Origin: a virus
Taxonomy: Duplodnaviria; Caudoviricetes
DNA length: 55,633 nucleotides
Direction: 5' to 3' (one strand)
Virus record (IMG/VR): IMGVR_UViG_3300032092_000037
Span: 1-55,633 of that record
Position numbers and translations under genes: made by a program
Part shown: in pieces, positions 1 to 55,633 of the stretch
How positions within the stretch are numbered: position 1 is the stretch's first letter
Layout: the number at the start of each line of letters is the position of its first letter
The notes under the pieces: generated by a model
Told to the model about the DNA's origin: nothing
The model's input: the letters and a program-made list of their open reading frames with translations, nothing else
Database searches by the model: none

Positions 1-217
1 CAATGCGATTGTGGCGCGCTTCCTTCAGCGCCTCAAGCAGATCAGGCGCGGAGGCCCACAACCGGAGATCAGCAAACGTGCCAACGTCCAGATTGATCAA
101 CGCAACACACCGGCATTCTTCGCCGTGCGTAAGGATCGAATAGGCGTGGTCGATGATGTCTCCCTCGGGCTGCTTGTGGGCGACCAGCGGCCCCGGCGTA
201 TGCTTGCTCTCACTCAT
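1..217 (-). CDS. Partial early hypothetical phage protein (runs off window start)
   Basis: Read by hand from ATG at 217: MSESKHTPGP...ASAPDLLEALKE, a motif pair common in phage early proteins; overlaps the stop of the upstream gene. Confidence 0.7.
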   Translation of the reverse strand, partial: MSESKHTPGPLVAHKQPEGDIIDHAYSILTHGEECRCVALINLDVGTFADLRLWASAPDLLEALKEARHNRI

Positions 218-470
218 CGCGCTTCCCCTTCATCGTTCTCGCGAAATCCTTCGCCATTGCCGCGCTAAGCTGTTCGAGCAGGGCGGCGCGGTCTATAAGT
301 TGGTCTGTGACCTCTGCGCTCGCCTCCATCGCGCGCTCAAGGCGCTTCAGGGCGGCAATCACGCGATCTGTTGAGACAGGCTGACGAAACTGCAACACCT
401 GCGCGTTGCTCTCGCGGCTTATGCAGCGAATGGCGGGGGCTTGCGGAAAGTGGCCGGGGATGACGGTCAC
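210..470 (-). CDS. Hypothetical early protein
   Basis: 86-aa ORF in a chain of ATGA/GTGA-coupled leftward genes. Confidence 0.65.
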   Translation of the reverse strand: MTVIPGHFPQAPAIRCISRESNAQVLQFRQPVSTDRVIAALKRLERAMEASAEVTDQLIDRAALLEQLSAAMAKDFARTMKGKRDE

Positions 471-661
471 AGGTCATACTCCGACGAAACGCCCGTCAGG
501 AAAAACTCGCGCTCAATGTAACGAAGCTCAGCCTTCAGTTCCTCGATGTCGTCAGCGTCGTAGCTGGGGTCGGCTACGGCCTCGTCCAGCGTGTTGCGAA
601 GCGCCTCCATCTCAAGAGCGAGCTTGCGCGCACGGCGATAGTTGGGCTTCAGCGTGCTCAC
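467..661 (-). CDS. Hypothetical early protein
   Basis: GTG at 661 overlaps the TGA of 658..834; acidic helical sequence. Confidence 0.6.
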   Translation of the reverse strand: MSTLKPNYRRARKLALEMEALRNTLDEAVADPSYDADDIEELKAELRYIEREFFLTGVSSEYDL

Positions 662-834
662 GAGCGATCCTCCAGCGGGCGACGAAGCTTTGCGCATGTG
701 GTGCGCAGCAGGTTGATCGGCTGGCGCTGGCGGATATGTCCGGCGAGGTCGAACGCGCCGACTTCAGCCGATCGGGCCAAGTGCTGCTCCAGGTTGAACG
801 CGGGGCGGGTGAGGGCTTGGATTTCGCGGATCAT
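658..834 (-). CDS. Small early protein, paralogue of 4592..4774
   Basis: ATGA-coupled start at 834; HLARSAEVxAFDL and RQPINxLxTTCA are shared with 4592..4774. Confidence 0.75.
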   Translation of the reverse strand: MIREIQALTRPAFNLEQHLARSAEVGAFDLAGHIRQRQPINLLRTTCAKLRRPLEDRS

Positions 835-1136
835 GCTGCTTCCCCACGCTCGATTTGGCTGGAGACGGGCAGGGCGACTTCCGTGGTGATCGGCTCGCGG
901 CACAGCTTGGCGATGACCGCAGCCAGCGCCAGCTCGCAGTCCCGCGCCGCTGCCATGGCCTCGTCCCATTGCTTGGCGCTCGACTTGTTGGACGCTTCGA
1001 CAAAGGTCGCCGCGCGCTCAAGGCACTCACGCGCGCCTTCGAGGTTCACCCACATGCTGTACGCAGCGCGGGAAGCTTCCGGCTCGGGATTGATCTTGCC
1101 GTCCCAGTAGCCGTGGTTTGTGAAGATGCTGGACAT
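831..1136 (-). CDS. Hypothetical early protein
   Basis: AAGGAG SD before ATG at 1136; ends ...GEAA overlapping the next start. Confidence 0.7.
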   Translation of the reverse strand: MSSIFTNHGYWDGKINPEPEASRAAYSMWVNLEGARECLERAATFVEASNKSSAKQWDEAMAAARDCELALAAVIAKLCREPITTEVALPVSSQIERGEAA

Positions 1137-1147
1137 GGGTGTCTCCT

Positions 1148-1372
1148 TCAGGCGACGAAGCTGTCGGCCATCGGGCCGGTGAAACGTTCGGTGCGGGTGA
1201 GGGGCTGGACCTGCGCGGGATCGACCCACGGCGGCTCATCAAGGTACTCGGGCTCAAGATCGTCCTCGGGGTAGAAGCTCCAGCACTCGTCACAGAGGAT
1301 TTCGCGCGATTTGCGCATGTGGGCGCCGGACCCGAAGCAGCACTGGCAAGTGTCGTAAGGGACAAGCATCAC
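1148..1372 (-). CDS. Small putative zinc-finger protein
   Basis: CQCCFGSG and CDEC motifs; coupled start. Confidence 0.6.
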   Translation of the reverse strand: MMLVPYDTCQCCFGSGAHMRKSREILCDECWSFYPEDDLEPEYLDEPPWVDPAQVQPLTRTERFTGPMADSFVA

Positions 1373-1791
1373 TCGCCCCCCGCTTCTTCAAAAAGCGCGC
1401 AGGCCTCTGCTTCATCGGCAAGCGCATCAATTGCGATGCACGCTACGTCGTGGATGACGCGGAGACGTTCGAACGGTCGCGCATTGACGCCATCGACGCA
1501 CTTCAGTCGAATGCCGACCAGCGCAACGAAGAAGGCCTCCCGCTCGCCTGAAATGCGCTCGATAATCTCGCGGGCGCGGATGATCTCAGCCATATGCGCA
1601 TCGCGCTGCTTCGCTAGCTGATCGATGGTGGCGTCTGCTTGGGTGGCCACGCCTCGCACCAGCCTCAATTCACGCTCAAGCTCGGCGACGCGGCTGGTCA
1701 GATACGCTGGATCGGACGACAGGCGGTCGTCAGCGGTCGTCTCCATCGAGCCGATGTTGAGGCTGGCGATCTTGTCTGCTTCGGACATCAC
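1369..1791 (-). CDS. Coiled-coil hypothetical protein
   Basis: 140-aa ORF with heptad-like RVAELERELR; coupled on both sides. Confidence 0.7.
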   Translation of the reverse strand: MMSEADKIASLNIGSMETTADDRLSSDPAYLTSRVAELERELRLVRGVATQADATIDQLAKQRDAHMAEIIRAREIIERISGEREAFFVALVGIRLKCVDGVNARPFERLRVIHDVACIAIDALADEAEACALFEEAGGE

Positions 1792-1973
1792 GCGGCCTCC
1801 GCACGAACGGGCGACCAGTTACGACGGAAAGCGGCCATGTCGGCCTGCACCCACTTCAGGGCCTCAGCGCCCGGCTTGAACCTGCGGGTGATCTCGCGAT
1901 GGGCCGCGCAGGACTTCAGAAAGTCGCGGCGCATTTTCCGGTAGTAATCGTAGAGGCTTGCTTCCGTCGCCAT
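1788..1973 (-). CDS. First gene of leftward early operon A
   Basis: GGGAGAG SD; directly downstream of promoter PL-A. Confidence 0.7.
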   Translation of the reverse strand: MATEASLYDYYRKMRRDFLKSCAAHREITRRFKPGAEALKWVQADMAAFRRNWSPVRAEAA

Positions 1974-2011
1974 CTCGTCTCTCCCTTGCCCGTGTGGGCT
2001 TCGATGGGAGG

Positions 2012-2040
2012 ACTATGCCAGTGCAAAAAAGCACCGTCAA
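2012..2040 (-). promoter_or_regulatory. Leftward sigma70-type promoter PL-A
   Basis: Minus strand TTGACG-N17-CATAGT; an operator lies in the spacer. Confidence 0.7.
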
Positions 2041-2064
2041 GCGCCATGGTGAAAAAAAGCACCA
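2019..2064. promoter_or_regulatory. Two operator palindromes (OL-like), consensus TGGTGC-W6-GCACCA
   Basis: CAGTGC-AAAAAA-GCACCG (2019-2036) and TGGTGA-AAAAAA-GCACCA (2047-2064). Confidence 0.75.
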
Positions 2065-2601
2065 AAATATTCCGGCGGGCTTTTAACCAATGCACCGCCC
2101 TTTCCGCCTTGAGGGATGGGCGTGGGGCCGAATCCTCAAGCCCGTGACCAGCGGGAGCGCACAGGGCGCCGCGTACTCGATTCCCTTCGGCTTCTGGCGA
2201 AGCCCGACCGGTTGTCTCCCGGCCGCCGTCAGGACCACTTCGGGCTGGTCCTCGTCTGAAACCTGGCCCGATTGGTCAAACCGGGAAAAGGCGCCTCAGC
2301 CGTTTCGTGCCCTCCGGGGGTTGCCCGGCTCGTTTCTCAAGGCCGCTGGAAGGAATGGGCTCACCTGAACCAGCGAATTTTTAATTCGACGCTTTGGGAA
2401 CGGGAGCGACGCAAACCGGGGGCCAGCGATCAAAAACTGGGGTTCGCGGCTTGCGAAAAAGCGCATAACGGGATATTTCCCCACCATGCAGATCGCATTT
2501 GGATGCCGAAACCATCCAATTTTCGCCCGGGAACGCCAGCCAGCGACCCGGGCGACATGCTTTCTAGTGCATGTTTCCACCATCGCGCAATAGGCGATTA
2601 G

Positions 2602-2939
2602 CTACTCGGCCTGATCGTGTTTTTTCTGCTCGGCAAGATAGCGAGCGAATTGCGCCAGCTCAGCGCGGCGCCGGTTATCGAGGCCCGGCATGATGTTGAT
2701 GACTTCAGCCGTCGGCGCATCGAGAACGTGACTTGGATCCCCGCTGCCGTTCAGAAGCCATTCGGCATTCGTCTCAAGCGCGGCTGCCAGCTTGCCCAGG
2801 TTCTCGGCCCGGGGCTGTCGCTCTTTCCTGACAGGATGGCTTGCAGGAAATGCGTATTCAGCCCCGCCTTCAATGAGGCGGCGCGCGGCGACAGGCCGAG
2901 CGCATCAAGACGCTGCTGAACGCGATCCCTTAATTCCAT
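2602..2939 (-). pseudogene. CI-like XRE HTH repressor interrupted by a 1-nt frameshift at about 2808-2814
   Basis: MELRDRVQQRLDALGLSPRAASLKAGLNTHFLQAILSGKSDSP continues in the shifted frame as AENLGKLAAALETNAEWLLNGSG...KKHDQAE*, completing a 112-aa HTH repressor; divergent from cro and flanked by operators. Confidence 0.8.
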
Positions 2940-3018
2940 GGGTGTATTTTCGCACCACAGGGCCACTGTCCCTAGGTTGAAGTTTCCACTTGCCAGTCGT
3001 GGTGCTTTTGTGCACCAT
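2940..3018. promoter_or_regulatory. OR-like operators and rightward promoter PR-A
   Basis: GGGTGT-ATTTTC-GCACCA (2940-2957) and perfect TGGTGC-TTTTGT-GCACCA (3000-3017); TTGCCA(2990)-N17-CACCAT(3013) ends 7 nt before the cro ATG, implying a leaderless mRNA. Confidence 0.75.
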
Positions 3019-3025
3019 AGCATTC

Positions 3026-3280
3026 ATGAGCAAAGCAGACTTCAAAATCAGCCCCAAGGTTAAACCGGAAATCCGAGCGTTCGTCGCAAGGGCCGATGCC
3101 GTTGCGCAACGAATGGGTATCCGCCGCTTTACCATGTCCCGCAAGCTGTTTGGCGACACTCAGGGCCGGACGCTTGAAAATCTGGCCAAGGGTGGCGGCG
3201 CAAACGTCATCGGCTGGTTCGACGCGCACAAACGGCTGGCAGCTTTTGAAGCTGAGCTTCAGGCCGAGTCCGCAGCATGA
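3026..3280 (+). CDS. Cro-like regulator A
   Basis: Divergent from the repressor; HTH-like AQRMGIRRFTMSRKLFGD. Confidence 0.7.
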   Translation: MSKADFKISPKVKPEIRAFVARADAVAQRMGIRRFTMSRKLFGDTQGRTLENLAKGGGANVIGWFDAHKRLAAFEAELQAESAA

Positions 3281-3486
3281 GCACGGTGCAGGGGGATAAC
3301 CCGGTTCTCAGCGCGCACCTTGAGCGCGGAAGCGACGGCATTCTCGAACCGGTGCGCGGTGATGAGCGCGTCTTCCAAGCGCCCGACGAGCGCGAATGCT
3401 TCACCGTCGCTTGTTCCTCGGATCGTGACCAGATCGCCTGCAATTTCAACGGACAGCGGGCCGTCCACCATAACCTTTCCGCGCAT
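3259..3486 (-). CDS. Hypothetical protein
   Basis: Strong GGGAGGGG SD before ATG at 3486. Confidence 0.55.
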   Translation of the reverse strand: MRGKVMVDGPLSVEIAGDLVTIRGTSDGEAFALVGRLEDALITAHRFENAVASALKVRAENRVIPLHRAHAADSA

Positions 3487-3719
3487 ATTCCCCTCCCTGA
3501 TTTTCATTCGTTAACTAATTACCATGCCGCGCGCGTGGCATTTGAGAACCCCCAAAATGGGGAATGGGGCCGGAAATTCGGCGCCAAATTCAACCAGTTA
3601 GCATGCACACGAGGCGCCTCCTATCGAACTGGCGCGCTCCCGATTGCCGCAATCTGTTCTAGGAATGTTCTCCTGTCAACGGACGGCTTTCCTATCCCTT
3701 CGGGCGAACGGAGGGCGGG

Positions 3720-4061
3720 ATGAGCCGTTACGACGAGGTCCGCGAGTTCAAGCCGAACCCCGAAACGCGCCGCGAGCATGCGCTGACGTTGTATGTCTAC
3801 ACCGACAACCGCGAGTGCCTGTCGCAGATACCGAACCCGCAGAGCTACGAAGAGGGCGGACCAGCTTGGACGCTCTCCAACGGTGGAACGCTCAGTATAC
3901 ACCAGCGGCAGGAAATCGCCCAGCTCATCGGCACGCTCGAATTTCTGCTTTCGCCTGAATACACGGCAGCCGACGCCGAAAAGCGCCTGCGTGATCTGCG
4001 CGCCGCCTACCGCGATGCGTGGTTTGGCAAACTCAAAGCTCGCGCGGAGCAATCCGCATGA
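3720..4061 (+). CDS. Hypothetical protein
   Basis: GGAGG SD; 113 aa with phage-like codon usage. Confidence 0.65.
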   Translation: MSRYDEVREFKPNPETRREHALTLYVYTDNRECLSQIPNPQSYEEGGPAWTLSNGGTLSIHQRQEIAQLIGTLEFLLSPEYTAADAEKRLRDLRAAYRDAWFGKLKARAEQSA

Positions 4062-4362
4062 CCCCCACCCAATCCGCGCGCCCAGACCAGCGCGCGGCTA
4101 GCGCCAGCCGTAAGGCGTTCCCGCCCCAAATGATAGTGGGAAGGCCAAAATTCAGCACGTACTCGAGGCATGGCGCCTCTGCGTCCCAATCGCCTTTGGG
4201 CATGGCGCTAGTACGCCACTTGCCGAACGACATTTGGCCCGCGCCAATTCCATAGGGGGGGTCAGTAACAACGGCATCAATGACGCGATCCATGTCCCGT
4301 AGGATTTCCCGGCAGTCGCCAAGGTACAGAACCGCGTCCCCGATGATTTCGATGCGGCTCAC
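4033..4362 (-). pseudogene. Truncated beta-class N4/N6 DNA methyltransferase (N-terminal half only)
   Basis: LYLGDCREIL, VVTDPPYGIG (motif IV) and IIWGGN are present; similarity stops at about 4117 and no SAM-binding FxGxG motif follows. Confidence 0.8.
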
Positions 4363-4595
4363 GGCTGCGTTCCAATCTCTGCGGCTGTGCGGCGTGGATC
4401 ATCGACGCGAAGGTGAATGTCGTCTGTCAGGCCAAGGCCACACGTACCGCACCGATAGCCGGGGCCTTTGTGATAGTGCGCGAATTTGGCTTGCAACTCC
4501 GCGATGCGGTCGGCTGCTTCTTCCATCAACGCGTCGATCTGCATCATAGACAGGCCGCGCGTTTGGTTGCGAAGCTGGTTCACTAGATCGCTCAC
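4359..4595 (-). CDS. Hypothetical early protein
   Basis: MSDLVNQLR...EAADRIAEL motif typical of phage early genes; CxxC. Confidence 0.65.
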   Translation of the reverse strand: MSDLVNQLRNQTRGLSMMQIDALMEEAADRIAELQAKFAHYHKGPGYRCGTCGLGLTDDIHLRVDDPRRTAAEIGTQP

Positions 4596-4774
4596 AGCAG
4601 CCCCGCCCTTTCCAGCATCCGCTTGAACGTCCGATCCTCGCTCAGCGGCCTGCGCTTAACTGCGCATGTCGTCCCGAGCATGTTGATCGGCTGGCGCGGC
4701 TTCAGATGCGCTGAGAGATCGAACGCGGAGACTTCGGCAGAGCGGGCGAGATGGGTTGTGAGATCAAAGCTCAT
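4592..4774 (-). CDS. Small early protein, paralogue of 658..834
   Basis: Shared motifs with 658..834; coupled on both sides. Confidence 0.75.
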   Translation of the reverse strand: MSFDLTTHLARSAEVSAFDLSAHLKPRQPINMLGTTCAVKRRPLSEDRTFKRMLERAGLL

Positions 4775-5139
4775 GCTGCACCCATGAGACGTTCATCGCG
4801 CGCCAGATCCGCGCGGTAGTCGGCTTCGTCGGCCAGCGCTTCAGCCTCGAGGAAGCGGACGTAGGCGTCCCAAGCGTTCGACGCGTTGCGGTTGATGATG
4901 GTCCTTGCGGAGCCGTCGAGATCAACAGCCGGGACAGCCGCAGTTGCCGCCGCAGCCCAGAGCGCGTTCTCGTAATACTCGTCCGGGCGCTCATCGCAGA
5001 TCGCGTCCAGTGCAGCTTCAAACGCACGGAAGCGCTTGGCGCGCGGAATGTCTGCAGCTTCGATTGCTGACCAAAGCGCTTCGCCTGCGCGGTGAGCTTC
5101 GGCGGCGACGTGGTTGGCTTGGGTGGTGGGGGCGGTCAT
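4771..5139 (-). CDS. First gene of leftward early operon B
   Basis: GGGAGA SD before ATG at 5139; Ala/acidic-rich. Confidence 0.7.
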   Translation of the reverse strand: MTAPTTQANHVAAEAHRAGEALWSAIEAADIPRAKRFRAFEAALDAICDERPDEYYENALWAAAATAAVPAVDLDGSARTIINRNASNAWDAYVRFLEAEALADEADYRADLARDERLMGAA

Positions 5140-5185
5140 GTGTGTCTCCCATCGAACTGGCGCTTGCCTGTCCTTCGATGGGGAG

Positions 5186-5289
5186 AGATAAGCATGAGCC
5201 GTTGCGCCGTGCAACAAGTATTTTGCTAACGTCGGCGGTTTGTCTGTTTACGCATTGTCGCTTGACGCAACCGCCGCGCTGTGCAAGCT
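5186..5289. promoter_or_regulatory. Second divergent promoter pair PL-B / PR-B
   Basis: Minus TTGCAC-N17-TTATCT (5214-5186) overlapping palindrome GTTGC-N5-GCAAC (5201-5215); plus TTGACG(5262)-N16-CAAGCT ending 6 nt before ATG at 5296. Confidence 0.6.
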
Positions 5290-5295
5290 ACCGCC

Positions 5296-5490
5296 ATGTT
5301 CAAAGACTGGTACGAGCGCAAAGGGTTTCGCACGCTGCAAGAGTGCGCGGATTTTCTTGGCCTGCACAAGGCAACCGTGAGCCGGATGCTGTCGCGCCCT
5401 GACTATCGACCCGACAAATTCACAGCCATGCATATTGCACGCAAGACGCGGGGCGATGTGCCTGCTGATTCGTGGCGTGAACGCGCATGA
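5296..5490 (+). CDS. Cro/YdaS-like HTH regulator B
   Basis: TLQECADFLGLHKATVSRML HTH and IARKTRGDVPADSW tail typical of Cro-like proteins; leaderless start. Confidence 0.8.
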   Translation: MFKDWYERKGFRTLQECADFLGLHKATVSRMLSRPDYRPDKFTAMHIARKTRGDVPADSWRERA

Positions 5491-5716
5491 CCCACCCCAC
5501 TCGGCCTTACGGCCACCCCTCGCCGCACTGTCTCTCCCCCCACACCCAGAACTGCGGCTTGGGCTTTCTATCAGACCGGGCCGACCAGCCCGTAGCGTCC
5601 GCTGGGGCGAACCGTCCCCCCAAACCCAGCCCCAGCGGGCGCGCTTGTGCAGGGCCGCATGTCATGAGTGGTGCGCAAGCCGCCTGACCTCCCATCAACC
5701 CGGACAGACAGCGTCC

Positions 5717-5977
5717 ATGCAGAACAGCGACCCCTCCCCCGCCCTGATGCTTGCGGCCCGGCTGTCCCGCTGGCAGATACTGGACCTCGTCCTGGTCGAG
5801 CGCCAAGGCCGGATGACGGTGTGTGCCAATCGCGTGCCGTGCGCCCCGACGCTGGGACTCATTCGCGACCGCGTGCTCGGCATGGGCGGTCGCGGGGACT
5901 ACGTCATGCCGGGCTCACGCTTCAACGCCGTCATGGCCGCGCTGCGTGAGATGGGCGCCATAGGCCCCTGGCCCTAG
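5717..5977 (+). CDS. Hypothetical protein
   Basis: Plausible 86-aa ORF downstream of cro B. Confidence 0.5.
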   Translation: MQNSDPSPALMLAARLSRWQILDLVLVERQGRMTVCANRVPCAPTLGLIRDRVLGMGGRGDYVMPGSRFNAVMAALREMGAIGPWP

Positions 5978-6174
5978 AACAGCCTAGCCACCTGCCGGCG
6001 CGCGGATAGCTCCTGCAGCCGCTCCTGGTCGCGCTGGAAGGCCTCGGCAGGATCGCCCTCGTACAGCGCACGAAGCCGCTTCAGATCATGCGGGGAGGCC
6101 ATCTCCGGGGACCATTTGCGCGGGCGGGGGCGAAACCCGCAGCGCGTCTCGGAAAGCTTCACAATTGATCCCAT
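5974..6174 (-). CDS. Hypothetical protein
   Basis: GGAGG SD; 66 aa. Confidence 0.5.
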   Translation of the reverse strand: MGSIVKLSETRCGFRPRPRKWSPEMASPHDLKRLRALYEGDPAEAFQRDQERLQELSARRQVARLF

Positions 6175-6359
6175 GGCCTTGGCCTCCGCAGTTCACCTCC
6201 CGCCTTGTTCCAAGTGTGGGATATAGCGCCATTGTGGCAATTCTCCAATTGGGGGAACTGCGGGGGCTTGCGAAGTGCTTGGAATGGGTGTCCTATGACA
6301 CGAATGAGGCGGCCTCTTGCTACAGGGGCCGCCTCACACAAATGCCGCATGGAGGCACC

Positions 6360-6767
6360 GTGTCTGACACCGATAATAGCGCGCTTGCGCCGTCTGTCAC
6401 GCCACAAGTTCACGACAATCTGTTGGCAGGAACTCTCAGCGAGCTGCGCGCGCGGGAGCGCCGGTTCTCGGAACACCTCGAACGCGCCTGCGAGGAGCGT
6501 CGCCTGATGGCGGCGGCGGTTTTGCAGGGAAAACTTGCTCGCCTCCGCGACGAAATCCACAGCAGGGAGGCATTTGCGGCCGGCGAACAGGCTTTTGCCG
6601 CCGGCGCAGCCTTTGCCGACAACCCCCATCGCAGTCGCGCCCGGCGAAGAGGTTGGGAGGCCGGCTGGACCTCCGCCCGGGACGCCAGTGGCTTCACCCT
6701 GACGCACGACCCCCTGACCGGGTGGCCGATCAGCGACCCTCGCGACGACGAGGAGCCGCCGCTGTGA
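6360..6767 (+). CDS. Protein with C-terminal Rmf/CrpP-like motif
   Basis: GGAGG SD then GTG; AFAAGEQAFAAG...NPH...WEAGW pattern. Confidence 0.6.
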   Translation: MSDTDNSALAPSVTPQVHDNLLAGTLSELRARERRFSEHLERACEERRLMAAAVLQGKLARLRDEIHSREAFAAGEQAFAAGAAFADNPHRSRARRRGWEAGWTSARDASGFTLTHDPLTGWPISDPRDDEEPPL

Positions 6768-7639
6768 GTGACCTTCCCATCCTCCCGCTATGGGTCACAA
6801 AGTACGAGGGCAAGTGCGCACATCTGACGCTTGAAGAGGACGGCGCCCATACCCGACTTTTGCGTCTTTGCTGGCAGACGCCGGGCTGCACCATCCCGAC
6901 AGACCCGGTCTGGATCGCGCGCCGGATGCGAGTTGACCTGCCCACCTATGAGCGCGTCGTCGGGCCGATTCTGGCCGAGTTTTTCGTGGTCGCAAATGGC
7001 CGCTGGCAAAGCTTGCGTTTGCTAGCCGAGTACGAGCGCGCGACACGCAAAACAGACGCCCGAAAACAGGCCGGAGCGAAGGGCGGAAAAGCTAAAGCCT
7101 TGAAAACAGGCAAATCACAGCCTAGCAATGCTACGGTTTTGCCAGAGCAAACGCTTAGCAAAACCCTGCCATCTACCATATCCATATCCACTGAAGAAAA
7201 AGAAGAAGCTAAAGCTTCTTCCAAAAAAACGGCTCAGAAGACGCGCTTGGCGGACGACTGGGCCTTGCCCAGAGACTGGGTGGCGGACGCTTTTGCTGTC
7301 GCAGCCAAGGCGAAGCAAACCATCACCGAACTGGAGATCGAAAATGAATCCGATGGATTCCGCGACTACAGCCATAGCAAATCGGTCAAGCACGAAAATT
7401 GGCGGGCCGCATGGCGAAACTGGATCAGAAATTACATCAAGTGGCGCAAGCCGGGACATGCACCCGGCCGTGATGGCCCGCGCGCCAACGGTCAACACGG
7501 AGTCAGCTCTATCGCGGATGCAGCAATTCGGCGTCACTTCGCACGTCAAAACGGAAACGGTGTTTCCGATGATCGACGGGGAGATGACCTTTCGCCAGCG
7601 GGCAACGTCATTGACGCTCAATTTAGCCTCCTCAAATGA
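6764..7639 (+). CDS. Replication initiator, YdaU/DUF1376 family, with DnaT-like C-terminal domain
   Basis: LPLWVTKY...HLTLEEDGAHTRLLRLCW...GRWQSLRLLAE N-terminus; RLADDW...FRDY...NWRAAWRNWIRN C-terminus. Confidence 0.85.
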   Translation: MSDLPILPLWVTKYEGKCAHLTLEEDGAHTRLLRLCWQTPGCTIPTDPVWIARRMRVDLPTYERVVGPILAEFFVVANGRWQSLRLLAEYERATRKTDARKQAGAKGGKAKALKTGKSQPSNATVLPEQTLSKTLPSTISISTEEKEEAKASSKKTAQKTRLADDWALPRDWVADAFAVAAKAKQTITELEIENESDGFRDYSHSKSVKHENWRAAWRNWIRNYIKWRKPGHAPGRDGPRANGQHGVSSIADAAIRRHFARQNGNGVSDDRRGDDLSPAGNVIDAQFSLLK

Positions 7640-8138
7640 CCTCGCGGCGGCGCTCAGGGTGGCGCACGAAAGCATGGCGCCGGCCCCGGTCGAGATGATC
7701 GAGGAATGGCTTGCGCGGCTCAGCGTGAAGACCGCGCGGCGGAAGGATTCGGCGCATGGCGACGAGCTGGCCCTCAGCGTCTACACCGATCATCTGCGCG
7801 ATTATCCCGGTGACGTGGTGCGCGAAGTCCTAAGCAGCTATCGCGGGACGTGGTTTCCGACATGGGGCGAACTGGCCGAACGGCTGGACGAACTGACCGA
7901 GGTTCGCGCCATGATCCGCGACAGGCTCCTCGAAATGGCTCACGGCGTCCAGCGCAAGCAGATCACGCATGATCCGGTTGCGGAGCATCTTGCAAAGCTT
8001 CGCGATGAACTGGCCGCAGCCGAGCGCGTGGCGTCACGCTATCCCGAACTGGCCGACAGCAGCGCACGAAAGCGGCAGGCTATTGCAGACGAAATCGCCA
8101 AGCTGGAGGGGCGTGCTGCTACCCCTTCCTCGCCCTGA
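7569..8138 (+). CDS. Putative helicase loader/inhibitor-like replication protein (start uncertain)
   Basis: Position after initiator; YTDHLRDYP...WFPTWGEL motif. Confidence 0.55.
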   Translation: MIDGEMTFRQRATSLTLNLASSNDLAAALRVAHESMAPAPVEMIEEWLARLSVKTARRKDSAHGDELALSVYTDHLRDYPGDVVREVLSSYRGTWFPTWGELAERLDELTEVRAMIRDRLLEMAHGVQRKQITHDPVAEHLAKLRDELAAAERVASRYPELADSSARKRQAIADEIAKLEGRAATPSSP

Positions 8139-8259
8139 CCCACTCGCTGAGTATCTTCACGACCAGCCAGGACCGGGAGCGCTCGTCCTTCGCCGCCAGC
8201 CGCTCGATCTTGTCCAGCACCTCCACCGGAACCCGCACGCTCAGAATTTTCGTCGCCAC
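8119..8259 (-). CDS. CopG/Arc ribbon-helix-helix protein
   Basis: ILSVRVPVEVLDKIERLAAKDERSRSWLVVKIL; GAGG SD. Confidence 0.75.
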   Translation of the reverse strand: MATKILSVRVPVEVLDKIERLAAKDERSRSWLVVKILSEWVRARKG

Positions 8260-8420
8260 TGTTGACCTCGCCTGTTGCGTGTGACACCGTACACGAAACG
8301 AGGGCGGGCGCAAACACAGGGGGCGCACAGTGCACAGCAAATCCGGGCCAACTTCGTAAACGAAATCGAGAGACTTGAACGTATCAACGCAAACTGACAC
8401 AACTGGGACGGGAGCTGTTT

Positions 8421-8900
8421 ATGTACGATGGGGCGGCGGACACTCTGGCGGGCGTTGAGCTACGAACCAAGCCGTTCGAGACGGTGATGGACGTCAAGCG
8501 CATGGTGGCGCGGCGCTACGGCGTCACGGTGCAGGACATCGAAGGCCCCAGCCGCGCGCCCATGTTCTCGCATCCGCGACAGGTCGCCATGGCGCTGGCC
8601 TATCGCCGCCTGAAGTCCAAGGGGGCGTCCTACCCGCTCATAGGCCGGGAGTTCGGAGGCCGCCACTGGACAACCGTGATCTTCGCGTGCCGGAAGTTCG
8701 GGCGCAACGCCGACCCTCAGCTTTCCGAGATAGCCAGGCGCGCGGTCGATACGCGCCAGAAGCGCATTGCAGCCGCTGAGCGCAAGGCAGAGAAGCGGGA
8801 GGCCGTCCCGACCCCGCCCGAGCCTGAGTACCGCACGCGTGAGCAGATCAGGCGCCGGCACTGGATGCGCGAGGCGGGGTTCTTTGGAGGTGTGTCATGA
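8421..8900 (+). CDS. DnaA C-terminal (domain IV)-like HTH protein
   Basis: VARRYGVTVQDIEGPSR...HPRQVAMAL...SYPLIGREFGGRHWTTVIFACRK. Confidence 0.85.
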   Translation: MYDGAADTLAGVELRTKPFETVMDVKRMVARRYGVTVQDIEGPSRAPMFSHPRQVAMALAYRRLKSKGASYPLIGREFGGRHWTTVIFACRKFGRNADPQLSEIARRAVDTRQKRIAAAERKAEKREAVPTPPEPEYRTREQIRRRHWMREAGFFGGVS

Positions 8901-9334
8901 CCCGCCCCAACGCCGCCCTAGCCCTGAAGCAGGACGACCGCCCCGCATCGCTGCGCCGCAAGCCGCAGGAGCGCGTCAAGGCTGCTGACGTTGCAACCTA
9001 CCTGACCGAGGAGCAAATCCAGGTTGCGGTTGCGCAGTATCTCGACGCCAAGCTGCCGCGCGACTGGCGCTGGCATCATCCCCCAAACGGCGGTTGGCGA
9101 AAGAAGGCCACGGCGGCGCGTCTCAAGGCCCAAGGCGTCAAGCCCGGCGTTCCCGATATCTGCATCCTGCGGCCCAACGGTTTGCCCATCTGGATCGAAC
9201 TGAAGGCCTTCGGCGGCACACTCACGCTCGCCCAGCGCGATTTCATGGAGTGGTGCATCGCGGCCAAGCATCCGTTCAAGGTCTGCCGTTCCGTTGGCGA
9301 AGTCGAGGTGTTCCTGAAGGAGTTCCTTGCGTGA
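8897..9334 (+). CDS. VRR-NUC domain nuclease
   Basis: EEQIQ...HPPNGG...GVKPGVPDICIL...WIELK...LTLAQ (PD-(D/E)XK). Confidence 0.85.
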   Translation: MTRPNAALALKQDDRPASLRRKPQERVKAADVATYLTEEQIQVAVAQYLDAKLPRDWRWHHPPNGGWRKKATAARLKAQGVKPGVPDICILRPNGLPIWIELKAFGGTLTLAQRDFMEWCIAAKHPFKVCRSVGEVEVFLKEFLA

Positions 9335-9936
9335 CCCTCCACACAGGCTCAGGCCCTCTCCCCCAGCACATCTACTGCCATGTCGAGCGCAGCTTTGTCC
9401 GCACGGGCGAGCAGGCCGGCACAGAGCCGTGCGTGTGGTTTGGCCTTCGCGCTTACGCAGGCCGCGCATGGGGCTGCCATGTGATGCTTGAGTGTGGCGC
9501 AGTCGTCCGTGACATCCCGCTGCACGCGCTGGCGCAGTCCGTCGAAGCGGCGCCGTGGACGCTCGAATCCGCCCAGCACTGGGACTGCTACGGCGACCAG
9601 TTCTCGCTGGTCCGCTACACCTATCTGCAAGGCCTTGAAGCCCGCGCCAAGTGCGGCCCGGCAGAGCATCTGGGCGAGTACCTGTTCACCGCCTGCCCGA
9701 TGCACGACGGCTTCAGCGCAGAGCCTGAACAGTCGAAGGAGTTCGTGTTCCTGGCGCTCCGCAACGGACGCTTCACGGCACAGCCAACGAACCGCGTGCT
9801 GTTTATCGAGCGCAGCTTCACCGAGGCCCAAGCGTGGCCGACCGACATCCAGCGCCAGAGCGAAGTCTGGTCGTGCGAGAGCGCGCCGGACGTTGAACTG
9901 AGGCGGGTGGTCGAGACGCTGGGGGAGGCCGCATGA
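9331..9936 (+). CDS. Phage hypothetical protein
   Basis: GTG coupled to the upstream stop; 201 aa with globular composition. Confidence 0.7.
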   Translation: MTLHTGSGPLPQHIYCHVERSFVRTGEQAGTEPCVWFGLRAYAGRAWGCHVMLECGAVVRDIPLHALAQSVEAAPWTLESAQHWDCYGDQFSLVRYTYLQGLEARAKCGPAEHLGEYLFTACPMHDGFSAEPEQSKEFVFLALRNGRFTAQPTNRVLFIERSFTEAQAWPTDIQRQSEVWSCESAPDVELRRVVETLGEAA

Positions 9937-10232
9937 CCAACCGCAAGGATTTCGGGGACGTGAAAGCCGCCGCTGCACAGGCCGCCCAGCTTGTTGCTCA
10001 TCGCCTCACCTGCGAGGGCTGCTCTGCCCTGCGCGGCGTGCGCCCGATGTGCCAGGCCGAAGCCTCTCCCCATTACCGCCAGCCCCGCCATGCGGGAAAC
10101 GAACGGTGCGGGGTCTATTCGGTGAAGGGCGCGAGCAAGCCCGCAGCGCCGGAGCCTGCGCCCGTTTCGCGCGCGGCCATTGCCGGCGAGGTGGCCAGGC
10201 GCAAGCACAATCGGTGGGAGCGTCGGGCATGA
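9933..10232 (+). CDS. Cys-rich hypothetical protein
   Basis: Coupled; CEGC...C...C. Confidence 0.6.
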   Translation: MTNRKDFGDVKAAAAQAAQLVAHRLTCEGCSALRGVRPMCQAEASPHYRQPRHAGNERCGVYSVKGASKPAAPEPAPVSRAAIAGEVARRKHNRWERRA

Positions 10233-10639
10233 TGTTCTATTGGGGCGAGCCTGAGATTGAACGCCTGCGGGTTCTGTGGGCCAAGGGCGTGTCGTGCGCC
10301 GACATTGGCAGGCAGATGGGAACGACGAAGAACGCCGTTGTCGGCAAAGCGCGGCGTCTCGGCCTGATGCAGCGGCGGCCCAGCCGCGTTGTGAAGGTGT
10401 TCCCGGCGAGGCTGCCAGCGGTGGCCGGCGAGGTCGGTTTTGCCATCACGGAGCTGGTCAACGGCCAGTGTCGGTATCCGGTTGCCGAAACCCGTTCCGG
10501 TCATCGCTTCTGTGGCGCGGGCTGCGAAGATGGCGTTTCGTATTGCCCCGAACACAAGACAATCTGTTTCAGCGGCTTCAAGTTCCAGCGCCAACGCCCG
10601 CCGGCCGAACACAACATTTTGAGACGGGACGCAGCATGA
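10229..10639 (+). CDS. gcrA: GcrA-family cell-cycle regulator homologue
   Basis: W...ERLRVLWAKGVSCADIGRQMGTTKNAVVGKARRLGL and ELVNGQCRYPV...FCG...YCPEH. Confidence 0.85.
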   Translation: MMFYWGEPEIERLRVLWAKGVSCADIGRQMGTTKNAVVGKARRLGLMQRRPSRVVKVFPARLPAVAGEVGFAITELVNGQCRYPVAETRSGHRFCGAGCEDGVSYCPEHKTICFSGFKFQRQRPPAEHNILRRDAA

Positions 10640-11010
10640 ACACCACCCAGCAGCGTCTACGGGACGTCCAGCAAGCGCTCAACGATGGCGGCTGCATCAG
10701 CACGCTGGCGACGCAATGGGGCATATCGAAGCCCGCGACTTGCCAGTGGATGGACCGCCATGCGAACCCCGAAGATCGCCGCAAGCTGGCCGAGAATGGC
10801 CGCACGCGGGGGCAGCAGAAAATTCGCGGCTTCGACCTGTCGGCGCGCATGGAGCTGATCGCGGCCTGTCGGGCTGCGGGCATGTCGTGGGAGCGCATTG
10901 GCGAAGCCATCGGCCGCAGCGGCGTAGCGCTCTGGACGCTTGCCCGTTGCAACGCCCCTGACGGCCTTGCCGCCGCCCTTGAAGACTTCCGAGACGACGA
11001 AGCCGCGTAG
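10636..11010 (+). CDS. Tandem HTH protein
   Basis: LATQWGISKPATCQW and GMSWERIGEAIGRS. Confidence 0.65.
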   Translation: MNTTQQRLRDVQQALNDGGCISTLATQWGISKPATCQWMDRHANPEDRRKLAENGRTRGQQKIRGFDLSARMELIAACRAAGMSWERIGEAIGRSGVALWTLARCNAPDGLAAALEDFRDDEAA

Positions 11011-11036
11011 CGTTTCAACAATCAGAGGGACCACAC

Positions 11037-11903
11037 ATGAGCCTGCTCGAAGAACTGAAGAAACGCCGCGCCGATTTGGATGACCGCATCGGGCAACATG
11101 ACAATATGATCGCGACGCACGCACGCGCCATCGAAGAGTTGACGCATCAGGCGTGCGACTTGGACGTTGCTATCGCCGCCCTTCAGCCCGACCCCATCCC
11201 CGAGCTCGAGACGCAGACCGGGGAGGAGGTGGAGATTCCGCCCGGCTTTACGAAGTGGGAGGGCGGGGAGTGGTGCCCGGTTGACCCGGGCGATAGAGTT
11301 GAAATTATACACCCCAACGGCAAACGCAGCTTTGGTTCGCCAGTAAACGTCGGGTGGCAATGGCTCAATTCCTCTGCGCCGAACGGCATCATCGCCTACC
11401 GCGTCCTCGACCCTCTTCCGTCCACGGACGATTACCACAGCCCTGAGTTTGGCGACGAGGTTCTGAGCGACGAGCCCGACGACGCCAGCGAGTTCGCGGC
11501 AGACGACACACAAGCTTCGGCTACGGAAGCCGCCAACCGCATTGAAGGCGCTTCCGAAGTGGTGACCTCCCCCGGCGAGGTCGGAGAAAGCCGGGACCAT
11601 TTCGCCCTGATCGACCAGCAGACATGCGAGCCCGTGCTTCCGCATCCCGAATGGAATGAGGATGTCGTCGCCACCCGCACCTACATGGATGGGGACAAGC
11701 TTGTTGTGCGCGAGATCACGGCAGACGAGTTCTACGCGCCGATGCCAGAAAGCGAGCCGCCCACAGAAGGCTACGCGCCCGTGACCAACCCCGAGGCCGA
11801 CGCTCAGGCCAAGGCCTACGACTACTACAGCCCCGAGAATGTCGAGAAGCGCAGCCGCTTCGACATCTTCAGCGTGTTCAAGCGCGAACCGGAGGGCGTG
11901 TGA
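11037..11903 (+). CDS. Acidic hypothetical protein
   Basis: GAGGG SD; coiled coil followed by the WxGGECPV...IIAYR-type phage domain. Confidence 0.75.
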   Translation: MSLLEELKKRRADLDDRIGQHDNMIATHARAIEELTHQACDLDVAIAALQPDPIPELETQTGEEVEIPPGFTKWEGGEWCPVDPGDRVEIIHPNGKRSFGSPVNVGWQWLNSSAPNGIIAYRVLDPLPSTDDYHSPEFGDEVLSDEPDDASEFAADDTQASATEAANRIEGASEVVTSPGEVGESRDHFALIDQQTCEPVLPHPEWNEDVVATRTYMDGDKLVVREITADEFYAPMPESEPPTEGYAPVTNPEADAQAKAYDYYSPENVEKRSRFDIFSVFKREPEGV

Positions 11904-11985
11904 TGACCTGGGAAGGCTGGCTCATTCTCACGCTGGTCGCCTCCGGCATTGTTCTCGGCGTCGCTTGGTGGGGAAGGCACAAGTC

Positions 11986-12150
11986 ATGAAGTTCGCATTC
12001 TTCCTCGCCGGCATGACCTATCTCGGCATTCTCGCCCTGATCACCGCCATGCCACCAGCCTCGCCCGTGGACACGCAGATCATCCTCGGCGGCGCGGGCC
12101 TGACCTTTCTCGGCTTCAGCGCAATGGCTGGCGACCGGAGGCGGCGATGA
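11986..12150 (+). CDS. Small membrane protein
   Basis: Two hydrophobic segments; coupled overlaps. Confidence 0.5.
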   Translation: MKFAFFLAGMTYLGILALITAMPPASPVDTQIILGGAGLTFLGFSAMAGDRRRR

Positions 12151-12250
12151 GCGAGCAGTTCATCGCCCAAGGCTTCTGGGCCTGCGCGGCCGTTCTCGCG
12201 CTTTGCGTCATCGCAGCAATCATCAACCAGTGGCAGAGGGGCAGCTAGCC

Positions 12251-13027
12251 ATGAACGGGGAGACGGGGGAAATGACGGCCAGGCAGAAGCGCTTGGCGGA
12301 ACTGGACCAGATCGACAGACTGACGCGCTCACAGATCAGGGAGCGCGCCAAGCTTTTGGCCGCAGAGCGCGCCGCACAGGCCAAGGCGCCGGTGCGGGAG
12401 GCCTATGAACCCGCCGTCGCCAAGCACGCAGACGACCGGGTCATTCCCGGCCTGACAGGCAAGGGCGCAATCCAGCGCCTCGACACCCTTGGCAAGCTCT
12501 GGGAGGCTGGCAAGATCACGCCGGCCCAGTATAGCGCGGGGCGGGACTATCTCGCCATCGTGGAGCACTATTTCGCAACCGCCTCGGGGCTGGCCAAGCT
12601 TAGCGAGGAGGCGGCCCGCGTCGGCGGGGATGGCGACCCCATCCGGCGCTATCTCAAGGCCCGCCCGGCGCGCAAGCAACCCGATGGACGGGTCACGGGC
12701 TACATCCCCACCCAGCGGCCCCGCAATCCCCCCAGCCATCGTCCCAGCAGCGACGGGTGGACGGCGACGAAGCTCAACGCGATGTCGGAGTTCTCGCGCA
12801 TGGCAAAGCTTGTGGACAGGCTGGACCGTGAGGCGTGCACCGCGCTGTGCGTGCTGGTCATCGACCCGGCGCGGCCAGACCTGCCCGCCTTGAGCGTCGG
12901 TGCGGCCTGCCGGCGCCTGTTCGGCAGCGACATGGGTCGCAACTATGCGATCCTGACGCGCTGGTTGTGTCGCGCCTTGGACGCACTCGACGCAGAATTT
13001 ATGGCGCAGGCCCGCGTCGCAGCTTGA
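12251..13027 (+). CDS. Putative late-transcription regulator (DUF6456-like, Q position)
   Basis: LDTLGKLWEAGKITPAQYSAGRDY motif; last gene of the early/middle operon, with a TTGACG overlapping its stop. Confidence 0.55.
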   Translation: MNGETGEMTARQKRLAELDQIDRLTRSQIRERAKLLAAERAAQAKAPVREAYEPAVAKHADDRVIPGLTGKGAIQRLDTLGKLWEAGKITPAQYSAGRDYLAIVEHYFATASGLAKLSEEAARVGGDGDPIRRYLKARPARKQPDGRVTGYIPTQRPRNPPSHRPSSDGWTATKLNAMSEFSRMAKLVDRLDREACTALCVLVIDPARPDLPALSVGAACRRLFGSDMGRNYAILTRWLCRALDALDAEFMAQARVAA

Positions 13028-13119
13028 CGGGTGCCGAAAACCAATGGAGACATTTGCCTCAATCCCAGCAATTCGCTTTGAGGCGGCCCGGTTCGCAAGT
13101 TCCGGGCTTCGGGGCTGTC

Positions 13120-13272
13120 ATGGCAAATGCAAGACTGACGCCGGAGACGGTGCAGAAAATCCGCGCTGAGGCGAAGCACTGGCCCCAGCGCGTCCTGATG
13201 CGGCGCTACAATCTTGCCCGCCAGACAATTCATGAGATCATCACCCGCCAGACATGGCGGCATGTGGCGTAG
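13120..13272 (+). CDS. Stand-alone small HTH resembling HNH C-terminal DNA-binding domains
   Basis: ARLTPETVQKIR...RRYNLARQTIHEIITRQTWRHV. Confidence 0.6.
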   Translation: MANARLTPETVQKIRAEAKHWPQRVLMRRYNLARQTIHEIITRQTWRHVA

Positions 13273-13282
13273 GCCCGCCCAA

Positions 13283-13298
13283 CGTTTCACGTGAAACA
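13283..13298. promoter_or_regulatory. parS: parS centromere-like site
   Basis: cGTTTCACGTGAAACA: perfect 14-bp palindrome, 15/16 match to TGTTTCACGTGAAACA; intergenic. Confidence 0.8.
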
Positions 13299-13322
13299 CT
13301 GTCCTTAACCAAGGGGGCTGGC

Positions 13323-13961
13323 GTGTCCCGTTTCTTCGACCAGCTCACCGAATTGGCCGGGCTCTACCCGATCAATGACGCGTTCATTGAGGCCTTGCGC
13401 CAGCGGGTGATCCGGGAATGCTCCAAGGTTCCGGTGCAGGTCCACAAGCGGATGAGGGCCGAGCGCAGGCTTGAACTGGCGGCCTGCGAGGCGATTGTCG
13501 CCATGTGGCAGGAGACCTACCTGGACGCCTGGTTCCCGATCACCATGCGCAGGGACTGGCCCCGCGCCATCTGCATCATCAAGGGCAACACGGCGCGGAT
13601 TTCCTTCAGCATCGGCCCCGAGACGGAAGACGGCGGGCAGGAGATCGAGCCTGTCGAGTTCGCGGTGGTCCGCACTCCGCCCAACATCATCAGCAAGGCC
13701 CTGCGGGCTTTCAACAAGCGCGACCCGAAAGCCGAGCGGGAGAGGGAATTCGCCCCGGTTGGCACGCCAGATGGGCGGCCGGAACTGAAGCTGAATCAGC
13801 CTGTCGACCAGAAGCAAGCATTTCGGGCCCAAACAGCCAAAAAGCCTATTGATAGCAAAGCTGTAATGGTGGCGCCCAAAAGCGAAAGATCAACCCCGCC
13901 CCCGCTCACAGAGCGTCCGCCGACCGCCAAGCCGACGCGCAGGGCCAAGCTGGGGCGTTGA
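13323..13961 (+). CDS. Hypothetical protein
   Basis: AAGGGGG SD then GTG; basic Pro-rich tail. Confidence 0.65.
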   Translation: MSRFFDQLTELAGLYPINDAFIEALRQRVIRECSKVPVQVHKRMRAERRLELAACEAIVAMWQETYLDAWFPITMRRDWPRAICIIKGNTARISFSIGPETEDGGQEIEPVEFAVVRTPPNIISKALRAFNKRDPKAEREREFAPVGTPDGRPELKLNQPVDQKQAFRAQTAKKPIDSKAVMVAPKSERSTPPPLTERPPTAKPTRRAKLGR

Positions 13962-13990
13962 GAACCAGCGCGGGATGGGGTAGATTTTAA

Positions 13991-14120
13991 GTGTCGCGGC
14001 GGCGTGGATAGACACGCCCATTGCCTAGCCGAATGGTTGCTAGGGTTGGAACTCCGTCTCTCGGAATCCGAGGGAGACTTGCAAGCACGGAGAGCCGGTA
14101 ACCAACCCGGCCCGCGACAC
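13991..14120 (+). ncRNA. Expanded tRNA-like cloverleaf RNA
   Basis: 9-bp closing stem GTGTCGCGG/CCGCGACAC, D-like arm GCGTG-GATAGA-CACGC, T-like arm GCCGG-TAACCAAC-CCGGC abutting the 3' strand, two enlarged central arms. Confidence 0.6.
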
Positions 14121-14151
14121 GAAATCAGCCTCGGATGAGGCAGAACGAGAC

Positions 14152-14236
14152 GGGGGAGTTGCGGGTTCGAATCCCGCCAGCCGATGATCGGGTTTCTAGG
14201 CCCCGTAGGCTGTAGCTCAATTGGCAGAGCGCCCCC
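14152..14236 (+). tRNA. Circularly permuted tRNA-like gene (3' half precedes 5' half; anticodon undefined)
   Basis: GGGGG-AGTT-GCGGG TTCGAAT CCCGC-CAGCCGA (14152-14184), about 20-nt linker, then TAGGCTG-TA-GCTC AATTGGCA GAGC-G-CCCCC (14206-14236); acceptor (6/7) and anticodon (5/5) stems pair across the halves. Confidence 0.75.
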
Positions 14237-14251
14237 ACCCCGCCCAAACGC

Positions 14252-14279
14252 AAAAGCCCCGCCGTGTGAGGGCGGGGCT
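14252..14279 (-). terminator. Intrinsic terminator for the minus-strand gene 14302..15165
   Basis: AGCCCCGCC/GGCGGGGCT stem followed by TTTT on the minus strand. Confidence 0.7.
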
Positions 14280-14301
14280 CAGGCCATCGGGATCGACCGG
14301 C

Positions 14302-15165
14302 TCAGGTATCGTTCGCCGCGACAAGGAAGGGTTTGAACCCCTGCGGCGGTTTGGCTTTGGCGGCTTCCTTTGCCGCTTTGGCCCTGGCCTTTTCGCGGGC
14401 AGCGCGCTGTTGGGCGCGAAGTTCGCGGGCCTTTTCCTGGCGGCGCTCTTCGCGCTTTGCCTCGGCTTTCGCCTCAGCGGCCAGTTTCGCCTCATGATCC
14501 TTGCGGATCCTGCGGGCGGTGGCTTCAAGGGACCAGATCGCGAGGGCAATCGAGAGGTCCAGAAGCCCGCCGACCAGCCAAACGGCCCAATCGGGGGCCA
14601 GCGGGCGGTAGGTGGCCTCGGCAGCGCTCAGGGCCTTGAGGGCGGCTGAGCGGTCAGCCTTGGCGGTTTCGACTGCAAGCGCCAGCGGCGCACGTTGGGC
14701 TTCCCACGATGCGGTTTTCGCCGCGGTCGTCTTGGGGCAGAGGCAGTCGGGAAGGGCGAGGGCCGGGAAGGCGTCGAGAGCGGCCTGCGCCTTCTCGAGC
14801 CGATCCGTGGTCCTGCCAACCTCGAGCTTTAGCGGCTCGAGACCGGCTTCGAAGGCGGCCTTGTGGGGCGCTTCGATGACGACGCCGTAGAAATTGTGGA
14901 AGCTCACGGCCTGCATGGCCATCGCAACCATCAGAACCGGGATCACGCCGGCCGACGCCCAAGAGCGTCCGAGGGCAATCACGGTGAAGGGAATGACCAG
15001 GGCCGTAGCGCCAGCGCCAAAGGCGAGGGCGAAGCGGGTGATCTGGTCCATGTCGCTCTGAAGCCAGCCATAGAGCCCGAGGGCGCCCATGGCGAAGGAA
15101 AACAGCGCGAGGAAGACAAGGCCGGGCTTGAACCCGGCGGGTTTGGTCTTGATAACAGTGGTCAT
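14302..15165 (-). CDS. Moron membrane protein (about 3 TM, coiled coil, TM, basic tail)
   Basis: Hydrophobic segments, Ala/Glu/Lys coiled coil with CLC at its turn; own promoter and terminator, opposite to flanking genes. Confidence 0.75.
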   Translation of the reverse strand: MTTVIKTKPAGFKPGLVFLALFSFAMGALGLYGWLQSDMDQITRFALAFGAGATALVIPFTVIALGRSWASAGVIPVLMVAMAMQAVSFHNFYGVVIEAPHKAAFEAGLEPLKLEVGRTTDRLEKAQAALDAFPALALPDCLCPKTTAAKTASWEAQRAPLALAVETAKADRSAALKALSAAEATYRPLAPDWAVWLVGGLLDLSIALAIWSLEATARRIRKDHEAKLAAEAKAEAKREERRQEKARELRAQQRAAREKARAKAAKEAAKAKPPQGFKPFLVAANDT

Positions 15166-15194
15166 TGGTCAGCTTTCTCTGATCAATCAGACCG

Positions 15195-15309
15195 TCCGGC
15201 GGTGAGACGCCGTGCGATCCGGCCGGGGGCTTAGGCTCCCGGCTGTTGGGTTTGTGGTCGATCCTGCGATGTCAATTCGCTCTCCGGCGGCAAACTCGCG
15301 CCGTGCGAT
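15195..15309 (-). repeat. Duplicated hairpin motif in the 5' leader
   Basis: TCCGGCGG-N5/N8-CGCCGTGCGAT at 15195-15218 and 15283-15309. Confidence 0.7.
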
Positions 15310-15378
15310 AGTGAGAACCTAGCCGCTCGCCCTGAGCATTTCGCCGTTACACCAAGCGTTATTTCGCGAACGGCGGGC

Positions 15379-15407
15379 AGTATTTGATCACATTCGCGTG
15401 ATCGCAA
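15379..15407 (-). promoter_or_regulatory. Moron promoter with operator-like palindrome
   Basis: Minus TTGCGA-N17-AATACT; GATCAC-N6-GTGATC at 15386-15403. Confidence 0.55.
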
Positions 15408-15448
15408 GCATTTGCCAAATCCAGCGCAAGTAAACGAGGCGCGAATAC

Positions 15449-15691
15449 ATGCACACTTACATCAAGCTAAAGCGCCCGAGGTTCGGCGGTGATGCGGTGA
15501 TGCTCATCGACCGTGCCTTCTACAAACTGGACCTTGCCAAGCAGCGCGAGATGATCCGAGCGATGCTTGATCAGGGCCGCTCTGTGGATCAAGCCATAAC
15601 CCGCGCCATCAATGCTGGCGCCATGCCCGCCACCGAGGCCACCCGCAACGCAGAGGCGGCCGTGCTTCGCGGACAGCCGGAGACGGCGTGA
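15449..15691 (+). CDS. Hypothetical protein
   Basis: GAGG SD; 80 aa. Confidence 0.55.
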   Translation: MHTYIKLKRPRFGGDAVMLIDRAFYKLDLAKQREMIRAMLDQGRSVDQAITRAINAGAMPATEATRNAEAAVLRGQPETA

Positions 15692-15909
15692 TGTCGAACT
15701 ATCTTCGATTGGCGGAAATCTACATGGCGCCGCATCTTTACGCCGCAGAGTTCAGGATGACGCCCAACCTGGGGGATGTCGTCAATGTCGAGCACCCCGA
15801 CGTGCTGGGGGCGGTCGCAATTGGCCCCATGGGCTGGAAGAATCAGCGCGACATGATTGTTCGCGCGCAGGAAACGCGCGGGCGCGCGATCAAACCAGTC
15901 TGGTGTTAA
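15688..15909 (+). CDS. Hypothetical protein
   Basis: Coupled to the upstream gene. Confidence 0.5.
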   Translation: MMSNYLRLAEIYMAPHLYAAEFRMTPNLGDVVNVEHPDVLGAVAIGPMGWKNQRDMIVRAQETRGRAIKPVWC

Positions 15910-15991
15910 GCCCAGCCTGAACCCCTTCCCAGCGCCGGGCAGTCGCCACTGAGCGACGCCGGCTCACCCTTCCTCAACAAAGGTCGCAGCA

Positions 15992-16258
15992 ATGGCCGTA
16001 ACCTCTGTCAACGACACGGCGACAAGCACCGTTCTTGTCGCGCCCAGCACGGCGCTGGTTGGCGTTTCCGTGTTCAACGACTCGACGGCCATTCTCTACA
16101 TCCTTCAGGGACAGGGAACGGCCAGCGCGACAAACTTCAGCGTCAAGCTCGACGCTGGCGATTACTGGGAGAGCCCGGATCGTTCATATGTGCGCGGCGG
16201 CCTCACCGGCATCTGGGCGAGCGATGCGTCGGGCGCCGCCCGCATAACGACGTGGTGA
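15992..16258 (+). CDS. Small beta-rich putative virion protein
   Basis: VSVFNDSTAILYI...ASATNFSVKL...GIWAS; Thr/Ser/Ala-rich. Confidence 0.65.
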   Translation: MAVTSVNDTATSTVLVAPSTALVGVSVFNDSTAILYILQGQGTASATNFSVKLDAGDYWESPDRSYVRGGLTGIWASDASGAARITTW

Positions 16259-16262
16259 CCTG

Positions 16263-16805
16263 ATGCCGCTCTACAAAGCCTCAGCATCCGAACTGGCCGC
16301 CCTTGTCGCGGCCGACACCAACACGTCCGGCTTCATCAAGGATACCGAAGGCTGGCGCATCCTGGGCGCGTCCGGCGTCGCCGTCTCCCACACCGGCAAC
16401 ACCTCAGAAACCGCGCTTTCGACCACCGCCGTTGCCGCTGGCGCAATGGGCCCCAACGGCATCCTTCGTGTTCGCGCCCTGTTCAGCTATACCAACAGCG
16501 CGAACAACAAGAACCTGCGCATTCGCCTCGGCGGCGTCTCAGGCACCGAGTTCGCCAACATCACGGCCACCACGACCGTCCATCACGATATCATCCGCAC
16601 GATCCACAACCGCAACTCGGCCTCATCGCAGGTTGGCATACTTGCCACATCAACAAACCCCCTGACGGCATCCTCCGGTGCACTTATCGCCGGAACCATC
16701 AACACCGCCAACGCGCAGGATCTGGTGATTTCCGGCCAGCTCGCCAGTTCAGGCGAAACCGTCACCCTGGAAAGCTACATCGTTGAACTGAAGTACGGCG
16801 CCTAG
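16263..16805 (+). CDS. Putative virion protein
   Basis: Thr/Ser/Gly-rich beta-type 180-aa ORF. Confidence 0.65.
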   Translation: MPLYKASASELAALVAADTNTSGFIKDTEGWRILGASGVAVSHTGNTSETALSTTAVAAGAMGPNGILRVRALFSYTNSANNKNLRIRLGGVSGTEFANITATTTVHHDIIRTIHNRNSASSQVGILATSTNPLTASSGALIAGTINTANAQDLVISGQLASSGETVTLESYIVELKYGA

Positions 16806-16829
16806 CGCCTTTGAGTGGAGGACCAAGCC

Positions 16830-17318
16830 GTGACGACCAAACTTCGTTTTCGCCGCAATGACCCAGCCCTGAACAGGGTTGCGAACGTTTCCACGCGACT
16901 GGTTGCGGCCGGCGCAACCCTCACCATGGTGCAGGACACGCACGAGGCGAAGATCATCTGCCTCGACACCGCAGCCGGCAGCGTCGTCACGCTTCCCCCC
17001 TCCACCGGGGGCGGGGCCATCTATCGCTTTCTCGTCACCGTGACGGCGACCAGCAACAGCCACGTCATCAAGGTCGGCAACGCCACGGACGAGTTCCGCG
17101 GCTTTGTCGTGCAGGACAGCGACACGGCCACAGCCCCGAATATCTGGTGGGCGGCCGACAACGATGACACCATCACGCTCAACCGCACGACAACCGGCCT
17201 TGCGGCCCAGGGCGAGTATTTCGAGATTGTCGACGGCCTCGCCGGCCATTTCATGGTTCGCGGCTTCAGCCAGGCCTCCGGCACCGAGGCAACGCCCTTC
17301 AGCGCGACGGTTTCCTAA
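16830..17318 (+). CDS. Putative capsid decoration/fibre-like protein
   Basis: GGAGG SD; VVTLPPSTGGGAIYRFLV...DTITLNRTTTG...ATPFSA. Confidence 0.65.
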   Translation: MTTKLRFRRNDPALNRVANVSTRLVAAGATLTMVQDTHEAKIICLDTAAGSVVTLPPSTGGGAIYRFLVTVTATSNSHVIKVGNATDEFRGFVVQDSDTATAPNIWWAADNDDTITLNRTTTGLAAQGEYFEIVDGLAGHFMVRGFSQASGTEATPFSATVS

Positions 17319-17321
17319 CCC

Positions 17322-17696
17322 ATGGCCTATGTCCGGCCCATTGTTCGCGTTCGGGAGAACAACCGCCGCATCATTCGCGGCGGCGTCTGGGACTGCGAAC
17401 AGGGCCGGACGGTCTTCCAGGCGACATCGGACGAAGCCTTCAAGGTCAATGTGGACTTCACCGACATCCTGGCCGGTGGAAGCCTGACCGCGACCGTGGA
17501 ATCCGATGGCGCGACCGTGACATCCAGCGTATCCTCCGGCGTCGTGACCCTCACCATCTCCGCCGTATCCAGCAATGCCGACATCGATCTCAAGGCCACC
17601 TTCAGCGACGGCCGCATCCAGCAGGAATTCCTGCGGGTGAAGGACCCGTTTGTGGGTGTTCGCGACGATTACGGCCCAGCACTGGCCAACACATGA
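17322..17696 (+). CDS. Putative virion protein (Ig-like/adaptor)
   Basis: Beta-rich 124-aa ORF in the operon. Confidence 0.55.
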   Translation: MAYVRPIVRVRENNRRIIRGGVWDCEQGRTVFQATSDEAFKVNVDFTDILAGGSLTATVESDGATVTSSVSSGVVTLTISAVSSNADIDLKATFSDGRIQQEFLRVKDPFVGVRDDYGPALANT

Positions 17697-17968
17697 CCGA
17701 CTTCGCCAAGGAACTCGAAGGCAAGGCCTACCAGCTCTGCAACGGGATGATCGAGCTGGAGGAGTTCAAAAGTTGGTTCGCCATGGCCAAGGCCGCACTT
17801 GCCCCGGACGCGCCGGCAGCTTTCACGCTTACGCCGCATCAGGCTTACGGACACGTTAGCGCTGGCAAAAACCGTGAGTTCTCCGACTACTACCAGCGCC
17901 CCTACGAGCCGATGGACGCCGACATGGAAGCTCATCACCGCAAGCTCATGGGCGGGGGAGATCCGTGA
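17693..17968 (+). CDS. Hypothetical protein
   Basis: Coupled ORF. Confidence 0.55.
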   Translation: MTDFAKELEGKAYQLCNGMIELEEFKSWFAMAKAALAPDAPAAFTLTPHQAYGHVSAGKNREFSDYYQRPYEPMDADMEAHHRKLMGGGDP

Positions 17969-18168
17969 GCAGGCGCATCGTCCTGACAATCACCGATGAA
18001 CTCGCCGAACGCATCTCCCGCGTCGCCAGCCATTACGACAGGGACGCAAAGACCTACATAATCGAAGCAATCGACGACCAGACCGCCATGCTAGAAGAAT
18101 ACCACCATCAGGAAGCCTGCGAGCAGATACGCTATCTCGTGCAGGTCGAGCCTGCGGGAAGCGCGTAG
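17965..18168 (+). CDS. Ribbon-helix-helix-like protein
   Basis: RIVLTITDELAERISRVA...YIIEAI. Confidence 0.55.
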   Translation: MSRRIVLTITDELAERISRVASHYDRDAKTYIIEAIDDQTAMLEEYHHQEACEQIRYLVQVEPAGSA

Positions 18169-18282
18169 CAAAAATCTTGCGCGCCGCTGCCGGTAAAACG
18201 CCCGCAAAGGGCATGACCGCATCGCGCCCGACCCCAGAAATGCCAGTTCCATAGCTATAGCCACAAGCAAGAACTACATCGC

Positions 18283-18810
18283 ATGACCGAAAACGCGGAT
18301 GGCGAAGCCGTCAAAAACGGTCGGCCAACAATCTTCACGCCGGAACTGGCAGCAACCATCACAACTCGCCTCATGGCAGGCGAAAGCCTTCGCAGCATTT
18401 GCCGCGATCCCTCCATGCCAGCACGCTCAACGGTTCATCTCTGGATCGCAACGAATAGCAGTTTTTCGGACCAGTACGCACGGGCATGTGAAATCCGCGC
18501 TGAAGAGCTGTTCGATGAGATGTTCGACATCGCGGACAATGCGCAGAACGACTGGATGGCCAGACACGGCGAAGATGACGCTGGCTGGCAGGTAAACGGC
18601 GACAACATCCAGCGCGCACGCCTTCGCGTTGATACCCGCAAATGGGCGCTCGCCCGCATGAACTCAAAGAAGTTCGGGGACAAGGTCACCCAAGAGGTAG
18701 TCGGCAAAGATGGCGGCCCTATCGCGACCACGTCAATCGACCCCAAAAAGCTCAGCAAGGCGCAAATCGAAGCCCTTGCCACAATCCGCCTACCAGCCGA
18801 CAGCCGCTGA
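18283..18810 (+). CDS. terS: Terminase small subunit (Sf6 gp1-like)
   Basis: GRPTIFTPELA...GESLRSIC...MPARSTVHLW...RARLRVDTRKWALARMNSKKFGDK. Confidence 0.9.
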   Translation: MTENADGEAVKNGRPTIFTPELAATITTRLMAGESLRSICRDPSMPARSTVHLWIATNSSFSDQYARACEIRAEELFDEMFDIADNAQNDWMARHGEDDAGWQVNGDNIQRARLRVDTRKWALARMNSKKFGDKVTQEVVGKDGGPIATTSIDPKKLSKAQIEALATIRLPADSR

Positions 18811-20323
18811 CGTTCTCGCAGCCCGCCAGCATCTGGCGCGTGAGGACGTGAAATGGTTTGCCCGGATGGTGGACATTCCCACGGTCCCGGTTTCTGCGGC
18901 CGCTGAGGAAGACAGGTTCGAAACGCTGGCAATCGATGCGTTGGCGCTGCATCACGACATCCTGCTGGATCGGCTGCAGGACCTCGCTGACGGCAAAATA
19001 CGGAACCTGATGGTTCTGATGCCGCCAGGCTCGGCCAAATCGACTTACGTGGATGTGGTCTTTGTCCCGTGGTTCATGGCGCGGCAGGACCGCCGCAACG
19101 TGATCATGACGAGCTACGGCTCGGACCTTGCGAGGAAGCAGGGCAGGCGAGCGCGGCAGCTTGTTCGGTCCAGAAGCTTTGGCCACCTGTTTCCAGGCGT
19201 GACCATCTCGGCGGATTCGAGCGCGGCTGACGAGTGGAGCCTGACCAACGGCTCGGAATACATGGCAGGCGGCATCCTGTCAGGTGTGACCGGAAACCGT
19301 GCTGACCTGCTGGTTGTGGACGACCCGGTCAAGGGACGCGAGGAAGCTGAGAGCGAGACAATCCGCAAGAAGACGCGGGATGCTTATATCGACGACCTGC
19401 AGACCCGCCTGAAGCCGGGCGGCCGAACAGTGGTCATCCAGACGAGGTGGCACGCCGACGACCTGGCCGGCGGCATCCTGCCTGAGAACTGGAGCGGCGA
19501 AAGCGGCATGATCCGCTGCCGTGACGGGCAGGACTGGTACGTGCTGGCGATTGCGGCGAAGGCGACGAAGAACAACGATCCGCTGGGCCGCAAGGTTGGT
19601 GAATATCTCTGGCCGGAGTGGTTCGGGCCGGATCATTGGGCAAAATTCGAGGCAAACCCACGCACGTGGTCGAGCCTGTTTCAACAGGTTCCCTCGCCTG
19701 AGGAAGGCACATTCTTCCAGCGCGCATGGTTCAAGCGCCATGCCCGCAGGCCTGATGTGGTGAATACCTACATCACGAGCGACTATGCCGTGACGGAAGG
19801 CGATGGGGACTACACCGAACATGGCGTCTGGGGTCTGGACCCGGACAACCGGCTTTTCATGCTGGACTGGTGGCATGGCCAGACAAGCTCGGACGTGTGG
19901 ATCGAGCGCCTGTTGGACCTGATCGAGCGCTGGAAGCCGCTGTGCTGCTTTGGCGAAAAAGGCGTGATCGAGAAGGCGGTTCGCCCGCAGCTTGATCGCA
20001 GGATGATGGAACGTCGCGTCTATGCCCGCATGGAATGGCTGCCCAGCATTGCGGACAAGCCGACGCGGGCGCGTGCATTCCAGAGCCGCGCTGCAATGGG
20101 ACTTGTGAGCCTGCCCGAGACCGAGGACGGAGAGCGCGTGCTGTCGCAACTGCTGACATTCCCCGCAGGCAAGCATGATGACGCTGTCGATGTGTGCTCG
20201 CTGATGGGCGCTGCGATCGACCAGGCGCATTCCGGCATTGCCATGCCCGCGAACCAGCGCGTAGCGGCGCGTAGCGGCTACGCCCCCGTCCGTGAAAGCG
20301 GAGGCGCTTCGTGGAGGACATGA
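18710..20323 (+). CDS. terL: Terminase large subunit (true start may be downstream)
   Basis: Walker A MPPGSAKS, Walker B LLVVDDP, IQTRW coupling motif, nuclease SDYA and HDDAVD. Confidence 0.95.
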   Translation: MAALSRPRQSTPKSSARRKSKPLPQSAYQPTAADVLAARQHLAREDVKWFARMVDIPTVPVSAAAEEDRFETLAIDALALHHDILLDRLQDLADGKIRNLMVLMPPGSAKSTYVDVVFVPWFMARQDRRNVIMTSYGSDLARKQGRRARQLVRSRSFGHLFPGVTISADSSAADEWSLTNGSEYMAGGILSGVTGNRADLLVVDDPVKGREEAESETIRKKTRDAYIDDLQTRLKPGGRTVVIQTRWHADDLAGGILPENWSGESGMIRCRDGQDWYVLAIAAKATKNNDPLGRKVGEYLWPEWFGPDHWAKFEANPRTWSSLFQQVPSPEEGTFFQRAWFKRHARRPDVVNTYITSDYAVTEGDGDYTEHGVWGLDPDNRLFMLDWWHGQTSSDVWIERLLDLIERWKPLCCFGEKGVIEKAVRPQLDRRMMERRVYARMEWLPSIADKPTRARAFQSRAAMGLVSLPETEDGERVLSQLLTFPAGKHDDAVDVCSLMGAAIDQAHSGIAMPANQRVAARSGYAPVRESGGASWRT

Positions 20324-22494
20324 AGCCGGAAGCCGCTCAGGGCGCAGAGTTCAAGGGCAAGGGAATCGAGGCCTACAAGCGCATGTTCGCGCGGGCCGAG
20401 GAAGCCTGCACCGAAGCCCGCAAGCTGGCGCACCGTGACCGCGACTGGCACGACAACTTCGACGACAGCCAGTGGAGCGACGAAGAGAAGAAAACCCTGC
20501 TGGAGCGCCGGCAGCCAATCGTCACGTCCAACCGGATCAAGCGCAAGATCGGCTTCCTTTGCGGACTGGAGCAGAAGCAGCGGACTGACCCCAAGGCCTA
20601 TCCGCGCAATCCGCAGGACGCCGACACGGCGGCCATCGTCACCGACGTGCTGGACTACATCGAGCAGGAGACCCGGTTCGACAACCTTGCCTCGCAGGCG
20701 TTCCGCGACCTGAACATCGAGGGCATCGAGGCGGTCGAGGTGATCGTCGAGAATGGCGACGAGATTGTCGTCAATCACCTGATGTACGATGGGTTTTTCT
20801 ACGATCCGCGCTCGAAGAAGCGGGACTTCTCGGACGCGCGCTATCTCGGCTATCAGGACTGGTTTGACGAGGACGAAGCCTTCGACCTGTTCCGCCAGAA
20901 GGCGGACGACCCGAAGGAACAGGAAAAGCTCGATGCGGAACTGAGGTCCAAGCTTCAGAGCAGCTACGAGGAAGGGGCGCAGGACGAGGGCTACGAGGAC
21001 AAGCCCTACAACATGTGGGGCGATGAGGATCGCAACCGGGTCCGCATCGCGTGCATGTACTGGCGCGGCCAGGGTAAGGTCTGGAACTACGTCTACTTCA
21101 CGGGTGGCGGCGTCCTGAAGGAGGATGTCAGCCCGTATCACGACGATAATGGCAAGCCGGATTGCGCCATCATCGCCGCCTCGGCTTACATGACGCGGAA
21201 GAACGAGCGTTATGGCTCGGTGCGGGACATGATCAGCCCGCAGTCGGAGATGAACTTCCGCCGCTCGCAGGCGCTGTTCCTGATCAAGCAGCGCAGGACG
21301 TGGGCAAGGGCCAAGGGTATCCTGCCGGCCAATGCGAGCGAAATCCTGGCGTCTGCGGATGCGCAACTGATTGCGCAGGGCGTGCTTGGGCAGGACTGGG
21401 GCTTCATCGAGAGCGCGCAGGAAGTCGCGCAGAACTTCGAACTGCTTCAGGAAGCCAAGGGCGAGATCGACACGCAGGGTCCGAACGCGGGCCTTCAGGG
21501 GCGCGGGACGGAGGATCAGTCAGGCCGCGCCATCATTGCCCAGCAGCAGGCTGGCATGGCCGAAGAGAACGACCTCTTCGACACGCACAACGATTTCAAG
21601 CTGCGGGTCTACCGGGCCATGTGGTTCCGGGCGAAGCAGTTCTGGACCGAGCCAAAATACATCCGCATTACGGACAAGCCCGATGCGTTCCGGTTCATTC
21701 ACCTGAACCAGCAGCAGCCTGTTATGGACCCGATGACGGGCCAGCCGCAGATGGGGCCGGACGGCCAGCCGGTCATGCAGATGGTTCCCGGCACCGAACT
21801 GGCGAAAATGGATGCCGACATCACGCTGCACGCGGCGCCGGAATCGCTGACATTGCAGCACGAGGAGTTCGTCCAGCTTGCCGACATGGCGAAGTCTGGC
21901 GTTCCGATCCCGCCCGACGTGCTGCTGGAAGCCTCGCAGATCCGGGACAAGGAAAAGCTCGCCAAGCGGATACAGGAAGAGGGCGGGGCGCAGGCCAAGC
22001 TTCAGCAGGCCGCGCAGCAGATCGAGGAAATGCAGAAGGTCATCGAGGAGATGCAGTCCCGGCTTCAGGACGCCTCCCAGAGCACTGAGGGCATGAAAGC
22101 GCTGGCCGAGGCGGAGAAGTCCAAGGACGAACTGCGCAAGCGCGAACTGGACAACCAGCAGTATGCGATGGACTTCGAGCTGAAGTCGCAGGCCAACGAC
22201 CTGAAGGCGCGTGAACTGGAGATCAAGGAGCAGGAGCTTGCCGCAGCCCAGCGCGAGACGATGCGCGTGGCTGAGGAAGACGGCAAGGCCCGCGCTGCGG
22301 ACAGCATGAGGCTGGACCAGGCATTTGCCGGCCTTGCGCAGACGCTTCAGCAGATCGCCGCGACGCAGCAGCAGACAGCGGCCCTGATCCTTGAGCAGGG
22401 CGACATGGAATCGGAAGCGGTGATTGACCGCGATCCTGTCACCAACCGCATGATCACGGCGCGTGTCGTCAAGAAGAGACGGGGAGCCGCTTAA
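20311..22494 (+). CDS. Portal protein, P22-like with long C-terminal barrel
   Basis: Follows terL; SQWSDEE...NRIKRKI...DPRSKKRDFSDARY...SGRAI; Gln-rich coiled-coil tail. Confidence 0.9.
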   Translation: MEDMKPEAAQGAEFKGKGIEAYKRMFARAEEACTEARKLAHRDRDWHDNFDDSQWSDEEKKTLLERRQPIVTSNRIKRKIGFLCGLEQKQRTDPKAYPRNPQDADTAAIVTDVLDYIEQETRFDNLASQAFRDLNIEGIEAVEVIVENGDEIVVNHLMYDGFFYDPRSKKRDFSDARYLGYQDWFDEDEAFDLFRQKADDPKEQEKLDAELRSKLQSSYEEGAQDEGYEDKPYNMWGDEDRNRVRIACMYWRGQGKVWNYVYFTGGGVLKEDVSPYHDDNGKPDCAIIAASAYMTRKNERYGSVRDMISPQSEMNFRRSQALFLIKQRRTWARAKGILPANASEILASADAQLIAQGVLGQDWGFIESAQEVAQNFELLQEAKGEIDTQGPNAGLQGRGTEDQSGRAIIAQQQAGMAEENDLFDTHNDFKLRVYRAMWFRAKQFWTEPKYIRITDKPDAFRFIHLNQQQPVMDPMTGQPQMGPDGQPVMQMVPGTELAKMDADITLHAAPESLTLQHEEFVQLADMAKSGVPIPPDVLLEASQIRDKEKLAKRIQEEGGAQAKLQQAAQQIEEMQKVIEEMQSRLQDASQSTEGMKALAEAEKSKDELRKRELDNQQYAMDFELKSQANDLKARELEIKEQELAAAQRETMRVAEEDGKARAADSMRLDQAFAGLAQTLQQIAATQQQTAALILEQGDMESEAVIDRDPVTNRMITARVVKKRRGAA

Positions 22495-22901
22495 TGGCCG
22501 TCAAACTCTCAGTAGCTGTTCGGAACGCGCGCCTTGACGCCATCGAGACGGCAATCGGCACGAGCGCTGTGCTCAAGATCAGGACAGGCGCGCCGCCGAC
22601 GAACATTGTGGATGCGGACAGCGGCACGGTTCTGGCGACGGTGAACCTTCCGTCCGACTGGATGGCTGCAGCGTCGAGCGGATCAAAGGCCAAGTCTGGA
22701 ACGTGGGAAGACACATCGGCCGACAATACCGGCACGGCCGCGCATTTTCGCGTCTATGCCTCTGACGGCACGACGCAGCACATCCAGGGCACGGTGACGG
22801 CCACGGGTGGTGGTGGCGACATGACTGTGGACAACACCAGCTTTACCTCTGGCCAGGCCTTCAGTGTGACGACGTTCACGCTGACAGACGGAAATGCCTA
22901 G
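22494..22901 (+). CDS. Virion structural protein
   Basis: RNARLDAI...LKIRTGAPP...ADNTGTAAHFR...QGTVTATGGGGD; Thr/Ser-rich. Confidence 0.7.
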   Translation: MAVKLSVAVRNARLDAIETAIGTSAVLKIRTGAPPTNIVDADSGTVLATVNLPSDWMAAASSGSKAKSGTWEDTSADNTGTAAHFRVYASDGTTQHIQGTVTATGGGGDMTVDNTSFTSGQAFSVTTFTLTDGNA

Positions 22902-23449
22902 TGTCGATCGTCCACGTAAAATCCAACACGATCCCGGACTGGACTGGGTACGTAAAAAGCTTGCTTAGTTACGACCCGGCGACTGGCGAAATGCGCTGGC
23001 TGGTGAAGCGAACCCGTAACAGCAAAGCCAATGTGGGGGATTTGGCCGGAGGAGTGGATGAAAGCGGCTACATCAGAATAATGATCGACGGAAAGAAGCA
23101 CAGAGCCCACCGGCTAGCGTTCATTTTCATGGGCGAGACCCCTCCGGAGATTGTAGACCACATAAACGGAGACAGGTCAGACAACAGGTGGGTAAATCTC
23201 CGGCGCGCTGACCCGTCGATCAACGCTAAAAACGCAAGTAAGCGTGTTGACGGAAAAACCATTATCACTGGCGTCGGGTATGTGCCGCGTCTTGGAAAAT
23301 GGAGGGTCCGCATCAACCACAATGGGAAGTCAATCTATCTTGGGGTTTTTGAAAGCGCGGCCCAAGCGATAGCTGTCAGAGAAAGCGCAAACGCCAACCT
23401 GGGTTTTCATGAAAATCATGGGAGGCCCGGGTGTCAATCATCCATGTAA
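22901..23449 (+). CDS. HNH homing endonuclease with AP2-like domain
   Basis: LSYDPATG, AHRLAF, VDHINGDRSDNRWVNLR, KWRVRI...IYLGVF; lower GC; first 16 codons duplicate the next gene. Confidence 0.9.
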   Translation: MSIVHVKSNTIPDWTGYVKSLLSYDPATGEMRWLVKRTRNSKANVGDLAGGVDESGYIRIMIDGKKHRAHRLAFIFMGETPPEIVDHINGDRSDNRWVNLRRADPSINAKNASKRVDGKTIITGVGYVPRLGKWRVRINHNGKSIYLGVFESAAQAIAVRESANANLGFHENHGRPGCQSSM

Positions 23450-24513
23450 AATCGAATACGATTCCGAGCTGGACTGGAACTGTCACAGTTGGAAATTCGA
23501 CTGGCGGGACGCAGACTGCGGCTGCAACTGACCTCGTCCTTCCATCGGACTGGAACAGCGCGCATAACCAGTTCTACACGCTGACGGGGAACACCAACGG
23601 CGCCTCGACGGCGAGTGGGACCAACGTCGTCCTGTCGGGCGGCAACAACGTCACGCTGGTTGGCGGCGGGGCCACGGTTGGGTTCAGCGTCGGCAACTAC
23701 ATCACGACCGGGGCGCTGTCGGACCACAGCCACGGCAACCCGACGCTGGCCCTGACCAACCTGTCGGGCACAACGGCCAGCAACTCGGCGGGGCTGACGC
23801 TGTCCCTGTCGGCTGCGGCGCCGGGCGGGGCAGGCACGATAGCAGGATGGGAGCCTTTTCAGGTCGGGAACAACTCGACGTTTTCGAGCCAGGGCCAGAA
23901 CTCGCTTTACTTGCAGAAGGTTCGGCCAGACGTAAATTTCAGCTTCAACAATATCGAGTTCCGGTTTTCCGGCTCGTTCGTGTCGTCTTCCAACTCGCAG
24001 GTTGGCGTTCACACGATCCGTTACGGGCTCTATTCGCTCGAAACGAATGAGTCCTACAACTCGATTGCAACATCGAGCATCATCATCAGCGCCAGTTTCA
24101 ACTCGAACACGGCGATGGGCTACACGATCTCGCAGGGCGCGGGCAGCTACACGACGACGAGCGGCGGTACGGTCATTGCCTCGCTGATGACGGGCCTCAA
24201 GCATCTCTATCTGCCGTTCACCAACACGCTAACCGCTGGCGGCGAATATGCGGTGGGGCTGCTTGTGTCATCGGCCACAACGGTCAACACAGGCGCGCAC
24301 CGCATGGCGTTCCTCAACCAGACCGTCATCAACAACCTGACGGTTGGAAAGGTCTATGCCACGACGATGATTGCCAGTAACTCGACGCATGTGGGCGACT
24401 ATGCGCAAGGCGTTTACAATACGACGACTGGCGCCATGCCTGCGGCGGTGGCCAAAAGCCAGATGACCAACGCCGTCTCGCAGGCGTTGCTCTATCACCA
24501 GTTCGAGGTCTGA
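23431..24513 (+). CDS. Ser/Thr/Asn-rich virion fibre or decoration protein
   Basis: GGGAGG SD; LVLPSDWNSAH motif; beta-rich. Confidence 0.7.
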   Translation: MSIIHVKSNTIPSWTGTVTVGNSTGGTQTAAATDLVLPSDWNSAHNQFYTLTGNTNGASTASGTNVVLSGGNNVTLVGGGATVGFSVGNYITTGALSDHSHGNPTLALTNLSGTTASNSAGLTLSLSAAAPGGAGTIAGWEPFQVGNNSTFSSQGQNSLYLQKVRPDVNFSFNNIEFRFSGSFVSSSNSQVGVHTIRYGLYSLETNESYNSIATSSIIISASFNSNTAMGYTISQGAGSYTTTSGGTVIASLMTGLKHLYLPFTNTLTAGGEYAVGLLVSSATTVNTGAHRMAFLNQTVINNLTVGKVYATTMIASNSTHVGDYAQGVYNTTTGAMPAAVAKSQMTNAVSQALLYHQFEV

Positions 24514-24514
24514 C

Positions 24515-25240
24515 TTGAGTTCACCGGCCCAGATCATCACCGGCGACTTCGCAGGCCATCACAATACCAACCTTGGGCTATCGACACAGCGCATCATCGA
24601 AGGCGCGACATGGAAACGGCAGCGCGTCATCGTGATGCTGCCCAGCGCGCCACTGATCCCGGCCAAGGTCGCGCTTTCGCACTGGAGCCTGATCTTCCCG
24701 CCCAACCAGGCGGTTCACCGGATGCTCTGCCTCGGCATGGAGGTGGGCGATGCCTATTCGCAGGCCATCTCGGAAGTGCTGGCGCACCCAGAGCTTTCGC
24801 AGTGGGAATACATCCTCACAATCGAGCATGACAACACGCCCCCGGCTGACGGGCTGATCAAGCTCATCGCGCAGATGGAGGCGCATCCGGAATATGCCTG
24901 CATCGGCGGGCTTTACTGGACCAAGGGAGCTGAAACCAGCGTTCCCCAAATTTGGGGAGATCCAAATGATCCAATTCTCAACTTCAGGCCGCAGCCTCCT
25001 GTTGTCGGTCAGTTAGTAGAATGCTGCGGAACCGGCATGGGTTTTAACCTGTGGCGTCTGTCGATGTTCCGGGATGAAAAGTTGCGCCGCCCGTGGTTCA
25101 AAACCGTCTCCGGATTGGACGGGGTTGGCACCCAGGATTTATATTTTTGGGGAGACGCGCGTAAACATGGCTACCGATGCGCGGTAGATTGTAGTGTTCT
25201 TGTCGGGCATTACGATCACGCCAGCGGGATCACGTGGTAA
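24515..25240 (+). CDS. GT-A fold (GT2-like) glycosyltransferase
   Basis: YILTIEHD, GTGMGFNL, PWF, TQDLYF, GYRCAVDCSVLVGH. Confidence 0.75.
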   Translation: MSSPAQIITGDFAGHHNTNLGLSTQRIIEGATWKRQRVIVMLPSAPLIPAKVALSHWSLIFPPNQAVHRMLCLGMEVGDAYSQAISEVLAHPELSQWEYILTIEHDNTPPADGLIKLIAQMEAHPEYACIGGLYWTKGAETSVPQIWGDPNDPILNFRPQPPVVGQLVECCGTGMGFNLWRLSMFRDEKLRRPWFKTVSGLDGVGTQDLYFWGDARKHGYRCAVDCSVLVGHYDHASGITW

Positions 25241-25998
25241 TGGGCTGCGTCTACAAACTGACATCTCCGAGTGGAAAATCCTACGTGGGGATGACGTCCC
25301 TGACTTTGGATCGTCGGTGGGCCAAGCACGTCGAGCACGCGCTAGGCAGGCGCCAGAACGGTTACATTTACACAGCGCTGCGGAAGTATGGGCCTGACCG
25401 GTTTGTGCGGGAAATTCTTCTGGAGAGCGACGACAGAGCCGAGTTGGCCAAGCTGGAAATGAAGATGATTGCCGAGCACGGCACCTTGTGGCCAGTGGGT
25501 TACAACCTGACGACAGGAGGCGAATATCCTGCCAACCGCGTCTACAGTGAGCGCGCTAGGCGCAATATCAGCGAGGCGCAAAAGCGCAGGTTTTCTGACC
25601 CAGATCAGCGAGAGAAGAACAAGGCAAACCTTCGAAAGGGGACCAAGGTTCGACAACAAAAGTGGGCAGAAATTCGCAAAGCAAAAAAGGCGGAAAAGGC
25701 TGCTTGGCTGGCTAGCGATGAGCGCAAGGATGTTCAGTCAAAAGCCATCAAGGCTGCGCTGGCGCGCCCTGAAGTTCGTGAAAAAGTTCAGCGTGAAGCG
25801 AGAAAAAGGGCGGCAAGTCCAGAGTGGCGCCAGCGCATATCAGATTCAAAGCGCGGTAAGAAACTTCCGGCTCAGACGTCTGAGCATAAGCAACGGATCG
25901 CAGAGGCGCGGCGGAAAGAGTGGGCTGATCCCGTCATAAGAGAACGTCGCCTGCTTGCTTTGGAAATCGCACGCAAAGCAAAGGCGGCTAAAGGGTGA
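25240..25998 (+). CDS. GIY-YIG homing endonuclease with NUMOD3-like repeats
   Basis: GCVYKL...SYVGMT...RW..H, GYNLTTGG, repeats SERARRNISEA / SPEWRQRISDSKRGKK / SEHKQRIAEA; TAATG coupling. Confidence 0.9.
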   Translation: MGCVYKLTSPSGKSYVGMTSLTLDRRWAKHVEHALGRRQNGYIYTALRKYGPDRFVREILLESDDRAELAKLEMKMIAEHGTLWPVGYNLTTGGEYPANRVYSERARRNISEAQKRRFSDPDQREKNKANLRKGTKVRQQKWAEIRKAKKAEKAAWLASDERKDVQSKAIKAALARPEVREKVQREARKRAASPEWRQRISDSKRGKKLPAQTSEHKQRIAEARRKEWADPVIRERRLLALEIARKAKAAKG

Positions 25999-26522
25999 AG
26001 ATCGACATCGGCTGCGGGCCGAACAAGCAGGCCGGTTTCATCGGTCTCGACCAGCACGCATTTCCCGGCGTTGACCATGTCGTGGCGCTGGGCCGCGCGC
26101 CGCTGCCGTTTGGAAACGAGACAGTCGAGGAAGTCTATGCCTCGCATTTCGTGGAACACCTGACGGCCACCGAACGCTGCCAGTTGTTCAATGAGCTCTA
26201 CCGGGTGATGAAGCCCGGCGCGAAGATGACCATGATCGTTCCGCACTGGGGATCGACGCGGGCCTATGGCGACCCGACGCACCAGTGGCCGCCGATCTCG
26301 GAGATGTTCTTCTACTACCTCAACAAGGCTTGGCGGGACGGGAACGCGCCGCACACGGACAAGGCACACTGGCCCGAGGGCTATGGCTGCAATTTCGAGG
26401 CGACATGGGGCTATTCGATCAACCCTGCGCTGCTGACGCGCAACCAGGAGTTCCAGCAATTCGCACTGAACCACTATCGGGAAGCGGCGCACGACATCCA
26501 CGCGACCCTGACCCGCAAGTAG
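25995..26522 (+). CDS. Class I SAM-dependent methyltransferase (small-molecule/glycan type)
   Basis: IDIGCG, LPF..ETVEEVYASHFVEHL, ELYRVMKPGA, DPTH. Confidence 0.85.
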   Translation: MKIDIGCGPNKQAGFIGLDQHAFPGVDHVVALGRAPLPFGNETVEEVYASHFVEHLTATERCQLFNELYRVMKPGAKMTMIVPHWGSTRAYGDPTHQWPPISEMFFYYLNKAWRDGNAPHTDKAHWPEGYGCNFEATWGYSINPALLTRNQEFQQFALNHYREAAHDIHATLTRK

Positions 26523-26688
26523 ACCCGCTCATCGCGCTTTGCCGCGCCGTCGTGGAACTCACGAACACGGATGAGTGGAAGTCGATGACCATGCAGCAGT
26601 TCGTTGCGCGTGGCGTGGAGGTTTCGGACGGGCAGGCAAGCGCCTATGACCTGTCGTTCTACTATGACCGATTGAAGGGCGGTCGCCA

Positions 26689-27780
26689 GTGAGCATATTC
26701 CAGCACGACGCGTTCCAGGCGGATGGCTTCCAGATCGGGGCCATACAGGGTGGAGCGGCATCCGACAGGACCGGAACGCTTTCGGTTACGCTGGAAGACG
26801 TTGCGCTGTCATCCACGTCTGCTCTTGCGCTCAAGAGCGTGGCTTCGATCACGCTGGACGCGATAGGGCTAAGTGCGGCGGGCGCTGTCGCCATCAAGGC
26901 AGATGCATCCGTTACGCTGGAGGCCGTGTCGCTGAGCACGGCCGGCGCAGTGGCGCTCAAGGGCAATGCGTCGGTCACGCTGGGCGACATCGCCTTCAGC
27001 TCGACAACGGCGCTGGCGCTCAAGGCATCCGCGACGCCGACGCTGGATGATCTGACGGTAAGCTCTACGGCTGCGGTTGCCATCACGGGCGCGCTCAGCG
27101 TGACGCTTGGCGATCTTGCGCTGTCGGCGGATGGCACGATTTCGGGCGGCGGCATTGCGGCGGCGCTTGCCGTCACGCTGGATGATCTCAGCCTGATTGC
27201 AACAAGCGTCCTGACGGTTCCGCCGACCCGGCGGCGCGGTGGACGTGGCGATGAGACCGGCAGCCGCAAGCGTCAGTCCAAATGGACGAAGCGCAAGACC
27301 TACATCGAGTGGTCGAAGAAATACTGGGACGAGCGCAGGAAGCGTGAGGACGAACTGGCCCGCGCGCTTCTGGGCGAGGGGCCGGCGCAGGATGTCGATC
27401 TGCCGGTTGCCGAGGCCCCGGAGGCAGAACCGCCAGCGCTGATTGCGCCTGAAGCGGCCGTTTCGCTGGAAGCCGAGCGTGACCGGCTGGCGGAGATCAT
27501 GCAGGCGGCGCAGGCGGCCTTTGCCGAGCGCGCTGCACGTGTCCAGAAGGCTGCCCTGAAGGCGGTTGCCGACAAGGCGCGAATCGAACTGCCCTCGGAG
27601 GGCGAGAAGGCCGAGCAGAAAGCGCTTCTGGACTGGCTGGAGGCCCGCAGTCTCTGGATCGAGCGGCAGCGTGCCGAGGCGGAACGTCAGGAAGCCGAAA
27701 GGCTGGAGGCGCTTCGTGTGGAGGAAGAACTGGAGGCGGTTGCCGAGGAGCAGGTTATCCTGATGCTTCTGGCGGCCTAG
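26689..27780 (+). CDS. Virion-associated protein with about 21-aa repeats and charged tail
   Basis: FQHDAFQADGFQ start, about 7 SVTL[D/E/G]-type repeats, Arg-rich linker, acidic helical C-terminus. Confidence 0.7.
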   Translation: MSIFQHDAFQADGFQIGAIQGGAASDRTGTLSVTLEDVALSSTSALALKSVASITLDAIGLSAAGAVAIKADASVTLEAVSLSTAGAVALKGNASVTLGDIAFSSTTALALKASATPTLDDLTVSSTAAVAITGALSVTLGDLALSADGTISGGGIAAALAVTLDDLSLIATSVLTVPPTRRRGGRGDETGSRKRQSKWTKRKTYIEWSKKYWDERRKREDELARALLGEGPAQDVDLPVAEAPEAEPPALIAPEAAVSLEAERDRLAEIMQAAQAAFAERAARVQKAALKAVADKARIELPSEGEKAEQKALLDWLEARSLWIERQRAEAERQEAERLEALRVEEELEAVAEEQVILMLLAA

Positions 27781-27817
27781 GCTGGAAAACGGGGGTGGAA
27801 CGCGGTAGGTTGCGGGG

Positions 27818-28012
27818 ATGGAGAAGCCAATCGCAGTTTGGAACGATGCCGCCATTGCTGAATGGTGGAAGAACTCCAACGATTCTAGTTTTGTGCCCCC
27901 CAAACCTTCGCCAAAAGATCAGGCTTATATCGATGCTGGAGTCGATGGCTGGGGGATGTCGCGAGCTGATCGCAGAGAGAGAGACCGACTTTTAGACCAG
28001 AGTGGGAAATGA
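27818..28012 (+). CDS. Small moron protein
   Basis: TAGGTT -10-like element 6 nt before ATG (leaderless); lower GC. Confidence 0.45.
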   Translation: MEKPIAVWNDAAIAEWWKNSNDSSFVPPKPSPKDQAYIDAGVDGWGMSRADRRERDRLLDQSGK

Positions 28013-28280
28013 GCGGCGCTGGGAGCATGAAAGACTGATGAGCGGGCTGCGTGTCACATATCGGAGCGGGGAAGTGGTTGAGTATACCGCCGCCCGCATC
28101 GACAAACTCAGCAGGCGCGAATCGTTAGAACTTCATGGCGAAGCTTTGATGTTTGATTGTGGCGAGTTGCTCTGGCGCGACAAAAGGCTGGGCGAGATTG
28201 TACGTCGCTCATCGGTGCTGTCGCAGGAAGACCTGCAGCCCGATCCGATACACCGCGCCATTAGGGCGATGAGCAGCTAG
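28002..28280 (+). CDS. Small moron protein
   Basis: Overlaps the preceding stop; followed by a terminator. Confidence 0.45.
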   Translation: MGNERRWEHERLMSGLRVTYRSGEVVEYTAARIDKLSRRESLELHGEALMFDCGELLWRDKRLGEIVRRSSVLSQEDLQPDPIHRAIRAMSS

Positions 28281-28307
28281 CCGCCTCTCACATTGCAAAG
28301 AACACCG

Positions 28308-28334
28308 ACGCCGCCCCTCAAAAGGCGGCGTTTT
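28308..28334 (+). terminator. Intrinsic terminator
   Basis: ACGCCGCC/GGCGGCGT stem then TTT. Confidence 0.6.
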
Positions 28335-28346
28335 CTGTAGGTCCAC

Positions 28347-28538
28347 ATGAACATAAAGCCCCGACTTAACCTGAGCCGCGTTGGCTCCAAGCGTTTCGCC
28401 CATTTCAGCATCAGGCTGGATACGAACGATGGGTTGACCGTGTTCTGGTCGCTCGCGCTTGGCGGTTATGGCCCGCCGATCAGCACTCAAGCCTTTGTCA
28501 CTGACCGCAGGAACAGGAAGCTGTTCGCGGACGCCTGA
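28347..28538 (+). CDS. Small hypothetical protein
   Basis: 63-aa ORF between two terminator-like hairpins. Confidence 0.4.
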   Translation: MNIKPRLNLSRVGSKRFAHFSIRLDTNDGLTVFWSLALGGYGPPISTQAFVTDRRNRKLFADA

Positions 28539-28553
28539 CATTCAAAGACACAG

Positions 28554-28583
28554 ACGGCTCGCTCTCACAGGCGGGCCGTTTTT
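28554..28583 (+). terminator. Intrinsic terminator-like hairpin
   Basis: ACGGCTCGC/GCGGGCCGT then TTTT. Confidence 0.6.
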
Positions 28584-28588
28584 CGTAG

Positions 28589-28640
28589 CCGCCGCCGGGC
28601 TCAATCGGGCGCACGACCGCCGCCGGGTCTTCATCGGGCG
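28589..28640 (+). repeat. Tandem motif upstream of the scaffold gene
   Basis: CCGCCGCCGGG-N4/N5-ATCGGGCG at 28589-28611 and 28617-28640. Confidence 0.7.
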
Positions 28641-28655
28641 TTTGGAGCCGACAAC

Positions 28656-29522
28656 GTGAAAGAAGGACAGACTGACTTCCTGGATGAGTTCGACGCTCAG
28701 GATGCTGCGCCACCGCAGACGCCTGAGCCTCAGAGCGAGCCGTCGAAAGACGTTGCCCGCGACGAGAAGGGCCGCTTTGCCCCCAAGGCAGAGGAACCCG
28801 CAACCGAACCCGTCCAACAGGGCGCAAAACCCGAGCCGGCGCAGGCCGTTTCGGAGCCGGAGCCGCCATCCGAGCCGGAAGGGTCGCACGTCCCGGTTTC
28901 TGCGTTGAAAGCAGAGCGGGCAAAGCGTCAGGCGCTTGAGGCCGAACTGGCCAAATTCAGGCAGCCGGCCGCCCAGCCGCAAGTTCAACCGCAACCAACC
29001 CCGAAAAGCCCGGAGTTCACACCTCCGCAGGTCGATTGGGAGCAAGACCCGCAACACTACGTCCAGGCCCAGATCCACTCGATCAAGATGGAGCAGTCGA
29101 AGTTCTTCGCTGTCTCCCAGTCGAGCGAGCAGGAAGTGGCCGAGGCGTGGGATGCCTTCAACAAGGCATGTGACGCAGACCCCGCAATTTCCGCGTACTC
29201 GGAAACCCTCGTCAATCACCCGCATCCGATGGGTGAAGTCCTCAAATGGCACCGCAAGCAGCAACAGCTTCGGCAGCTTGAGGAATATGGCGGGTTCGAC
29301 AAGTACCGGGAGCGCGTGATCGCGGAGTACCTGGCCTCCCAGCAGGGACAGCCAGCCGCAATCACGGGCGCAGCGCCGGCACGTCAGACGCAACCGAAGC
29401 CTGCCGTTCCGCCCTCGCTGGCGAATGGCGGAATCGGCGCAGCGGCAGCTTCCGAACCGACCAGCGACGATGTCGATTTCGACAGCTTCTTCGGGGAGGC
29501 GCGCAAACCCCGAAAACGCTAG
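28656..29522 (+). CDS. Scaffolding protein
   Basis: Directly upstream of the capsid gene; RDEKGRF, VPVSALKAERAKRQ, PPSL; acidic/Pro-rich. Confidence 0.8.
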   Translation: MKEGQTDFLDEFDAQDAAPPQTPEPQSEPSKDVARDEKGRFAPKAEEPATEPVQQGAKPEPAQAVSEPEPPSEPEGSHVPVSALKAERAKRQALEAELAKFRQPAAQPQVQPQPTPKSPEFTPPQVDWEQDPQHYVQAQIHSIKMEQSKFFAVSQSSEQEVAEAWDAFNKACDADPAISAYSETLVNHPHPMGEVLKWHRKQQQLRQLEEYGGFDKYRERVIAEYLASQQGQPAAITGAAPARQTQPKPAVPPSLANGGIGAAAASEPTSDDVDFDSFFGEARKPRKR

Positions 29523-29531
29523 GAGCAATAG

Positions 29532-30656
29532 ATGTCGTATACCACGACAGCCGCTGAAAATACCCTCAAGAAATGGGAAACGAACTACTTCAAGGAGTTC
29601 GTCCGCGAGTCCGGCTTCATGCCCTACATGGGCACCGGCTCGACCAACCCCTTCGTCGTCAAGAAGCAGCTCATCGACGGCGGGCAGGTCATCTCGATCC
29701 CGCTCGTCTATGCGCTGACCGGAGACGGCAAGGGCACTGACACGCTGGTCGGCTCGGAAGAAAGCCTCGTCAATCGCGGCTATGACCTGAAGCCCTACTG
29801 GCATCGTCACGCCGTGGCGATGAAGAAGTCCGAGAAGCACAACTCCACCATCGACCTCGCCAATGCGGCGCGCGACATGCTGAAGGTGTGGGACATGGAC
29901 ACGATGCGCGATGACATCATCAACGCGCTCTCGTCCGTGGTCGAAAGCTCGGGCGCCTACAACGAACTGACCGGTCACGCCAAGGAGGTTCCGTTCTCCG
30001 AAGCCACCACGGCGCAGAAGAACACGTGGGCGGCTGCGAACCAGACGCGCATCGTTCCCGGCGCCACGCTCAACAACTACAACGCCACGTTCGCGACCAT
30101 GACGGCCAACCTCGACACGACCAACGACACGCTGACGGTCGAGAAAATCCAGCTCATGAAGCGGGTCGCCAAGAAACGCGACAAGTCGACCGGGCAGGCG
30201 ACGGTTCGTCCGATCCGCACCGGCGAACAGGGCCGTGAATACTTCGTGTGCTTCGCGCACTCGCTGGCATTCCGCGATCTCGCCGCCGACATGGAGACGA
30301 TCAACCTCGACGGCCGCCCCCGCAATGTCGACGACAACCCGATCTTCCAGGATGGGGATTTGCTCGTCGATGGCGTCGTGATCCGGGAAATCCCCGAGAT
30401 TGCGACCTACGGAACGATTGGCGCGGCTTCGGCAACCGTCGTGCCGGCCTACTTCTGCGGCGCGCAGGCTCTGGGCATCGCCTGGGGTCAGATGCCACGC
30501 GTCACCCGCCGGAAAGAGGACGACTACGAGTTCATCGACGGCGTTGGCACGGAGTCGCTCTATTCGGTCGAGAAGCTCCGCTACATCCCGCCGGGCGGGT
30601 CGTCTGCCGTTGACTACGGCATGATCACCGGCCTCTTCGCCACCGCTGCCGACTAA
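29532..30656 (+). CDS. Major capsid protein (DUF4043/N4-gp56-like)
   Basis: AGGAG SD; strongly biased codons; LVGSEESL, RHAV, NPIFQ...VDGVVIREIP, FCGAQAL, DYG. Confidence 0.85.
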   Translation: MSYTTTAAENTLKKWETNYFKEFVRESGFMPYMGTGSTNPFVVKKQLIDGGQVISIPLVYALTGDGKGTDTLVGSEESLVNRGYDLKPYWHRHAVAMKKSEKHNSTIDLANAARDMLKVWDMDTMRDDIINALSSVVESSGAYNELTGHAKEVPFSEATTAQKNTWAAANQTRIVPGATLNNYNATFATMTANLDTTNDTLTVEKIQLMKRVAKKRDKSTGQATVRPIRTGEQGREYFVCFAHSLAFRDLAADMETINLDGRPRNVDDNPIFQDGDLLVDGVVIREIPEIATYGTIGAASATVVPAYFCGAQALGIAWGQMPRVTRRKEDDYEFIDGVGTESLYSVEKLRYIPPGGSSAVDYGMITGLFATAAD

Positions 30657-30672
30657 TCAGGAGCACACACAC

Positions 30673-31077
30673 ATGGCTGCGTATCAAGCGACTGAAATGT
30701 CGGTTCCCTGCATTCACTACCTGCGCAGGGGTGTCAGCGAGGCGGACGAAGGCCTTGGCGCTCTCACGGTTGGCGTCCTGCCGGCTGGCGCCATTGTCGT
30801 TCAGGCTGGTATCATCGTCGGGACGGCCTTCAATGGCACGTCTCCGATTGTCGATATCGGCACCTCGGGCGATGGCGATGGCTTCGCCACCGACCTTGCC
30901 CTGGGAACGATCGGCAACATCGTCTGGGACGAACTGGCGACGTCCAACGACCTCTATTCGACGTCTGAAGTCACCGTCACCTGCACCGTCTCCGCGACGG
31001 GCAACGATTCGACGGCGGGTTACGGCGTCGTCTATGTCGGGTTCATCCCGAACAACGGCAACGGCCGCGCGTCGTAA
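30673..31077 (+). CDS. Capsid decoration/cement protein
   Basis: Follows the capsid gene; LPAGAIV...TAFNG...DIGTSGD. Confidence 0.7.
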   Translation: MAAYQATEMSVPCIHYLRRGVSEADEGLGALTVGVLPAGAIVVQAGIIVGTAFNGTSPIVDIGTSGDGDGFATDLALGTIGNIVWDELATSNDLYSTSEVTVTCTVSATGNDSTAGYGVVYVGFIPNNGNGRAS

Positions 31078-31090
31078 CGACTGACTGAGG

Positions 31091-31120
31091 ATGGCGGGGG
31101 CTTTCGGGCTCCCGCCATTT
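31091..31120 (+). terminator. Terminator after the head genes
   Basis: ATGGCGGGGGC-TTTCGG-GCTCCCGCCAT then TT. Confidence 0.7.
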
Positions 31121-31157
31121 GCCTTGGCTTTTCCTGCAAATCTGGCATGATGCGGGC

Positions 31158-31388
31158 ATGGAAAAGCCCGATGAATTTGTGACGTTTGACGTCATGGTTA
31201 CAGCGACCGCTGCCCCGATCGATGCGACGATCAAGTTCCGCGACGGGCATAAGGTCAACCTCCGCTTCAACGAGGAGACGCCAGTTTGCGGGCCTTACAC
31301 GGCGGAAGACGTTGAGAGCATCACCTACTACACCGCGACGACTTCGCCTGACTGCGTGATTTCGGTTGGCACAGAGGCGAAAGACTGA
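31158..31388 (+). CDS. Small moron protein
   Basis: TTGGCT-N16-CATGAT ends 6 nt before ATG (leaderless). Confidence 0.5.
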   Translation: MEKPDEFVTFDVMVTATAAPIDATIKFRDGHKVNLRFNEETPVCGPYTAEDVESITYYTATTSPDCVISVGTEAKD

Positions 31389-31495
31389 TGAGCGACAGAA
31401 CAATCTAAGCCGCAGAGCGCGCTAAACAACTGCGGCCTCTGGCGTGGCGATCCTTCGGGGTCGCCACAGTCATTTTACAGACCAGCGGAGATAAC

Positions 31496-31861
31496 ATGGG
31501 ACTGCAGATCAAGACCCCGCAGGCATTCGTCTATGTGGCGAAAATCCCCGCGGCAAAGAAGATCAAGGGCATCGTGTTCAAGCGGGATGTGCCCGTGTCG
31601 GTGCATGACCCGAAGGTGATCCGGCTCCTGGCGCGCCTGCCCTACATGCGGCAGGCAGAGGACGCCGCTGTGCCGGCGCCAAAGCCAAAAGCCGATGGGC
31701 CTCTGGATATTCCGCAGGACTGGCAGAAGGCGCACTGGAAACGGCGCATGGCATGGGCGCGGGCAATTGCCGGGGCCGAGATGACGACGCCGTCCGAGGC
31801 CAACCGGGTGATTGCGGAACATCGGGGCGAAACCGTCGCCGCGCAGACCGAGGCGGCCTGA
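31496..31861 (+). CDS. Hypothetical head-completion region protein
   Basis: GGAG SD; position before the adaptor. Confidence 0.65.
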   Translation: MGLQIKTPQAFVYVAKIPAAKKIKGIVFKRDVPVSVHDPKVIRLLARLPYMRQAEDAAVPAPKPKADGPLDIPQDWQKAHWKRRMAWARAIAGAEMTTPSEANRVIAEHRGETVAAQTEAA

Positions 31862-31864
31862 TCC

Positions 31865-32230
31865 ATGGCGGACGCGACGCTGGCCGAGATGCGCAACCGC
31901 GTGCTGGAAAAGCTGCACGTGCTGATCGCAGGCGAGACGGCGGAATCCGAGGACGCCACGACCATCGAGACCGTCATCGAGAACATCAACGAGGAATTGC
32001 GGGAAGACGAAATCTGCTACTGGTCTGACACGGGAACGCCGCGTCACCTCATGGAGACGCTGGCGGCAATCTACGCCTGCCATGCGGCCAACGACTACAT
32101 GGATGCGCAGGAGGCAGCGGCGTTCCGCTCCGACCGCCTGACCGGCATTGATCCGGCGATGGCAAGGCTGCGTGACCTGACGGCGGCCAAGCGCCGTGTC
32201 GCGACGCCCAGCAAGGGCACCTATTTCTGA
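31865..32230 (+). CDS. Head-to-tail adaptor (P22 gp4-like)
   Basis: NRVLEKLHVLIAGETAESED helical motif; synteny. Confidence 0.7.
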   Translation: MADATLAEMRNRVLEKLHVLIAGETAESEDATTIETVIENINEELREDEICYWSDTGTPRHLMETLAAIYACHAANDYMDAQEAAAFRSDRLTGIDPAMARLRDLTAAKRRVATPSKGTYF

Positions 32231-34059
32231 TGCGTGCGGCCCTTGCCATGTCCGCAGCCCGGCCGCTTGTGACGGGGCTACCGGAGAAGTTCTGCCACAA
32301 CGTCTACGCCGAGCCGAACCCGACCGATCCGGCGCGCCCGATGGTGCTGATGGAGACGCCGGGAAGCCTGAAGCGGAACACGTTCGCATCGGCCTGTCGC
32401 GGCATGTGGCAGGCGGATGGGCACGCCTCGGGCAAGGTGCTGATCGGACAGGGCTCGACGCTCTCGACATTCGATCCGGCGACCAACACCGCGGGGAGCC
32501 TCACGGGATCCATCGCCGGAACGGATCGCGGCGACTGCGCCTTCACCGAACAGCAGGCCATGTTCCTGTTTGATGGCCAGCCCTATATTTCGGACGGGAC
32601 GTATATTCGCCGCGCCTCCGATGGCGTGCTGGATGACCCCAACCTGGCCATCGGATCGACGCCGGCCAACGTTGCAACCGGGGCCTTCGACTATTCCATC
32701 AATGGCGTCACCTATTCCAAGGGCGCGGTTGCAGCGGGTACAGCCCCGGGCAACGATGTCGTCCCGCTGGGGCTGTATGGGGCCGTTGCGCTGGATATCG
32801 ACAGTGCGGGGACGATCACCGCCATCGAAGCCCCGGCCAACGCCACGGGCTATGCCAGCGCCTCCCTTGCGGCTGCGGCCCTGCCGACCGTGCTCACGAC
32901 GCGGGTGCGGATAGGCTATGTCACCGCGTCCAAATCGGACGGTGCATTCACGTTTGGCACGACATCGCTTGCAGCGGCCAACACGACGGTTGCCTACACG
33001 GACAGCGCGGTCAACACGGGGTACACGGACCTGCTGGCCGATCATGGACAGACAGGCTTCACCAGCGTTGCAGCGCTTGGGCAGAGGTTCCTGCTGACCT
33101 ATGGCTCGCGCTTCTGCTTTACCGATGTGCTGGACGGGTTTGCGACGACCTCGCTCAACTACTACACGGCGGAAAGCTCGCCTGATACGCTTATCGCCGG
33201 GCGCGTCATCAACAATGTCTATTACCTGTTCGGCACGCGCACGATTGAGCCATGGGTTCAGTCAGGCGATTCCGACGACCCCTTTGCCTTGCAGGAAGGC
33301 CTGATCCAGCAGACCGGCGCAGCCTGCCGGGACGGCATTGTGGAATCCGACAACACGCTTTTCTTCATCGACGACGCCTTCAACCCCTGCCGTCTCGGGT
33401 CCGGTTCCTCCGTCATCCTCAATCCCGAGGATCCGTGGGTCAGCGATCTTCTGCAGGACGCGGGAGCCGAGAACATCATTGCGCTGGGCTATTCAGACAG
33501 GGCGCACACATTCGCGGGCTGGCGGACGCCCGATGGCTGCGTGTTCTATGACGGCCTCACCCGGACATGGCACACGCGGGGTACGCTCAACACGGATACC
33601 TGGCGCTATACGGCCATGGTCGAGGCGGATGCGCGGGTGTTCGTCATGGATGGAACCGGGCAGTTCGACGAGCTGGGCCGGGACTACCTGTCGGAATCGA
33701 TGGCCACCACGACGACGATGGGTACGGAAATCCAGCGCCGGATGACGGCTATCCTGCCGACACAGGCTGGCCGTCTGGCAATCAAGACGGTCAAGATCGA
33801 GGGGTCCAAAGGTATCGGCCTCAGCACGGGGCAGGGCTCGGACCCGCTGATCCAGATGCGCCAGAGCAAGGATGGCGGGAACACCTTCACGTCATGGATG
33901 AGCCGGAAGCTCGGGCTTATCGGCGTCTATGACCAGCGCTCGATCTGGCGCCGGCGTGGCCGGGCAAGGGATCAGGGCGTCGTGTTCGAGTTCCGCAAGT
34001 CCGACCCGGTGCGGGCGGCTTATACCGGCGTGCTGGTCAATGAGGATGGCCCGCGATGA
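32230..34059 (+). CDS. Tail hub/nozzle (P22 gp10-like) with inserted domain
   Basis: TPG..., YTAESSPD, FGTRTIEPW, YDGLTRTWH, SKDGGNTF, WRRRGRARD. Confidence 0.85.
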   Translation: MRAALAMSAARPLVTGLPEKFCHNVYAEPNPTDPARPMVLMETPGSLKRNTFASACRGMWQADGHASGKVLIGQGSTLSTFDPATNTAGSLTGSIAGTDRGDCAFTEQQAMFLFDGQPYISDGTYIRRASDGVLDDPNLAIGSTPANVATGAFDYSINGVTYSKGAVAAGTAPGNDVVPLGLYGAVALDIDSAGTITAIEAPANATGYASASLAAAALPTVLTTRVRIGYVTASKSDGAFTFGTTSLAAANTTVAYTDSAVNTGYTDLLADHGQTGFTSVAALGQRFLLTYGSRFCFTDVLDGFATTSLNYYTAESSPDTLIAGRVINNVYYLFGTRTIEPWVQSGDSDDPFALQEGLIQQTGAACRDGIVESDNTLFFIDDAFNPCRLGSGSSVILNPEDPWVSDLLQDAGAENIIALGYSDRAHTFAGWRTPDGCVFYDGLTRTWHTRGTLNTDTWRYTAMVEADARVFVMDGTGQFDELGRDYLSESMATTTTMGTEIQRRMTAILPTQAGRLAIKTVKIEGSKGIGLSTGQGSDPLIQMRQSKDGGNTFTSWMSRKLGLIGVYDQRSIWRRRGRARDQGVVFEFRKSDPVRAAYTGVLVNEDGPR

Positions 34060-34253
34060 ACAATGCGCAGCTTGCAACGGCGCGGCGCGTCACGCGGGAG
34101 TTTCCGACCCTGCGCATCCGCAAGGATGGCCTGACGCTTGTTCCCGTTGCGCCTGGCGGGGCGACGGGAACTCCCGTGCAGGTGACGGACAGGATGGATG
34201 AAACGGCGCTGCGGGATGCGCTGCGGGCTTCCTGCGAGGCATTGCTTTCATGA
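34056..34253 (+). CDS. Small hypothetical protein
   Basis: ATGA-coupled on both sides. Confidence 0.5.
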   Translation: MNNAQLATARRVTREFPTLRIRKDGLTLVPVAPGGATGTPVQVTDRMDETALRDALRASCEALLS

Positions 34254-34777
34254 GCGATGTCAGGCGAGAACCGAAACTGCCGCCGATTGACACGCCGCTG
34301 CTCAACGAGGACGGCCGCACGCTCAATCGCGCGTGGTATCGGTATTTTCAGGGCGAGCGGACGTTCAGCGACAACGTCAACAGCGGGACGAACCAGCTCC
34401 GGGCCGAAACGGCGGCGGCGCAGGCGGCAGCAGATGCCGCGCAGCAGCAGGCCAATGACGTGGCGGCCGAGGCGCTGGCGTTCACAGTCGCAATCTCGCC
34501 CTTTGCTGCGATCAAGACGCGCATCGGGTCCGGCAGCGCGACGACGAACAGCGTCACGGCGACGCCGACAGGCGGCACAGGCCCCTACACCTATGCATGG
34601 GCTCTGGTCACGGGCGACACGTTCACGGTGAACAGCCCGACATCCGCGACGACGACATTCACGGCAAGCGTGGGCGTTGGCGAAGACAAGACGGCGACCT
34701 ATCGCGTGACGGTCACGGACTCGCTGGCCGCGACGGCGACGGCGACGTGCAGCGTCAGCATTTCGGAAGTTTCCTGA
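34250..34777 (+). CDS. Tail needle-like protein (gp26 position) with C-terminal Ig-like domain
   Basis: PLLNEDGRTLNRAWYRYF, short coiled coil, GGTGPYTYAW...YRVTVTDS. Confidence 0.65.
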   Translation: MSDVRREPKLPPIDTPLLNEDGRTLNRAWYRYFQGERTFSDNVNSGTNQLRAETAAAQAAADAAQQQANDVAAEALAFTVAISPFAAIKTRIGSGSATTNSVTATPTGGTGPYTYAWALVTGDTFTVNSPTSATTTFTASVGVGEDKTATYRVTVTDSLAATATATCSVSISEVS

Positions 34778-34790
34778 TAGGAAAAACGTT

Positions 34791-35330
34791 TTGAAGTTCA
34801 TGGTGATTGGCCTACCACGGTCGATGACGACCTGGGCCGCAAACTGGCTTTCCAGGTCAGATTTTACAGTCGTGCACGACCCACTCTATCGCGCTCATTA
34901 TACGGAGTGGGGTGGTCGTTTTCAGGCTGTCAGTTGCACCGGCATCTGGCGCTGGTCCCGCTGGGTAAACGCTCAAGACTGCCGAAAGCTTGTCCTGCGC
35001 CGTCCCGAAGCTGATGTTATTTCGTCCATCAAAAAAATGGGGGCAGCAATGCACGTCCCTATTCAGGGCGGTGAGGCGACGTTGGACCAAATTCAAGGTT
35101 CGGACGTGTGGCACACGCCAAGCGTTGATCTCCTGAAGGCTTCCACGGCGAAACCGATCTGGGAGTGGCTACATCCAGATGTTCCGTTTGACGCATTTCG
35201 TCACGATGAAATGACCCGGTGGAAAGTAGAGCCACAACTCTCGGCAGCGACTGGCTCTGACAATGATCTTCTTGCTCGATTGCTTCTTGAGCTTCAAATG
35301 AAGGACGGCGCACAATGCCTTGGGCAATAA
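34791..35330 (+). CDS. Sulfotransferase-like P-loop protein
   Basis: FMVIGLPRSMTTWAANWL...VHDP resembles the 5'-PSB loop (PRSGTT); LVLRR...DVISS resembles the 3'-PB motif. Confidence 0.6.
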   Translation: MKFMVIGLPRSMTTWAANWLSRSDFTVVHDPLYRAHYTEWGGRFQAVSCTGIWRWSRWVNAQDCRKLVLRRPEADVISSIKKMGAAMHVPIQGGEATLDQIQGSDVWHTPSVDLLKASTAKPIWEWLHPDVPFDAFRHDEMTRWKVEPQLSAATGSDNDLLARLLLELQMKDGAQCLGQ

Positions 35331-36343
35331 TAATCCCGGCAGTCGCCAGTCTCGCCGGTGGCTATCTGCAAGGCGAGGGCGCCCGCAAGGCAGGCGAGGC
35401 CGAGGCGGATGCGGCCAATGCTTCTGCCGCCCTGCAACGCGAAGTCTATCGCGACCAGCGCGGGCTTGCGGCGCCGGGCTATCTCACAGGCGGGGCTGCG
35501 AGCAACAAGCTTGCTGCGATGTTCGGAATCGCGCCGCAGAATTACGAAGCGGCGTTGCGTGGCGGGTATGACTACGGAACGGGCGGTTCCTACAACCCAG
35601 GCGATTATGGCGGCGGCCAGCCGGTCCCGGGCCGCACGGGAGGCGGGGGCCGCAATGCGCTGATGCCGCTGGTCCGCAATGGCGGCGACAACTGGACGAC
35701 GGTGGCCACAAGCGCTCCCGGCGGCTTCGACTATTCCACCTACATGCAGCAGCCCGACCTCGCGAAGGAATGGGCCAAGCCGGATGTTCAGTCGCTGTTC
35801 AACGGCAATCGCGACGCCTACGCCTACTGGCACTACAACAAGTTCGGCCAGGGCGAGGGCAGGACGCTCAATCCCGTTCTCGGCAACACGCAAAATCCGC
35901 AGCCCATTGGCGGCGCGCAGCTTGTCGGGCAGTCAGCGTCCGATCCCATGGCCGAGTTCATGGCAAGCCCTTACAACAAGCTCGCCACGGAGATGTCGGA
36001 CATCGACTTCGGCAAGATCAAGGGCCAGCTCGGAGCGGCGGGCAAGTCGATATCGGGACCGGGCGAGGCGCGCTATGCCAAGACGCTGGCGGGCAATCGC
36101 TACGGTGCGTTCGGGGACTATACCAACGCGCTTCGCTCGCTTGCAGGCATGCAGCAGACGGCCAGCAGCCAGATCAGCAGCGCTGCCGGGCAGTACGGCA
36201 CCAATGCTGGCGATGCGCTGATGAGTGCGGGCCGGGCCCGCGGTAACGCGCTGGCAAGCCGCTATCAGGGCATTGGTCAGGGCGTCGCGGGTGCGGTCGG
36301 CGCTGTGCAGGACTATGGCCAGAAAAACTGGGGCTGGAGCTGA
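35315..36343 (+). CDS. DNA ejection protein (P22 gp7-like)
   Basis: Hydrophobic Gly/Ala N-terminus, ASAALQREVY...APGY..G, GRARGNALAS; synteny. Confidence 0.75.
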   Translation: MPWAIIIPAVASLAGGYLQGEGARKAGEAEADAANASAALQREVYRDQRGLAAPGYLTGGAASNKLAAMFGIAPQNYEAALRGGYDYGTGGSYNPGDYGGGQPVPGRTGGGGRNALMPLVRNGGDNWTTVATSAPGGFDYSTYMQQPDLAKEWAKPDVQSLFNGNRDAYAYWHYNKFGQGEGRTLNPVLGNTQNPQPIGGAQLVGQSASDPMAEFMASPYNKLATEMSDIDFGKIKGQLGAAGKSISGPGEARYAKTLAGNRYGAFGDYTNALRSLAGMQQTASSQISSAAGQYGTNAGDALMSAGRARGNALASRYQGIGQGVAGAVGAVQDYGQKNWGWS

Positions 36344-37749
36344 TGGCAAACATGCTTTCGATGTCATCGCCCTTGCCGTCGCTTCGGCAGGAGGCGCCCA
36401 CCAATTCGGCCCCGCCGCCGGCAAACAAGCTCGGCGCGATGCCAACCGGCAACCCCTACATGGCGCCGAAAAAGAGGCCGCAGAACGCGCTTCTCGGTTC
36501 AGCGCTGGACGGCTTCATGCGCGGATTCGCCCCGCAGCAGCGCGAGGCGGACATGGAGCGCCGCAAGCTGGAAGGGCAGGAAAAAGCCAAGCAGACCCTC
36601 GCCCTGATGCAGCAGCAGCGTGCTCTCCCCGTCGAGCAGCGCGCCGCATGGTGGCAGCAGAACGCCGACACCATCGGCCAGATCATCGGTCAGGACGTGC
36701 GGTCGATGCCGATCCAGCCGGAGCAGTTCGCGGATCAGGCGCTTGACGGCCACATCGCCGCGCTCTCTGCGCAGATGGGGATCGGGCCGGAGAAACCTCC
36801 GGGACCGGACTATCAGTTTTTCCACGGCCAAGATGGCTTTGTCGGCCGTGGCGACAAGACGTCAGGCGGGTTCGATGTGCTGCAGCCCGGAACGCCGAAA
36901 CCGCCAGAACGCCCTGACCTTCCCGAGGGTATGATGTACGGCGATGACGGGCAGGTCGTGGAGGTTCCCGGATATTCCGACATGCGCATTCGTATCGCGC
37001 GTGGAAGCCAGAATCCGGGGAGCAACACGACGGACTCTTACAGGCCGGCAACGCCAGAAGAAAAAGTGGCTTATGGTGTCGATCCCAGTGTGGCGCTCAC
37101 CATCAATACGCGCACCGGAAAGCCCGATGTGCTCGTCAACCCGAAAACAACCCAGCTTTACTCGCCAACGGAAGAAAAGAACTTCAGGGGCAAGGCAAGC
37201 GCTCTTGGAACGCTCAAGTTCCTGACTGACCAGTACCGCTCGCTCGTCAACCAGCATGGGCCTGGCTTGTGGGATGGCAGCATGCAGGGCTTCGAGTGGA
37301 AAAAGACAGAAGAAGGTCAAAAGCTTCTCGCCGCACACAACAACCTGATGATGTTCCTCAAGGGTCCTGAGCTTTTCAACCTTGGCGTTTTGACAGGGCC
37401 TGACGTTGAGCGCCTGCAGCGCACGCTTCCTGAGCCCGTTGGCATGGCGGCGTTTGGGCAGGACAAGAAGACCCTCGGGATTGGTCTGGACAGCCTTGAC
37501 CAACTTGTCGGCTATCAAATGGGCATGATCCCAGAGGAATTCAGGCCTCCGCCGAAGCCGACTGATCCTTCGTCATCGTGGATCGGAAAACAGGCCCAGC
37601 GCCTCATGAAAATGGGTGGCGCTCCTGCGCCTGCGTCATTGTCGCAATTGGCTCCCGGTACGATCGATGTCGATGACGACACCGGCCAGAGATACCGCTT
37701 CAAAGGCGGTGACGACACGGACCCGAACAACTGGGAGCCTGTCCAGTAG
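36343..37749 (+). CDS. DNA ejection protein (gp20 position)
   Basis: Synteny; LFNLGVLTGPD and C-terminal YRFKGGD..DPNNWEPV. Confidence 0.7.
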   Translation: MANMLSMSSPLPSLRQEAPTNSAPPPANKLGAMPTGNPYMAPKKRPQNALLGSALDGFMRGFAPQQREADMERRKLEGQEKAKQTLALMQQQRALPVEQRAAWWQQNADTIGQIIGQDVRSMPIQPEQFADQALDGHIAALSAQMGIGPEKPPGPDYQFFHGQDGFVGRGDKTSGGFDVLQPGTPKPPERPDLPEGMMYGDDGQVVEVPGYSDMRIRIARGSQNPGSNTTDSYRPATPEEKVAYGVDPSVALTINTRTGKPDVLVNPKTTQLYSPTEEKNFRGKASALGTLKFLTDQYRSLVNQHGPGLWDGSMQGFEWKKTEEGQKLLAAHNNLMMFLKGPELFNLGVLTGPDVERLQRTLPEPVGMAAFGQDKKTLGIGLDSLDQLVGYQMGMIPEEFRPPPKPTDPSSSWIGKQAQRLMKMGGAPAPASLSQLAPGTIDVDDDTGQRYRFKGGDDTDPNNWEPVQ

Positions 37750-40700
37750 ATGCCAGCTCCATGGGAAAAAGCCGCAGCGGTGAAGCAGCCGCAGCCATCG
37801 CCCGCGCCTGCGCCAGCCGGCCGCAAGCCGTGGGAAAAGGCTGCGGCGCGAACCGTCCCCGCGCGCGACAACTTCCAGATGATCAAGCCCGAGGCGCGCG
37901 AACGTGTTGCGGCGATGCAGGGCGAGCGCAGCCTGCCGATGGCGAGGCCGGCCGACCCGAACGCGCCGAACCCGATCACCACGGCTGTGCGGCAGAGCCA
38001 GGCTGATACGGGCAACGCGTTTGCAGAAGAGGCGCGACGCAGGCAGGAGCGCCGCGACGCCTCGCGCGTCAACATGGGCGATATGCTCATCACGCACGAT
38101 GACAGCGGCAATCTGCGCCCGGGCACAGAAGCAGATCGCGACCTGTCCAAAGCAATGATGGCGGCGACGCCAAATGCCCTGTCAGACCTTGGCGAAGCCA
38201 TTGTCAACGCACCGGGAGACATCGCGCAAACCGTTATGGGCGGGCAGCGTGTGATTCCGCGCGCAGACCTTCCGCGCGCCGATATGACCTACGAGTCGCC
38301 AGTCGGTGAAGTGGCTGGTCCGGCCATGGAAAACCTCATGCAGTTTGCGCTGGCGCGGCGTCTGGCTGGAAAGGTTGCGCCCGGCGGTGGTCCCATCGCC
38401 TCCCGTGCAAAGGATGCCGCATCGGTTCTGGCGGGCGTCGATAGCGATGAAGAGGACTGGGGCCGCCTTGCAGATATGGTCAATGCGGCCGTGCAGGAGT
38501 CTGGTTCGCCTGATCAGGTAAAGGCCGCAGTGGGCTGGCTGGCGGAGCGCGACCCCAGCAATCCCGTGGTCGAGCGCCTCAAGAACGTCATTGACTTTGT
38601 GCTTCCCGATGAGGCGGCCCGCCTTGCTGGTCGCGGCGTCGTGGCCGCAGATCGCGCGCTCATGGGGAAGGGGGCTGTCACCCCTACCAACGCAGGTGGC
38701 GCACGTCCCGGCCCCGTCACGCCCCGCAACGCCCTTGCCCCCCGGCCTTCAGTCGCTCCCGTCGCCCAGCCCGCCATCCCGCAGGCTCCTCCCGCCGCTG
38801 CTCAGGCGCGGCCTGCCGGCGCGGGGCAGCAGGCTCCCGGCGGGGCGCAGCCCGCCCTCAATGCCGTTCCCGTCTCTCCGACTGTCTCCAAGGCTCAGGC
38901 CAGAGAGGCCAAGGACACGGCTGTCATCCTCGGGCGCCTCATGCGTTCCGGTGGGATCAAGAACGACGCGATACGTCGGTATCTGCCGGGACTGATACAG
39001 CGATATGAAAGCCTGGGTGACAGCCGCGTTCCCCTTGCGCGTTTCATAGAACGTGATCTTCCGCAGCATTTTCCTGAAGGGGTTGCGGGTGATGTCACCG
39101 CAAAGCTTCGCGGGTTTGGACGCGAACGCGATGCGAGCACAGGCCCGAAGGATACCTCCCGCTATACGATGCAGGAGACGAAAAAGGGGCTTCGCAGCTC
39201 GCAGCAGGATCATCTGACAGAGGTTATCCGAAGCAACACATACAAGAAAGAACTGATCGACGCTGAGGACAAGATCAGGGCGGACATGCGCCTTAACGCA
39301 GAGGCGGGGTATGAGACAGCGCTTGATCTTGGAATCGAGAAGCTGGTCAGCCGCACAGCAAAGCCGGAAGAGTTGAAGGCTGCCGAGACGCTCAAAGGTT
39401 TGATGGCCTCGGAGCCGTTTACAAGTCGCATCCCGGAGCACGTCAAGGTGCAGGCGATGCGAACGGGCAAAACCATCGAAGACATGATTAAGGAAGACCC
39501 GTTCCGCACGGCGCACTGGCTGCAATCAGCTTTGGGCAAGGCAGAACGGGCGGCGCAGGGACTTGGAGGAAAGGCCACACCCGAGTCGCTACTCTACAAG
39601 GAATTGCGCGATGCTGTGCTGGAACCGCTAGAAAATTCTATTTCTGGATACAAGGGCGCCCGCAATGCCCACGGCGACCTGTTTGGAGCCGATGAGGCGC
39701 TGGAATTCGGGGAGGACTTGTTCCTTGCCGCTCGCTCTGAAGTCGAGACGGCCCGCAAGGCGCGTGATTTCAACAAGCTGTCCAAGCAGCAGCAGACTGT
39801 TGCGACCATGTCGATCCGCGACAAGCTGCTCAACGAGTTTCGTGGCACGCCAGAGGATGCGGCAGCCAAGCTCACCCGGATGCAGCAGGAAGGCGTTCTC
39901 AATGCCATTGAGCGCATCCTTGGTGCGGATGGTAAACGCATCACGGCCGCAATCCGTGAGACGGTCGAGGAAAACGACTGGCTGAGATCGATCGATCAGG
40001 GCTCAGGCTCGCCTACATTCGGTAATGCCGCCGGCGCACGGGATGCTGCCGAGAATGTCCGTGGCCCGATCAACAAGGCTGTCGGATCACTTGGCGACAA
40101 GCGCACTTATCTTGGTGCAGTCGTCGGTGATGTGGTGCTGTCCAGCGTCGGCGTTCCGCCAGTTCTGACGGTTGGCAAGGCGACCAGTGACGCAGTCGGG
40201 GCGGCGGGCAGGCCCAGCGCGCGGCAGTTGTCGAATGCGACGAAAGGCCTGTTTGGCCTACCAGAACCCAAGCCTACAGGCAATGCGCTTGCTTCGCCCC
40301 CGCGCCAGCCTCGTGCGCCGCGCAAAGCCAAGCCGCCCGAACAACTCGAAGCCGATCTCGAAACGCTTCTGAAGCAGTACGACCAGGTTGATCATCGCAA
40401 CAATCCGACCGAGTCGGCGCGCATCCTCAAAAAGATTGACGCGCTGAAAAAGAAGATTGGCGTTCCTTCCACACGCCCCAGCGGCTCCCCTCCCGATCAG
40501 GCGGGGTTTGGCGGCCGTCCCAAGCCCCTGCCGATGGACGAAGCCTCTCGAATGCAGAGAGCGAGACAGCAGGGGTTTGATGTCGATACGCCGCTGTTCC
40601 ATGGGACGAACAAGGACATTGAAGCGTTTGCCGTTCCTCCGCCGTCGCGCGCTGGCTTGCGTGAGGATGACGCTGTTTTCCTGACGGACGCGCCGGACCT

Positions 40701-42942
40701 TGCGAGCAGCTACGCCAAGGGCGAGGGTGCAAACGTTATACCTGTATTCGCCCGCGTGAAAAACCCCTTCCGTTATGATGCGAAGGGAGAGAACTGGGTT
40801 CGTGCGTGGCCGTCTGCCATGGTGCGCGCCAAGCGCGGCGGCCATGATGGCGTTATCGTCACGAACGTCGATGATTGGGGCGACGCGAAGGCTGGAGCCG
40901 ACGCCAGAAACATGGGCGACAAAATCCTCGGCAGGCCCCGCGCGCTTCGCACGGTCTACGCCGTCTTTGACCCCGCAAACATCCGCTCAGTCAACGCCAC
41001 CTTCGACCCCTCCGAAACACAAAGCAGCAAGCTTCTAGCTGGTACAGGAGGAAAAGCGCGCGGCATCGTAGACAATCTCAAGCAGGATGTGGCTCTTGCT
41101 GGTTTTGGCTCAGTCGGAGGCTCGTTCGCCAATCAGGACGATCCGCAGGCTGGCGCTCTAGGCGGTATGGCGCTCGCGCTTGGGGCCAAGTACGGCGGTC
41201 GCGGCGCTCGTGCTCTCGGCAACGCGCTGAAGGGCGGGAGGCCTCCGAAGGGGCCGACGCCGAAGGGGGCTGGCGTGTCGCTTCAGAACGCCGAGAAAAT
41301 CCTGGCTGACTTCCGCGTTGCCCGCGAACTGTCAGACGAGCAGCTTGCACCTGTAGCCGATGCGATCAACAAGGAAATGCGCCGTCTTCAGACCAAGACT
41401 GTAGACGTGAACGGCGAACGCATTCCGTATTCCAACACCACTGAAGGCTATGAGCGCGTCATGCGGCTCAACGGCCTACTCATGAATGCCTTCAAGAATG
41501 CATCTGGCGAGATCGACATCGCAAAGGCGATGCGCTGGGCCGAGAAGAACGACCCTGACCGCGTTATGCGGGTGGAGGCCGGGCGTGCGGCGAATGATAT
41601 GCAAGATGGCGTGCGGCGTACCGAGCGCGCCACCCCCAAGCCCCCGCCCCGCGCCCAAGGCTTCGGTGGATCAGGCAAAGGGCCGGCGGGGAAGGGGCCG
41701 CAGATGTCCGGCAAGGTCATCTCGGAACTGGAGCGTGCGAAAAAGACCCTGCCGCCAGAGGTGCGCAACAAACTAGCCGCAAATGCCGCCAAGCCACCCG
41801 CCCTGCGGGTTTCGGCCGCAGAAGCGACGGGGGACGACCCGTCCATCTACGCCATGGCTGCCCCTTTCCAGCGCTCCCGCAAGCCGCTCATTGCCCGTCG
41901 CGCGCCGCCGAACATGGTAGAGAGGGGCGTCAACGAAGGCATGGCGCGCGTTGAGGCGCAAGCAGGCAAGCCGCCGCCATTGGACGAAGCTGGCGAGGCT
42001 GTGCGGCTTTCAGAACGCCAGCGCCGGGCCGCCAAAGCTGACGCACAGACTACAGCCAACAGGCTCAATCCCTACGCCAATGAGGCCGCAGGCATTCCTG
42101 ACAAGCCCCTTCCCAAGCGGGTGGCTACACGTGAAGAGGATGCGACGAAGCTTGCCATTGCATCGCGCGAGATGCTGGCCAAGCACCGCCTCACCGCAAA
42201 CGAATACGAACAGGCCGTGGCCTACGCCAATGCACGAAAGGCCAAGATTGCCGACGCCCTGCTGACGGGTCGCGTTGCCCCTCCCGGCCGTCCCGGGGCA
42301 ACATCTACGGGTGTTCTTCCTGGTTCCGCCGGGCAGCCCCTTCCGCCTCGCAGGATGTCCCCCGTGTCGCGTCGGGAGGCCGATGAGATGGCTGCGCTGG
42401 TGTTCGACAAGGAGCGGGCCCAGTTGCTCGATGACGTTCTGTCTGGTCGCGTGGTCCCGCGCAATCGCTCGGCGCATCACGCGGCGTTGCTGCTGGCAGC
42501 CGGATCAACAATTGGTGCTGTCGGCGGTGCGGCTGTCATTGCCGATATTCAGAACGCGGCAAACAACCGGCGTGCGGCAAACGCGGATCAGAAGGCAGAC
42601 GAGCCTGTCTACGACAATCCCGGCGATCCTCGCTTCGTGTGGGATTGGGAGAAGGTGAAGTCTGAGCGCAACCCGGCGATGCAGAACATTCAGATCCAAC
42701 TCAACCGTCTGCCGCCGAATGCGTCAGGCGGAAGGTACAACCTGAAGACAGACGGCCGCTGGACCAAAAGTGGCGAGACGGATCGCGCGATCCGAAACTG
42801 GCTCTACGAGAATGGCTTCGATCCGAATGGGCCGTTCACGATGGATCACTGGACGTTGCTGGACAAACAGGTGCTGGAAGGCGAGCAGACTACCAGAGCG
42901 GCCCCCGCCCGTCGTTCCCGCGATGCCATGCCCACGCCGTGA
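37750..42942 (+). CDS. Large ejection/polyvalent protein with ART-PolyVal-like and peptidoglycan-binding-like domains
   Basis: 1730 aa in the gp16 position; LFHGT...VFLTD...ASSYA...VIPVFARVKNP...GHDGVI...AVFDPANIRS; C-terminal IQIQLNRL...LKTDG...TDRAIRNW. Confidence 0.75.
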   Translation: MPAPWEKAAAVKQPQPSPAPAPAGRKPWEKAAARTVPARDNFQMIKPEARERVAAMQGERSLPMARPADPNAPNPITTAVRQSQADTGNAFAEEARRRQERRDASRVNMGDMLITHDDSGNLRPGTEADRDLSKAMMAATPNALSDLGEAIVNAPGDIAQTVMGGQRVIPRADLPRADMTYESPVGEVAGPAMENLMQFALARRLAGKVAPGGGPIASRAKDAASVLAGVDSDEEDWGRLADMVNAAVQESGSPDQVKAAVGWLAERDPSNPVVERLKNVIDFVLPDEAARLAGRGVVAADRALMGKGAVTPTNAGGARPGPVTPRNALAPRPSVAPVAQPAIPQAPPAAAQARPAGAGQQAPGGAQPALNAVPVSPTVSKAQAREAKDTAVILGRLMRSGGIKNDAIRRYLPGLIQRYESLGDSRVPLARFIERDLPQHFPEGVAGDVTAKLRGFGRERDASTGPKDTSRYTMQETKKGLRSSQQDHLTEVIRSNTYKKELIDAEDKIRADMRLNAEAGYETALDLGIEKLVSRTAKPEELKAAETLKGLMASEPFTSRIPEHVKVQAMRTGKTIEDMIKEDPFRTAHWLQSALGKAERAAQGLGGKATPESLLYKELRDAVLEPLENSISGYKGARNAHGDLFGADEALEFGEDLFLAARSEVETARKARDFNKLSKQQQTVATMSIRDKLLNEFRGTPEDAAAKLTRMQQEGVLNAIERILGADGKRITAAIRETVEENDWLRSIDQGSGSPTFGNAAGARDAAENVRGPINKAVGSLGDKRTYLGAVVGDVVLSSVGVPPVLTVGKATSDAVGAAGRPSARQLSNATKGLFGLPEPKPTGNALASPPRQPRAPRKAKPPEQLEADLETLLKQYDQVDHRNNPTESARILKKIDALKKKIGVPSTRPSGSPPDQAGFGGRPKPLPMDEASRMQRARQQGFDVDTPLFHGTNKDIEAFAVPPPSRAGLREDDAVFLTDAPDLASSYAKGEGANVIPVFARVKNPFRYDAKGENWVRAWPSAMVRAKRGGHDGVIVTNVDDWGDAKAGADARNMGDKILGRPRALRTVYAVFDPANIRSVNATFDPSETQSSKLLAGTGGKARGIVDNLKQDVALAGFGSVGGSFANQDDPQAGALGGMALALGAKYGGRGARALGNALKGGRPPKGPTPKGAGVSLQNAEKILADFRVARELSDEQLAPVADAINKEMRRLQTKTVDVNGERIPYSNTTEGYERVMRLNGLLMNAFKNASGEIDIAKAMRWAEKNDPDRVMRVEAGRAANDMQDGVRRTERATPKPPPRAQGFGGSGKGPAGKGPQMSGKVISELERAKKTLPPEVRNKLAANAAKPPALRVSAAEATGDDPSIYAMAAPFQRSRKPLIARRAPPNMVERGVNEGMARVEAQAGKPPPLDEAGEAVRLSERQRRAAKADAQTTANRLNPYANEAAGIPDKPLPKRVATREEDATKLAIASREMLAKHRLTANEYEQAVAYANARKAKIADALLTGRVAPPGRPGATSTGVLPGSAGQPLPPRRMSPVSRREADEMAALVFDKERAQLLDDVLSGRVVPRNRSAHHAALLLAAGSTIGAVGGAAVIADIQNAANNRRAANADQKADEPVYDNPGDPRFVWDWEKVKSERNPAMQNIQIQLNRLPPNASGGRYNLKTDGRWTKSGETDRAIRNWLYENGFDPNGPFTMDHWTLLDKQVLEGEQTTRAAPARRSRDAMPTP

Positions 42943-43069
42943 AGATGACGCACAGCGCAAAGACTGCGAAACCTGACCAGTAGCCCGGAAGCTGAAGCAG
43001 TCCGGGAAGACAGAACGCAACCGCCAACAAAATGACAGCTTGGATCGTGTGATCGACCAGGTACGGCAT
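42890..43069 (-). CDS. 59-aa two-TM membrane protein (below the ORF-track cutoff)
   Basis: Hand translation MPYLVDHTIQAVILLAVAFCLPGLLQLPGYWSGFAVFALCVIFTAWAWHRGNDGRGPLW; AGGA SD. Confidence 0.5.
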   Translation of the reverse strand: MPYLVDHTIQAVILLAVAFCLPGLLQLPGYWSGFAVFALCVIFTAWAWHRGNDGRGPLW

Positions 43070-43238
43070 TCGTAAATCCTAACACACCGACCCAGCCCTG
43101 AAAACTCTCGGGGCTAACCCTGAACCAGCATCACGTGCTGTTCGCCTAATGCAAAAAGGGTGCTAGAACAAACGAGCCGGAAGGAAGCGACAACTTCCAA
43201 CCGGCTCTGACCGCAACCGCTCGGACAAGGAGCAGAAG

Positions 43239-43838
43239 ATGGCTAAGCAAGCAGATACCACGAAATCGCGTGCATTGCGCAAGTGCCGCTTTGAAAGCTG
43301 TGATCGAACGGTCGGCACTAAAGGAGCAAAGGGACTTTGTCCTGCACACTACAGGCAGTCTAAGGTGGGCGAGCTGCGCCCGATCATTAAGAAGATGCGC
43401 CGAGTGCCCGGCGCGGTGTGCTTAGTAGACGGGTGCGAAAAGCGAGATGGGCGGTTCTCTGCTGGCATGTGCAATGCGCATTATCTGCGCAGTTACAGGC
43501 ACGGTGATCCAAACATTCTCTTGAAAACGCAGGACGGGGAGCCTGCAAAGTGGATAAAGTCGATGGTTGGGTTTTCTGGGACAGAATGCCTGACATGGCC
43601 ATTTGCCCGCGACCCAGGCGGCTATCCGTGTAAACATACATTTGACGGGAAACCCATTCGAGCGCATCGCGTCATGTGCATACTTGTGCACGGCGATCCG
43701 CCGTTCCCAAAAGCGGAAGCGGCACATTCTTGCGGAAACGGAAATCTAGGCTGCGTGAACCCAAACCATTTGAGTTGGAAAACTCACGCAGAAAACATGG
43801 CCGACTTGGCCATTCACTATCGAGAACGCCGCCGCTAG
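43239..43838 (+). CDS. HNH (His-Cys) homing endonuclease with N-terminal zinc-finger repeats
   Basis: AAGGAG SD; C...C...GLCPAHY and GMCNAHY; ECLTWP, AHRVMC, AAHSCGN...CVNPNHL...EN; lower GC. Confidence 0.85.
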   Translation: MAKQADTTKSRALRKCRFESCDRTVGTKGAKGLCPAHYRQSKVGELRPIIKKMRRVPGAVCLVDGCEKRDGRFSAGMCNAHYLRSYRHGDPNILLKTQDGEPAKWIKSMVGFSGTECLTWPFARDPGGYPCKHTFDGKPIRAHRVMCILVHGDPPFPKAEAAHSCGNGNLGCVNPNHLSWKTHAENMADLAIHYRERRR

Positions 43839-43938
43839 CGGACGCTTAGCCGACCACCTTGTTGAATTAATCCCAACTCAACGCCCCGCCCTAACCGGCG
43901 GGGCGAAACCATTTCTGCATTTGTCGTCGGAGCCATGA

Positions 43939-46900
43939 ATGGCCTACATCCCATTTTTGACCAACCTGATCGGCATCGGCGGCAGTGTCGAGGCGGGCGG
44001 GCTGCTCTACACATATACGCGCGGGACTACGACTCCGCTGCCTGTCTATTCAGATGCGGGTGTCACCCCTGAAACCAATCCGGTTGTGGCGGATTCGCTT
44101 GGTCAACTGTCGATTTATTATAGTGACACGCAAGAGTTTAGCTGGACGGCAAAAACAGCAGATGGGGCAACGACACTTTGGAGCGCTGATGTCGTTGGAT
44201 CGACGCTCACTTTTACATACCTGAATGACGCCTACGTCCCCTTCGACACGGGCCGCATCAATGTCCGCAATTACGAGGTCAGCGGACAGACAGACTGGAC
44301 GACGGCAATCGAACTTGCAGCCGCAGCGGCCTATGCCTCGGGCAAGGCGCTGTGGTTCCCGGCGGATGACACGGCCTATGTCACCGACTGCCAGGAGTTC
44401 GCCAGCGCAATCAACATCCTGCTCGACCCTGGCGCGACGGTCCAGCTCAAGGCAAGCGCGACGCTGGACAGCAATGCGCTCTACATCTTCCGCCTCCGTG
44501 CATCGAACTCGTCCATCGTCGGCGGGACGTTCGATTTCAACCGCGCCAACCAGGATCGGTCAGCGTACAATACTGCCGGCGGCGCAGCGGTTCGCTCCTA
44601 CTGGGGCGTTGTGGCGCTTGGAACCTCCGCGACGCATATCGAAAACGTCAGGATAAACACCACGGTCATCAACGCTGCCGACTACGGCGTGGCGTTCCAG
44701 TACGTGGATAACTACGACTCGGACGTGGAGGTTCGCACGTCAGGATCGGGCGTGCTGATCAAGGACTGCGACGGCGGCATCAGCCGGCGGGCGCGCATCT
44801 CTGATCTCGACAACAGCGACTGGAAAATCTACCCGCACGCATTCGACGTCTACAACTGCGACGGCGGCCAGATCGACAATATCGAGATCATCGATCAGGC
44901 CGGATACGACACATCCTCCGGCAACTCGCTGAGCGACTGGTTCAGCGGCGTCACGATGGCCGACAATGACAACCTCAGCGGCTCGAACTGGTACGTCGCT
45001 GCGAAGAACGACACGACGATGACCAAGAGCGTCGGCGTTTCGATGCTCGGCCTCACCAAGTCCAATTTCTCGAACATCACGATCAGGCGCTACACGTCTG
45101 TCAACTGGGAGATCGGCGCGCTCGACAACTGCAACTTCACCAACGTCTATGGCGATGGCGAGTACATGACGACATCGCTCTGGGCGGGCGAGGCGCAGCA
45201 GGGCTGTCACGTTCTCAATCAGGGCCTGTATTCCAACCTCACCAGCCGTATTCGCCGGCCGGTGATGAACTGCACGTTCACCGACGTTGAGATGACGCGG
45301 ATGCTCGCCAAGGGCCTGCTGGTCTATGTGGCGATGGATTGCCGGTGGATCGGGGGCCGGTTCAACGGCAACCAGTACGGCATCGACCTCCGGTCGGATT
45401 CGCAGAACGGGTCTTTCCCGACGCCGGAAACGCAGACGACGGCGCGGCTCCGGTTCATTGGCGTCGAGGCAAAGTGGAACGAGATCGCCGGCTTCTGGAA
45501 TGGCGGATCAACAGACGTTTTCTGCGAGGCCTGCGATTTCTCGAACAACGGCCAGGCGGTCAACAATACCGCCGACGCCCTGCGCCTGTCAGGCACATAT
45601 TCAAGCCCGACGGCGGGCTATTACGGCAACGATTCCGCCACGACTGTCGCGCGGACGCGCCCGGTCCTGTCCAACTGCATCATGCAGGACGACCAGACCG
45701 TTACCAGCCGGTTCGGGTCGGTTGATCCGTCAGCGCCGACGATTGTTTCGGTCGAGAACCCGGAACTGTATGCATTCGGCCAGACGGTCACGATCAACAA
45801 TGGCGCGACCGGCCCGGCTGATCTCATTGCGCAGATCCGCGACATCAACAATGACGAGCTGACGCTATCGACGGCGATGACCAATTTCCCGCTTGTGGCG
45901 GGGACGGGCACGATCACCACCAGCAGCACGGCTATCACGTTCTCGTCCGACCAGAGCGCCATCATCACGGGCCGGATGTGGATCAAGAACAGCACAAACT
46001 ATCGCCGCGTCATTGCGGTTGCTGCTGGCGGGCTGAGCGGTACGCTCGAAAGCGCTTTCCCGGCCAACCTCACGGCTGCCAGCTTCGATATCGTCAAGAC
46101 CGAAGTCGAGCAGATGCGATCGCAGGACTATGGCGTTTACACGCTGTCCTCGACGCGCGACGACGGATTGCGGGTGATTGATCCGCACTGGGGGGTCGGC
46201 AACAAGACGGCTCACTACAGCGTCGCGGGCTCCACCTACTGGGGCGATGTCCTGTCATTCGCAACCTATGCGGAGATGCAGGAGTACAATCCGCGCAATG
46301 GCCAGATCGTCAACGTGCTGGGCCGGACCACGGCAGGGCGCGGCGGCGGGCAGTTCCGGTTCACGACGACCAGTTCCACCACGCCGGTCACGAACGATCC
46401 TCAACAGGGCGTCTATGTTCCGCCCGCATCGGACACCAGCGGCGCGTCAGGTGTATGGATCAGGGTGCTGAGCAACTATCGCCTTGTCACGCCGGAAATG
46501 TTCGGCGCTACGGGCGATGGAAGCACGGACGATTATACGCCACTGCAAGCGGCGATCGACTGGCTGGAAATCACGCAGACCGGGAAATATCGCGGTGGCA
46601 CGCTGCTGCTGACATCGCGCTATGCGACCAGCGACAACCTGCTGATTGATGATACAGGCATCACGATTGCGGGGGATGGCTCAGAACGTTCGGCGGCGGC
46701 CTCATCCGTCAACACATCGCCGCTGATCATCGGCACCAAGACGACGGAGCCGGTCATTCTGGTGCGCGCGTCTGATACCAAGCTAAAAGGCTTCAACGTC
46801 GGAGCCTCGGCTGCACGCGTTGCGGGCACGACATCGACTGGTGACAACACAGTCTGCGGCATCATGATTGCCACGGCTGACACGGGCGGCGCTGCGTCCA

Positions 46901-47871
46901 TGGTCCGCATTTATCTCGAGGATATCGTTGTCCGCGATCAGGTGGACGATGGCATTCACATATGCGGTGAAATCGCAAGCGTGACCATGGAGCGTGTGGC
47001 GGTCAAGGACAACGCTCGCCATGGTTTCCACATCGACGACGGTACTCTGGCGGCGCGGTCAAATCTGGCACGCCCCGGCATCATCACCATGACCGATTGC
47101 CGCGCCGTGGACTCGGGCGGTTACGGCATCGCCTGCGGCCATCCGAGCGACTCGACCAACGCGCCCTACCGTCTCGTGCTCACCAACTTCGAGGGATACC
47201 GGAACGGTCTTACGAGCGGCAAGCTGTACTCGACCTATGAGAGCTGCCACTTCCTGCGCGGTGAGCAGATTGTCTCCATCGGCTGTGCCTTTGCAGGCAC
47301 GGGCGCGGGCAACGTTGCGGCGCGTTCGTGCGTGCTTGTCTCTGCGGCGGATGCCCAATTCGAGAGCTGCCGCTATATCGAAGCGTCCGGCTCGCACTTC
47401 GTCAGCATTCAGGACATTGCCGGGTTCTCGACGCGCTTCGTCCGTTTCGAGGGCGGGGCTGCTTCAGTCTCCGGTTCCGCGCTGTCCTACTTCGCCACCA
47501 TCGAGGCGGGCTCGCTTCAATGCCGGATCGACAACGTGCGTGGCATCGTCAACGAATACACCGCCACCAGCGACCGCGAGACGCTCACCATCGCCTCCGG
47601 CGTCATTGCCGCCATCTTCGAGCATCATCTCGTTGACACCGAGGCCGCAGCCGCAACCGACGATATCGACACGATCAATGGCGGCATTCAGGACCAGATC
47701 GTGCGCTTCCGCTCCGTAAACTCTGGCCGCGATCCAGTCTTCAAGAACGGCACCGGCAACATCGTCTGCGGGGCAGACCGCACGCTGTCCAATCTCGCTG
47801 ATGAGATCGCATTCCGGTACGACGCCACAGCGGCCAAGTGGAACATGCTTTACTTCGGAGACAATGCCTGA
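43939..47871 (+). CDS. Tailspike with head-binding domain and two beta-helix regions
   Basis: LYTYTRGTTTP...NPVVADSLG N-terminus; DWTTAIE...LWFP and a second start PEMFGATGDGSTDDYTPLQAAID; Asn/Gly/Cys ladder repeats. Confidence 0.85.
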   Translation: MAYIPFLTNLIGIGGSVEAGGLLYTYTRGTTTPLPVYSDAGVTPETNPVVADSLGQLSIYYSDTQEFSWTAKTADGATTLWSADVVGSTLTFTYLNDAYVPFDTGRINVRNYEVSGQTDWTTAIELAAAAAYASGKALWFPADDTAYVTDCQEFASAINILLDPGATVQLKASATLDSNALYIFRLRASNSSIVGGTFDFNRANQDRSAYNTAGGAAVRSYWGVVALGTSATHIENVRINTTVINAADYGVAFQYVDNYDSDVEVRTSGSGVLIKDCDGGISRRARISDLDNSDWKIYPHAFDVYNCDGGQIDNIEIIDQAGYDTSSGNSLSDWFSGVTMADNDNLSGSNWYVAAKNDTTMTKSVGVSMLGLTKSNFSNITIRRYTSVNWEIGALDNCNFTNVYGDGEYMTTSLWAGEAQQGCHVLNQGLYSNLTSRIRRPVMNCTFTDVEMTRMLAKGLLVYVAMDCRWIGGRFNGNQYGIDLRSDSQNGSFPTPETQTTARLRFIGVEAKWNEIAGFWNGGSTDVFCEACDFSNNGQAVNNTADALRLSGTYSSPTAGYYGNDSATTVARTRPVLSNCIMQDDQTVTSRFGSVDPSAPTIVSVENPELYAFGQTVTINNGATGPADLIAQIRDINNDELTLSTAMTNFPLVAGTGTITTSSTAITFSSDQSAIITGRMWIKNSTNYRRVIAVAAGGLSGTLESAFPANLTAASFDIVKTEVEQMRSQDYGVYTLSSTRDDGLRVIDPHWGVGNKTAHYSVAGSTYWGDVLSFATYAEMQEYNPRNGQIVNVLGRTTAGRGGGQFRFTTTSSTTPVTNDPQQGVYVPPASDTSGASGVWIRVLSNYRLVTPEMFGATGDGSTDDYTPLQAAIDWLEITQTGKYRGGTLLLTSRYATSDNLLIDDTGITIAGDGSERSAAASSVNTSPLIIGTKTTEPVILVRASDTKLKGFNVGASAARVAGTTSTGDNTVCGIMIATADTGGAASMVRIYLEDIVVRDQVDDGIHICGEIASVTMERVAVKDNARHGFHIDDGTLAARSNLARPGIITMTDCRAVDSGGYGIACGHPSDSTNAPYRLVLTNFEGYRNGLTSGKLYSTYESCHFLRGEQIVSIGCAFAGTGAGNVAARSCVLVSAADAQFESCRYIEASGSHFVSIQDIAGFSTRFVRFEGGAASVSGSALSYFATIEAGSLQCRIDNVRGIVNEYTATSDRETLTIASGVIAAIFEHHLVDTEAAAATDDIDTINGGIQDQIVRFRSVNSGRDPVFKNGTGNIVCGADRTLSNLADEIAFRYDATAAKWNMLYFGDNA

Positions 47872-48716
47872 TGATCCCGCAAGACAACGTCTCTGAAACG
47901 GGCCAGGTTCTGGCGTGGATGGATGGCGATGTCATCTGCCTGCACTGGATTGTCTGCCGCTTCTCGAAATCGCTTCAGAGGTGGGAGACCTACGACGAAG
48001 CCGACGCGCGGCTGCGTGAGGAGGCCGGAGCGCCTGACAATGCGCTTGTGGTCAACGAGAACGATCTTCCCCCGAAAGCGGCCCGGCATTCAGCCATCAT
48101 CCGCGAAGGCCGTGTCGTGGCCTCGCCCTCATGGCGATTGCTGCAATGGCAGCGGAAGGTTGACGCCAGGCTGGCCGAGGCTGATGCAAAGGGCGGCCCC
48201 CGCGCCATGCGGGAAGCGCTGGCAATGTCCAGCCCGCGCATTGCTCATATCGAGGCATGGGCCGTGGAACTGCGCGGGCTGACATGGGACGGCGAGGGTG
48301 ACGAACCGCCCATTCCGGAGCTTGGGCCTTTTGTCGAGCGCAAGCCCGTCATTCAGGAGCCCGAGCGCCGGCGGGACGACCTCCTGGACTTCGACGACGC
48401 AATCCGCGACCTGCCTCCGATACCGGATGACCTGTCGCAACTGATGACCGGCGACGAGACGCTTGGCCGGGCTGTCGAGCGCCTGACGCCGGGTGTCGAT
48501 GAGCTTCTGGATATGGCTTCGGCGCTGTCTGAGTCATCGCTTGAAACGGCTATTGCCACCATTCCGCCGGAGCGGGTCAACGAGTGGACCGAGAAGCTGA
48601 TTACCGAGAAGGCGAGGCTGCGTCTGTTGCGCGGCACCGATCTCGAGAACTTCCCGCGCGAGAACCTCGTCAATCGCGTGCAGACCATGTTTGCGCAAGT
48701 GGGCGCCAAACGATGA
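47871..48716 (+). CDS. Hypothetical protein (possible tailspike chaperone)
   Basis: TGATG coupling to the tailspike gene. Confidence 0.6.
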   Translation: MIPQDNVSETGQVLAWMDGDVICLHWIVCRFSKSLQRWETYDEADARLREEAGAPDNALVVNENDLPPKAARHSAIIREGRVVASPSWRLLQWQRKVDARLAEADAKGGPRAMREALAMSSPRIAHIEAWAVELRGLTWDGEGDEPPIPELGPFVERKPVIQEPERRRDDLLDFDDAIRDLPPIPDDLSQLMTGDETLGRAVERLTPGVDELLDMASALSESSLETAIATIPPERVNEWTEKLITEKARLRLLRGTDLENFPRENLVNRVQTMFAQVGAKR

Positions 48717-48737
48717 TTTTGACAGGGGCTGGGCGCA

Positions 48738-49166
48738 ATGGAAATACTGCTGAAGGAACAGCTTGAGCTTCAGAAGCGCACGGCTGAGCGGACGGACTGG
48801 GACAAGATCGCGGCTTTGCAGGAAGCCGTTTCCGTCCTGAAGTCGCGCTTTGAGGGCGCGCTGGACAGCATCCGCGAAAGGCTTGGGGATGCTGTGGGCG
48901 ATGAAGATATCAAGGAACTGAAACGAGAGTGGGAGACGGCATTGCGTGAAGCAATAAACGGCATCCGCGAACACTTCGCGACGGCGAACGAGAACCAGTC
49001 ACATGCGCTTCTGGCGCAGGTCGAGCTGATGCTTGCGCGCGACCGGGAAGCGGCGGCGAACGAAGCAAAGAAGACGCGACAGCAATTCCTGTTCCTGATC
49101 CTCGGGGCGGTGCTGTCAATTTTGGGCGCGCTGTTTGTGTTTTGGGAGACGACCGCGCGCCTGTAG
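48738..49166 (+). CDS. Coiled-coil protein with C-terminal TM (holin-like position)
   Basis: Helical charged body and FLFLILGAVLSILGALFVFW. Confidence 0.65.
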   Translation: MEILLKEQLELQKRTAERTDWDKIAALQEAVSVLKSRFEGALDSIRERLGDAVGDEDIKELKREWETALREAINGIREHFATANENQSHALLAQVELMLARDREAAANEAKKTRQQFLFLILGAVLSILGALFVFWETTARL

Positions 49167-49185
49167 CGCCAACGGAGGGCTGGGA

Positions 49186-50388
49186 ATGGGCAAGTTTCTA
49201 GACAAGTTCCTTGAGTTCAAGAACGAGGCCGATGCAACGCGCAAGTTCGCGCTGTTCGCCGTCGTCATCATCACTTTCGGTCTGGCTTCGTTGTCCGTTA
49301 CGGGCATCGTTGCGACCGCCAACTGGAACTGGCTGAGCGCCCTTCCCATCATCGGCATGATTGTGGCCGTGCTGGGCGCGGAGCTTCTGGCGACGGTCGC
49401 CTTTATCCGCATGCTGACCGCATCGACCCGCTGGCGCAAGGTGGCCGGCGCGCTGATCTTTGTTGGCCTTGCTGCGGTCGGTGTGAAGAATGCCGAGAAC
49501 GGCGCCCATGTGGTGTGGCCGGATCGCTTTGCCGAAAGCTCCTCGTCTCTGGCCGCCAAAGCTCAGCTTGCAGGCGAGGAAGCCGGGACGCTGGGCGAAG
49601 CTCAGCAGGCGGCCATCAGCGGGACCGGCGCCGAACTGGAGCGCGTCAGGACGCAGATCGCCAATCTGGAAGTCGAACAGCGCAAGATGGCGGCGCAGTC
49701 GCCCGAAGGCGTTGCCGAAGCGCAGGCTCTGCTGCTGGCCCAAGGCAAGTATTTCGGCAGGGTCGATGGCATTCGGCAGGACTTGACCGAGGCGGCCATG
49801 CGCCGGCGTGGCGAGGAGATCGGCGCGGAACTGGCCGTGCTCAAGGCGCGCGAGACAGGGCTGTTGGCAGGGCAGGCGAGCCCGGTCCAGCAGGCAACCA
49901 CAGACAAGCGCCTGTTGCAGATCGAGCAGGCCGATGCGGCCAGTGCTGCCTTCTGGGCATGGTTCTGGCTCATCCTCATGCTCTGCGTGCTGGAAACTGC
50001 CCGCTCGCTGTCCCTCTGGGCGCTCATCACCGACATCAGCGCGAATGACGCCAAGCGCGACCGGGAGCGTTCGGACGAACTGGCCGAACTACGCCACCGC
50101 AAGGAAGTGGCGGACATGTTGGCGTCAATGGCCCCAGCAGCCCCGCCTGTCGCGGCTGAGCCTCCCCCGGCCCCACCCCCACCCCCGGAGCCAGAACCCG
50201 CACCAGCGGCCCCGCCAGAGCCAGAGCCCATTGTTCTGGTCGATCCCCCGGCCCCAGTGAACCAATCCGCCCGCAAAGGCGGAAAGAACTCGTCCATGAA
50301 GAAAGCCGCAGCCAAAGCGGCGCGTAACCGCGTGTTGATCCTTGCTGACCGCAGCAATGCACAAGCCATGAAGGTTGCCGCAGAATGA
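49186..50388 (+). CDS. Membrane protein: 3 TM, coiled coil with PG-binding-like tip, TM, Pro-rich tail
   Basis: GGAGGG SD; VAEAQALL..QGKYFGRVDGI...TEAAMR resembles PG_binding_1. Confidence 0.7.
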   Translation: MGKFLDKFLEFKNEADATRKFALFAVVIITFGLASLSVTGIVATANWNWLSALPIIGMIVAVLGAELLATVAFIRMLTASTRWRKVAGALIFVGLAAVGVKNAENGAHVVWPDRFAESSSSLAAKAQLAGEEAGTLGEAQQAAISGTGAELERVRTQIANLEVEQRKMAAQSPEGVAEAQALLLAQGKYFGRVDGIRQDLTEAAMRRRGEEIGAELAVLKARETGLLAGQASPVQQATTDKRLLQIEQADAASAAFWAWFWLILMLCVLETARSLSLWALITDISANDAKRDRERSDELAELRHRKEVADMLASMAPAAPPVAAEPPPAPPPPPEPEPAPAAPPEPEPIVLVDPPAPVNQSARKGGKNSSMKKAAAKAARNRVLILADRSNAQAMKVAAE

Positions 50389-51902
50389 AAGACTGGCTCG
50401 CTGTGGACCTCGGAACTCGCAACTCAGCCGTTGGCTATTACGGCCCGCGCGGTCCAGAAGTTCTCAAGGTGGACGGAGAGGTGCTTGTGCCCTCGGCCGT
50501 CATGCTTGTCCCCAAAGATGATCCTGCGCAGCCGTGGGAGATGGTGGTCGGCCAGCGCGCCCTTCGCGCCCGCGAACGCTCGCCCCGTTCGCCCTACTGC
50601 TTCACCAGCTTCAAGCGCCAGCTCGGTGCGGTTTACAACCGCGAGGAAGCTGTTCCCGAGCAGATGGTCCCGGCGGATGACGGGATGCTGCATTATGAGG
50701 GCCCCAATGGGCACACATACCCGCCGGAGGAACTGTGCTGCGAAATCCTCGCCTACCTCAAGGAATCTGCTGAGGCGAAACTCGGGAAGATAATCAACCA
50801 GGCCATCATCTGTGTCCCGGCAAGCTACAACATCGCCCAGCGGAACGCGCTCCGCAAGGCGGCAGCCATGGCGGGGTTCGATGAGATCGAGCTTCTGGAC
50901 GAGCCCGTCGCTGCGGCGATTGCCCACGGCTTTCAGGAAGACGCTGACACGGTGAGCCGCATCTTTGTTGTGGACGTCGGGGCGGGAACAACGGACACGG
51001 CAGCGTTCGAGATTGGCGGCGGCCTGTTCCGCGTGCTTGGCACAAACGGCGCGGCGCTCGTCGGCGGTGATGATTGGGATCGCCGGTTGCGCAGCTACAT
51101 CCTTGGCCTGCACGAGTTCGAGCACGAGAACTCCGAACTCACCACGAAGCCGGACGCGATGCGAATGTTGCTGGTCGAGGCCGAGAAGGCCAAACGTCGC
51201 CTGTCGGAAGACCAGCTTACAGAGTTCCGCGTCGAGGACATCGATATCGACAAGAAAACGGGAGAGGATGTCCACGTCATCCAGAAGGTGAGCCGCGACC
51301 ACATGGACGAGGCGACCAAGGAGCTTCTGGGCGACATCGAGGATGCGATGGCGCGCACCATGGCGCAGGCCAAGGAAAAGGACCCACGCTTTTCGATCAA
51401 CGATATCGACGCGGTTATTCTGGTCGGCGGCCAGACGCGCGTCCAGGCTATCCAGAGAAAGGTCGCGCATTTCTTCGGCAAGGCCCCGCGCTCTGATGTG
51501 GACCCGGAACTGGCGGTCGTGCTGGGCGCGGCGGTCAAGGCCGGCATCCGCGAAGGGCGTCTGGCCAGCATCACGCTGGAGCATATCACCTCGCACAGCT
51601 TCTCCATCGAGACGCATGACAAGCCGGAAGACGTGGCGACCGAGATTGTCCGCAAGGGCACAGCCTACGGAACGAAGGCTACGTGGTGGCTGCGTCCACG
51701 TGGGGACGAAGGCCAGTCGATCATGACGCTTCGGCTGCTTCAGGGCGACTTCAAGGAGCCGCATATGAACCTGCTGGTTTGGGAGCATCAGATCCCGTTT
51801 GATCCCGATGCCGTTGAAGATGTCCAGATGGATGTCGAGATCGGCCCATCAGGCGAGCCTATCATTGATGTTGCGGGCGTATCATTCGGCAGGGTGACAT
51901 GA
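50385..51902 (+). CDS. Hsp70/DnaK-family ATPase lacking the helical lid
   Basis: AVDLGTRNS, VPSAV, SFKRQLG, AIICVPA, DEPVAAA, VDVGAGTTD, GGDDWD, AEKAKRRLS, VILVGGQTR, linker ITSHSFSIET; 505 aa. Confidence 0.92.
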   Translation: MKDWLAVDLGTRNSAVGYYGPRGPEVLKVDGEVLVPSAVMLVPKDDPAQPWEMVVGQRALRARERSPRSPYCFTSFKRQLGAVYNREEAVPEQMVPADDGMLHYEGPNGHTYPPEELCCEILAYLKESAEAKLGKIINQAIICVPASYNIAQRNALRKAAAMAGFDEIELLDEPVAAAIAHGFQEDADTVSRIFVVDVGAGTTDTAAFEIGGGLFRVLGTNGAALVGGDDWDRRLRSYILGLHEFEHENSELTTKPDAMRMLLVEAEKAKRRLSEDQLTEFRVEDIDIDKKTGEDVHVIQKVSRDHMDEATKELLGDIEDAMARTMAQAKEKDPRFSINDIDAVILVGGQTRVQAIQRKVAHFFGKAPRSDVDPELAVVLGAAVKAGIREGRLASITLEHITSHSFSIETHDKPEDVATEIVRKGTAYGTKATWWLRPRGDEGQSIMTLRLLQGDFKEPHMNLLVWEHQIPFDPDAVEDVQMDVEIGPSGEPIIDVAGVSFGRVT

Positions 51903-53149
51903 ACGACGCGTTGCATGTTGGCGAATGGTTCTTTCGCGAAATCGACGAGTTCGAGAACGCGCCGCACGATTGCAGGCAGACAGCGGACGGATGCGCACTG
52001 GATGCGTATTTGTGCCCAAGCGACCAGTGGACCATTGGCGATGGCTGCTGCTTCTGGGAGGATGGCCGTCCGGTCAAAAAGGGCGATACGCTGCCCGATG
52101 ATGAGACGCTGCCCGAGCGTCGCCGCAAGCTTCTCGCCTTCAATGCCAAGTATTGCGAGGAGTATGTCCGCAGGCACGTCACGGTTCCGCTCAACCAGAA
52201 CCAGTTTGATGTGCTGTGCAGCTTCCGCTTTAACACGCGCGAGACGACGCTGAGCGGATCGTCGCGGTTGCTTCCTGCGATCAATGCGCAGAAGTGGCAG
52301 GACGCTGCGATTGCCATGACAGAGTTTGTCTATGGCTCCGGCTCCAAACGCGGGCCAGCAACACTGCCGCCGAAGGGCTGGGACGTTGCGAAGATCGGCG
52401 GCGAATGGTGGGCGATTCCGCCTGAGCACATGACGGGCGCCGAGCGCGTGTCGCTGGGACCGGAAGAGAAGACCTACCCCTACCAGGACGCGCACCGAGG
52501 CCTGCTGCGCCGTCGCCTCTGGGGCGCCCTTGTGTTTCTCGGATACGATCCGCGCGATGTCACGAAAGACAATGACGTGGCGCTGCCGACAAAGGCCAAG
52601 CTGCTGTCGTCTGGCGTCTGGCGCGACAAGATCAGCGAGGAGGGGCTGACCACACTGGCGCATGTTCGCGCGCGCGCATCGCTTCTGCCGCCTTCAGAGC
52701 TTGTCCTTTCCACCCCCATCAAAGCTGAGCCTGTCAGCGTCCCTGCAGGAACAGCGGGTCAGCCGGAGCGCCCCCCCCAACCCAGCGCTCCGGCTGTACC
52801 TGCACAGAAACCCGCTGCTGCGTCCCCGGCAGCGGCCTCGGCGGCGAGCCCCGGCGTATCTCAGGGCTCGCCGCCACCAGTTGTGAACGTGCCTGCGAAG
52901 GTCGCGCCTCCACCGCTTCCGAAGGATGCAGCGCCAGCGAGCATCGAGCCTAAGGACATGATCCTTAGCAAACGTTTCTGGGGCCTCACGGTCACAGCGC
53001 TGGGGACGACCAACCTCCTGCCGCAAGCCGCGCAAACGTGGATCAGCAACGAAGGCAATCGCGAACTGATCACATGGCTCGTCGTCGTGCTGATCGGCTT
53101 TGCGCTCTACAAGTATGGTCAGCACAAAGCGCGGAAGCCGCTCAAATGA
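51899..53149 (+). CDS. GH24 lysozyme endolysin with Pro/Ala linker and two C-terminal TM helices
   Basis: FE...AYLCPSDQWTIG, PLNQNQFDVLCSF.FN, GLLRRR; C-terminal SKRFWGL... Confidence 0.85.
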   Translation: MNDALHVGEWFFREIDEFENAPHDCRQTADGCALDAYLCPSDQWTIGDGCCFWEDGRPVKKGDTLPDDETLPERRRKLLAFNAKYCEEYVRRHVTVPLNQNQFDVLCSFRFNTRETTLSGSSRLLPAINAQKWQDAAIAMTEFVYGSGSKRGPATLPPKGWDVAKIGGEWWAIPPEHMTGAERVSLGPEEKTYPYQDAHRGLLRRRLWGALVFLGYDPRDVTKDNDVALPTKAKLLSSGVWRDKISEEGLTTLAHVRARASLLPPSELVLSTPIKAEPVSVPAGTAGQPERPPQPSAPAVPAQKPAAASPAAASAASPGVSQGSPPPVVNVPAKVAPPPLPKDAAPASIEPKDMILSKRFWGLTVTALGTTNLLPQAAQTWISNEGNRELITWLVVVLIGFALYKYGQHKARKPLK

Positions 53150-53454
53150 ACATTGCAGCGATCGGCACCGGCATTTGGTCGTTTCTGAAGCGAATCCCCG
53201 ACTGGGTGCTCTGGACCATCGCCGCTCTCGTGTTCCTCAAGTTCGTGGACATCAATGCCGAGCGGCGCGGCCGGCGGAAGGAAGCGGACAAGCGCGACCG
53301 CGAGGCGCTGGAAGTCGAGCGTGAAGTTGTCAGCAACATTCAGGAGAATACCGATGAAGCCATTCGCAGCGCTGATGCTGTGCGCGAGCATACCTCTGCT
53401 AGCGTCCTGCCAGACGGAACCGCAACCCTCCCGGACGCTCATTACCGCGACTGA
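53146..53454 (+). CDS. i-spanin (Rz-like)
   Basis: N-terminal TM then charged helix; follows the endolysin. Confidence 0.65.
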   Translation: MNIAAIGTGIWSFLKRIPDWVLWTIAALVFLKFVDINAERRGRRKEADKRDREALEVEREVVSNIQENTDEAIRSADAVREHTSASVLPDGTATLPDAHYRD

Positions 53455-53629
53455 TCGTGCCGTGTGGCGCGAGGCGCTTTGCTCGACCGGCAAGGCAATC
53501 CTGGTTTCGCGCGGCGATGTCCTGACCGTCGCAACAGCCGAGCAGATCGGGGACCACAATACGGTTTTGTGGTGCGAGTGCCCGCACCTGAGGCCTGCAA
53601 CTTTCGACGACGGCGTTTGCCGCGTCTAA
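53354..53629 (+). CDS. o-spanin lipoprotein (Rz1-like)
   Basis: AGGAG SD; lipobox LLASC; overlaps the Rz-like gene in another frame. Confidence 0.7.
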   Translation: MKPFAALMLCASIPLLASCQTEPQPSRTLITATDRAVWREALCSTGKAILVSRGDVLTVATAEQIGDHNTVLWCECPHLRPATFDDGVCRV

Positions 53630-53659
53630 CCGCCGCTCGTCGGCATTCATAGAGGAGAC

Positions 53660-53905
53660 GTGACTATGGGCTTCAAAATTGTCCGTGAAGACGGCAAGAC
53701 GGACTGGGGCTCGCTCCGCGCCGTGTTTTACTGCTTGCTCGTCACCTGGATTGTCGGCGTTCGCCTGATCGGACTGGACCCGTTCGATGATCTGCTGGCC
53801 GGCCGCTTCGACCTCGGCGTCATGTTCGACGTGCTGGCGCTGATCGGCGTCTACCTGCTGTGCTGGCATCTCATGTACCCGAACCGGCCCAAGGTGAACT
53901 TCTAG
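53660..53905 (+). CDS. Small two-TM protein
   Basis: GAGGAG SD; hydrophobic segments. Confidence 0.55.
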   Translation: MTMGFKIVREDGKTDWGSLRAVFYCLLVTWIVGVRLIGLDPFDDLLAGRFDLGVMFDVLALIGVYLLCWHLMYPNRPKVNF

Positions 53906-53908
53906 ACC

Positions 53909-54124
53909 ATGTCCCGCGCAGCGCTCTCAGCTATTGCTCTGGGCGCTGCCGGGGCTGTTGGTCTTATCGTGCTCTGGCTTGACGGGTTCCGTCATGACTG
54001 CGAGGCGCGGTGGAAGGACTCGGGCTTCGAGCACGAGTACCGGCAGGGTCAGTGCATGGTGCTGGCAGGGAGCAGGTGGGTTCCTGCTTCAGCGGTGCGC
54101 GTTCACGTCAGGGAGCCGGGTTAG
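53909..54124 (+). CDS. Small exported/membrane protein
   Basis: N-terminal TM; CEARW...CMV...RWVP. Confidence 0.55.
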   Translation: MSRAALSAIALGAAGAVGLIVLWLDGFRHDCEARWKDSGFEHEYRQGQCMVLAGSRWVPASAVRVHVREPG

Positions 54125-54463
54125 GGCGCCCCACCATACCGGAGATGTAAGCAGCGCTAGCGCCATAGTAGCCACGCAAATAAACCTAGAAAAAATGCCA
54201 GCACGATGAATACTCCGGCCCCAACAATTGCGGCCAAACCCCGATCATAGCTATCCATCTCTCACCTCTCCCCACCATATCACACGCCCAGCCCCAGCAA
54301 CATCCCGCTCCCGGTAAAGCTACTCGCCGTCGCCGCCTTTGTCTTGCTGGTGGTGCTCGGGGTGGCGGTGGCGCATTGAGGCGAATAGGCAGACGATACT
54401 GCCGGTCGCATATCCGATGCAGAACACAGTCACGAACCAGAGCGCCAACTCAAAGTCCATCCC

Positions 54464-54781
54464 TCATTCCTTCCCTGATGCGGCCTGGATCATGGCGCGG
54501 TAGTCTTCTGCAAACGAGCCGAGAGCCCATTGCCCGATCCGTTGGCGCGCATCATCGTCATGTGGCCATGATGCGGTCAGCGCGCGAAACATCGCGACGT
54601 TGGGCTCCCTCGGCACGATGCAGTGCCTTTCCGAGAGCTTGGAGAGGAAGGCGTCGATGACCGTGTTGGCATCGAAGGTCGCGTTGCCGTACAGCCCGTC
54701 AACATCCCCATAACGCGCCTCGTGAATCGCCTCCGCGCCCGCATGCCGCGCAGCCTCTAGCGCTTCCCGTGTGTCAGTCAC
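54464..54781 (-). CDS. Early hypothetical protein
   Basis: IVPREPNVAM...YRAMIQAA motif common in phage early genes. Confidence 0.65.
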   Translation of the reverse strand: MTDTREALEAARHAGAEAIHEARYGDVDGLYGNATFDANTVIDAFLSKLSERHCIVPREPNVAMFRALTASWPHDDDARQRIGQWALGSFAEDYRAMIQAASGKE

Positions 54782-55098
54782 GGCTTCTGCTCCTCCAGTG
54801 CTGCGTCAATCTTCGCGAGAAGGTCGGGATGTATATCTGACGCGCGCAGCGTTTCAGTGATGCCGCCAGTGTAGATCATTTCTTCAGCGAGTACCGCGTT
54901 CAGCGCCTCCCGCATTCTCGCCACGTCTTCCCGCGCTTTAGCGAGTTCTCGGAGTGCGGATGCGGCTTGGCGGAGGTCGTTGGCGTAGACACGCGCTTTC
55001 TCTGCGCTCATCATGATCGTGTCGAACAGGCGCGACCTGTGCTCTAGCGCGCCTGCGTGGTTCTCGATCTCCCCCGCCAGCTTCTCGATGTCAGTCAT
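54778..55098 (-). CDS. Early hypothetical protein
   Basis: Coupled ORF; VARMREAL...IDAAL. Confidence 0.65.
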   Translation of the reverse strand: MTDIEKLAGEIENHAGALEHRSRLFDTIMMSAEKARVYANDLRQAASALRELAKAREDVARMREALNAVLAEEMIYTGGITETLRASDIHPDLLAKIDAALEEQKP

Positions 55099-55481
55099 GG
55101 GCGGGGCTCCTGTTGCGGTGGGGCGGGGAGAGGACGCCAGTGGGTGACAGAGCCGAGCGGCTCAATGCGATCACAAGTGCTGTCGTCCCACCATGCGTTC
55201 TCTGCCGTGATGGAAATGGGGGCCAGCACGTGCGGGCCAGCGATCTGATCGTCCGCAATCCAGACCATGAGTGATCGCCCATCCTTCGGCGCGCTCTCTA
55301 TCGGCCTCCACCCATCCCCAGCGGCGGCGAGATAGGCGGTGACGGCGGTGGCGGTTGTCGGCAATTCGGTTTTCCAACGCGTTTCGCCATTGATGCCGCT
55401 GCTGTCGTCGGGGTCCATTCCAAGCTGCACAATGGCCGCCCTAGCAGCCGCCTCCAGCCCCTTCTCATCAAGCTCACCCAT
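55095..55481 (-). CDS. DUF551-like protein
   Basis: WRPIESAPKDG...THWRPLPAPP. Confidence 0.75.
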   Translation of the reverse strand: MGELDEKGLEAAARAAIVQLGMDPDDSSGINGETRWKTELPTTATAVTAYLAAAGDGWRPIESAPKDGRSLMVWIADDQIAGPHVLAPISITAENAWWDDSTCDRIEPLGSVTHWRPLPAPPQQEPRP

Positions 55482-55633
55482 TGTCCTGTTCCTTCTGTTC
55501 GAGGGCCATGAGAAGCGCGGCGATCAGGGCGAGGGCGGGGGTGGCTCCGTTGCCGCGCGTGATTGACGGCCTCTCTTTGCCCCACGGCCAGACTTCGGCA
55601 GTCGCCGCGCCGGTTGTATCGATGACCGTATGT
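55474..55633 (-). CDS. Partial early protein (starts beyond window end)
   Basis: Hand translation ...ATAEVWPWG...GATPALALIAALLMALEQKEQDNG*. Confidence 0.6.
   Translation of the reverse strand, partial: HTVIDTTGAATAEVWPWGKERPSITRGNGATPALALIAALLMALEQKEQDNG

Follow-up and report, generated by a model that had tools for sequence, protein, structure and literature searches.

In circularly permuted two-piece tmRNA genes and algal permuted tRNA genes, the 3′ half of the tRNA lies upstream of its 5′ half and a segment intervenes at the acceptor end. The described RNAs closest to the locus presented here are the YrlA (Y RNA-like) RNAs, which, in the parts of the two accounts on which we draw, are circularly permuted tRNAs in which a loop closes the acceptor stem, the T and D arms are nearly invariant and the tertiary contacts of tRNA are kept (PMC4201824; 10.1101/312249). 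In the first of these accounts, as far as it is used here, a YrlA is recognized by a Ro60/TROVE gene within ~4 kb on the same strand, a GNCGAAN0-1G motif close to the RNA's 5′ end is presumed to contact Ro60, and tandem tRNAs are given as the source of sub-threshold false positives in YrlA searches (Chen et al. 2014, PMC4201824). According to the part of the second account used here, YrlA has a strongly conserved tRNA-like elbow, and the effector that binds there had not yet been identified (10.1101/312249).

The stretch of DNA analysed (the window) is an IMG/VR virus record in its entirety, 55,633 bp long with 62% G+C and estimated to be 92% complete, and belongs to a phage with a P22-like portal protein (E 2.8e-84; nearest isolates <40% identical) and a terminase a few kb downstream of the region described. 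The RNA region lies in the gap between a plus-strand gene, whose 235-residue product matches nothing in Pfam or PHROG, and a convergent gene on the minus strand, and only 10 nt separate the upstream stop codon from the outer helix of the predicted fold (Table 1). No relatives of the downstream gene were found in genome contigs. The hairpin terminator that follows the region has a T-run on the minus strand only, which leaves the 3′ end of a plus-strand RNA uncertain. ARAGORN, run for tRNA and tmRNA, found no genes in the window, Rfam returned nothing in the region at gathering thresholds, and the Rfam tRNA and tmRNA models gave no match between 13850 and 14350 at gathering or at E≤10. An RtcB gene is likewise absent from the 92%-complete record.

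An initial annotation made from the letters alone had proposed that 13972–13981 pairs with 14237–14245 to form a helix that encloses an expanded cloverleaf, a short hairpin and a permuted tRNA in one RNA. The helix was borne out, since the two strands, GGGAUGGGGU and ACCCCGCCC, read as described, form nine pairs (one of them G-U) with A13975 bulged, and are paired in the unconstrained minimum free energy (MFE) fold of 13965–14250, which has an energy of −128.6 kcal/mol and a z score of −3.90 and was equalled in stability by 0 of 200 shuffles. Pair probabilities within the helix were 0.63–0.70 when the cassette defined below was folded alone and 0.90–1.00 with a few flanking bases, and the duplex formed by the first 25 and last 15 nt of 13960–14245 (−21.2 kcal/mol) was matched by 11 of 5000 random 286-nt windows from the same genome. 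As had also been proposed, the helix directly extends the five GGGGG/CCCCC pairs of the anticodon-like stem of the permuted tRNA, and it encloses the multi-hairpin domain, the intervening hairpin and the permuted module. By these predictions both the overall fold and the pairing of the ends exceed chance. No full-length homologue was found, so that the outer helix, which has no covariation support, and the combination of the two modules rest on one sequence.

Table 1. Positions of the features of the RNA locus in the window and of the two homologues of its five-way-junction module in other phages
Feature	Position	Strand	Details and basis
Upstream gene, no family match	13254–13961	+	235 aa; L002 protein 87% identical
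Cassette holding the whole RNA, absent from L002	13960–14245	+	286 nt; comparison with related phage L002
Outer helix, 5′ strand, GGGAUGGGGU, A13975 bulged	13972–13981	+	Sequence, MFE fold, pair probabilities
Module A, five-way-junction RNA, 144 nt	13983–14126	+	Fold; homologues L041 and L145
Module A, P1, 6 bp	13983–13988/14121–14126	+	Pair probability 0.78–1.00
Module A, P2, 9 bp	13991–13999/14112–14120	+	Pair probability 0.78–1.00
Module A, first hairpin, loop GAUAGA	14001–14018	+	Pair probability 0.78–1.00
Module A, hairpin	14024–14044	+	Fold
Module A, arm	14052–14092	+	Fold
Module A, last hairpin, loop UAACCAAC	14094–14111	+	Fold
Hairpin GCCUC-GGAU-GAGGC between the two modules	14128–14141	+	Pair probability 0.99–1.00
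Linker AGAACGAGAC, unpaired	14142–14151	+	Unpaired in MFE and centroid folds
YrlA-type permuted tRNA mimic	14152–14236	+	Rfam YrlA; alignment with 15 phage modules; pair probabilities 0.67–1.00
Anticodon-like stem, 5 bp	14152–14156/14232–14236	+	Part of YrlA-type mimic
Variable loop, 4 nt	14157–14160	+	Part of YrlA-type mimic
T arm GCGGG-UUCGAAU-CCCGC	14161–14177	+	Pair probability 0.99–1.00; aligned to YrlA model
Loop-closed acceptor arm	14178–14212	+	CAGCC 14178–14182 with GGCUG 14208–14212, probability 0.97–0.98
D arm GCUC-AAUUGGCA-GAGC with conserved GG loop, 3′ of T arm	14215–14230	+	YrlA model, alignment, fold
Outer helix, 3′ strand, ACCCCGCCC; last base is last base of cassette	14237–14245	+	Sequence, MFE fold, L002 comparison
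Hairpin terminator, common to window and L002	14254–14280	.	Just 3′ of cassette; T-run on minus strand only
Convergent downstream gene, probably membrane protein	14302–15165	−	287 aa; context only
Module A homologue in L041	5674–5511	−	36.5 bits (covariance model)
Module A homologue in L145	6991–7144	+	39.1 bits (covariance model)

The second domain indeed has a circularly permuted tRNA-like fold, and its anticodon-like stem leads into the outer helix, but the further statement that the structure matches none recognized gave way on comparison with Rfam and the literature, by which the permuted module has the published YrlA design. The Rfam check suggested at that time yielded nothing at gathering thresholds and, in E-value mode, a sub-threshold match to YrlA (RF02553), the sole credible one in the region, of 33.8 bits (E 1.2e-5) over 14153–14234 and model positions 23–85, which span the T arm, the closed acceptor stem-loop and the D arm of the model. 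The YrlA gathering threshold of 69 bits, not reached by the window module, was reached by none of 14 phage loci, and L058, a YrlA-like phage RNA ~1.3 kb from a TROVE gene, also falls below it, with 40.9 bits over the same model range; the Rfam cut-off is therefore too strict for phage members. Sub-threshold YrlA matches were also present in control genomes, 9 of 14 in one search and 11 of 14 in another, so the score is not specific; taken alone it proves nothing, and the case rests on architecture.

In this respect, the elbow and tertiary-contact nucleotides named in the YrlA literature are all present, namely U8 (U14213), A14 (A14219), the A15:U48 Levitt pair (A14220 with U14160), G18 and G19 (G14223 and G14224) and the T loop UUCGAAU. 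A pattern joining the T arm to the D arm gave at least 121 matches in at least 120 loci of viral contigs, and among the matches listed both arms lay in ordinary tRNAs in 86 and neither did in 20. After three duplicate sequences had been left out, the remaining 17 of these 20 were folded, and 15 were aligned with the window once two irregular ones had been dropped; part of the loop conservation in this alignment is forced by the collecting pattern itself. In the T, acceptor and D stems of the 16 sequences, 97.6% of cells were paired, compared with 29.9–49.5% when the partners were slid, 26 cells changed on both sides, four of the five acceptor pairs covaried and the T stem covaried as well. The window and L058 are identical over the T-arm block (25/25 nt) and the D-arm block (22/22 nt) and differ compensatorily in the acceptor stem, and a pattern with a short variable loop matched L058 alone. 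Two tandem tRNAs were ruled out, as the acceptor stem is closed by a loop and ARAGORN finds a tRNA on neither side; a tmRNA or a functional permuted tRNA was rejected as well, there being no ARAGORN hit and no anticodon loop. The other published bacterial tRNA mimics (skipping-rope, DUF2693-FD and salivarius-1), in so far as Rfam 15 holds models of them, gave no match here.

The initial annotation had counted two tRNA-like domains. The first, taken here as 13983–14126, received no tRNA call from ARAGORN or from Rfam (E≤10) and has no T- or D-loop signature, and homologues found with covariance models identify its ‘expanded cloverleaf’ as the five-way junction of a separate RNA family, which we call module A. 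A model built from the window copy alone (R1) was run over 0.9 Mb of phage loci and gave a full-length match of 36.5 bits in L041, the next best match being 15.6 bits; over 0.34 Mb of further loci, its sole other match at E≤1 was the reverse strand of the window itself, at 13.7 bits. A second model, built from the window and L041 copies (R2), led to a third member, L145, at 39.1 bits, with the best background match in ~2 Mb overall again at 15.6 bits. In these searches L111–L130 were covered by both models, L233–L238 by R2 only, and L001, L211–L215 and six metagenome loci (among them L218, L222, L224, L230 and L231) by R1 only; L232, which contains the known L041 copy, was left out.

In the alignment of the three copies, which is fitted to the model and hence leans towards it, 92.7% of cells were paired, as against 33.7–44.6% when slid, and 15 of 45 pairs changed on both sides, as against 1–3 when slid; most of these changes fall in P1, in P2 and at the foot of the long arm. 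When, as an independent check, the L041 element is folded by itself (z −6.17), the closing stem, the branched middle and both the first and the last hairpin recur. The family thus has a closing stem of P1 and a 9-bp P2, a first hairpin of 5–6 bp and a last hairpin of 5 bp, with middle arms that vary; the loop of the first hairpin is a 6-nt G-W-U-R-G-A (GAUAGA, GAUGGA and GUUAGA in the copies) and that of the last hairpin starts with UA (UAACCAAC, UAUCAAGC and UAACGAC). These comparisons of sequence and predicted structure indicate homology and covariation of module A across three phages, and module A is a small RNA family absent from Rfam 15 and from the literature searched. A GUUGG/CCAAC pseudoknot considered within module A was not supported by the L041 copy. 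To the double T-loop platform that binds tRNA elbows in the T-box Stem I type, in which an AG-bulge-type pentaloop and a G-rich apical-loop motif are both unpaired, the likeness is one of motifs only (GAUAGA; GUUGGAA); the second segment is helical in the independent fold of L041 and so is not kept as a loop.

The three copies occupy dissimilar positions. That of L041 lies in the tRNA array of a complete 243-kb jumbo phage without a TROVE gene and ends 7 nt before a tRNA-Ala. L145 is a complete 39-kb phage with neither a YrlA-model match nor a TROVE gene, and its terminase and that of the window are 49% identical; its copy of the module lies in a gap of 375 nt upstream of the packaging genes, beginning one base past a stop codon. 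Except for the terminase, there are no neighbouring proteins in common. In L145 a short hairpin also follows directly after the module. Among 80 loci related through the terminase, L145 alone yielded module A, and neither the collected loci, nor five whole phage records, nor a final pattern scan added members. The module A pattern scan of viral contigs gave seven loci, of which six were new and none of the six matched R2, and a further model, R3, gave no additional member (L095, at 17.8 bits, L191 and L148 were not significant). The neighbours of module A, namely a tRNA, a tRNA mimic and, downstream, packaging genes, hint that it has a part in RNA processing or regulation, and with its three members and their compensatory changes it is a candidate new class of phage RNA.

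The boundaries of the whole RNA were obtained by comparison with a related phage, L002. Positions 13277–13957 of the window correspond to L002 3018–3704 with 89.6% identity, and 14246–14283 to L002 3707–3744 with 97.4% identity, and in L002 the stop codon abuts the same terminator hairpin, so that the missing stretch is exactly 13960–14245. This stretch starts 12 nt before the outer helix and ends on its last base. As L002 shares both flanks and lacks precisely what lies between, the RNA is a discrete cassette, and the comparison indicates that it moves as one unit and is gained or lost whole. It also supplies a natural deletion that is ready for comparison. The earlier view of one multi-domain RNA is thus supported by one helix enclosing the domains and by a presence/absence difference of 286 nt, cleanly delimited, that ends at this helix, but a full-length homologue of such an RNA was not found.

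We searched for full-length relatives in several ways. The RNA was found in 0 of 25 loci related through the flanking genes (blastn and nhmmer), of which 9 (1 + 8) are viral and 16 metagenome, at least three being the same contigs under two names. Full-length blastn against the phage collection and the plasmid collection gave no match, and none came from patterns for the loops only and for the junction, run over contigs of viral, metagenome and genome origin. When viral contigs were scanned for exact 25-mers, the sole match was in L001, which proved to be an ordinary tRNA. There is no second copy of the RNA within the window genome, on which ground a MITE was rejected. In contigs from public DNA runs (eight runs listed, none of RNA), the sequence of the RNA is identical to that of the window, with no variants. 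The full-length RNA is therefore known from one sequence and module A from three.

The reading we prefer, and to which we give an even chance, is that 13960–14245 is a cassette for one composite structured RNA of ~275 nt that serves as a scaffold or decoy on host proteins. In this RNA the outer helix would stack on the anticodon-like stem to give a stalk from which two modules hang, one of them the YrlA-type mimic with its intact elbow and the other the 144-nt five-way-junction RNA. The elbow might engage a host protein that recognizes tRNA elbows, its putative partner, and module A, in the place of the canonical Ro60-binding motif of YrlA, could offer a second binding or regulatory surface. 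Because the phage encodes no Ro60, any partners would be host proteins. As for its synthesis, the covariation of P1 and P2 requires a transcript that begins upstream of 13983, either within the upstream gene or before it, and the cassette has no room for a promoter of its own, which makes a 3′ extension of the transcript of the upstream gene most likely. The RNA is thus probably carried on that transcript, and read-through from the upstream gene could be followed by trimming as far as the terminal helix, just short of the terminator hairpin common to the window and L002.

A different division of the same structure would make the outer helix, P1 and P2 processing stems of the RNase III type, such as those around rRNAs, which release two independent small RNAs from a precursor. 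Module A stands alone in both L145 and L041, the L041 copy would be freed by ordinary tRNA processing, given that it ends so close to tRNA-Ala, and P1 and P2 delimit the module cleanly; with module A found without the tRNA mimic in both of the other phages, the two modules may act separately. Both modules are nevertheless gained or lost together, the 3′ edge of the cassette is the end of the enclosing helix, and in the parts of the YrlA accounts used here the terminal stem is used in the mature canonical RNAs (PMC4201824; 10.1101/312249). We therefore regard such a precursor as rather unlikely.

The RNA might, alternatively, be a conventional Y RNA whose terminal stem binds a host Ro60 (Rsr), borrowed or titrated by the phage, with module A as a lineage-specific insertion. 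The module is of the YrlA type and has T and D arms in common with the Ro60-linked L058, base for base, and the family is tightly tied to Ro60, since a TROVE match is present in 9 of 14 phage records with closed-acceptor modules and in 7 of 9 among records at least 88% complete, the exceptions among the latter being L020, a complete 360-kb phage, and L128, which is 89% complete. Against this, no TROVE match occurs in the 55.6-kb, 92%-complete record, although the 8% of the phage that may be missing could hold a Ro60 gene, and GNCGAAN0-1G is absent from the 5′ strand (13972–14000); the sole occurrence of this motif, at 14028–14035 in a hairpin of module A, is at the level of chance, as 1353 of 5000 random windows contain one. 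TROVE-linked phage YrlAs have a YUAY segment, a V arm and, following the D arm, a conserved segment of the UAAA(A/C) type, all of which are missing here. In their place the window has a regular anticodon-like stem of 5 bp and a variable loop of 4 nt, like the modules of the TROVE-less L020, and the 5′ strand of the terminal helix is separated from the tRNA-like core by ~170 nt, comprising module A, the hairpin and the linker. On this evidence we judge an RNA directed at host Ro60 to be improbable.

We also considered that the cassette is a functionless relic, a captured and decaying piece of a tRNA/Y-RNA region that sits as neutral DNA with a stop codon on one side and a terminator on the other. 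It is a singleton, absent from all 25 related loci and with no relative in the phage or plasmid collections, and its sequence is the same in all public runs that contain it. A relic is, however, hard to square with an elbow in which every tertiary-contact nucleotide is intact, with unbroken helices and a fold well beyond that of shuffled sequences, or with a module A whose structure is kept by compensatory changes in three phages, and we find it quite improbable.

Nor do we think it at all probable that module A acts as a self-cleaving ribozyme, whether new or similar to twister, or as another cis-acting element for processing or antitermination, beside which the tRNA mimic is a mere neighbour. 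The L145 copy has a sub-threshold match to Twister-P5 (RF02684; 21.9 bits against a cut-off of 37.6, E 0.023), mostly over its last hairpin and a UAA segment, and the arrangement of a helix enclosing a hairpin, followed by a hairpin with a CCGG stem, is shared with twister, the consensus of which the hairpin loop of L145 resembles. A true twister (54.8 bits) is present in a phage tRNA array at L030, and module A has a tRNA just 3′ of it in L041 and, in the window, lies shortly before the terminator. However, the window and L041 copies have no ribozyme match at E≤10 (that of L041 has no Rfam match of any kind), and the internal-loop nucleotides that twister requires are missing or differ among the three copies. 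Finally, an internal promoter at 13958–13986 (TTGAGA-17 nt-TAGATT, 9 of 12 positions, with two such sites in 2.5 kb where 0.3 is expected, by a consensus that may not be of the host's promoter type), with a predicted start near 13993, inside P2, and an outer helix that never forms in RNA, is hardly credible, as such a start would remove P1 and cut P2, both of which are compensatorily conserved in L041 and L145.

If we return to the composite RNA, its interest lies in what it keeps and what it lacks. In a natural RNA that retains the elbow of YrlA, with no Ro60 gene and no Ro60 motif, the Y-RNA mechanism is split into its two halves, and such an RNA would thereby provide a way to fish for the elbow partner without interference from Ro60. 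In the literature consulted, which does not extend to the supplementary tables of PMC4201824, where YrlAs with insertions might be included, we found neither a YrlA with a large inserted domain nor a description of module A. A bolder version of the composite reading, which we hold to be doubtful, is a Ro60-independent analogue of Y RNA in which the YrlA elbow is kept and the Ro60-binding module is replaced by a member of a mobile five-way-junction family, so that during infection the composite tethers a host tRNA-binding factor to a new partner and module A acts on or with an adjacent tRNA-shaped partner. If this were true, module A would be a new RNA class, for example a cis chaperone, a processing element or a protein-recruiting platform.

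YrlA RNAs are bound by Ro60 and are substrates of TruB and DusA. When set beside the known systems, the window RNA is most like YrlA, with which it shares the order of stem strand, T arm, loop-closed acceptor arm, D arm and stem strand, the near-invariant sequences of the T and D arms, the nucleotides for tRNA tertiary contacts and a terminal stem made from both ends. Its short variable loop also has a counterpart in Salmonella YrlA, as described in the part of that account used here (10.1101/312249). It differs from YrlA in having no Ro60/TROVE gene in the phage, no GNCGAAN0-1G in the 5′ strand and no YUAY/V-arm region, in the ~170-nt insertion, in a long and interrupted acceptor arm with a 25-nt closing segment, and in its score against the family model, 33.8 compared with the 69 bits of the cut-off. 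From the two-piece tmRNAs and the algal permuted tRNAs it is set apart by the lack of an anticodon loop and of a CCA end and by an acceptor closed by a loop, and from permuted tmRNA also by the ARAGORN and Rfam tmRNA searches, which find nothing. The TROVE-less closed-acceptor mimics of the kind found in L020 likewise have a regular anticodon-like stem (5–6 bp) and a 4-nt variable loop in place of a V arm, but they are ~110 nt long, lie inside tRNA arrays and carry no module A.

The left junction of the cassette, the insert of the window that probably encodes one composite structured RNA, is spanned by the −35 hexamer of a sigma-70-like promoter match, and a hairpin identical to the terminator that follows the cassette lies directly 3′ of a stop codon in L002, a related phage in which the cassette is absent. 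Separately, we observed an 87-nt direct repeat in the early region of the window (691-777 and 4661-4747, 76% identity).

Within module A, the five-way-junction RNA of the cassette, the palindrome in the long arm could allow the RNA to dimerize; we looked for conservation of this segment in the L041 and L145 homologues and found it in neither. Part of the L145 homologue overlaps a sub-threshold Twister-P5 match (7083-7128, + strand; 21.9 bits, E 0.023, cut-off 37.6), and the remainder of the 375-nt intergenic region folded no better than shuffled sequences (z −0.74). We also noted a possible module-A-like element at 4765-4922 (+ strand) of L095, a 380-kb provirus record, in which a tRNA-Met gene (4804-4879) is wholly enclosed by long-range stems and a hairpin (GGUGUG-GAGAGA-CACAC) resembling the closing stems P1/P2 and first hairpin of module A. 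As its scores against the module A models were weak (13.6-17.8 bits, E 0.05-0.7), this possible relative is only a lead.

Features of the window and of RNAs in phage tRNA arrays
Feature	Location	Strand	Details
Sigma-70-like promoter match	window 13958-13986	+	TTGAGA-17-TAGATT
Internal loop, module A long arm	window 14068-14092		12 nt; holds 8-nt palindrome CUUGCAAG
Hairpin terminator	window 14254-14280		common to both convergent genes; T-run on minus strand only
Closed-acceptor tRNA mimics	L020 8270-8400 and 10110-10270	−
Type-P5 twister ribozyme	L030 9961-10028	+	54.8 bits, above threshold; inside phage tRNA array
tmRNA	L088 2635-3012	−	129.4 bits; inside phage tRNA array

No TROVE (Ro60) gene was found in the complete 360-kb record of jumbo phage L020, which carries within its own tRNA array at least two closed-acceptor tRNA mimics; in each, the anticodon-like stem is regular and the variable loop is 4 nt long.

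Follow-up and report, generated by a model that had tools for sequence, protein, structure and literature searches.

Positions 14152-14236 (plus strand) of the phage genome studied here probably encode a YrlA-type tRNA mimic that forms the 3' module of a lineage-specific non-coding RNA of about 250-290 nt, and not a decoding tRNA. The genome is IMG/VR record IMGVR_UViG_3300032092_000037 (Caudoviricetes), and "the window" refers to the whole 55,633-nt stretch that was analyzed. The architecture of the module is known already from the YrlA (Y RNA-like) RNAs of bacteria and phages, whose tRNA-like module is defined by a T arm, a closed acceptor-like (AS) stem-loop, a D arm and a stem closing all of these, and already likened in the literature to circularly permuted tRNAs (Chen et al. 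2014, PMC4201824). A first-pass annotation of the sequence had offered two readings, in which the RNA is either ligated into a tRNA or acts as an anticodon-less tRNA mimic. The mimic is supported by the YrlA order of T arm, closed AS stem-loop and D arm and by a match to the Rfam YrlA family RF02553, while ligation is not supported by the evidence given below.

Structure of the module

The first-pass annotation had placed a T-arm half 5' of a D-arm half on the plus strand at 14152-14236, and both the coordinates and the anatomy proved exact. The parts are as follows, R1 being a covariance model built in this study.

14152-14236, plus strand: tRNA-like module of closing stem, T arm, closed AS stem-loop and D arm (fold, RF02553, R1)
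14152-14156, plus strand: 3' strand of the closing ("anticodon") stem, GGGGG
14157-14160, plus strand: variable region, AGTT
14161-14177, plus strand: T arm, GCGGG / TTCGAAT / CCCGC
14178-14184, plus strand: acceptor 3' strand, CAGCCGA
14185-14205, plus strand: 21-nt linker capping the acceptor-like stem (fold)
14206-14212, plus strand: acceptor 5' strand, TAGGCTG
14213-14214, plus strand: TA between the acceptor 5' strand and the D arm
14215-14230, plus strand: D arm, GCTC / AATTGGCA / GAGC
14231, plus strand: single G after the D arm
14232-14236, plus strand: 5' strand of the closing stem, CCCCC

The halves are complementary to the extent claimed, with six of seven acceptor pairs (the exception is an A2.G71 mismatch) and five of five pairs in the closing stem; the T stem is paired at 5/5 and the D stem at 4/4 positions. 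The tertiary positions that we checked were all canonical (U8, A14, A15:U48, G18, G19 and A21), as were G53:C61, T54, T55, C56, R57, A58 and G26/A44. The 15:48 pair, which is also discussed for YrlA by Chen et al. 2014 (PMC4201824), is A15:U48, the alternative Levitt pair. The module body is a complete tRNA minus the anticodon loop only. Neither a CCA nor a U33-type loop was found in the module or its flanks, in agreement with the annotation; the flanks read ACGAGAC 5' of 14152 and ACCCCGC 3' of 14236, with U33 not in place. The minimum free energy (MFE) fold of 14140-14250 reproduces the structure that the annotation had drawn, including the linker hairpin joining the acceptor ends, but the stability of that hairpin is no greater than that of shuffled linkers (460 of 2000 were as stable as 14185-14205). 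The folding energy of the module alone is likewise ordinary (z -0.72; 45 of 200 shuffles as stable).

Linear tRNA scanners had been expected to miss the element, and they do: ARAGORN reported no gene in the unswapped sequence, and no Rfam family matched it at the gathering score. When the halves were put into canonical order, as the annotation had proposed, with either natural 7-nt flank serving as the filler loop, ARAGORN returned a 74-nt cloverleaf in each case. Shuffling both halves, the 5' half alone or the 3' half alone (1000 controls each) never gave a cloverleaf, and neither did 1000 pairs of equally spaced segments from random phage places. The contrast between the swapped module and these four control sets excludes chance as the source of its tRNA-likeness.

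Relationship to YrlA RNAs

RF02553 aligned to 14153-14234 with 33.8 bits (E 1.9e-5 in a search of 801 nt), which is below the Rfam gathering score of 69 bits. The alignment covers model positions 23-85, exactly the tRNA-like module, and the T-stem and D-stem letters are identical to the family consensus; positions 1-22 and 86-114 of the model, which represent the part bound by Ro60, were left unaligned. Sub-threshold YrlA matches are common, since RF02553 also matched below the cut-off in 9 of 14 control genomes. A further phage module, that of L026, is informative in this respect. It has the same T/AS/D organization and is also sub-threshold, scoring only 27.7 bits, and it lies 1.9 kb upstream of a 553-aa Ro60 gene (TROVE domain at 27.9 bits plus vWA_Ro60) on the same strand and beside tRNA genes. 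The low score of this Ro60-linked module suggests that sub-threshold scores are normal for phage members, and that the 69-bit threshold also excludes phage members of the known type.

The window's module shares with YrlA (RF02553; structure preprint 10.1101/312249) the order of its elements, a closing stem in the place of the anticodon stem, and the tRNA tertiary nucleotides. It differs in that the Ro60-binding stem is not recognizable and a 130-nt structured 5' domain stands there instead, that no Ro60 gene occurs within 4 kb of the module or anywhere in the record, and that the element, which scores below the gathering threshold, stands alone as a cassette flanked by convergent genes. The annotation had known of no standard phage example, which was mistaken: YrlA-related sequences are reported from 22 bacteriophages (PMC4201824).

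Related modules in other phages

The annotation had also suggested looking through phage genomes for the same order with covarying stems. We aligned 16 such modules from 13 virus records, omitting the identical duplicates L071 (= L043), the L007 copies of L011b and L011c, and L083/L084, and found that the T, AS and D helices covary. All T-helix and D-helix cells (100% each) and 98.8% of AS-helix cells were paired, counts that lean towards the fold because the members were chosen by patterns and covariance models favouring it. Double changes at 5/5 AS pairs represent strong covariation, and on none of five pairing measures did any of 500 shuffles reach the observed value; slid controls paired at 31-49%. 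The same design recurs with unrelated acceptor-like sequences across the 13 virus records. The anticodon loop is missing from all 16 modules, and their closing stems differ in register, with 46% of cells paired, a variation not expected of a real anticodon stem.

Most pattern matches proved to be ordinary tRNA genes. Among 78 matches, 65 were two ordinary tRNAs, 6 contained one tRNA and were folded and then left out, and 7 contained none; six of these seven were modules. L030 was dropped as a candidate, being a 140-nt tRNA according to Rfam. The R1 model scored the window's module at 81.3 bits, to be read against tandem tRNA junctions that reach 59 bits. R1 gave 225 matches, of which the 38 at 40 bits or more were examined; 10 were training members, and by ARAGORN the other 28 overlapped two tRNAs (18), one (2) or none (8). 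Half of the aligned modules (8 of 16) were found by R1 outside the selection made by the original pattern and were clear of ARAGORN tRNAs. A pattern matching the exact module, its own acceptor arms included, had no occurrence in one-genome-per-species bacterial contigs or in metagenome contigs, and blastn of 13950-14290 against 50,697 phage records gave no match.

Several complete large phages carry modules inside tRNA arrays and have no Ro60. TROVE was found in none of the five module-bearing records that are at least 89% complete, and RtcB in one of five large module-bearing records, so that there is no consistent link to RtcB. A PDB sequence search with the Ro60 of L363 found no matches.

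Genomic setting

The module is part of a non-coding cassette, whose features and surroundings are as follows.

13962-14247, plus strand: non-coding cassette of about 286 nt, an indel relative to related phages (BLAST, fold)
13958-13986, plus strand: weak sigma-70-like promoter match, TTGAGA, 17 nt, TAGATT
13972-13981, plus strand: 5' strand of a possible terminal helix, pairing with 14237-14245 (MFE of 13962-14250)
13991-14120, plus strand: orphan structured 5' domain (MFE fold)
14024-14044, plus strand: hairpin with a loop containing GCCGAATG, the sole GNCGAAN0-1G match (motif search)
14128-14141, plus strand: small hairpin between the 5' domain and the module (MFE and centroid folds)
14237-14245, plus strand: 3' strand of the possible terminal helix, abutting the closing stem of the module (MFE of 13962-14250)
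14254-14280, no strand assigned: G+C-rich hairpin common to relatives, terminator of the minus-strand gene 14302-15165

The cassette has no plus-strand ORF of 60 aa or more and folds more stably than expected (z -3.42; 1 of 200 shuffles as stable). The 5' domain is more extreme, with an MFE of -62.8 kcal/mol (z -4.17; 0 of 200 shuffles as stable), and consists of three or four hairpins enclosed by a 9-bp helix (13991-13999 with 14112-14120). At E of 0.5 or less, the only Rfam match was YrlA on the module and no family matched the 5' domain. BLAST found no homolog of the domain in any fetched locus; one diverged 52-nt relative is present in an X9 contig. Patterns based on loop words had suggested possible homologs (112 + 40 viral and at least 116 metagenome stretches), and these were rejected as chance matches because BLAST gave no match to the 5' domain and only T-arm and D-arm matches to the module. 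GNCGAAN0-1G, which defines the Ro60 motif of YrlA (PMC4201824), occurs once in the cassette, at 14028 in a hairpin loop, where 0.34 occurrences are expected per 286 nt, and is not significant by itself.

An RNA from the predicted promoter would begin near 13991-13993, where the helix of the 5' domain has its first base. The match may be due to chance, since a scan of positions 1-20000 found 6 such sites compared with 3.1 +/- 2.0 in shuffles. The terminal helix (-16.4 kcal/mol) was equalled by 94 of 5000 and 221 of 5000 random partners, and could form only if transcription began upstream of this promoter. Genes at 11037-13961 lie upstream on the same strand as the module, indicating that the module would at least be co-transcribed with them unless an unseen terminator intervenes. 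The hairpin at 14254-14280 has no T-run on the plus strand and matches L078 at 97% over 36 nt. No RNA runs were listed among the sequencing runs containing sampled words; six runs contained every sampled word and may be where this DNA came from.

The whole cassette is missing from 9 of 9 related phage contigs (L078 and eight more). The two flanks are 4 nt apart in L078 (left flank to 3704, right flank from 3709), compared with about 290 nt in the window, and an X9 contig joins 13957 to 14246, skipping the cassette; these borders are BLAST coordinates, the MAFFT alignment not having spanned the indel. The cassette occurs in one lineage only, and it is the class of modules that is conserved.

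The record of the phage is 92% complete and has no recognizable Ro60/Rsr (no TROVE by Pfam; a phage Ro60 as tblastn query gave a best E of 3.6), RtcB, RNA ligase or CCA-adding enzyme, no tyrosine integrase (PF00589) or serine recombinase (PF00239), and no tRNA gene anywhere by ARAGORN. The proteins of the neighbouring ORFs (10 proteins, Pfam and PHROGs) gave nothing informative. The best known relatives of the portal protein are from Pseudanabaena phages, at 35-40% identity, and no prophage relative was found in bacterial genome contigs.

Alternative explanations

One alternative, which we regard as unlikely, is that the tRNA-like fold is a processing or stability element, serving as an RNase P or RNase Z signal or as a block to 3' exonucleases. 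In this unlikely case it would determine where the upstream mRNA ends on its 3' side or would free the RNA of the 5' domain. The position of the module, at the 3' end of the plus-strand gene block and just before the shared terminator, is consistent with such a role, as is the fact that the 5' domain is the more unusual and strongly structured part, and tRNA-like folds present at the 3' ends of some mammalian lncRNAs have been described as a precedent. However, nine relatives have no module at the same site and retain the same terminator, and elsewhere the modules lie inside tRNA arrays, in which the flanking tRNAs already supply processing sites.

It is rather unlikely that the cassette yields a two-piece chargeable RNA, in which RNase P would cut 5' of 14206, the linker would be trimmed and CCA added, leaving a nicked tRNA body. 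The free acceptor ends of such a body might be aminoacylated, by comparison with two-piece tmRNA and with the YrlA of Mycobacterium smegmatis. The acceptor-like stem has the length of a tRNA acceptor stem, 7 bp with 6/7 paired, and the G before position 1 can pair with U73 in the ARAGORN drawing. Similarly, M. smegmatis YrlA has a 7-bp AS stem, and this stem is named as the cause of its cleavage by RNase P and addition of CCA in vivo (PMC4201824). Rsr binds the M. smegmatis RNA, which is encoded upstream of the rsr gene; the window's record has no recognizable Rsr gene. According to the same source, as far as its account goes, aminoacylation has not been shown for any YrlA (PMC4201824). The window's stem also contains the A2.G71 mismatch, has no encoded CCA and lacks G3:U70, and the phage has no CCA enzyme, though the host would supply one.

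Two-piece (permuted) tmRNAs of alphaproteobacteria encode the T-arm/acceptor 3' part upstream of the acceptor 5' part, and are recognized by a tag reading frame, pseudoknots, a G3:U70 pair and CCA. The window's gene resembles them in having the T-arm/acceptor 3' part first, and differs in having G3:C70 in place of G3:U70. ARAGORN found no tmRNA in the window, no Rfam tmRNA family matched, and no tag-like frame was seen by eye in the three-frame translation, all of which argue against a chargeable RNA of this type.

Less probable again is a functionless remnant, either of two tandem copies of one tRNA gene that lost their outer halves or of an att site. Halves derived from tandem copies of one tRNA would be complementary automatically, and with such an origin the complementarity would be inherited and not selected; the restriction of the cassette to one lineage and the absence of listed RNA runs also fit this explanation. 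However, this origin would require the two breaks to coincide exactly with the anticodon-stem ends, and the cassette around the module folds as a single unit. The annotation had noted that its reading would fail if relatives showed two ordinary tandem tRNAs that decayed here. None of the nine relatives has any tRNA at the site, tandem or single, because the whole block is missing there. The phage has neither tRNA genes nor a recognizable integrase, the exact module is missing from one-genome-per-species bacterial contigs and from metagenome contigs, and 13 virus records show the same design with acceptor-like sequences that are unrelated. A phage attP carrying a tRNA fragment was considered separately and rejected, as neither PF00589 nor PF00239 was found and both halves are present, not the 3' part alone.

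Circularly permuted tRNA genes occur in red and green algae and in an archaeon, where the 3' half precedes the 5' half, with a linker joining the two. Both parts of the anticodon loop are retained in these genes, whose transcripts become real tRNAs through the action of a splicing endonuclease and a ligase. The window's gene is like them in the order of its halves and in its linker, and differs in having no anticodon loop. A true permuted tRNA gene, whose transcript ends would be cut and ligated into a canonical tRNA before removal of the linker, is highly improbable despite the permuted and fully complementary halves: the flanks supply neither U33 nor a 7-nt loop from which the anticodon loop could be rebuilt, the phage has no RtcB, RNA ligase or CCA enzyme, and all 16 members of the class are loop-less with closing stems that vary in register. 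To our knowledge, no ligation system for permuted tRNAs exists in bacteria.

Possible role of the RNA

We return to the YrlA-type tRNA mimic as the preferred explanation. Our results show the fold, its resemblance to tRNA, its relationship to the YrlA module, the conservation of the class in phages and the indel, while transcription, processing, binding partners and a benefit to the phage are inferences. The mimic would present a complete tRNA body of acceptor-like stem, D arm, T arm and elbow contacts, closed by a loop at its acceptor end and open where the anticodon loop would be. The RNA could have its own, weak promoter or arise as read-through of the plus-strand genes upstream. By analogy with Y RNAs, the L-shaped module may dock onto host proteins that recognize the tRNA elbow and the acceptor/T-arm stack, and candidate partners are RNase P, TruB, Dus-type enzymes or an effector yet to be named; TruB and DusA are reported to modify the YrlA module (PMC4201824). 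The 5' domain may function as a second binding module. During infection the RNA would then tether or sequester factors with which the host handles RNA, and a host Ro60 with PNPase could be among them.

Significance

The effector that binds the tRNA-like module of YrlA is still unknown in the literature available to us, and the published phage cases that we found all tie YrlA RNA to a phage Ro60. A limited literature search found no report of modules in phages lacking Ro60. For annotation, our results mean that T-half/D-half "permuted tRNAs" in phages should be compared with YrlA first. With considerable doubt, we suggest that YrlA-type modules may work in phages without a phage Ro60 and may be a widespread, unrecognised genome component. 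We propose, also tentatively, that one such module in the window has become fused to a new 130-nt domain in a mobile non-coding RNA cassette. This cassette, which couples the module to a second RNA domain of unknown kind, provides a compact stand-alone test case: one cassette in one phage, cleanly missing from close relatives.

In the boldest version of this proposal, the RNA, whose acceptor stem is of full length, may be cut by RNase P and tailed with CCA, giving a two-piece tRNA body. If so, such a body would act, as a decoy or a sponge, on host factors or defences that recognize the body of tRNA and not its anticodon. The persistence of modules in phages without a recognizable Ro60 suggests an independent function for the tRNA mimic in the course of infection.

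A tRNA body that lacks an anticodon loop

Base-by-base reading of positions 14152-14236 (+) agreed exactly with the layout proposed in the first-pass annotation: the closing-stem strand GGGGG, a variable AGTT, the T arm, the acceptor 3' strand and a 21-nt linker are followed by the acceptor 5' strand, TA, the D arm, G and the closing-stem strand CCCCC. Pairing is 6/7 in the acceptor and complete in the closing (5/5), T (5/5) and D (4/4) stems, and all tRNA tertiary positions that we checked are present (U8, A14, A15:U48, G18, G19, A21, G53:C61, T54, T55, C56, R57, A58 and G26/A44). The linker joins the acceptor strands as described, but its supposed hairpin is not above shuffled linkers, 460 of 2000 being as stable.

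As anticipated, linear tRNA scanners overlook the module: ARAGORN called neither a tRNA nor a tmRNA in the window, and Rfam gave no match there at gathering scores. When the halves were exchanged in silico, a check that the annotation had suggested, the canonical order with either natural 7-nt flank as filler loop was called by ARAGORN as a 74-nt cloverleaf. None of 1000 controls was called in any of four sets (both halves shuffled, only the 5' half, only the 3' half, or equally spaced pieces from random phage places). The module is beyond chance, while its folding energy is unexceptional (z -0.72; 45/200 shuffles equally stable).

Kinship with YrlA

A permissive Rfam scan of 13700-14500 gave one clear match, to YrlA ('Y RNA-like', RF02553), at 14153-14234 (33.8 bits, E 1.9e-5, below the gathering score). 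The match covers model positions 23-85 of 114, precisely the tRNA-like module of the family, and the letters of the T and D stems are those of the YrlA consensus. YrlA is described as having T, 'AS' and D stem-loops, the 'AS' one standing where a tRNA has its acceptor stem, with tRNA tertiary contacts that include the Levitt pair 15-48, a pair at which compensatory changes are reported; a 5' motif, GNCGAAN0-1G, is thought to bind Ro60, and the RNA lies on the same strand as the Ro60 (rsr) gene, within 4 kb (Chen et al. 2014, PMC4201824). Because YrlA has this same architecture, the annotation's observation is a rediscovery, and its statement that no standard phage example is known does not hold, since published accounts include YrlA-type phage examples.

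The kind of element is thus already known, and the window holds a variant of it. The T / AS / D order, tertiary contacts and T- and D-stem letters are shared with YrlA; in contrast, the window has no recognisable Ro60 or Ro60-binding stem, and its element has a new 5' domain and forms a stand-alone cassette that is missing in relatives.

A discrete cassette in a tailed phage

The window is an entire IMG/VR virus record (55,633 bp, class linear, estimated completeness 92%), and its predicted gene content is that of a tailed phage.

Selected genes of the phage
20311-22494: P22-type portal
29532-30656: capsid protein
37750-42942 (+): polyvalent protein, 1730 aa, with ADP-ribosyltransferase domain (ART-PolyVal; 51 bits)
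50385-51902 (+): Hsp70/DnaK-like protein, 505 aa (270 bits)
51899-53149: lysozyme

The Hsp70/DnaK-like gene sits directly 5' of that for lysozyme, late in the genome. A 159-aa protein (8421-8900, +) has a DnaA C-terminal helix-turn-helix domain (63.9 bits). The C-terminus of a 200-aa ORF (6165-6767, +) resembles Pfam RMF, ribosome modulation factor (26.3 bits against a threshold of 27.9); a ribosome hibernation factor on a phage would be unusual, if true.

In the related locus L078, whose upstream ORF has 87% protein identity to that of the window, 4 nt separate the end of the left flank (3704) from the beginning of the shared terminator (3709), whereas about 290 nt lie between these flanks in the window. 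Eight further relatives, fetched via the downstream gene (71-85% identity), run from the stop of the downstream-homolog gene through the terminator straight into the convergent gene, so that none of the nine contains block 13962-14247. In metagenome run X9, which belongs to a different study, one contig (depth 7.2) links 13957 to 14246 across two other letters; its short side has 20 letters. The module is the 3' part of a discrete, non-coding cassette, inserted in the same orientation as the genes upstream of it.

Elements of the cassette
13958-13986 (+): weak sigma-70-like promoter match (6 such matches per 20 kb, 3.1 expected)
13991-13999 with 14112-14120 (+): 9-bp closing helix of a structured 130-nt 5' domain (z -4.17; 0/200 shuffles as stable)
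14128-14141 (+): small hairpin
14152-14236 (+): tRNA-like module, the last element

In the fold of the whole block (z -3.42) the ends pair, 13972-13981 with 14237-14245 around one bulged A, directly beneath the closing stem of the module. This pairing is modestly above chance (random partners as good in 94/5000 and 221/5000) and conflicts with transcription beginning at the predicted promoter. Neither an Rfam family nor a homolog in any fetched locus matched the 5' domain; an X9 contig has one diverged 52-nt stretch resembling it. An X9 contig (drinking-water metagenome, depth 2.9) carries the D and T arms of 14161-14230 in normal tRNA order, with an 8-bp palindromic stem and 11-nt loop replacing the anticodon arm; within that loop is a GNCGAANG-type word resembling the one in the window hairpin 14024-14044.

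A class of phage modules

When viral contigs were scanned for a T-loop word followed after 25-55 nt by a D-arm word, 77 loci yielded 78 matches, which ARAGORN resolved into 65 two-tRNA junctions, 6 matches with one tRNA and 7 with none. Six of these seven fold as T / closed stem-loop / D modules and one is a long tRNA. The modules lie inside tRNA arrays of large phages and score 33-41 bits against YrlA, below threshold, a range to be read with the sub-threshold RF02553 hits in 9/14 control genomes. R1, a covariance model trained on 8 modules, gave 28 non-training hits of at least 40 bits, although tandem tRNA junctions also score, up to 59 bits; 18 overlapped two tRNAs, 2 overlapped one, and the 8 that overlapped none were also of the T / AS / D type, their AS sequences being unrelated.

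The annotation had suggested searching phages for the same order with covarying stems, and such modules were found: in an alignment of 16 from 13 records, chosen by tools favouring the T / AS / D fold, cells are paired at 100% in the T helix, 98.8% in the AS helix and 100% in the D helix, with changes on both sides at 5/5 AS pairs. Only 46% of closing-stem cells are paired, because the register varies among members. No shuffle of 500 reached the observed value on any of five measures, and slid controls paired at 31-49%.

L007 (G001, 360,643 bp) and L011 (G002, 306,861 bp), both complete large phages that have terminal repeats, each contain three different modules inside tRNA arrays (in L011 at 3118-3226, 4013-4094 and 5136-5218). 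One of these modules has an insertion of about 46 nt in the acceptor-like loop; neither TROVE nor RtcB was found in the two phages. Locus L030 has a 140-nt full-length Rfam tRNA match (1604-1743, +, 56.5 bits), and so a phage tRNA whose long insertion is perhaps an intron. Phage tRNA arrays also gave tRNA-Sec matches below the gathering score of 47, in L071 (6693-6775, -, 40.1 bits) and L043 (2237-2319, +, 38.1 bits).

Ro60 linkage

In every published phage YrlA case among the accounts consulted, the RNA comes together with a phage Ro60. Locus L026 has this classical layout: its module (4902-4995, -) is 1.9 kb upstream, on the same strand, of a gene for a 553-aa protein in which TROVE scores 27.9 bits, above cut-off, alongside a vWA domain of the Ro60 type. 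This Ro60-linked module scores only 27.7 bits against YrlA, below the 33.8 of the window, so a sub-threshold score is no argument against kinship. TROVE was found in one of 14 module-bearing records examined and in none of the five at least 89% complete (G000, G001, G002, G007, G010); tblastn of the window with phage Ro60 found none (best E 3.6). Since divergent Ro60s may take HHpred to detect, according to a Listeria phage paper, we take this as 'none recognisable'. The 223-kb provirus-classed record G007, with two modules (L052) and no TROVE, encodes a full RtcB (195610-196737, -, 356 bits). In the literature consulted we found no account of YrlA-like modules in phages without Ro60, which is not proof of absence.

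Possible fates and functions of the RNA

A real possibility by analogy, kept as a rival reading, is that the RNA is cut into a two-piece molecule and receives CCA, because the AS stem, 6/7 paired here, has the full 7-bp length that made the YrlA of M. smegmatis an RNase P substrate. An attP site or tRNA remnant is a weakened explanation: we found no integrase or serine recombinase in the window, no tRNA throughout the phage by ARAGORN, and no exact counterpart among bacterial genome contigs or metagenome contigs; the site has neither a tRNA nor the ordinary tandem pair envisaged by the annotation in any of nine relatives, and the same design recurs in other phages. It is very unlikely that the RNA matures into a decoding tRNA, because the flanks cannot supply a loop and the phage encodes no ligase or CCA enzyme; of the annotation's two readings, the tRNA mimic stands with the YrlA match and the permuted gene ligated into a tRNA does not.

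The element has every part of a tRNA body except the anticodon loop, is kin to the YrlA module and belongs to a class conserved in phages. We infer that the RNA is made and stable. Host proteins that bind the elbow of tRNAs and their stacked acceptor and T arms could recognise its L-shaped module, with the 5' domain perhaps serving as a second binding module. By analogy with Y RNAs, reported to tether Ro60 to PNPase, the RNA might in this way tether host factors that handle RNA, or sequester them. The Ro60-independent phage context offers a testable lead towards the binding partner of the tRNA-like module in Y RNAs.

Follow-up and report, generated by a model that had tools for sequence, protein, structure and literature searches.

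An uncultured phage was found to encode a lidless Hsp70 chaperone whose gene, in all loci with known context, lies between the gene for a multi-TM membrane protein and that for a C-terminally anchored GH24 endolysin. What is new here is that the C-terminal tail of the membrane protein consistently co-varies with the Hsp70 lineage. We tentatively propose, with a probability of about 40%, that a J-protein-independent Hsp70 docks on this tail and acts on the endolysin, which carries a C-terminal anchor.

Source record and gene organization

The window (here, defined as the whole stretch of DNA analysed, 55,633 bp) is an uncultured phage record that is about 92% complete and contains terminase, portal and major head protein genes as well as a tailspike-like ORF (1310 aa). 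The features of the module are listed below with the evidence used for each.

48738..49166, + strand: p142, coiled-coil protein of 142 aa, first gene of the conserved module (ORF list, hydropathy)
49186..50388, + strand: membrane protein with four TM segments, 400 aa (ORF list, homologue starts, hydropathy, AlphaFold2)
50256..50385, + strand: segment coding for the membrane-protein tail, last ~44-45 residues (alignments, DNA breakpoints, codon differences)
50385..51902, + strand: lidless Hsp70, 505 aa (Pfam, AlphaFold2 model, alignment, trees)
51899..53149, + strand: endolysin, GH24 (Pfam, PHROG, NCBIfam, hydropathy)
53146..53454, + strand: i-spanin candidate (sequence features; start in the ORF list, GTG 53038)
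53354..53629, + strand: o-spanin candidate (sequence features; start in the ORF list, 53255)
53660..53905, + strand: p81, holin candidate of 81 aa with two TM segments (hydropathy)
53909..54124, + strand: 71-aa protein with one N-terminal hydrophobic segment (ORF list, hydropathy, blastp)

Start and stop codons overlap as ATGA between the membrane protein and Hsp70 genes (50385-50388) and between the Hsp70 and endolysin genes (51899-51902), as the original prediction had described, and a third ATGA at 53146 links the endolysin gene to the i-spanin candidate. Such overlaps would be expected to couple translation all the way from the membrane protein through the Hsp70 and the endolysin to the i-spanin. 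By hydropathy, two proteins of the module have a C-terminal tail anchor; p142 is one of these, with a single TM segment at its C-terminus (residues 118-134). Homologues of p142 occupy the equivalent position in 23 of 27 loci, and the loci L149, L151 and L319 have ORFs there with a hydrophobic C-terminus, as judged by eye and unscored. No Pfam, PHROG or NCBIfam family matched p142 above cut-off.

Domain structure of the Hsp70

The assignment of the ORF at 50385..51902 to the Hsp70 family, originally made by inspection, was borne out by a match to Pfam HSP70 (PF00012, E 3.6e-80). Residues 7-490 align with profile positions 4-477 of 599, and because the match stops at position 477 the protein consists of a nucleotide-binding domain (approximately residues 1-390) and a beta substrate-binding domain (approximately 400-505) with no lid. 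An altered linker, I396-T-L-E399, connects the two, and the alignment with E. coli DnaK extends to DnaK residue 452. The protein ends at residue 505, with 0 residues beyond the profile, so the alpha-helical lid (SBD-alpha), whose absence had been predicted, and the C-terminal tail are both missing. Most members of the lidless clade extend 0-18 residues past the profile and stop at a sharply defined, conserved point where the beta domain finishes.

The motifs FKR, DEP and GAGT had been put forward as equivalents of the catalytic Lys, Glu and Thr, and in the alignment E. coli DnaK K70, E171 and T199 indeed correspond to K77, E173 and T202, while the remaining catalytic aspartates D8, D194 and D201 correspond to D8, D197 and D204. 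These positions (D8, K70, E171, D194, T199 and D201 in DnaK numbering) are retained in 67-68 of the 68 clade members. The peptide pocket is represented by I408, L436, M447, L449 and V480, and its hydrophobicity is kept across the clade.

The AlphaFold2 model (pLDDT 89.5, pTM 0.87) places the beta-domain strands at residues 397-501, with the chain ending directly after the last of them. The top structural matches were ATP-state DnaK structures (4b9q, 7kzu and 7krt; TMq 0.88-0.89, rmsd 2.5-2.9 Å), and the confidently modelled protein is predicted to adopt the domain-docked ATP-state fold. Conserved residues and modelled fold together indicate that the phage gene encodes an intact Hsp70 ATPase. 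A Pfam match to MreB (E 6e-16) raised the candidate of an actin-like filament protein, which was rejected; the match reflects the shared ATPase fold, and the beta substrate-binding domain argues against it.

Origin and distribution of the lidless clade

Two trees were built, the first from 68 lidless rows and 128 others and the second from 31 and 33 rows, respectively. Support for separating the lidless clade from DnaK, HscA and HscC was 100% in the first tree and reached an SH-aLRT value of 100 in the second, with E. coli HscA (first tree) and E. coli HscC (both trees) opposite the lidless clade. The phylogenetic comparison proposed with the original prediction therefore places the phage Hsp70 on the other side of a fully supported branch from DnaK, HscA and HscC, and not nested in DnaK; YegD, matching fewer than 330 profile positions, was too divergent to be included. 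Scores against NCBIfam models fell far below cut-off for the DnaK equivalogs NF001413 and TIGR02350 (271.2 against 648 and 266.6 against 822.55 bits), for HscA (211.1 against 708.55 bits) and for the YegD-type model NF008673 (69.1 against 331 bits). Identity to any DnaK was 33-37%.

Searches of the cultured-phage collection gave Hsp70 matches of at most 35%, to contaminating host dnaK or to megaphage genes, and a scan of 185,579 species genomes with patterns specific to clades 1 and 2 gave no relative above 30% identity among the best 80 loci. The viral-contig scans with broad lidless-clade alignments used generic Hsp70 motifs, and the matches listed were mostly full-length DnaK, with L149 and L151 as the sole new lidless loci among them. 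In scans with single proteins, P0147 recovered L319 and P0277 recovered L320-L322; P0135 and P0137 had no match in viral contigs, and P0135 had none in metagenome contigs.

Codon usage of the Hsp70 gene (GC3 0.76; RSCU r 0.94 against six structural genes) agrees with the earlier description of it as phage-like. The earlier view that the gene is no recent host pickup likewise holds, given the separate clade with 100% support, the scores below the NCBIfam cut-offs and the lack of relatives above 30% identity among the best 80 loci. As judged from its sequence, the protein is a lidless, phage-adapted Hsp70 belonging to a separate deep clade and not a decayed host DnaK.

Linkage to the lysozyme gene

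Once duplicate fetches had been removed and at least 600 nt of downstream sequence was required, all 26 distinct contigs had a GH24 ORF downstream of the Hsp70 gene, within 1.5 kb of it and on its strand. These contigs cover five Hsp70 lineages with 30-52% mutual identity. The GH24 ORF abuts or overlaps the Hsp70 gene in 23 contigs and is separated from it by 660-819 nt in the other three; in L016 and L019, the two of these three that were inspected, the gap holds a reverse-strand HNH gene. No downstream lysozyme was found at any of 168 full-length Hsp70 ORFs used as a control. The neighbourhood survey suggested earlier thus finds linkage to lysis genes conserved far beyond the window phage, and the objection that homologues might be unlinked to such genes fails because the linkage holds in all 26 contigs, with the caveat that phage late operons conserve gene order anyway. 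Outside the immediate family, genomic context is known for 3 of 40 other clade representatives, which correspond to three lineages.

The membrane protein and its C-terminal tail

The ORF list starts the membrane protein at TTG 49135, whereas homologues use ATG 49186. By hydropathy its TM segments lie at residues 22-38, 58-74, 86-102 and 253-277, giving the order of three N-terminal TM helices, approximately 150 aa of long helices, TM4, a charged helix, a Pro-rich disordered linker and a conserved tail. The AlphaFold2 model is all-helical (pLDDT 67), with residues 316-367 disordered and the tail below pLDDT 50. The protein matched no family in Pfam, PHROG, NCBIfam or PADLOC and nothing in the cultured-phage collection, and its neighbours in the protein atlas are unnamed phage clusters only.

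The general tail pattern is R-x-G-G, a basic stretch and a hydrophobic core; the window version reads R-K-G-G, a basic stretch, NRVLILADRSN and MKVAAE. We take the tail to resemble the DnaK model peptide NRLLLTG. In the alignments, five tail types correspond to the five Hsp70 lineages, and whichever of two unrelated membrane-protein bodies bears it, the tail changes together with the Hsp70 lineage. The body in L019 is 91% identical to that of the window, yet it carries the other tail and is followed by the other Hsp70. L010 pairs an unrelated type-B body (29-32% identity to L151 and L319) with the tail of the window (85%) and an Hsp70 of the window's clade. DNA similarity between the window and six clade-2 loci breaks off at 50222-50255. 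By sequence, the tail of the upstream membrane protein is the one partner that strictly tracks the Hsp70 lineage, which moves attention away from the original prediction's putative folding, holding or release of the endolysin, or timing of lysis. Some co-inheritance is to be expected from linkage alone, since the tail directly adjoins the Hsp70 gene, and a single ancestral junction may underlie all clade-2 loci, leaving about three independent junctions (clade 1 versus clade 2, L149 and L010).

Across 13 DNA variants of the tail, 945 codon differences were synonymous and 261 non-synonymous, and ERLLVIGP did not vary, which shows purifying selection on the tail as a peptide. The corresponding count for the linker was made position by position on unaligned codons, and so shows the linker to be unconserved and is no proper control for the tail. 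A Shine-Dalgarno-like AAGG for the Hsp70 start lies within the last codons of the membrane protein, and conservation of the final MKVAAE may reflect this ribosome-binding site rather than the peptide. Complex prediction for the Hsp70 with membrane-protein residues 350-400 (score 0.02, mark 0.32) was neutral as to binding.

Co-chaperones and the interdomain linker

No J-domain or GrpE partner was detected at E ≤ 1 across the 55,633-bp record, in line with the original prediction. Position Arg167 of DnaK, which we take to be the J-domain contact, is Arg in 17 of 17 sampled DnaKs and E169 in the window Hsp70; the four commonest residues at this position in the lidless clade are E (32), H (10), T (8) and S (4), Arg not being among them. 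The DnaK linker VLLL, presumably the hydrophobic interdomain linker, is replaced by [LIF]-T-[IVL]-[QES] in the clade and by I-T-L-E in the window Hsp70. These substitutions suggest that the Hsp70 is probably J-protein-independent, although it may use the host co-chaperones DnaJ and GrpE.

Endolysin, spanin and holin candidates

The gene downstream of the Hsp70 had been called an endolysin, and matches to Phage_lysozyme (PF00959, E 4.2e-19) and to PHROG endolysin families support this. The protein has an N-terminal GH24 domain, a Pro/Ala-rich linker of approximately 130 aa, a weakly hydrophobic Gly/Thr-rich segment, one strong TM segment at residues 390-406 and a basic C-terminus; hydropathy and the positive-inside rule were used to predict its topology. 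The layout recurs in each of the 19 distinct orthologues that were aligned, and in those of L149, L151 and L319. Lysozyme-domain types B and C within clade 2 do not track the Hsp70 subclades, so any recognition of the catalytic domain would not be type-specific. In the cultured-phage collection, endolysin matches were confined to the catalytic domain (26-34% of the query), and major head protein matches reached at most 37%.

The i-spanin candidate has an N-terminal TM segment and a charged periplasmic part and is conserved in position in relatives. The o-spanin candidate has a signal peptide with the lipobox LLASC and overlaps the i-spanin gene in another frame, with AGGAG 8 nt before ATG 53354; lipobox-bearing counterparts occur in L149, L151 and L319. 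Neither spanin candidate matched a family model in Pfam, PHROG or NCBIfam, and both are assigned on sequence features. Holin candidates are p142 (one TM segment), the four-TM protein and p81 (two TM segments; blastp shows it to be conserved in 12 of 27 loci), none with a match in the same three collections.

Proposed role and alternative explanations

In the reading that we prefer, the Hsp70 would be a phage-specific lidless ATPase and a working part of the lysis module. The Pro-rich linker would display the membrane-protein tail on the cytoplasmic side, and the basic-plus-hydrophobic motif of the tail would dock the Hsp70 to the inner membrane. The motif could sit in the beta-domain pocket like a bound peptide, or it could provide in trans a hydrophobic strand in place of the one missing from the Hsp70's own linker. 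Synthesised just before the endolysin from the same message, the Hsp70 could capture and hold the hydrophobic C-terminal anchor or the unfolded catalytic domain of the enzyme and pass it on at the membrane protein, much as a targeting factor and a receptor do for tail-anchored proteins. Endolysin insertion into the membrane, and lysis with it, would in that case require ATP and vary with how much membrane protein is present. Membrane insertion of a tail-anchored bacterial protein is modulated by DnaK (PMC3426401), and the endolysin M4Lys of phage BSPM4, which has a C-terminal TM domain, causes lysis without holin or Sec, the TM domain being needed (PMC7143992); on that account such enzymes need restraint. 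A more elaborate form of this proposal, which we regard as doubtful, is a membrane-docked machine for lysis control in which the two-part tail of the holin-position protein (R-x-G-G and a linker-like hydrophobic strand) recruits and activates the lidless, J-independent Hsp70, which holds and then delivers or threads the endolysin by ATP, so that lysis would be gated by the chaperone cycle and the energy state beyond holin triggering alone.

The Hsp70 could instead serve as a lysis clock, with the four-TM protein as holin or antiholin and its tail as a substrate clamped in a nucleotide-dependent manner, which would tie hole formation to ATP and make the endolysin no client. The Hsp70 lineage is tracked by the tail and not by lysozyme type, the four-TM protein sits upstream of the endolysin in the usual holin place, and apart from the small p81 there is no other clear holin. 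A lidless beta domain is also expected from work on lid-truncated DnaK to exchange peptides fast, which would suit a clock. However, a hole-forming role of the four-TM protein, which has no family match, is only putative, and a two-TM holin candidate is present downstream at 53660..53905. The clock also leaves unexplained both the place of the Hsp70 between membrane protein and endolysin in every lineage and the constant C-terminal anchor of the latter, and we consider it unlikely.

Similarly improbable in our view is a general folding helper for large virion proteins, such as the 1310-aa tailspike and a 1730-aa internal protein, that lies beside the lysis genes merely as the end of a late operon. 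Host chaperone capacity is not guaranteed for such large beta-helix proteins, the Hsp70 gene comes after the tail genes, and other phages and giant viruses have full-length Hsp70s without lysis linkage. Nevertheless, the overlapping gene position holds over five lineages with differing structural-gene arrangement (the module precedes the tailspike-like ORF in L151 but follows it in the window), none of the 168 ordinary Hsp70 ORFs adjoins a lysozyme, and a folding helper gives no account of the co-inheritance of the tail or of the purifying selection on it.

A DnaK mimic for host takeover or counter-defence, which would titrate DnaJ, GrpE or sigma-32 or block a defence system, would fit the frequent occurrence of altered host regulators in phages and the single weak PADLOC match (PDC-M61B, E 2.3e-5). 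This match is limited to the shared ATPase core, however, and the gene belongs to a late operon and is coupled to lysis genes; mimicry towards DnaJ is unlikely because the J-contact position is not conserved, and the idea as a whole seems highly improbable. A decaying fragment of a recently acquired host dnaK, to which the shorter length and the best named matches (DnaK) might point, is refuted by the trees and by the catalytic residues kept over 68 clade members, and is contradicted by the low identity to any DnaK, the precise conserved ends and the phage-matching codon usage.

Comparison with known systems

As far as its beta domain extends, the phage Hsp70 has the fold and the order of domains seen in DnaK, along with the catalytic residues and the hydrophobic pocket, and its model superposes on ATP-state DnaK; it differs in having no lid or C-terminal tail, in the altered VLLL and Arg167 positions and in having no DnaJ or GrpE gene beside it. 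Equal domain content is found in lid-truncated BiP (7a4u) and DnaK without SBD-alpha (5obu), both among the fold matches, but these are laboratory constructs of full-length chaperones, whereas the phage Hsp70 is a natural, old and diversified lineage. HscC and DjlC of E. coli offer a likeness in that an atypical Hsp70 gene adjoins that of a membrane-anchored partner and, in concept, the Hsp70 would be recruited to the inner membrane. DjlC is tail-anchored and acts through a J domain, which is absent here, and HscC (556 aa) is cellular, lies on the other side of the tree and has no lysis module. Closteroviruses and giant viruses likewise encode members of the family. The closterovirus homologue functions in virion assembly and movement, and the giant-virus loci fetched were 18-29% identical to the phage Hsp70, with no downstream lysozyme among those tallied. 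As a working analogy, mtHsp70-Tim44, BiP-Sec63 and Get3-Get1/2 may each be viewed as an ATPase chaperone docked on a membrane-protein segment for client hand-over, although the partners are non-homologous and the membrane side and clients differ.

M4Lys (BSPM4), LysAP (AP1) and the Enc34 endolysin also combine an N-terminal catalytic domain with a C-terminal membrane anchor; they are of other catalytic families, and no adjoining Hsp70 gene is reported for them. SpmX of Caulobacterales has the same layout as the endolysin, with a GH24 muramidase domain, a Pro-rich middle and two C-terminal TM segments (10.1101/418723), but it is a cellular polarity factor and no lysis enzyme, and the endolysin scores 17.8 bits against the NF051871 cut-off of 700.

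Significance

Lysis by phages of Gram-negative bacteria is described as a scheme of holin, endolysin and spanin in which antiholins and releasins act as known regulators, and we know of no ATP-driven chaperone in this standard scheme. A full-text literature search, carried out outside the subscription journals, returned no report of such a chaperone in phage lysis. The Hsp70 module suggests an undescribed chaperone step in host lysis. If the Hsp70 acts in lysis, it would add an energy-dependent step to the pathway, represent a natural lidless Hsp70 working without a J protein and provide a handle on how C-anchored endolysins are restrained until the right time. The endolysin layout is also regarded as ancestral to that of the cell-polarity factor SpmX. 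If the membrane-docked reading is true, no natural J-domain substitute giving an Hsp70 its interdomain linker in trans would have been known before this tail. The tail/Hsp70 pair, with five natural specificity variants, offers a ready system for studies of Hsp70 recruitment.

Sequence, domains and predicted fold of the Hsp70

The window (IMG/VR; 55,633 bp, estimated to be 92% complete) contains the following genes in the region of interest:

48738..49166 (+): p142, a 142-aa coiled-coil protein with one C-terminal transmembrane (TM) segment, upstream of the membrane protein
49186..50388 (+): 400-aa membrane protein with four TM segments, directly upstream of the Hsp70
50385..51902 (+): Hsp70 of 505 residues
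51899..53149 (+): 416-aa endolysin, downstream of the Hsp70, whose N-terminal part is a GH24 lysozyme domain (PF00959, E 4.2e-19)

Residues 7-490 of the Hsp70 ORF match the Pfam HSP70 family (E 3.6e-80) over profile positions 4-477 of 599, a coverage that implies a nucleotide-binding domain and a beta substrate-binding domain without the helical lid; the alignment to E. coli DnaK starts at residue 5 of the ORF and extends as far as DnaK residue 452. An AlphaFold2 model based on 28 homologues (pLDDT 89.5, pTM 0.87) stops after the last beta strands, and its closest structures are the ATP-state, domain-docked DnaK entries 4b9q, 7kzu and 7krt (TMq 0.88-0.89, rmsd 2.5-2.9 Å). The original prediction of an Hsp70 at 50385-51902 with a beta domain and no lid is borne out by the profile coverage and the end of the model, and the FKR, DEP and GAGT motifs that it singled out align with K70, E171 and T199 of DnaK. 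Its description of the codon usage as phage-like agrees with the correlation to the phage structural genes (RSCU r 0.94).

Relationship to cellular Hsp70s

A search of 5.8 billion proteins returned 18 clusters (408-511 aa) with 53-100% identity to the window Hsp70, 14 of them full-length at 495-511 aa, below which identity falls to 32-37%, the matches there being cellular DnaK. The genomes of 185,579 species were scanned with patterns specific for clades 1 and 2, the two Hsp70 subgroups of the close relatives (clade 1 being that of the window), and none of the best 80 loci exceeded 30% identity to the window Hsp70. Searching 1.84 billion representatives with a profile recovered many more proteins, 475-525 aa long, whose C-terminus coincides exactly with that of the beta domain. 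NCBIfam scores fell far below the curated cut-offs for DnaK (271 against 648 bits), HscA (211 against 709) and the YegD type (69 against 331).

A FastTree phylogeny of 196 rows placed all 28 family members and 40 of 51 other short representatives together on one side of a branch supported at 100%; on the opposite side were all the DnaKs, HscA and HscC of E. coli, two phage Hsp70s of full length and the long forms without exception, along with the other 11 short representatives. IQ-TREE with 64 rows reproduced the split (31 against 33, SH-aLRT 100), in keeping with the earlier view that the gene is not a recent host pickup. Scores and trees place the window protein within the Hsp70 superfamily yet outside DnaK, HscA, HscC and YegD. 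A decaying fragment of a host dnaK was also considered and is ruled out by the searches, scores, trees and retained catalytic positions.

Within the lidless clade, catalytic positions are retained in 67-68 of 68 members and the peptide pocket remains hydrophobic, with Gln433 kept in 63 of the 68. Differences from DnaK lie in the missing lid, the interdomain linker and the J-contact residue. The linker, VLLL in DnaK, is I-T-L-E in the window Hsp70 and [LIF]-T-[IVL]-[QES] in the clade. At the position of DnaK Arg167, the key J-domain contact, all 17 sampled DnaKs have Arg, whereas the window Hsp70 has Glu169 and the four commonest residues among clade members are Glu (32), His (10), Thr (8) and Ser (4). 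As had been noticed earlier, no J-domain or GrpE match was found in the entire window record, and this absence, together with the Arg167 and linker changes, suggests that the protein works independently of a J protein.

The lysis module and its conservation

In the endolysin, the GH24 domain is followed by a linker rich in Pro and Ala (about 130 residues), a Gly/Thr-rich segment of weak hydrophobicity, a strong TM segment at 390-406 and a basic C-terminus. Further 3' come the gene for an i-spanin-like protein, a lipobox ORF that overlaps this gene, and the genes for two small membrane proteins. The ATGA start/stop overlaps recognised beforehand between the Hsp70 gene and both its neighbours are present, and a third joins the endolysin and i-spanin genes. 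The membrane protein is modelled as all-helical; residues 316-367 form a disordered Pro-rich stretch, and confidence is low in the tail (the last ~45 residues). Residues ~176-205, predicted to be periplasmic, contain LLLAQGKYFGRVDGIRQDLTEAAMRRRG, which resembles a peptidoglycan-binding-domain motif by eye; no Pfam match backs the resemblance.

Of 27 close IMG/VR loci, 23 keep the gene order p142, membrane protein, Hsp70, endolysin and spanins; the Hsp70s of the remaining four are of ordinary full length (628-637 aa) and stand in unrelated contexts. Three more distant lineages, namely L149, L151 (of which L320 and L321 are metagenome copies) and L319, share this arrangement, encoding a protein whose C-terminus is hydrophobic, a membrane protein with multiple TM segments, a lidless Hsp70 and a C-anchored GH24 endolysin, along with an i-spanin and a lipobox o-spanin; their Hsp70s are 30-52% identical to one another and to that of the window.

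All fetched loci yielded 41 complete lidless ORFs, 39 of them with at least 600 nt downstream, and a GH24 match was located within 1.5 kb downstream on the same strand for 34 of the 39. The five lacking it (in contigs L045, L046, L050 and L332, and one ORF of L331) had family-profile scores of 130-226 bits, as opposed to at least 327 for the remainder. Upon duplicate removal the 34 linked rows correspond to 26 distinct contigs, so that the predicted linkage of lidless homologues to lysis genes is found in 26/26, a count that leaves out the five low-scoring ORFs, set apart by profile score, and that includes many close relatives, the independent evidence being five lineages. In 23 contigs the two genes overlap or directly adjoin each other; in three (L016, L019 and L030) they are 660-819 nt apart, and in L016 and L019 a reverse-strand gene of the HNH endonuclease type lies in the gap. 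No lysozyme was found downstream of any of 168 full-length Hsp70 ORFs with equal downstream room (duplicates kept in the count). Gene context covers 3 of the 40 other lidless-clade representatives. Linkage of the Hsp70 to lysis genes is both ancient and strict; the original observation is real and more general than sequence alone could show. The interpretation given with it is supported in part, namely for the lysis linkage and the adaptation to the phage.

Other short Hsp70s and features of the phage

On metagenome contig L331 there are three Hsp70-like ORFs (5983..7566, 7583..9166 and 10470..11972; 500-527 aa), all on the same strand and two of them back to back, with 141-226 bits against the lidless family and no lysozyme nearby; this looks like a different short-Hsp70 system. 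A 509-aa Hsp70-like protein of lidless length (130 bits) in the viral contigs L045, L046 and L050 (7001..8530), which are 71-248 kb long, is probably an independent shortening. Just beyond the lysis module of L149, a 383-aa ORF (6963..8114, -) appears by eye to be tyrosine recombinase/integrase-like, and if it is an integrase, some relatives would be temperate.

HNH endonuclease genes are scattered over the late region of the window and its relatives. HNH-like genes recognised by eye from Cys/His motifs are located inside the lysis module at 3639..4442 (-) in L016, 2945..3511 (-) in L019 and 8681..9319 (-) in L319. The window has one at 43239..43838 (PHROG HNH families), between the tailspike gene and a 1730-aa ORF (37750..42942) that may be an ejected internal virion protein and has a 'polyvalent protein'-type ADP-ribosyltransferase domain (PF18760, E 3.4e-13, residues 949-1082). 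Seven of the eight large window ORFs between 406 and 16805 had no Pfam family at E ≤ 0.001, and the eighth had only a below-cut-off BTP match (19.5 against 25.6 bits). There are no tRNA genes in the window, and no cultured relative of the phage was found, the best major-head-protein match being 37%.

Domain exchange and the membrane-protein tail

In the membrane-protein alignment, tail types match the Hsp70 lineage. Clade 1 tails (window and L006-L010) consist of R-K-G-G, a basic stretch, NRVLILADRSN and MKVAAE, and clade 2 tails of R-Q-G-G, a basic stretch, ERLLVIGPxST and MKVAAE; L149, L151 and L319 have their own versions, with G-G, a basic stretch and then ERLIVIPS, AVKVPVSD or KKIPVTDD. 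The final MKVAAE overlaps a Shine-Dalgarno-like AAGG. The membrane protein of L019 is 91% identical to that of the window but has a clade 2 tail beside a clade 2 Hsp70. In L010, the membrane protein upstream of the tail is homologous not to that of the window but to those of L151 and L319 (29-32% over ~340 residues), while the final 52 residues share 85% identity with those of the window protein and the Hsp70 of L010 belongs to clade 1.

Window and L019 DNA are 94% identical over 49152-50255, without detectable similarity over 50256-52696, and 86% identical from 52697. Six clade 2 comparisons placed the left edge at 50222-50255 and the right edge variably at 52697-53329. Since these edges fall at the two Pro-rich linkers, the exchanged unit comprises the tail, the Hsp70 and the lysozyme catalytic domain; the recombination breakpoints between related phages being inside coding sequence, it is protein domains rather than genes that are exchanged. 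The C-terminal anchor of the endolysin is of at least three types, which reassort with the catalytic domain. Co-inheritance of tail and Hsp70 is seen at about three independent junctions, and linkage contributes to it because the tail adjoins the Hsp70 gene. In clade 2, the codon differences in the tail core among 13 DNA variants are synonymous in 945 cases and non-synonymous in 261, ERLLVIGP being invariant; judged by these codons, selection on the core is purifying and acts on the peptide.

NRLLLTG is a model peptide of DnaK. The tail cores RVLILA, RLLVIG and RLIVIP resemble both NRLLLTG and the linker lost by the lidless Hsp70, which suggests that the tail could engage the Hsp70 in two ways, peptide-like or linker-like.

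Proposed role in lysis

Hydropathy and the positive-inside rule would place both ends of the four-TM protein in the cytoplasm, and the tail, held by a flexible linker, on the cytoplasmic side of the membrane, where it may dock the Hsp70. The endolysin would be tail-anchored or hairpin-anchored in an SpmX-like layout, its catalytic domain starting in the cytoplasm. Translated just ahead of it, the Hsp70 could capture its hydrophobic anchor or unfolded domain and release it at the membrane protein. We give this docking, capture and release a probability of roughly 0.4. PMC3426401 reports that insertion of the tail-anchored TssL is modulated by DnaK, and PMC7143992 that the endolysin M4Lys, which bears a C-terminal TM domain, can lyse cells independently of holin and Sec; endolysins of this kind would therefore need restraint. 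Two rivals to capture and release, a clock that has the membrane protein itself as its target and a general chaperone for virion proteins, are each improbable, and host takeover is very improbable.

Among known systems, the window Hsp70 would be most like membrane-recruited Hsp70s, such as HscC with DjlC and the translocon-tethered forms, but without a J domain. The endolysin is built in three parts like SpmX, a polarity factor of Caulobacter (GH24 domain, Pro-rich region and C-terminal TM segments), as set out in a preprint (10.1101/418723), which leaves undecided whether the ancestral phage gene already had TM segments. NCBIfam gave weak endolysin matches to SpmX and the gene-transfer-agent endolysin BgtA. 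Judging from sequence, phage genes with an SpmX-like GH24 and TM layout do exist. No description of an Hsp70 in a phage lysis cassette was found in the full-text literature, subscription journals and supplements lying outside the search; in the single paper where Hsp70, holin and spanin all occur, Hsp70 is named in the references alone. These phages possess an intact, separate, lysis-linked Hsp70 that is co-inherited with the tail of a membrane protein, and there is a small chance that it represents a new type of lysis control.
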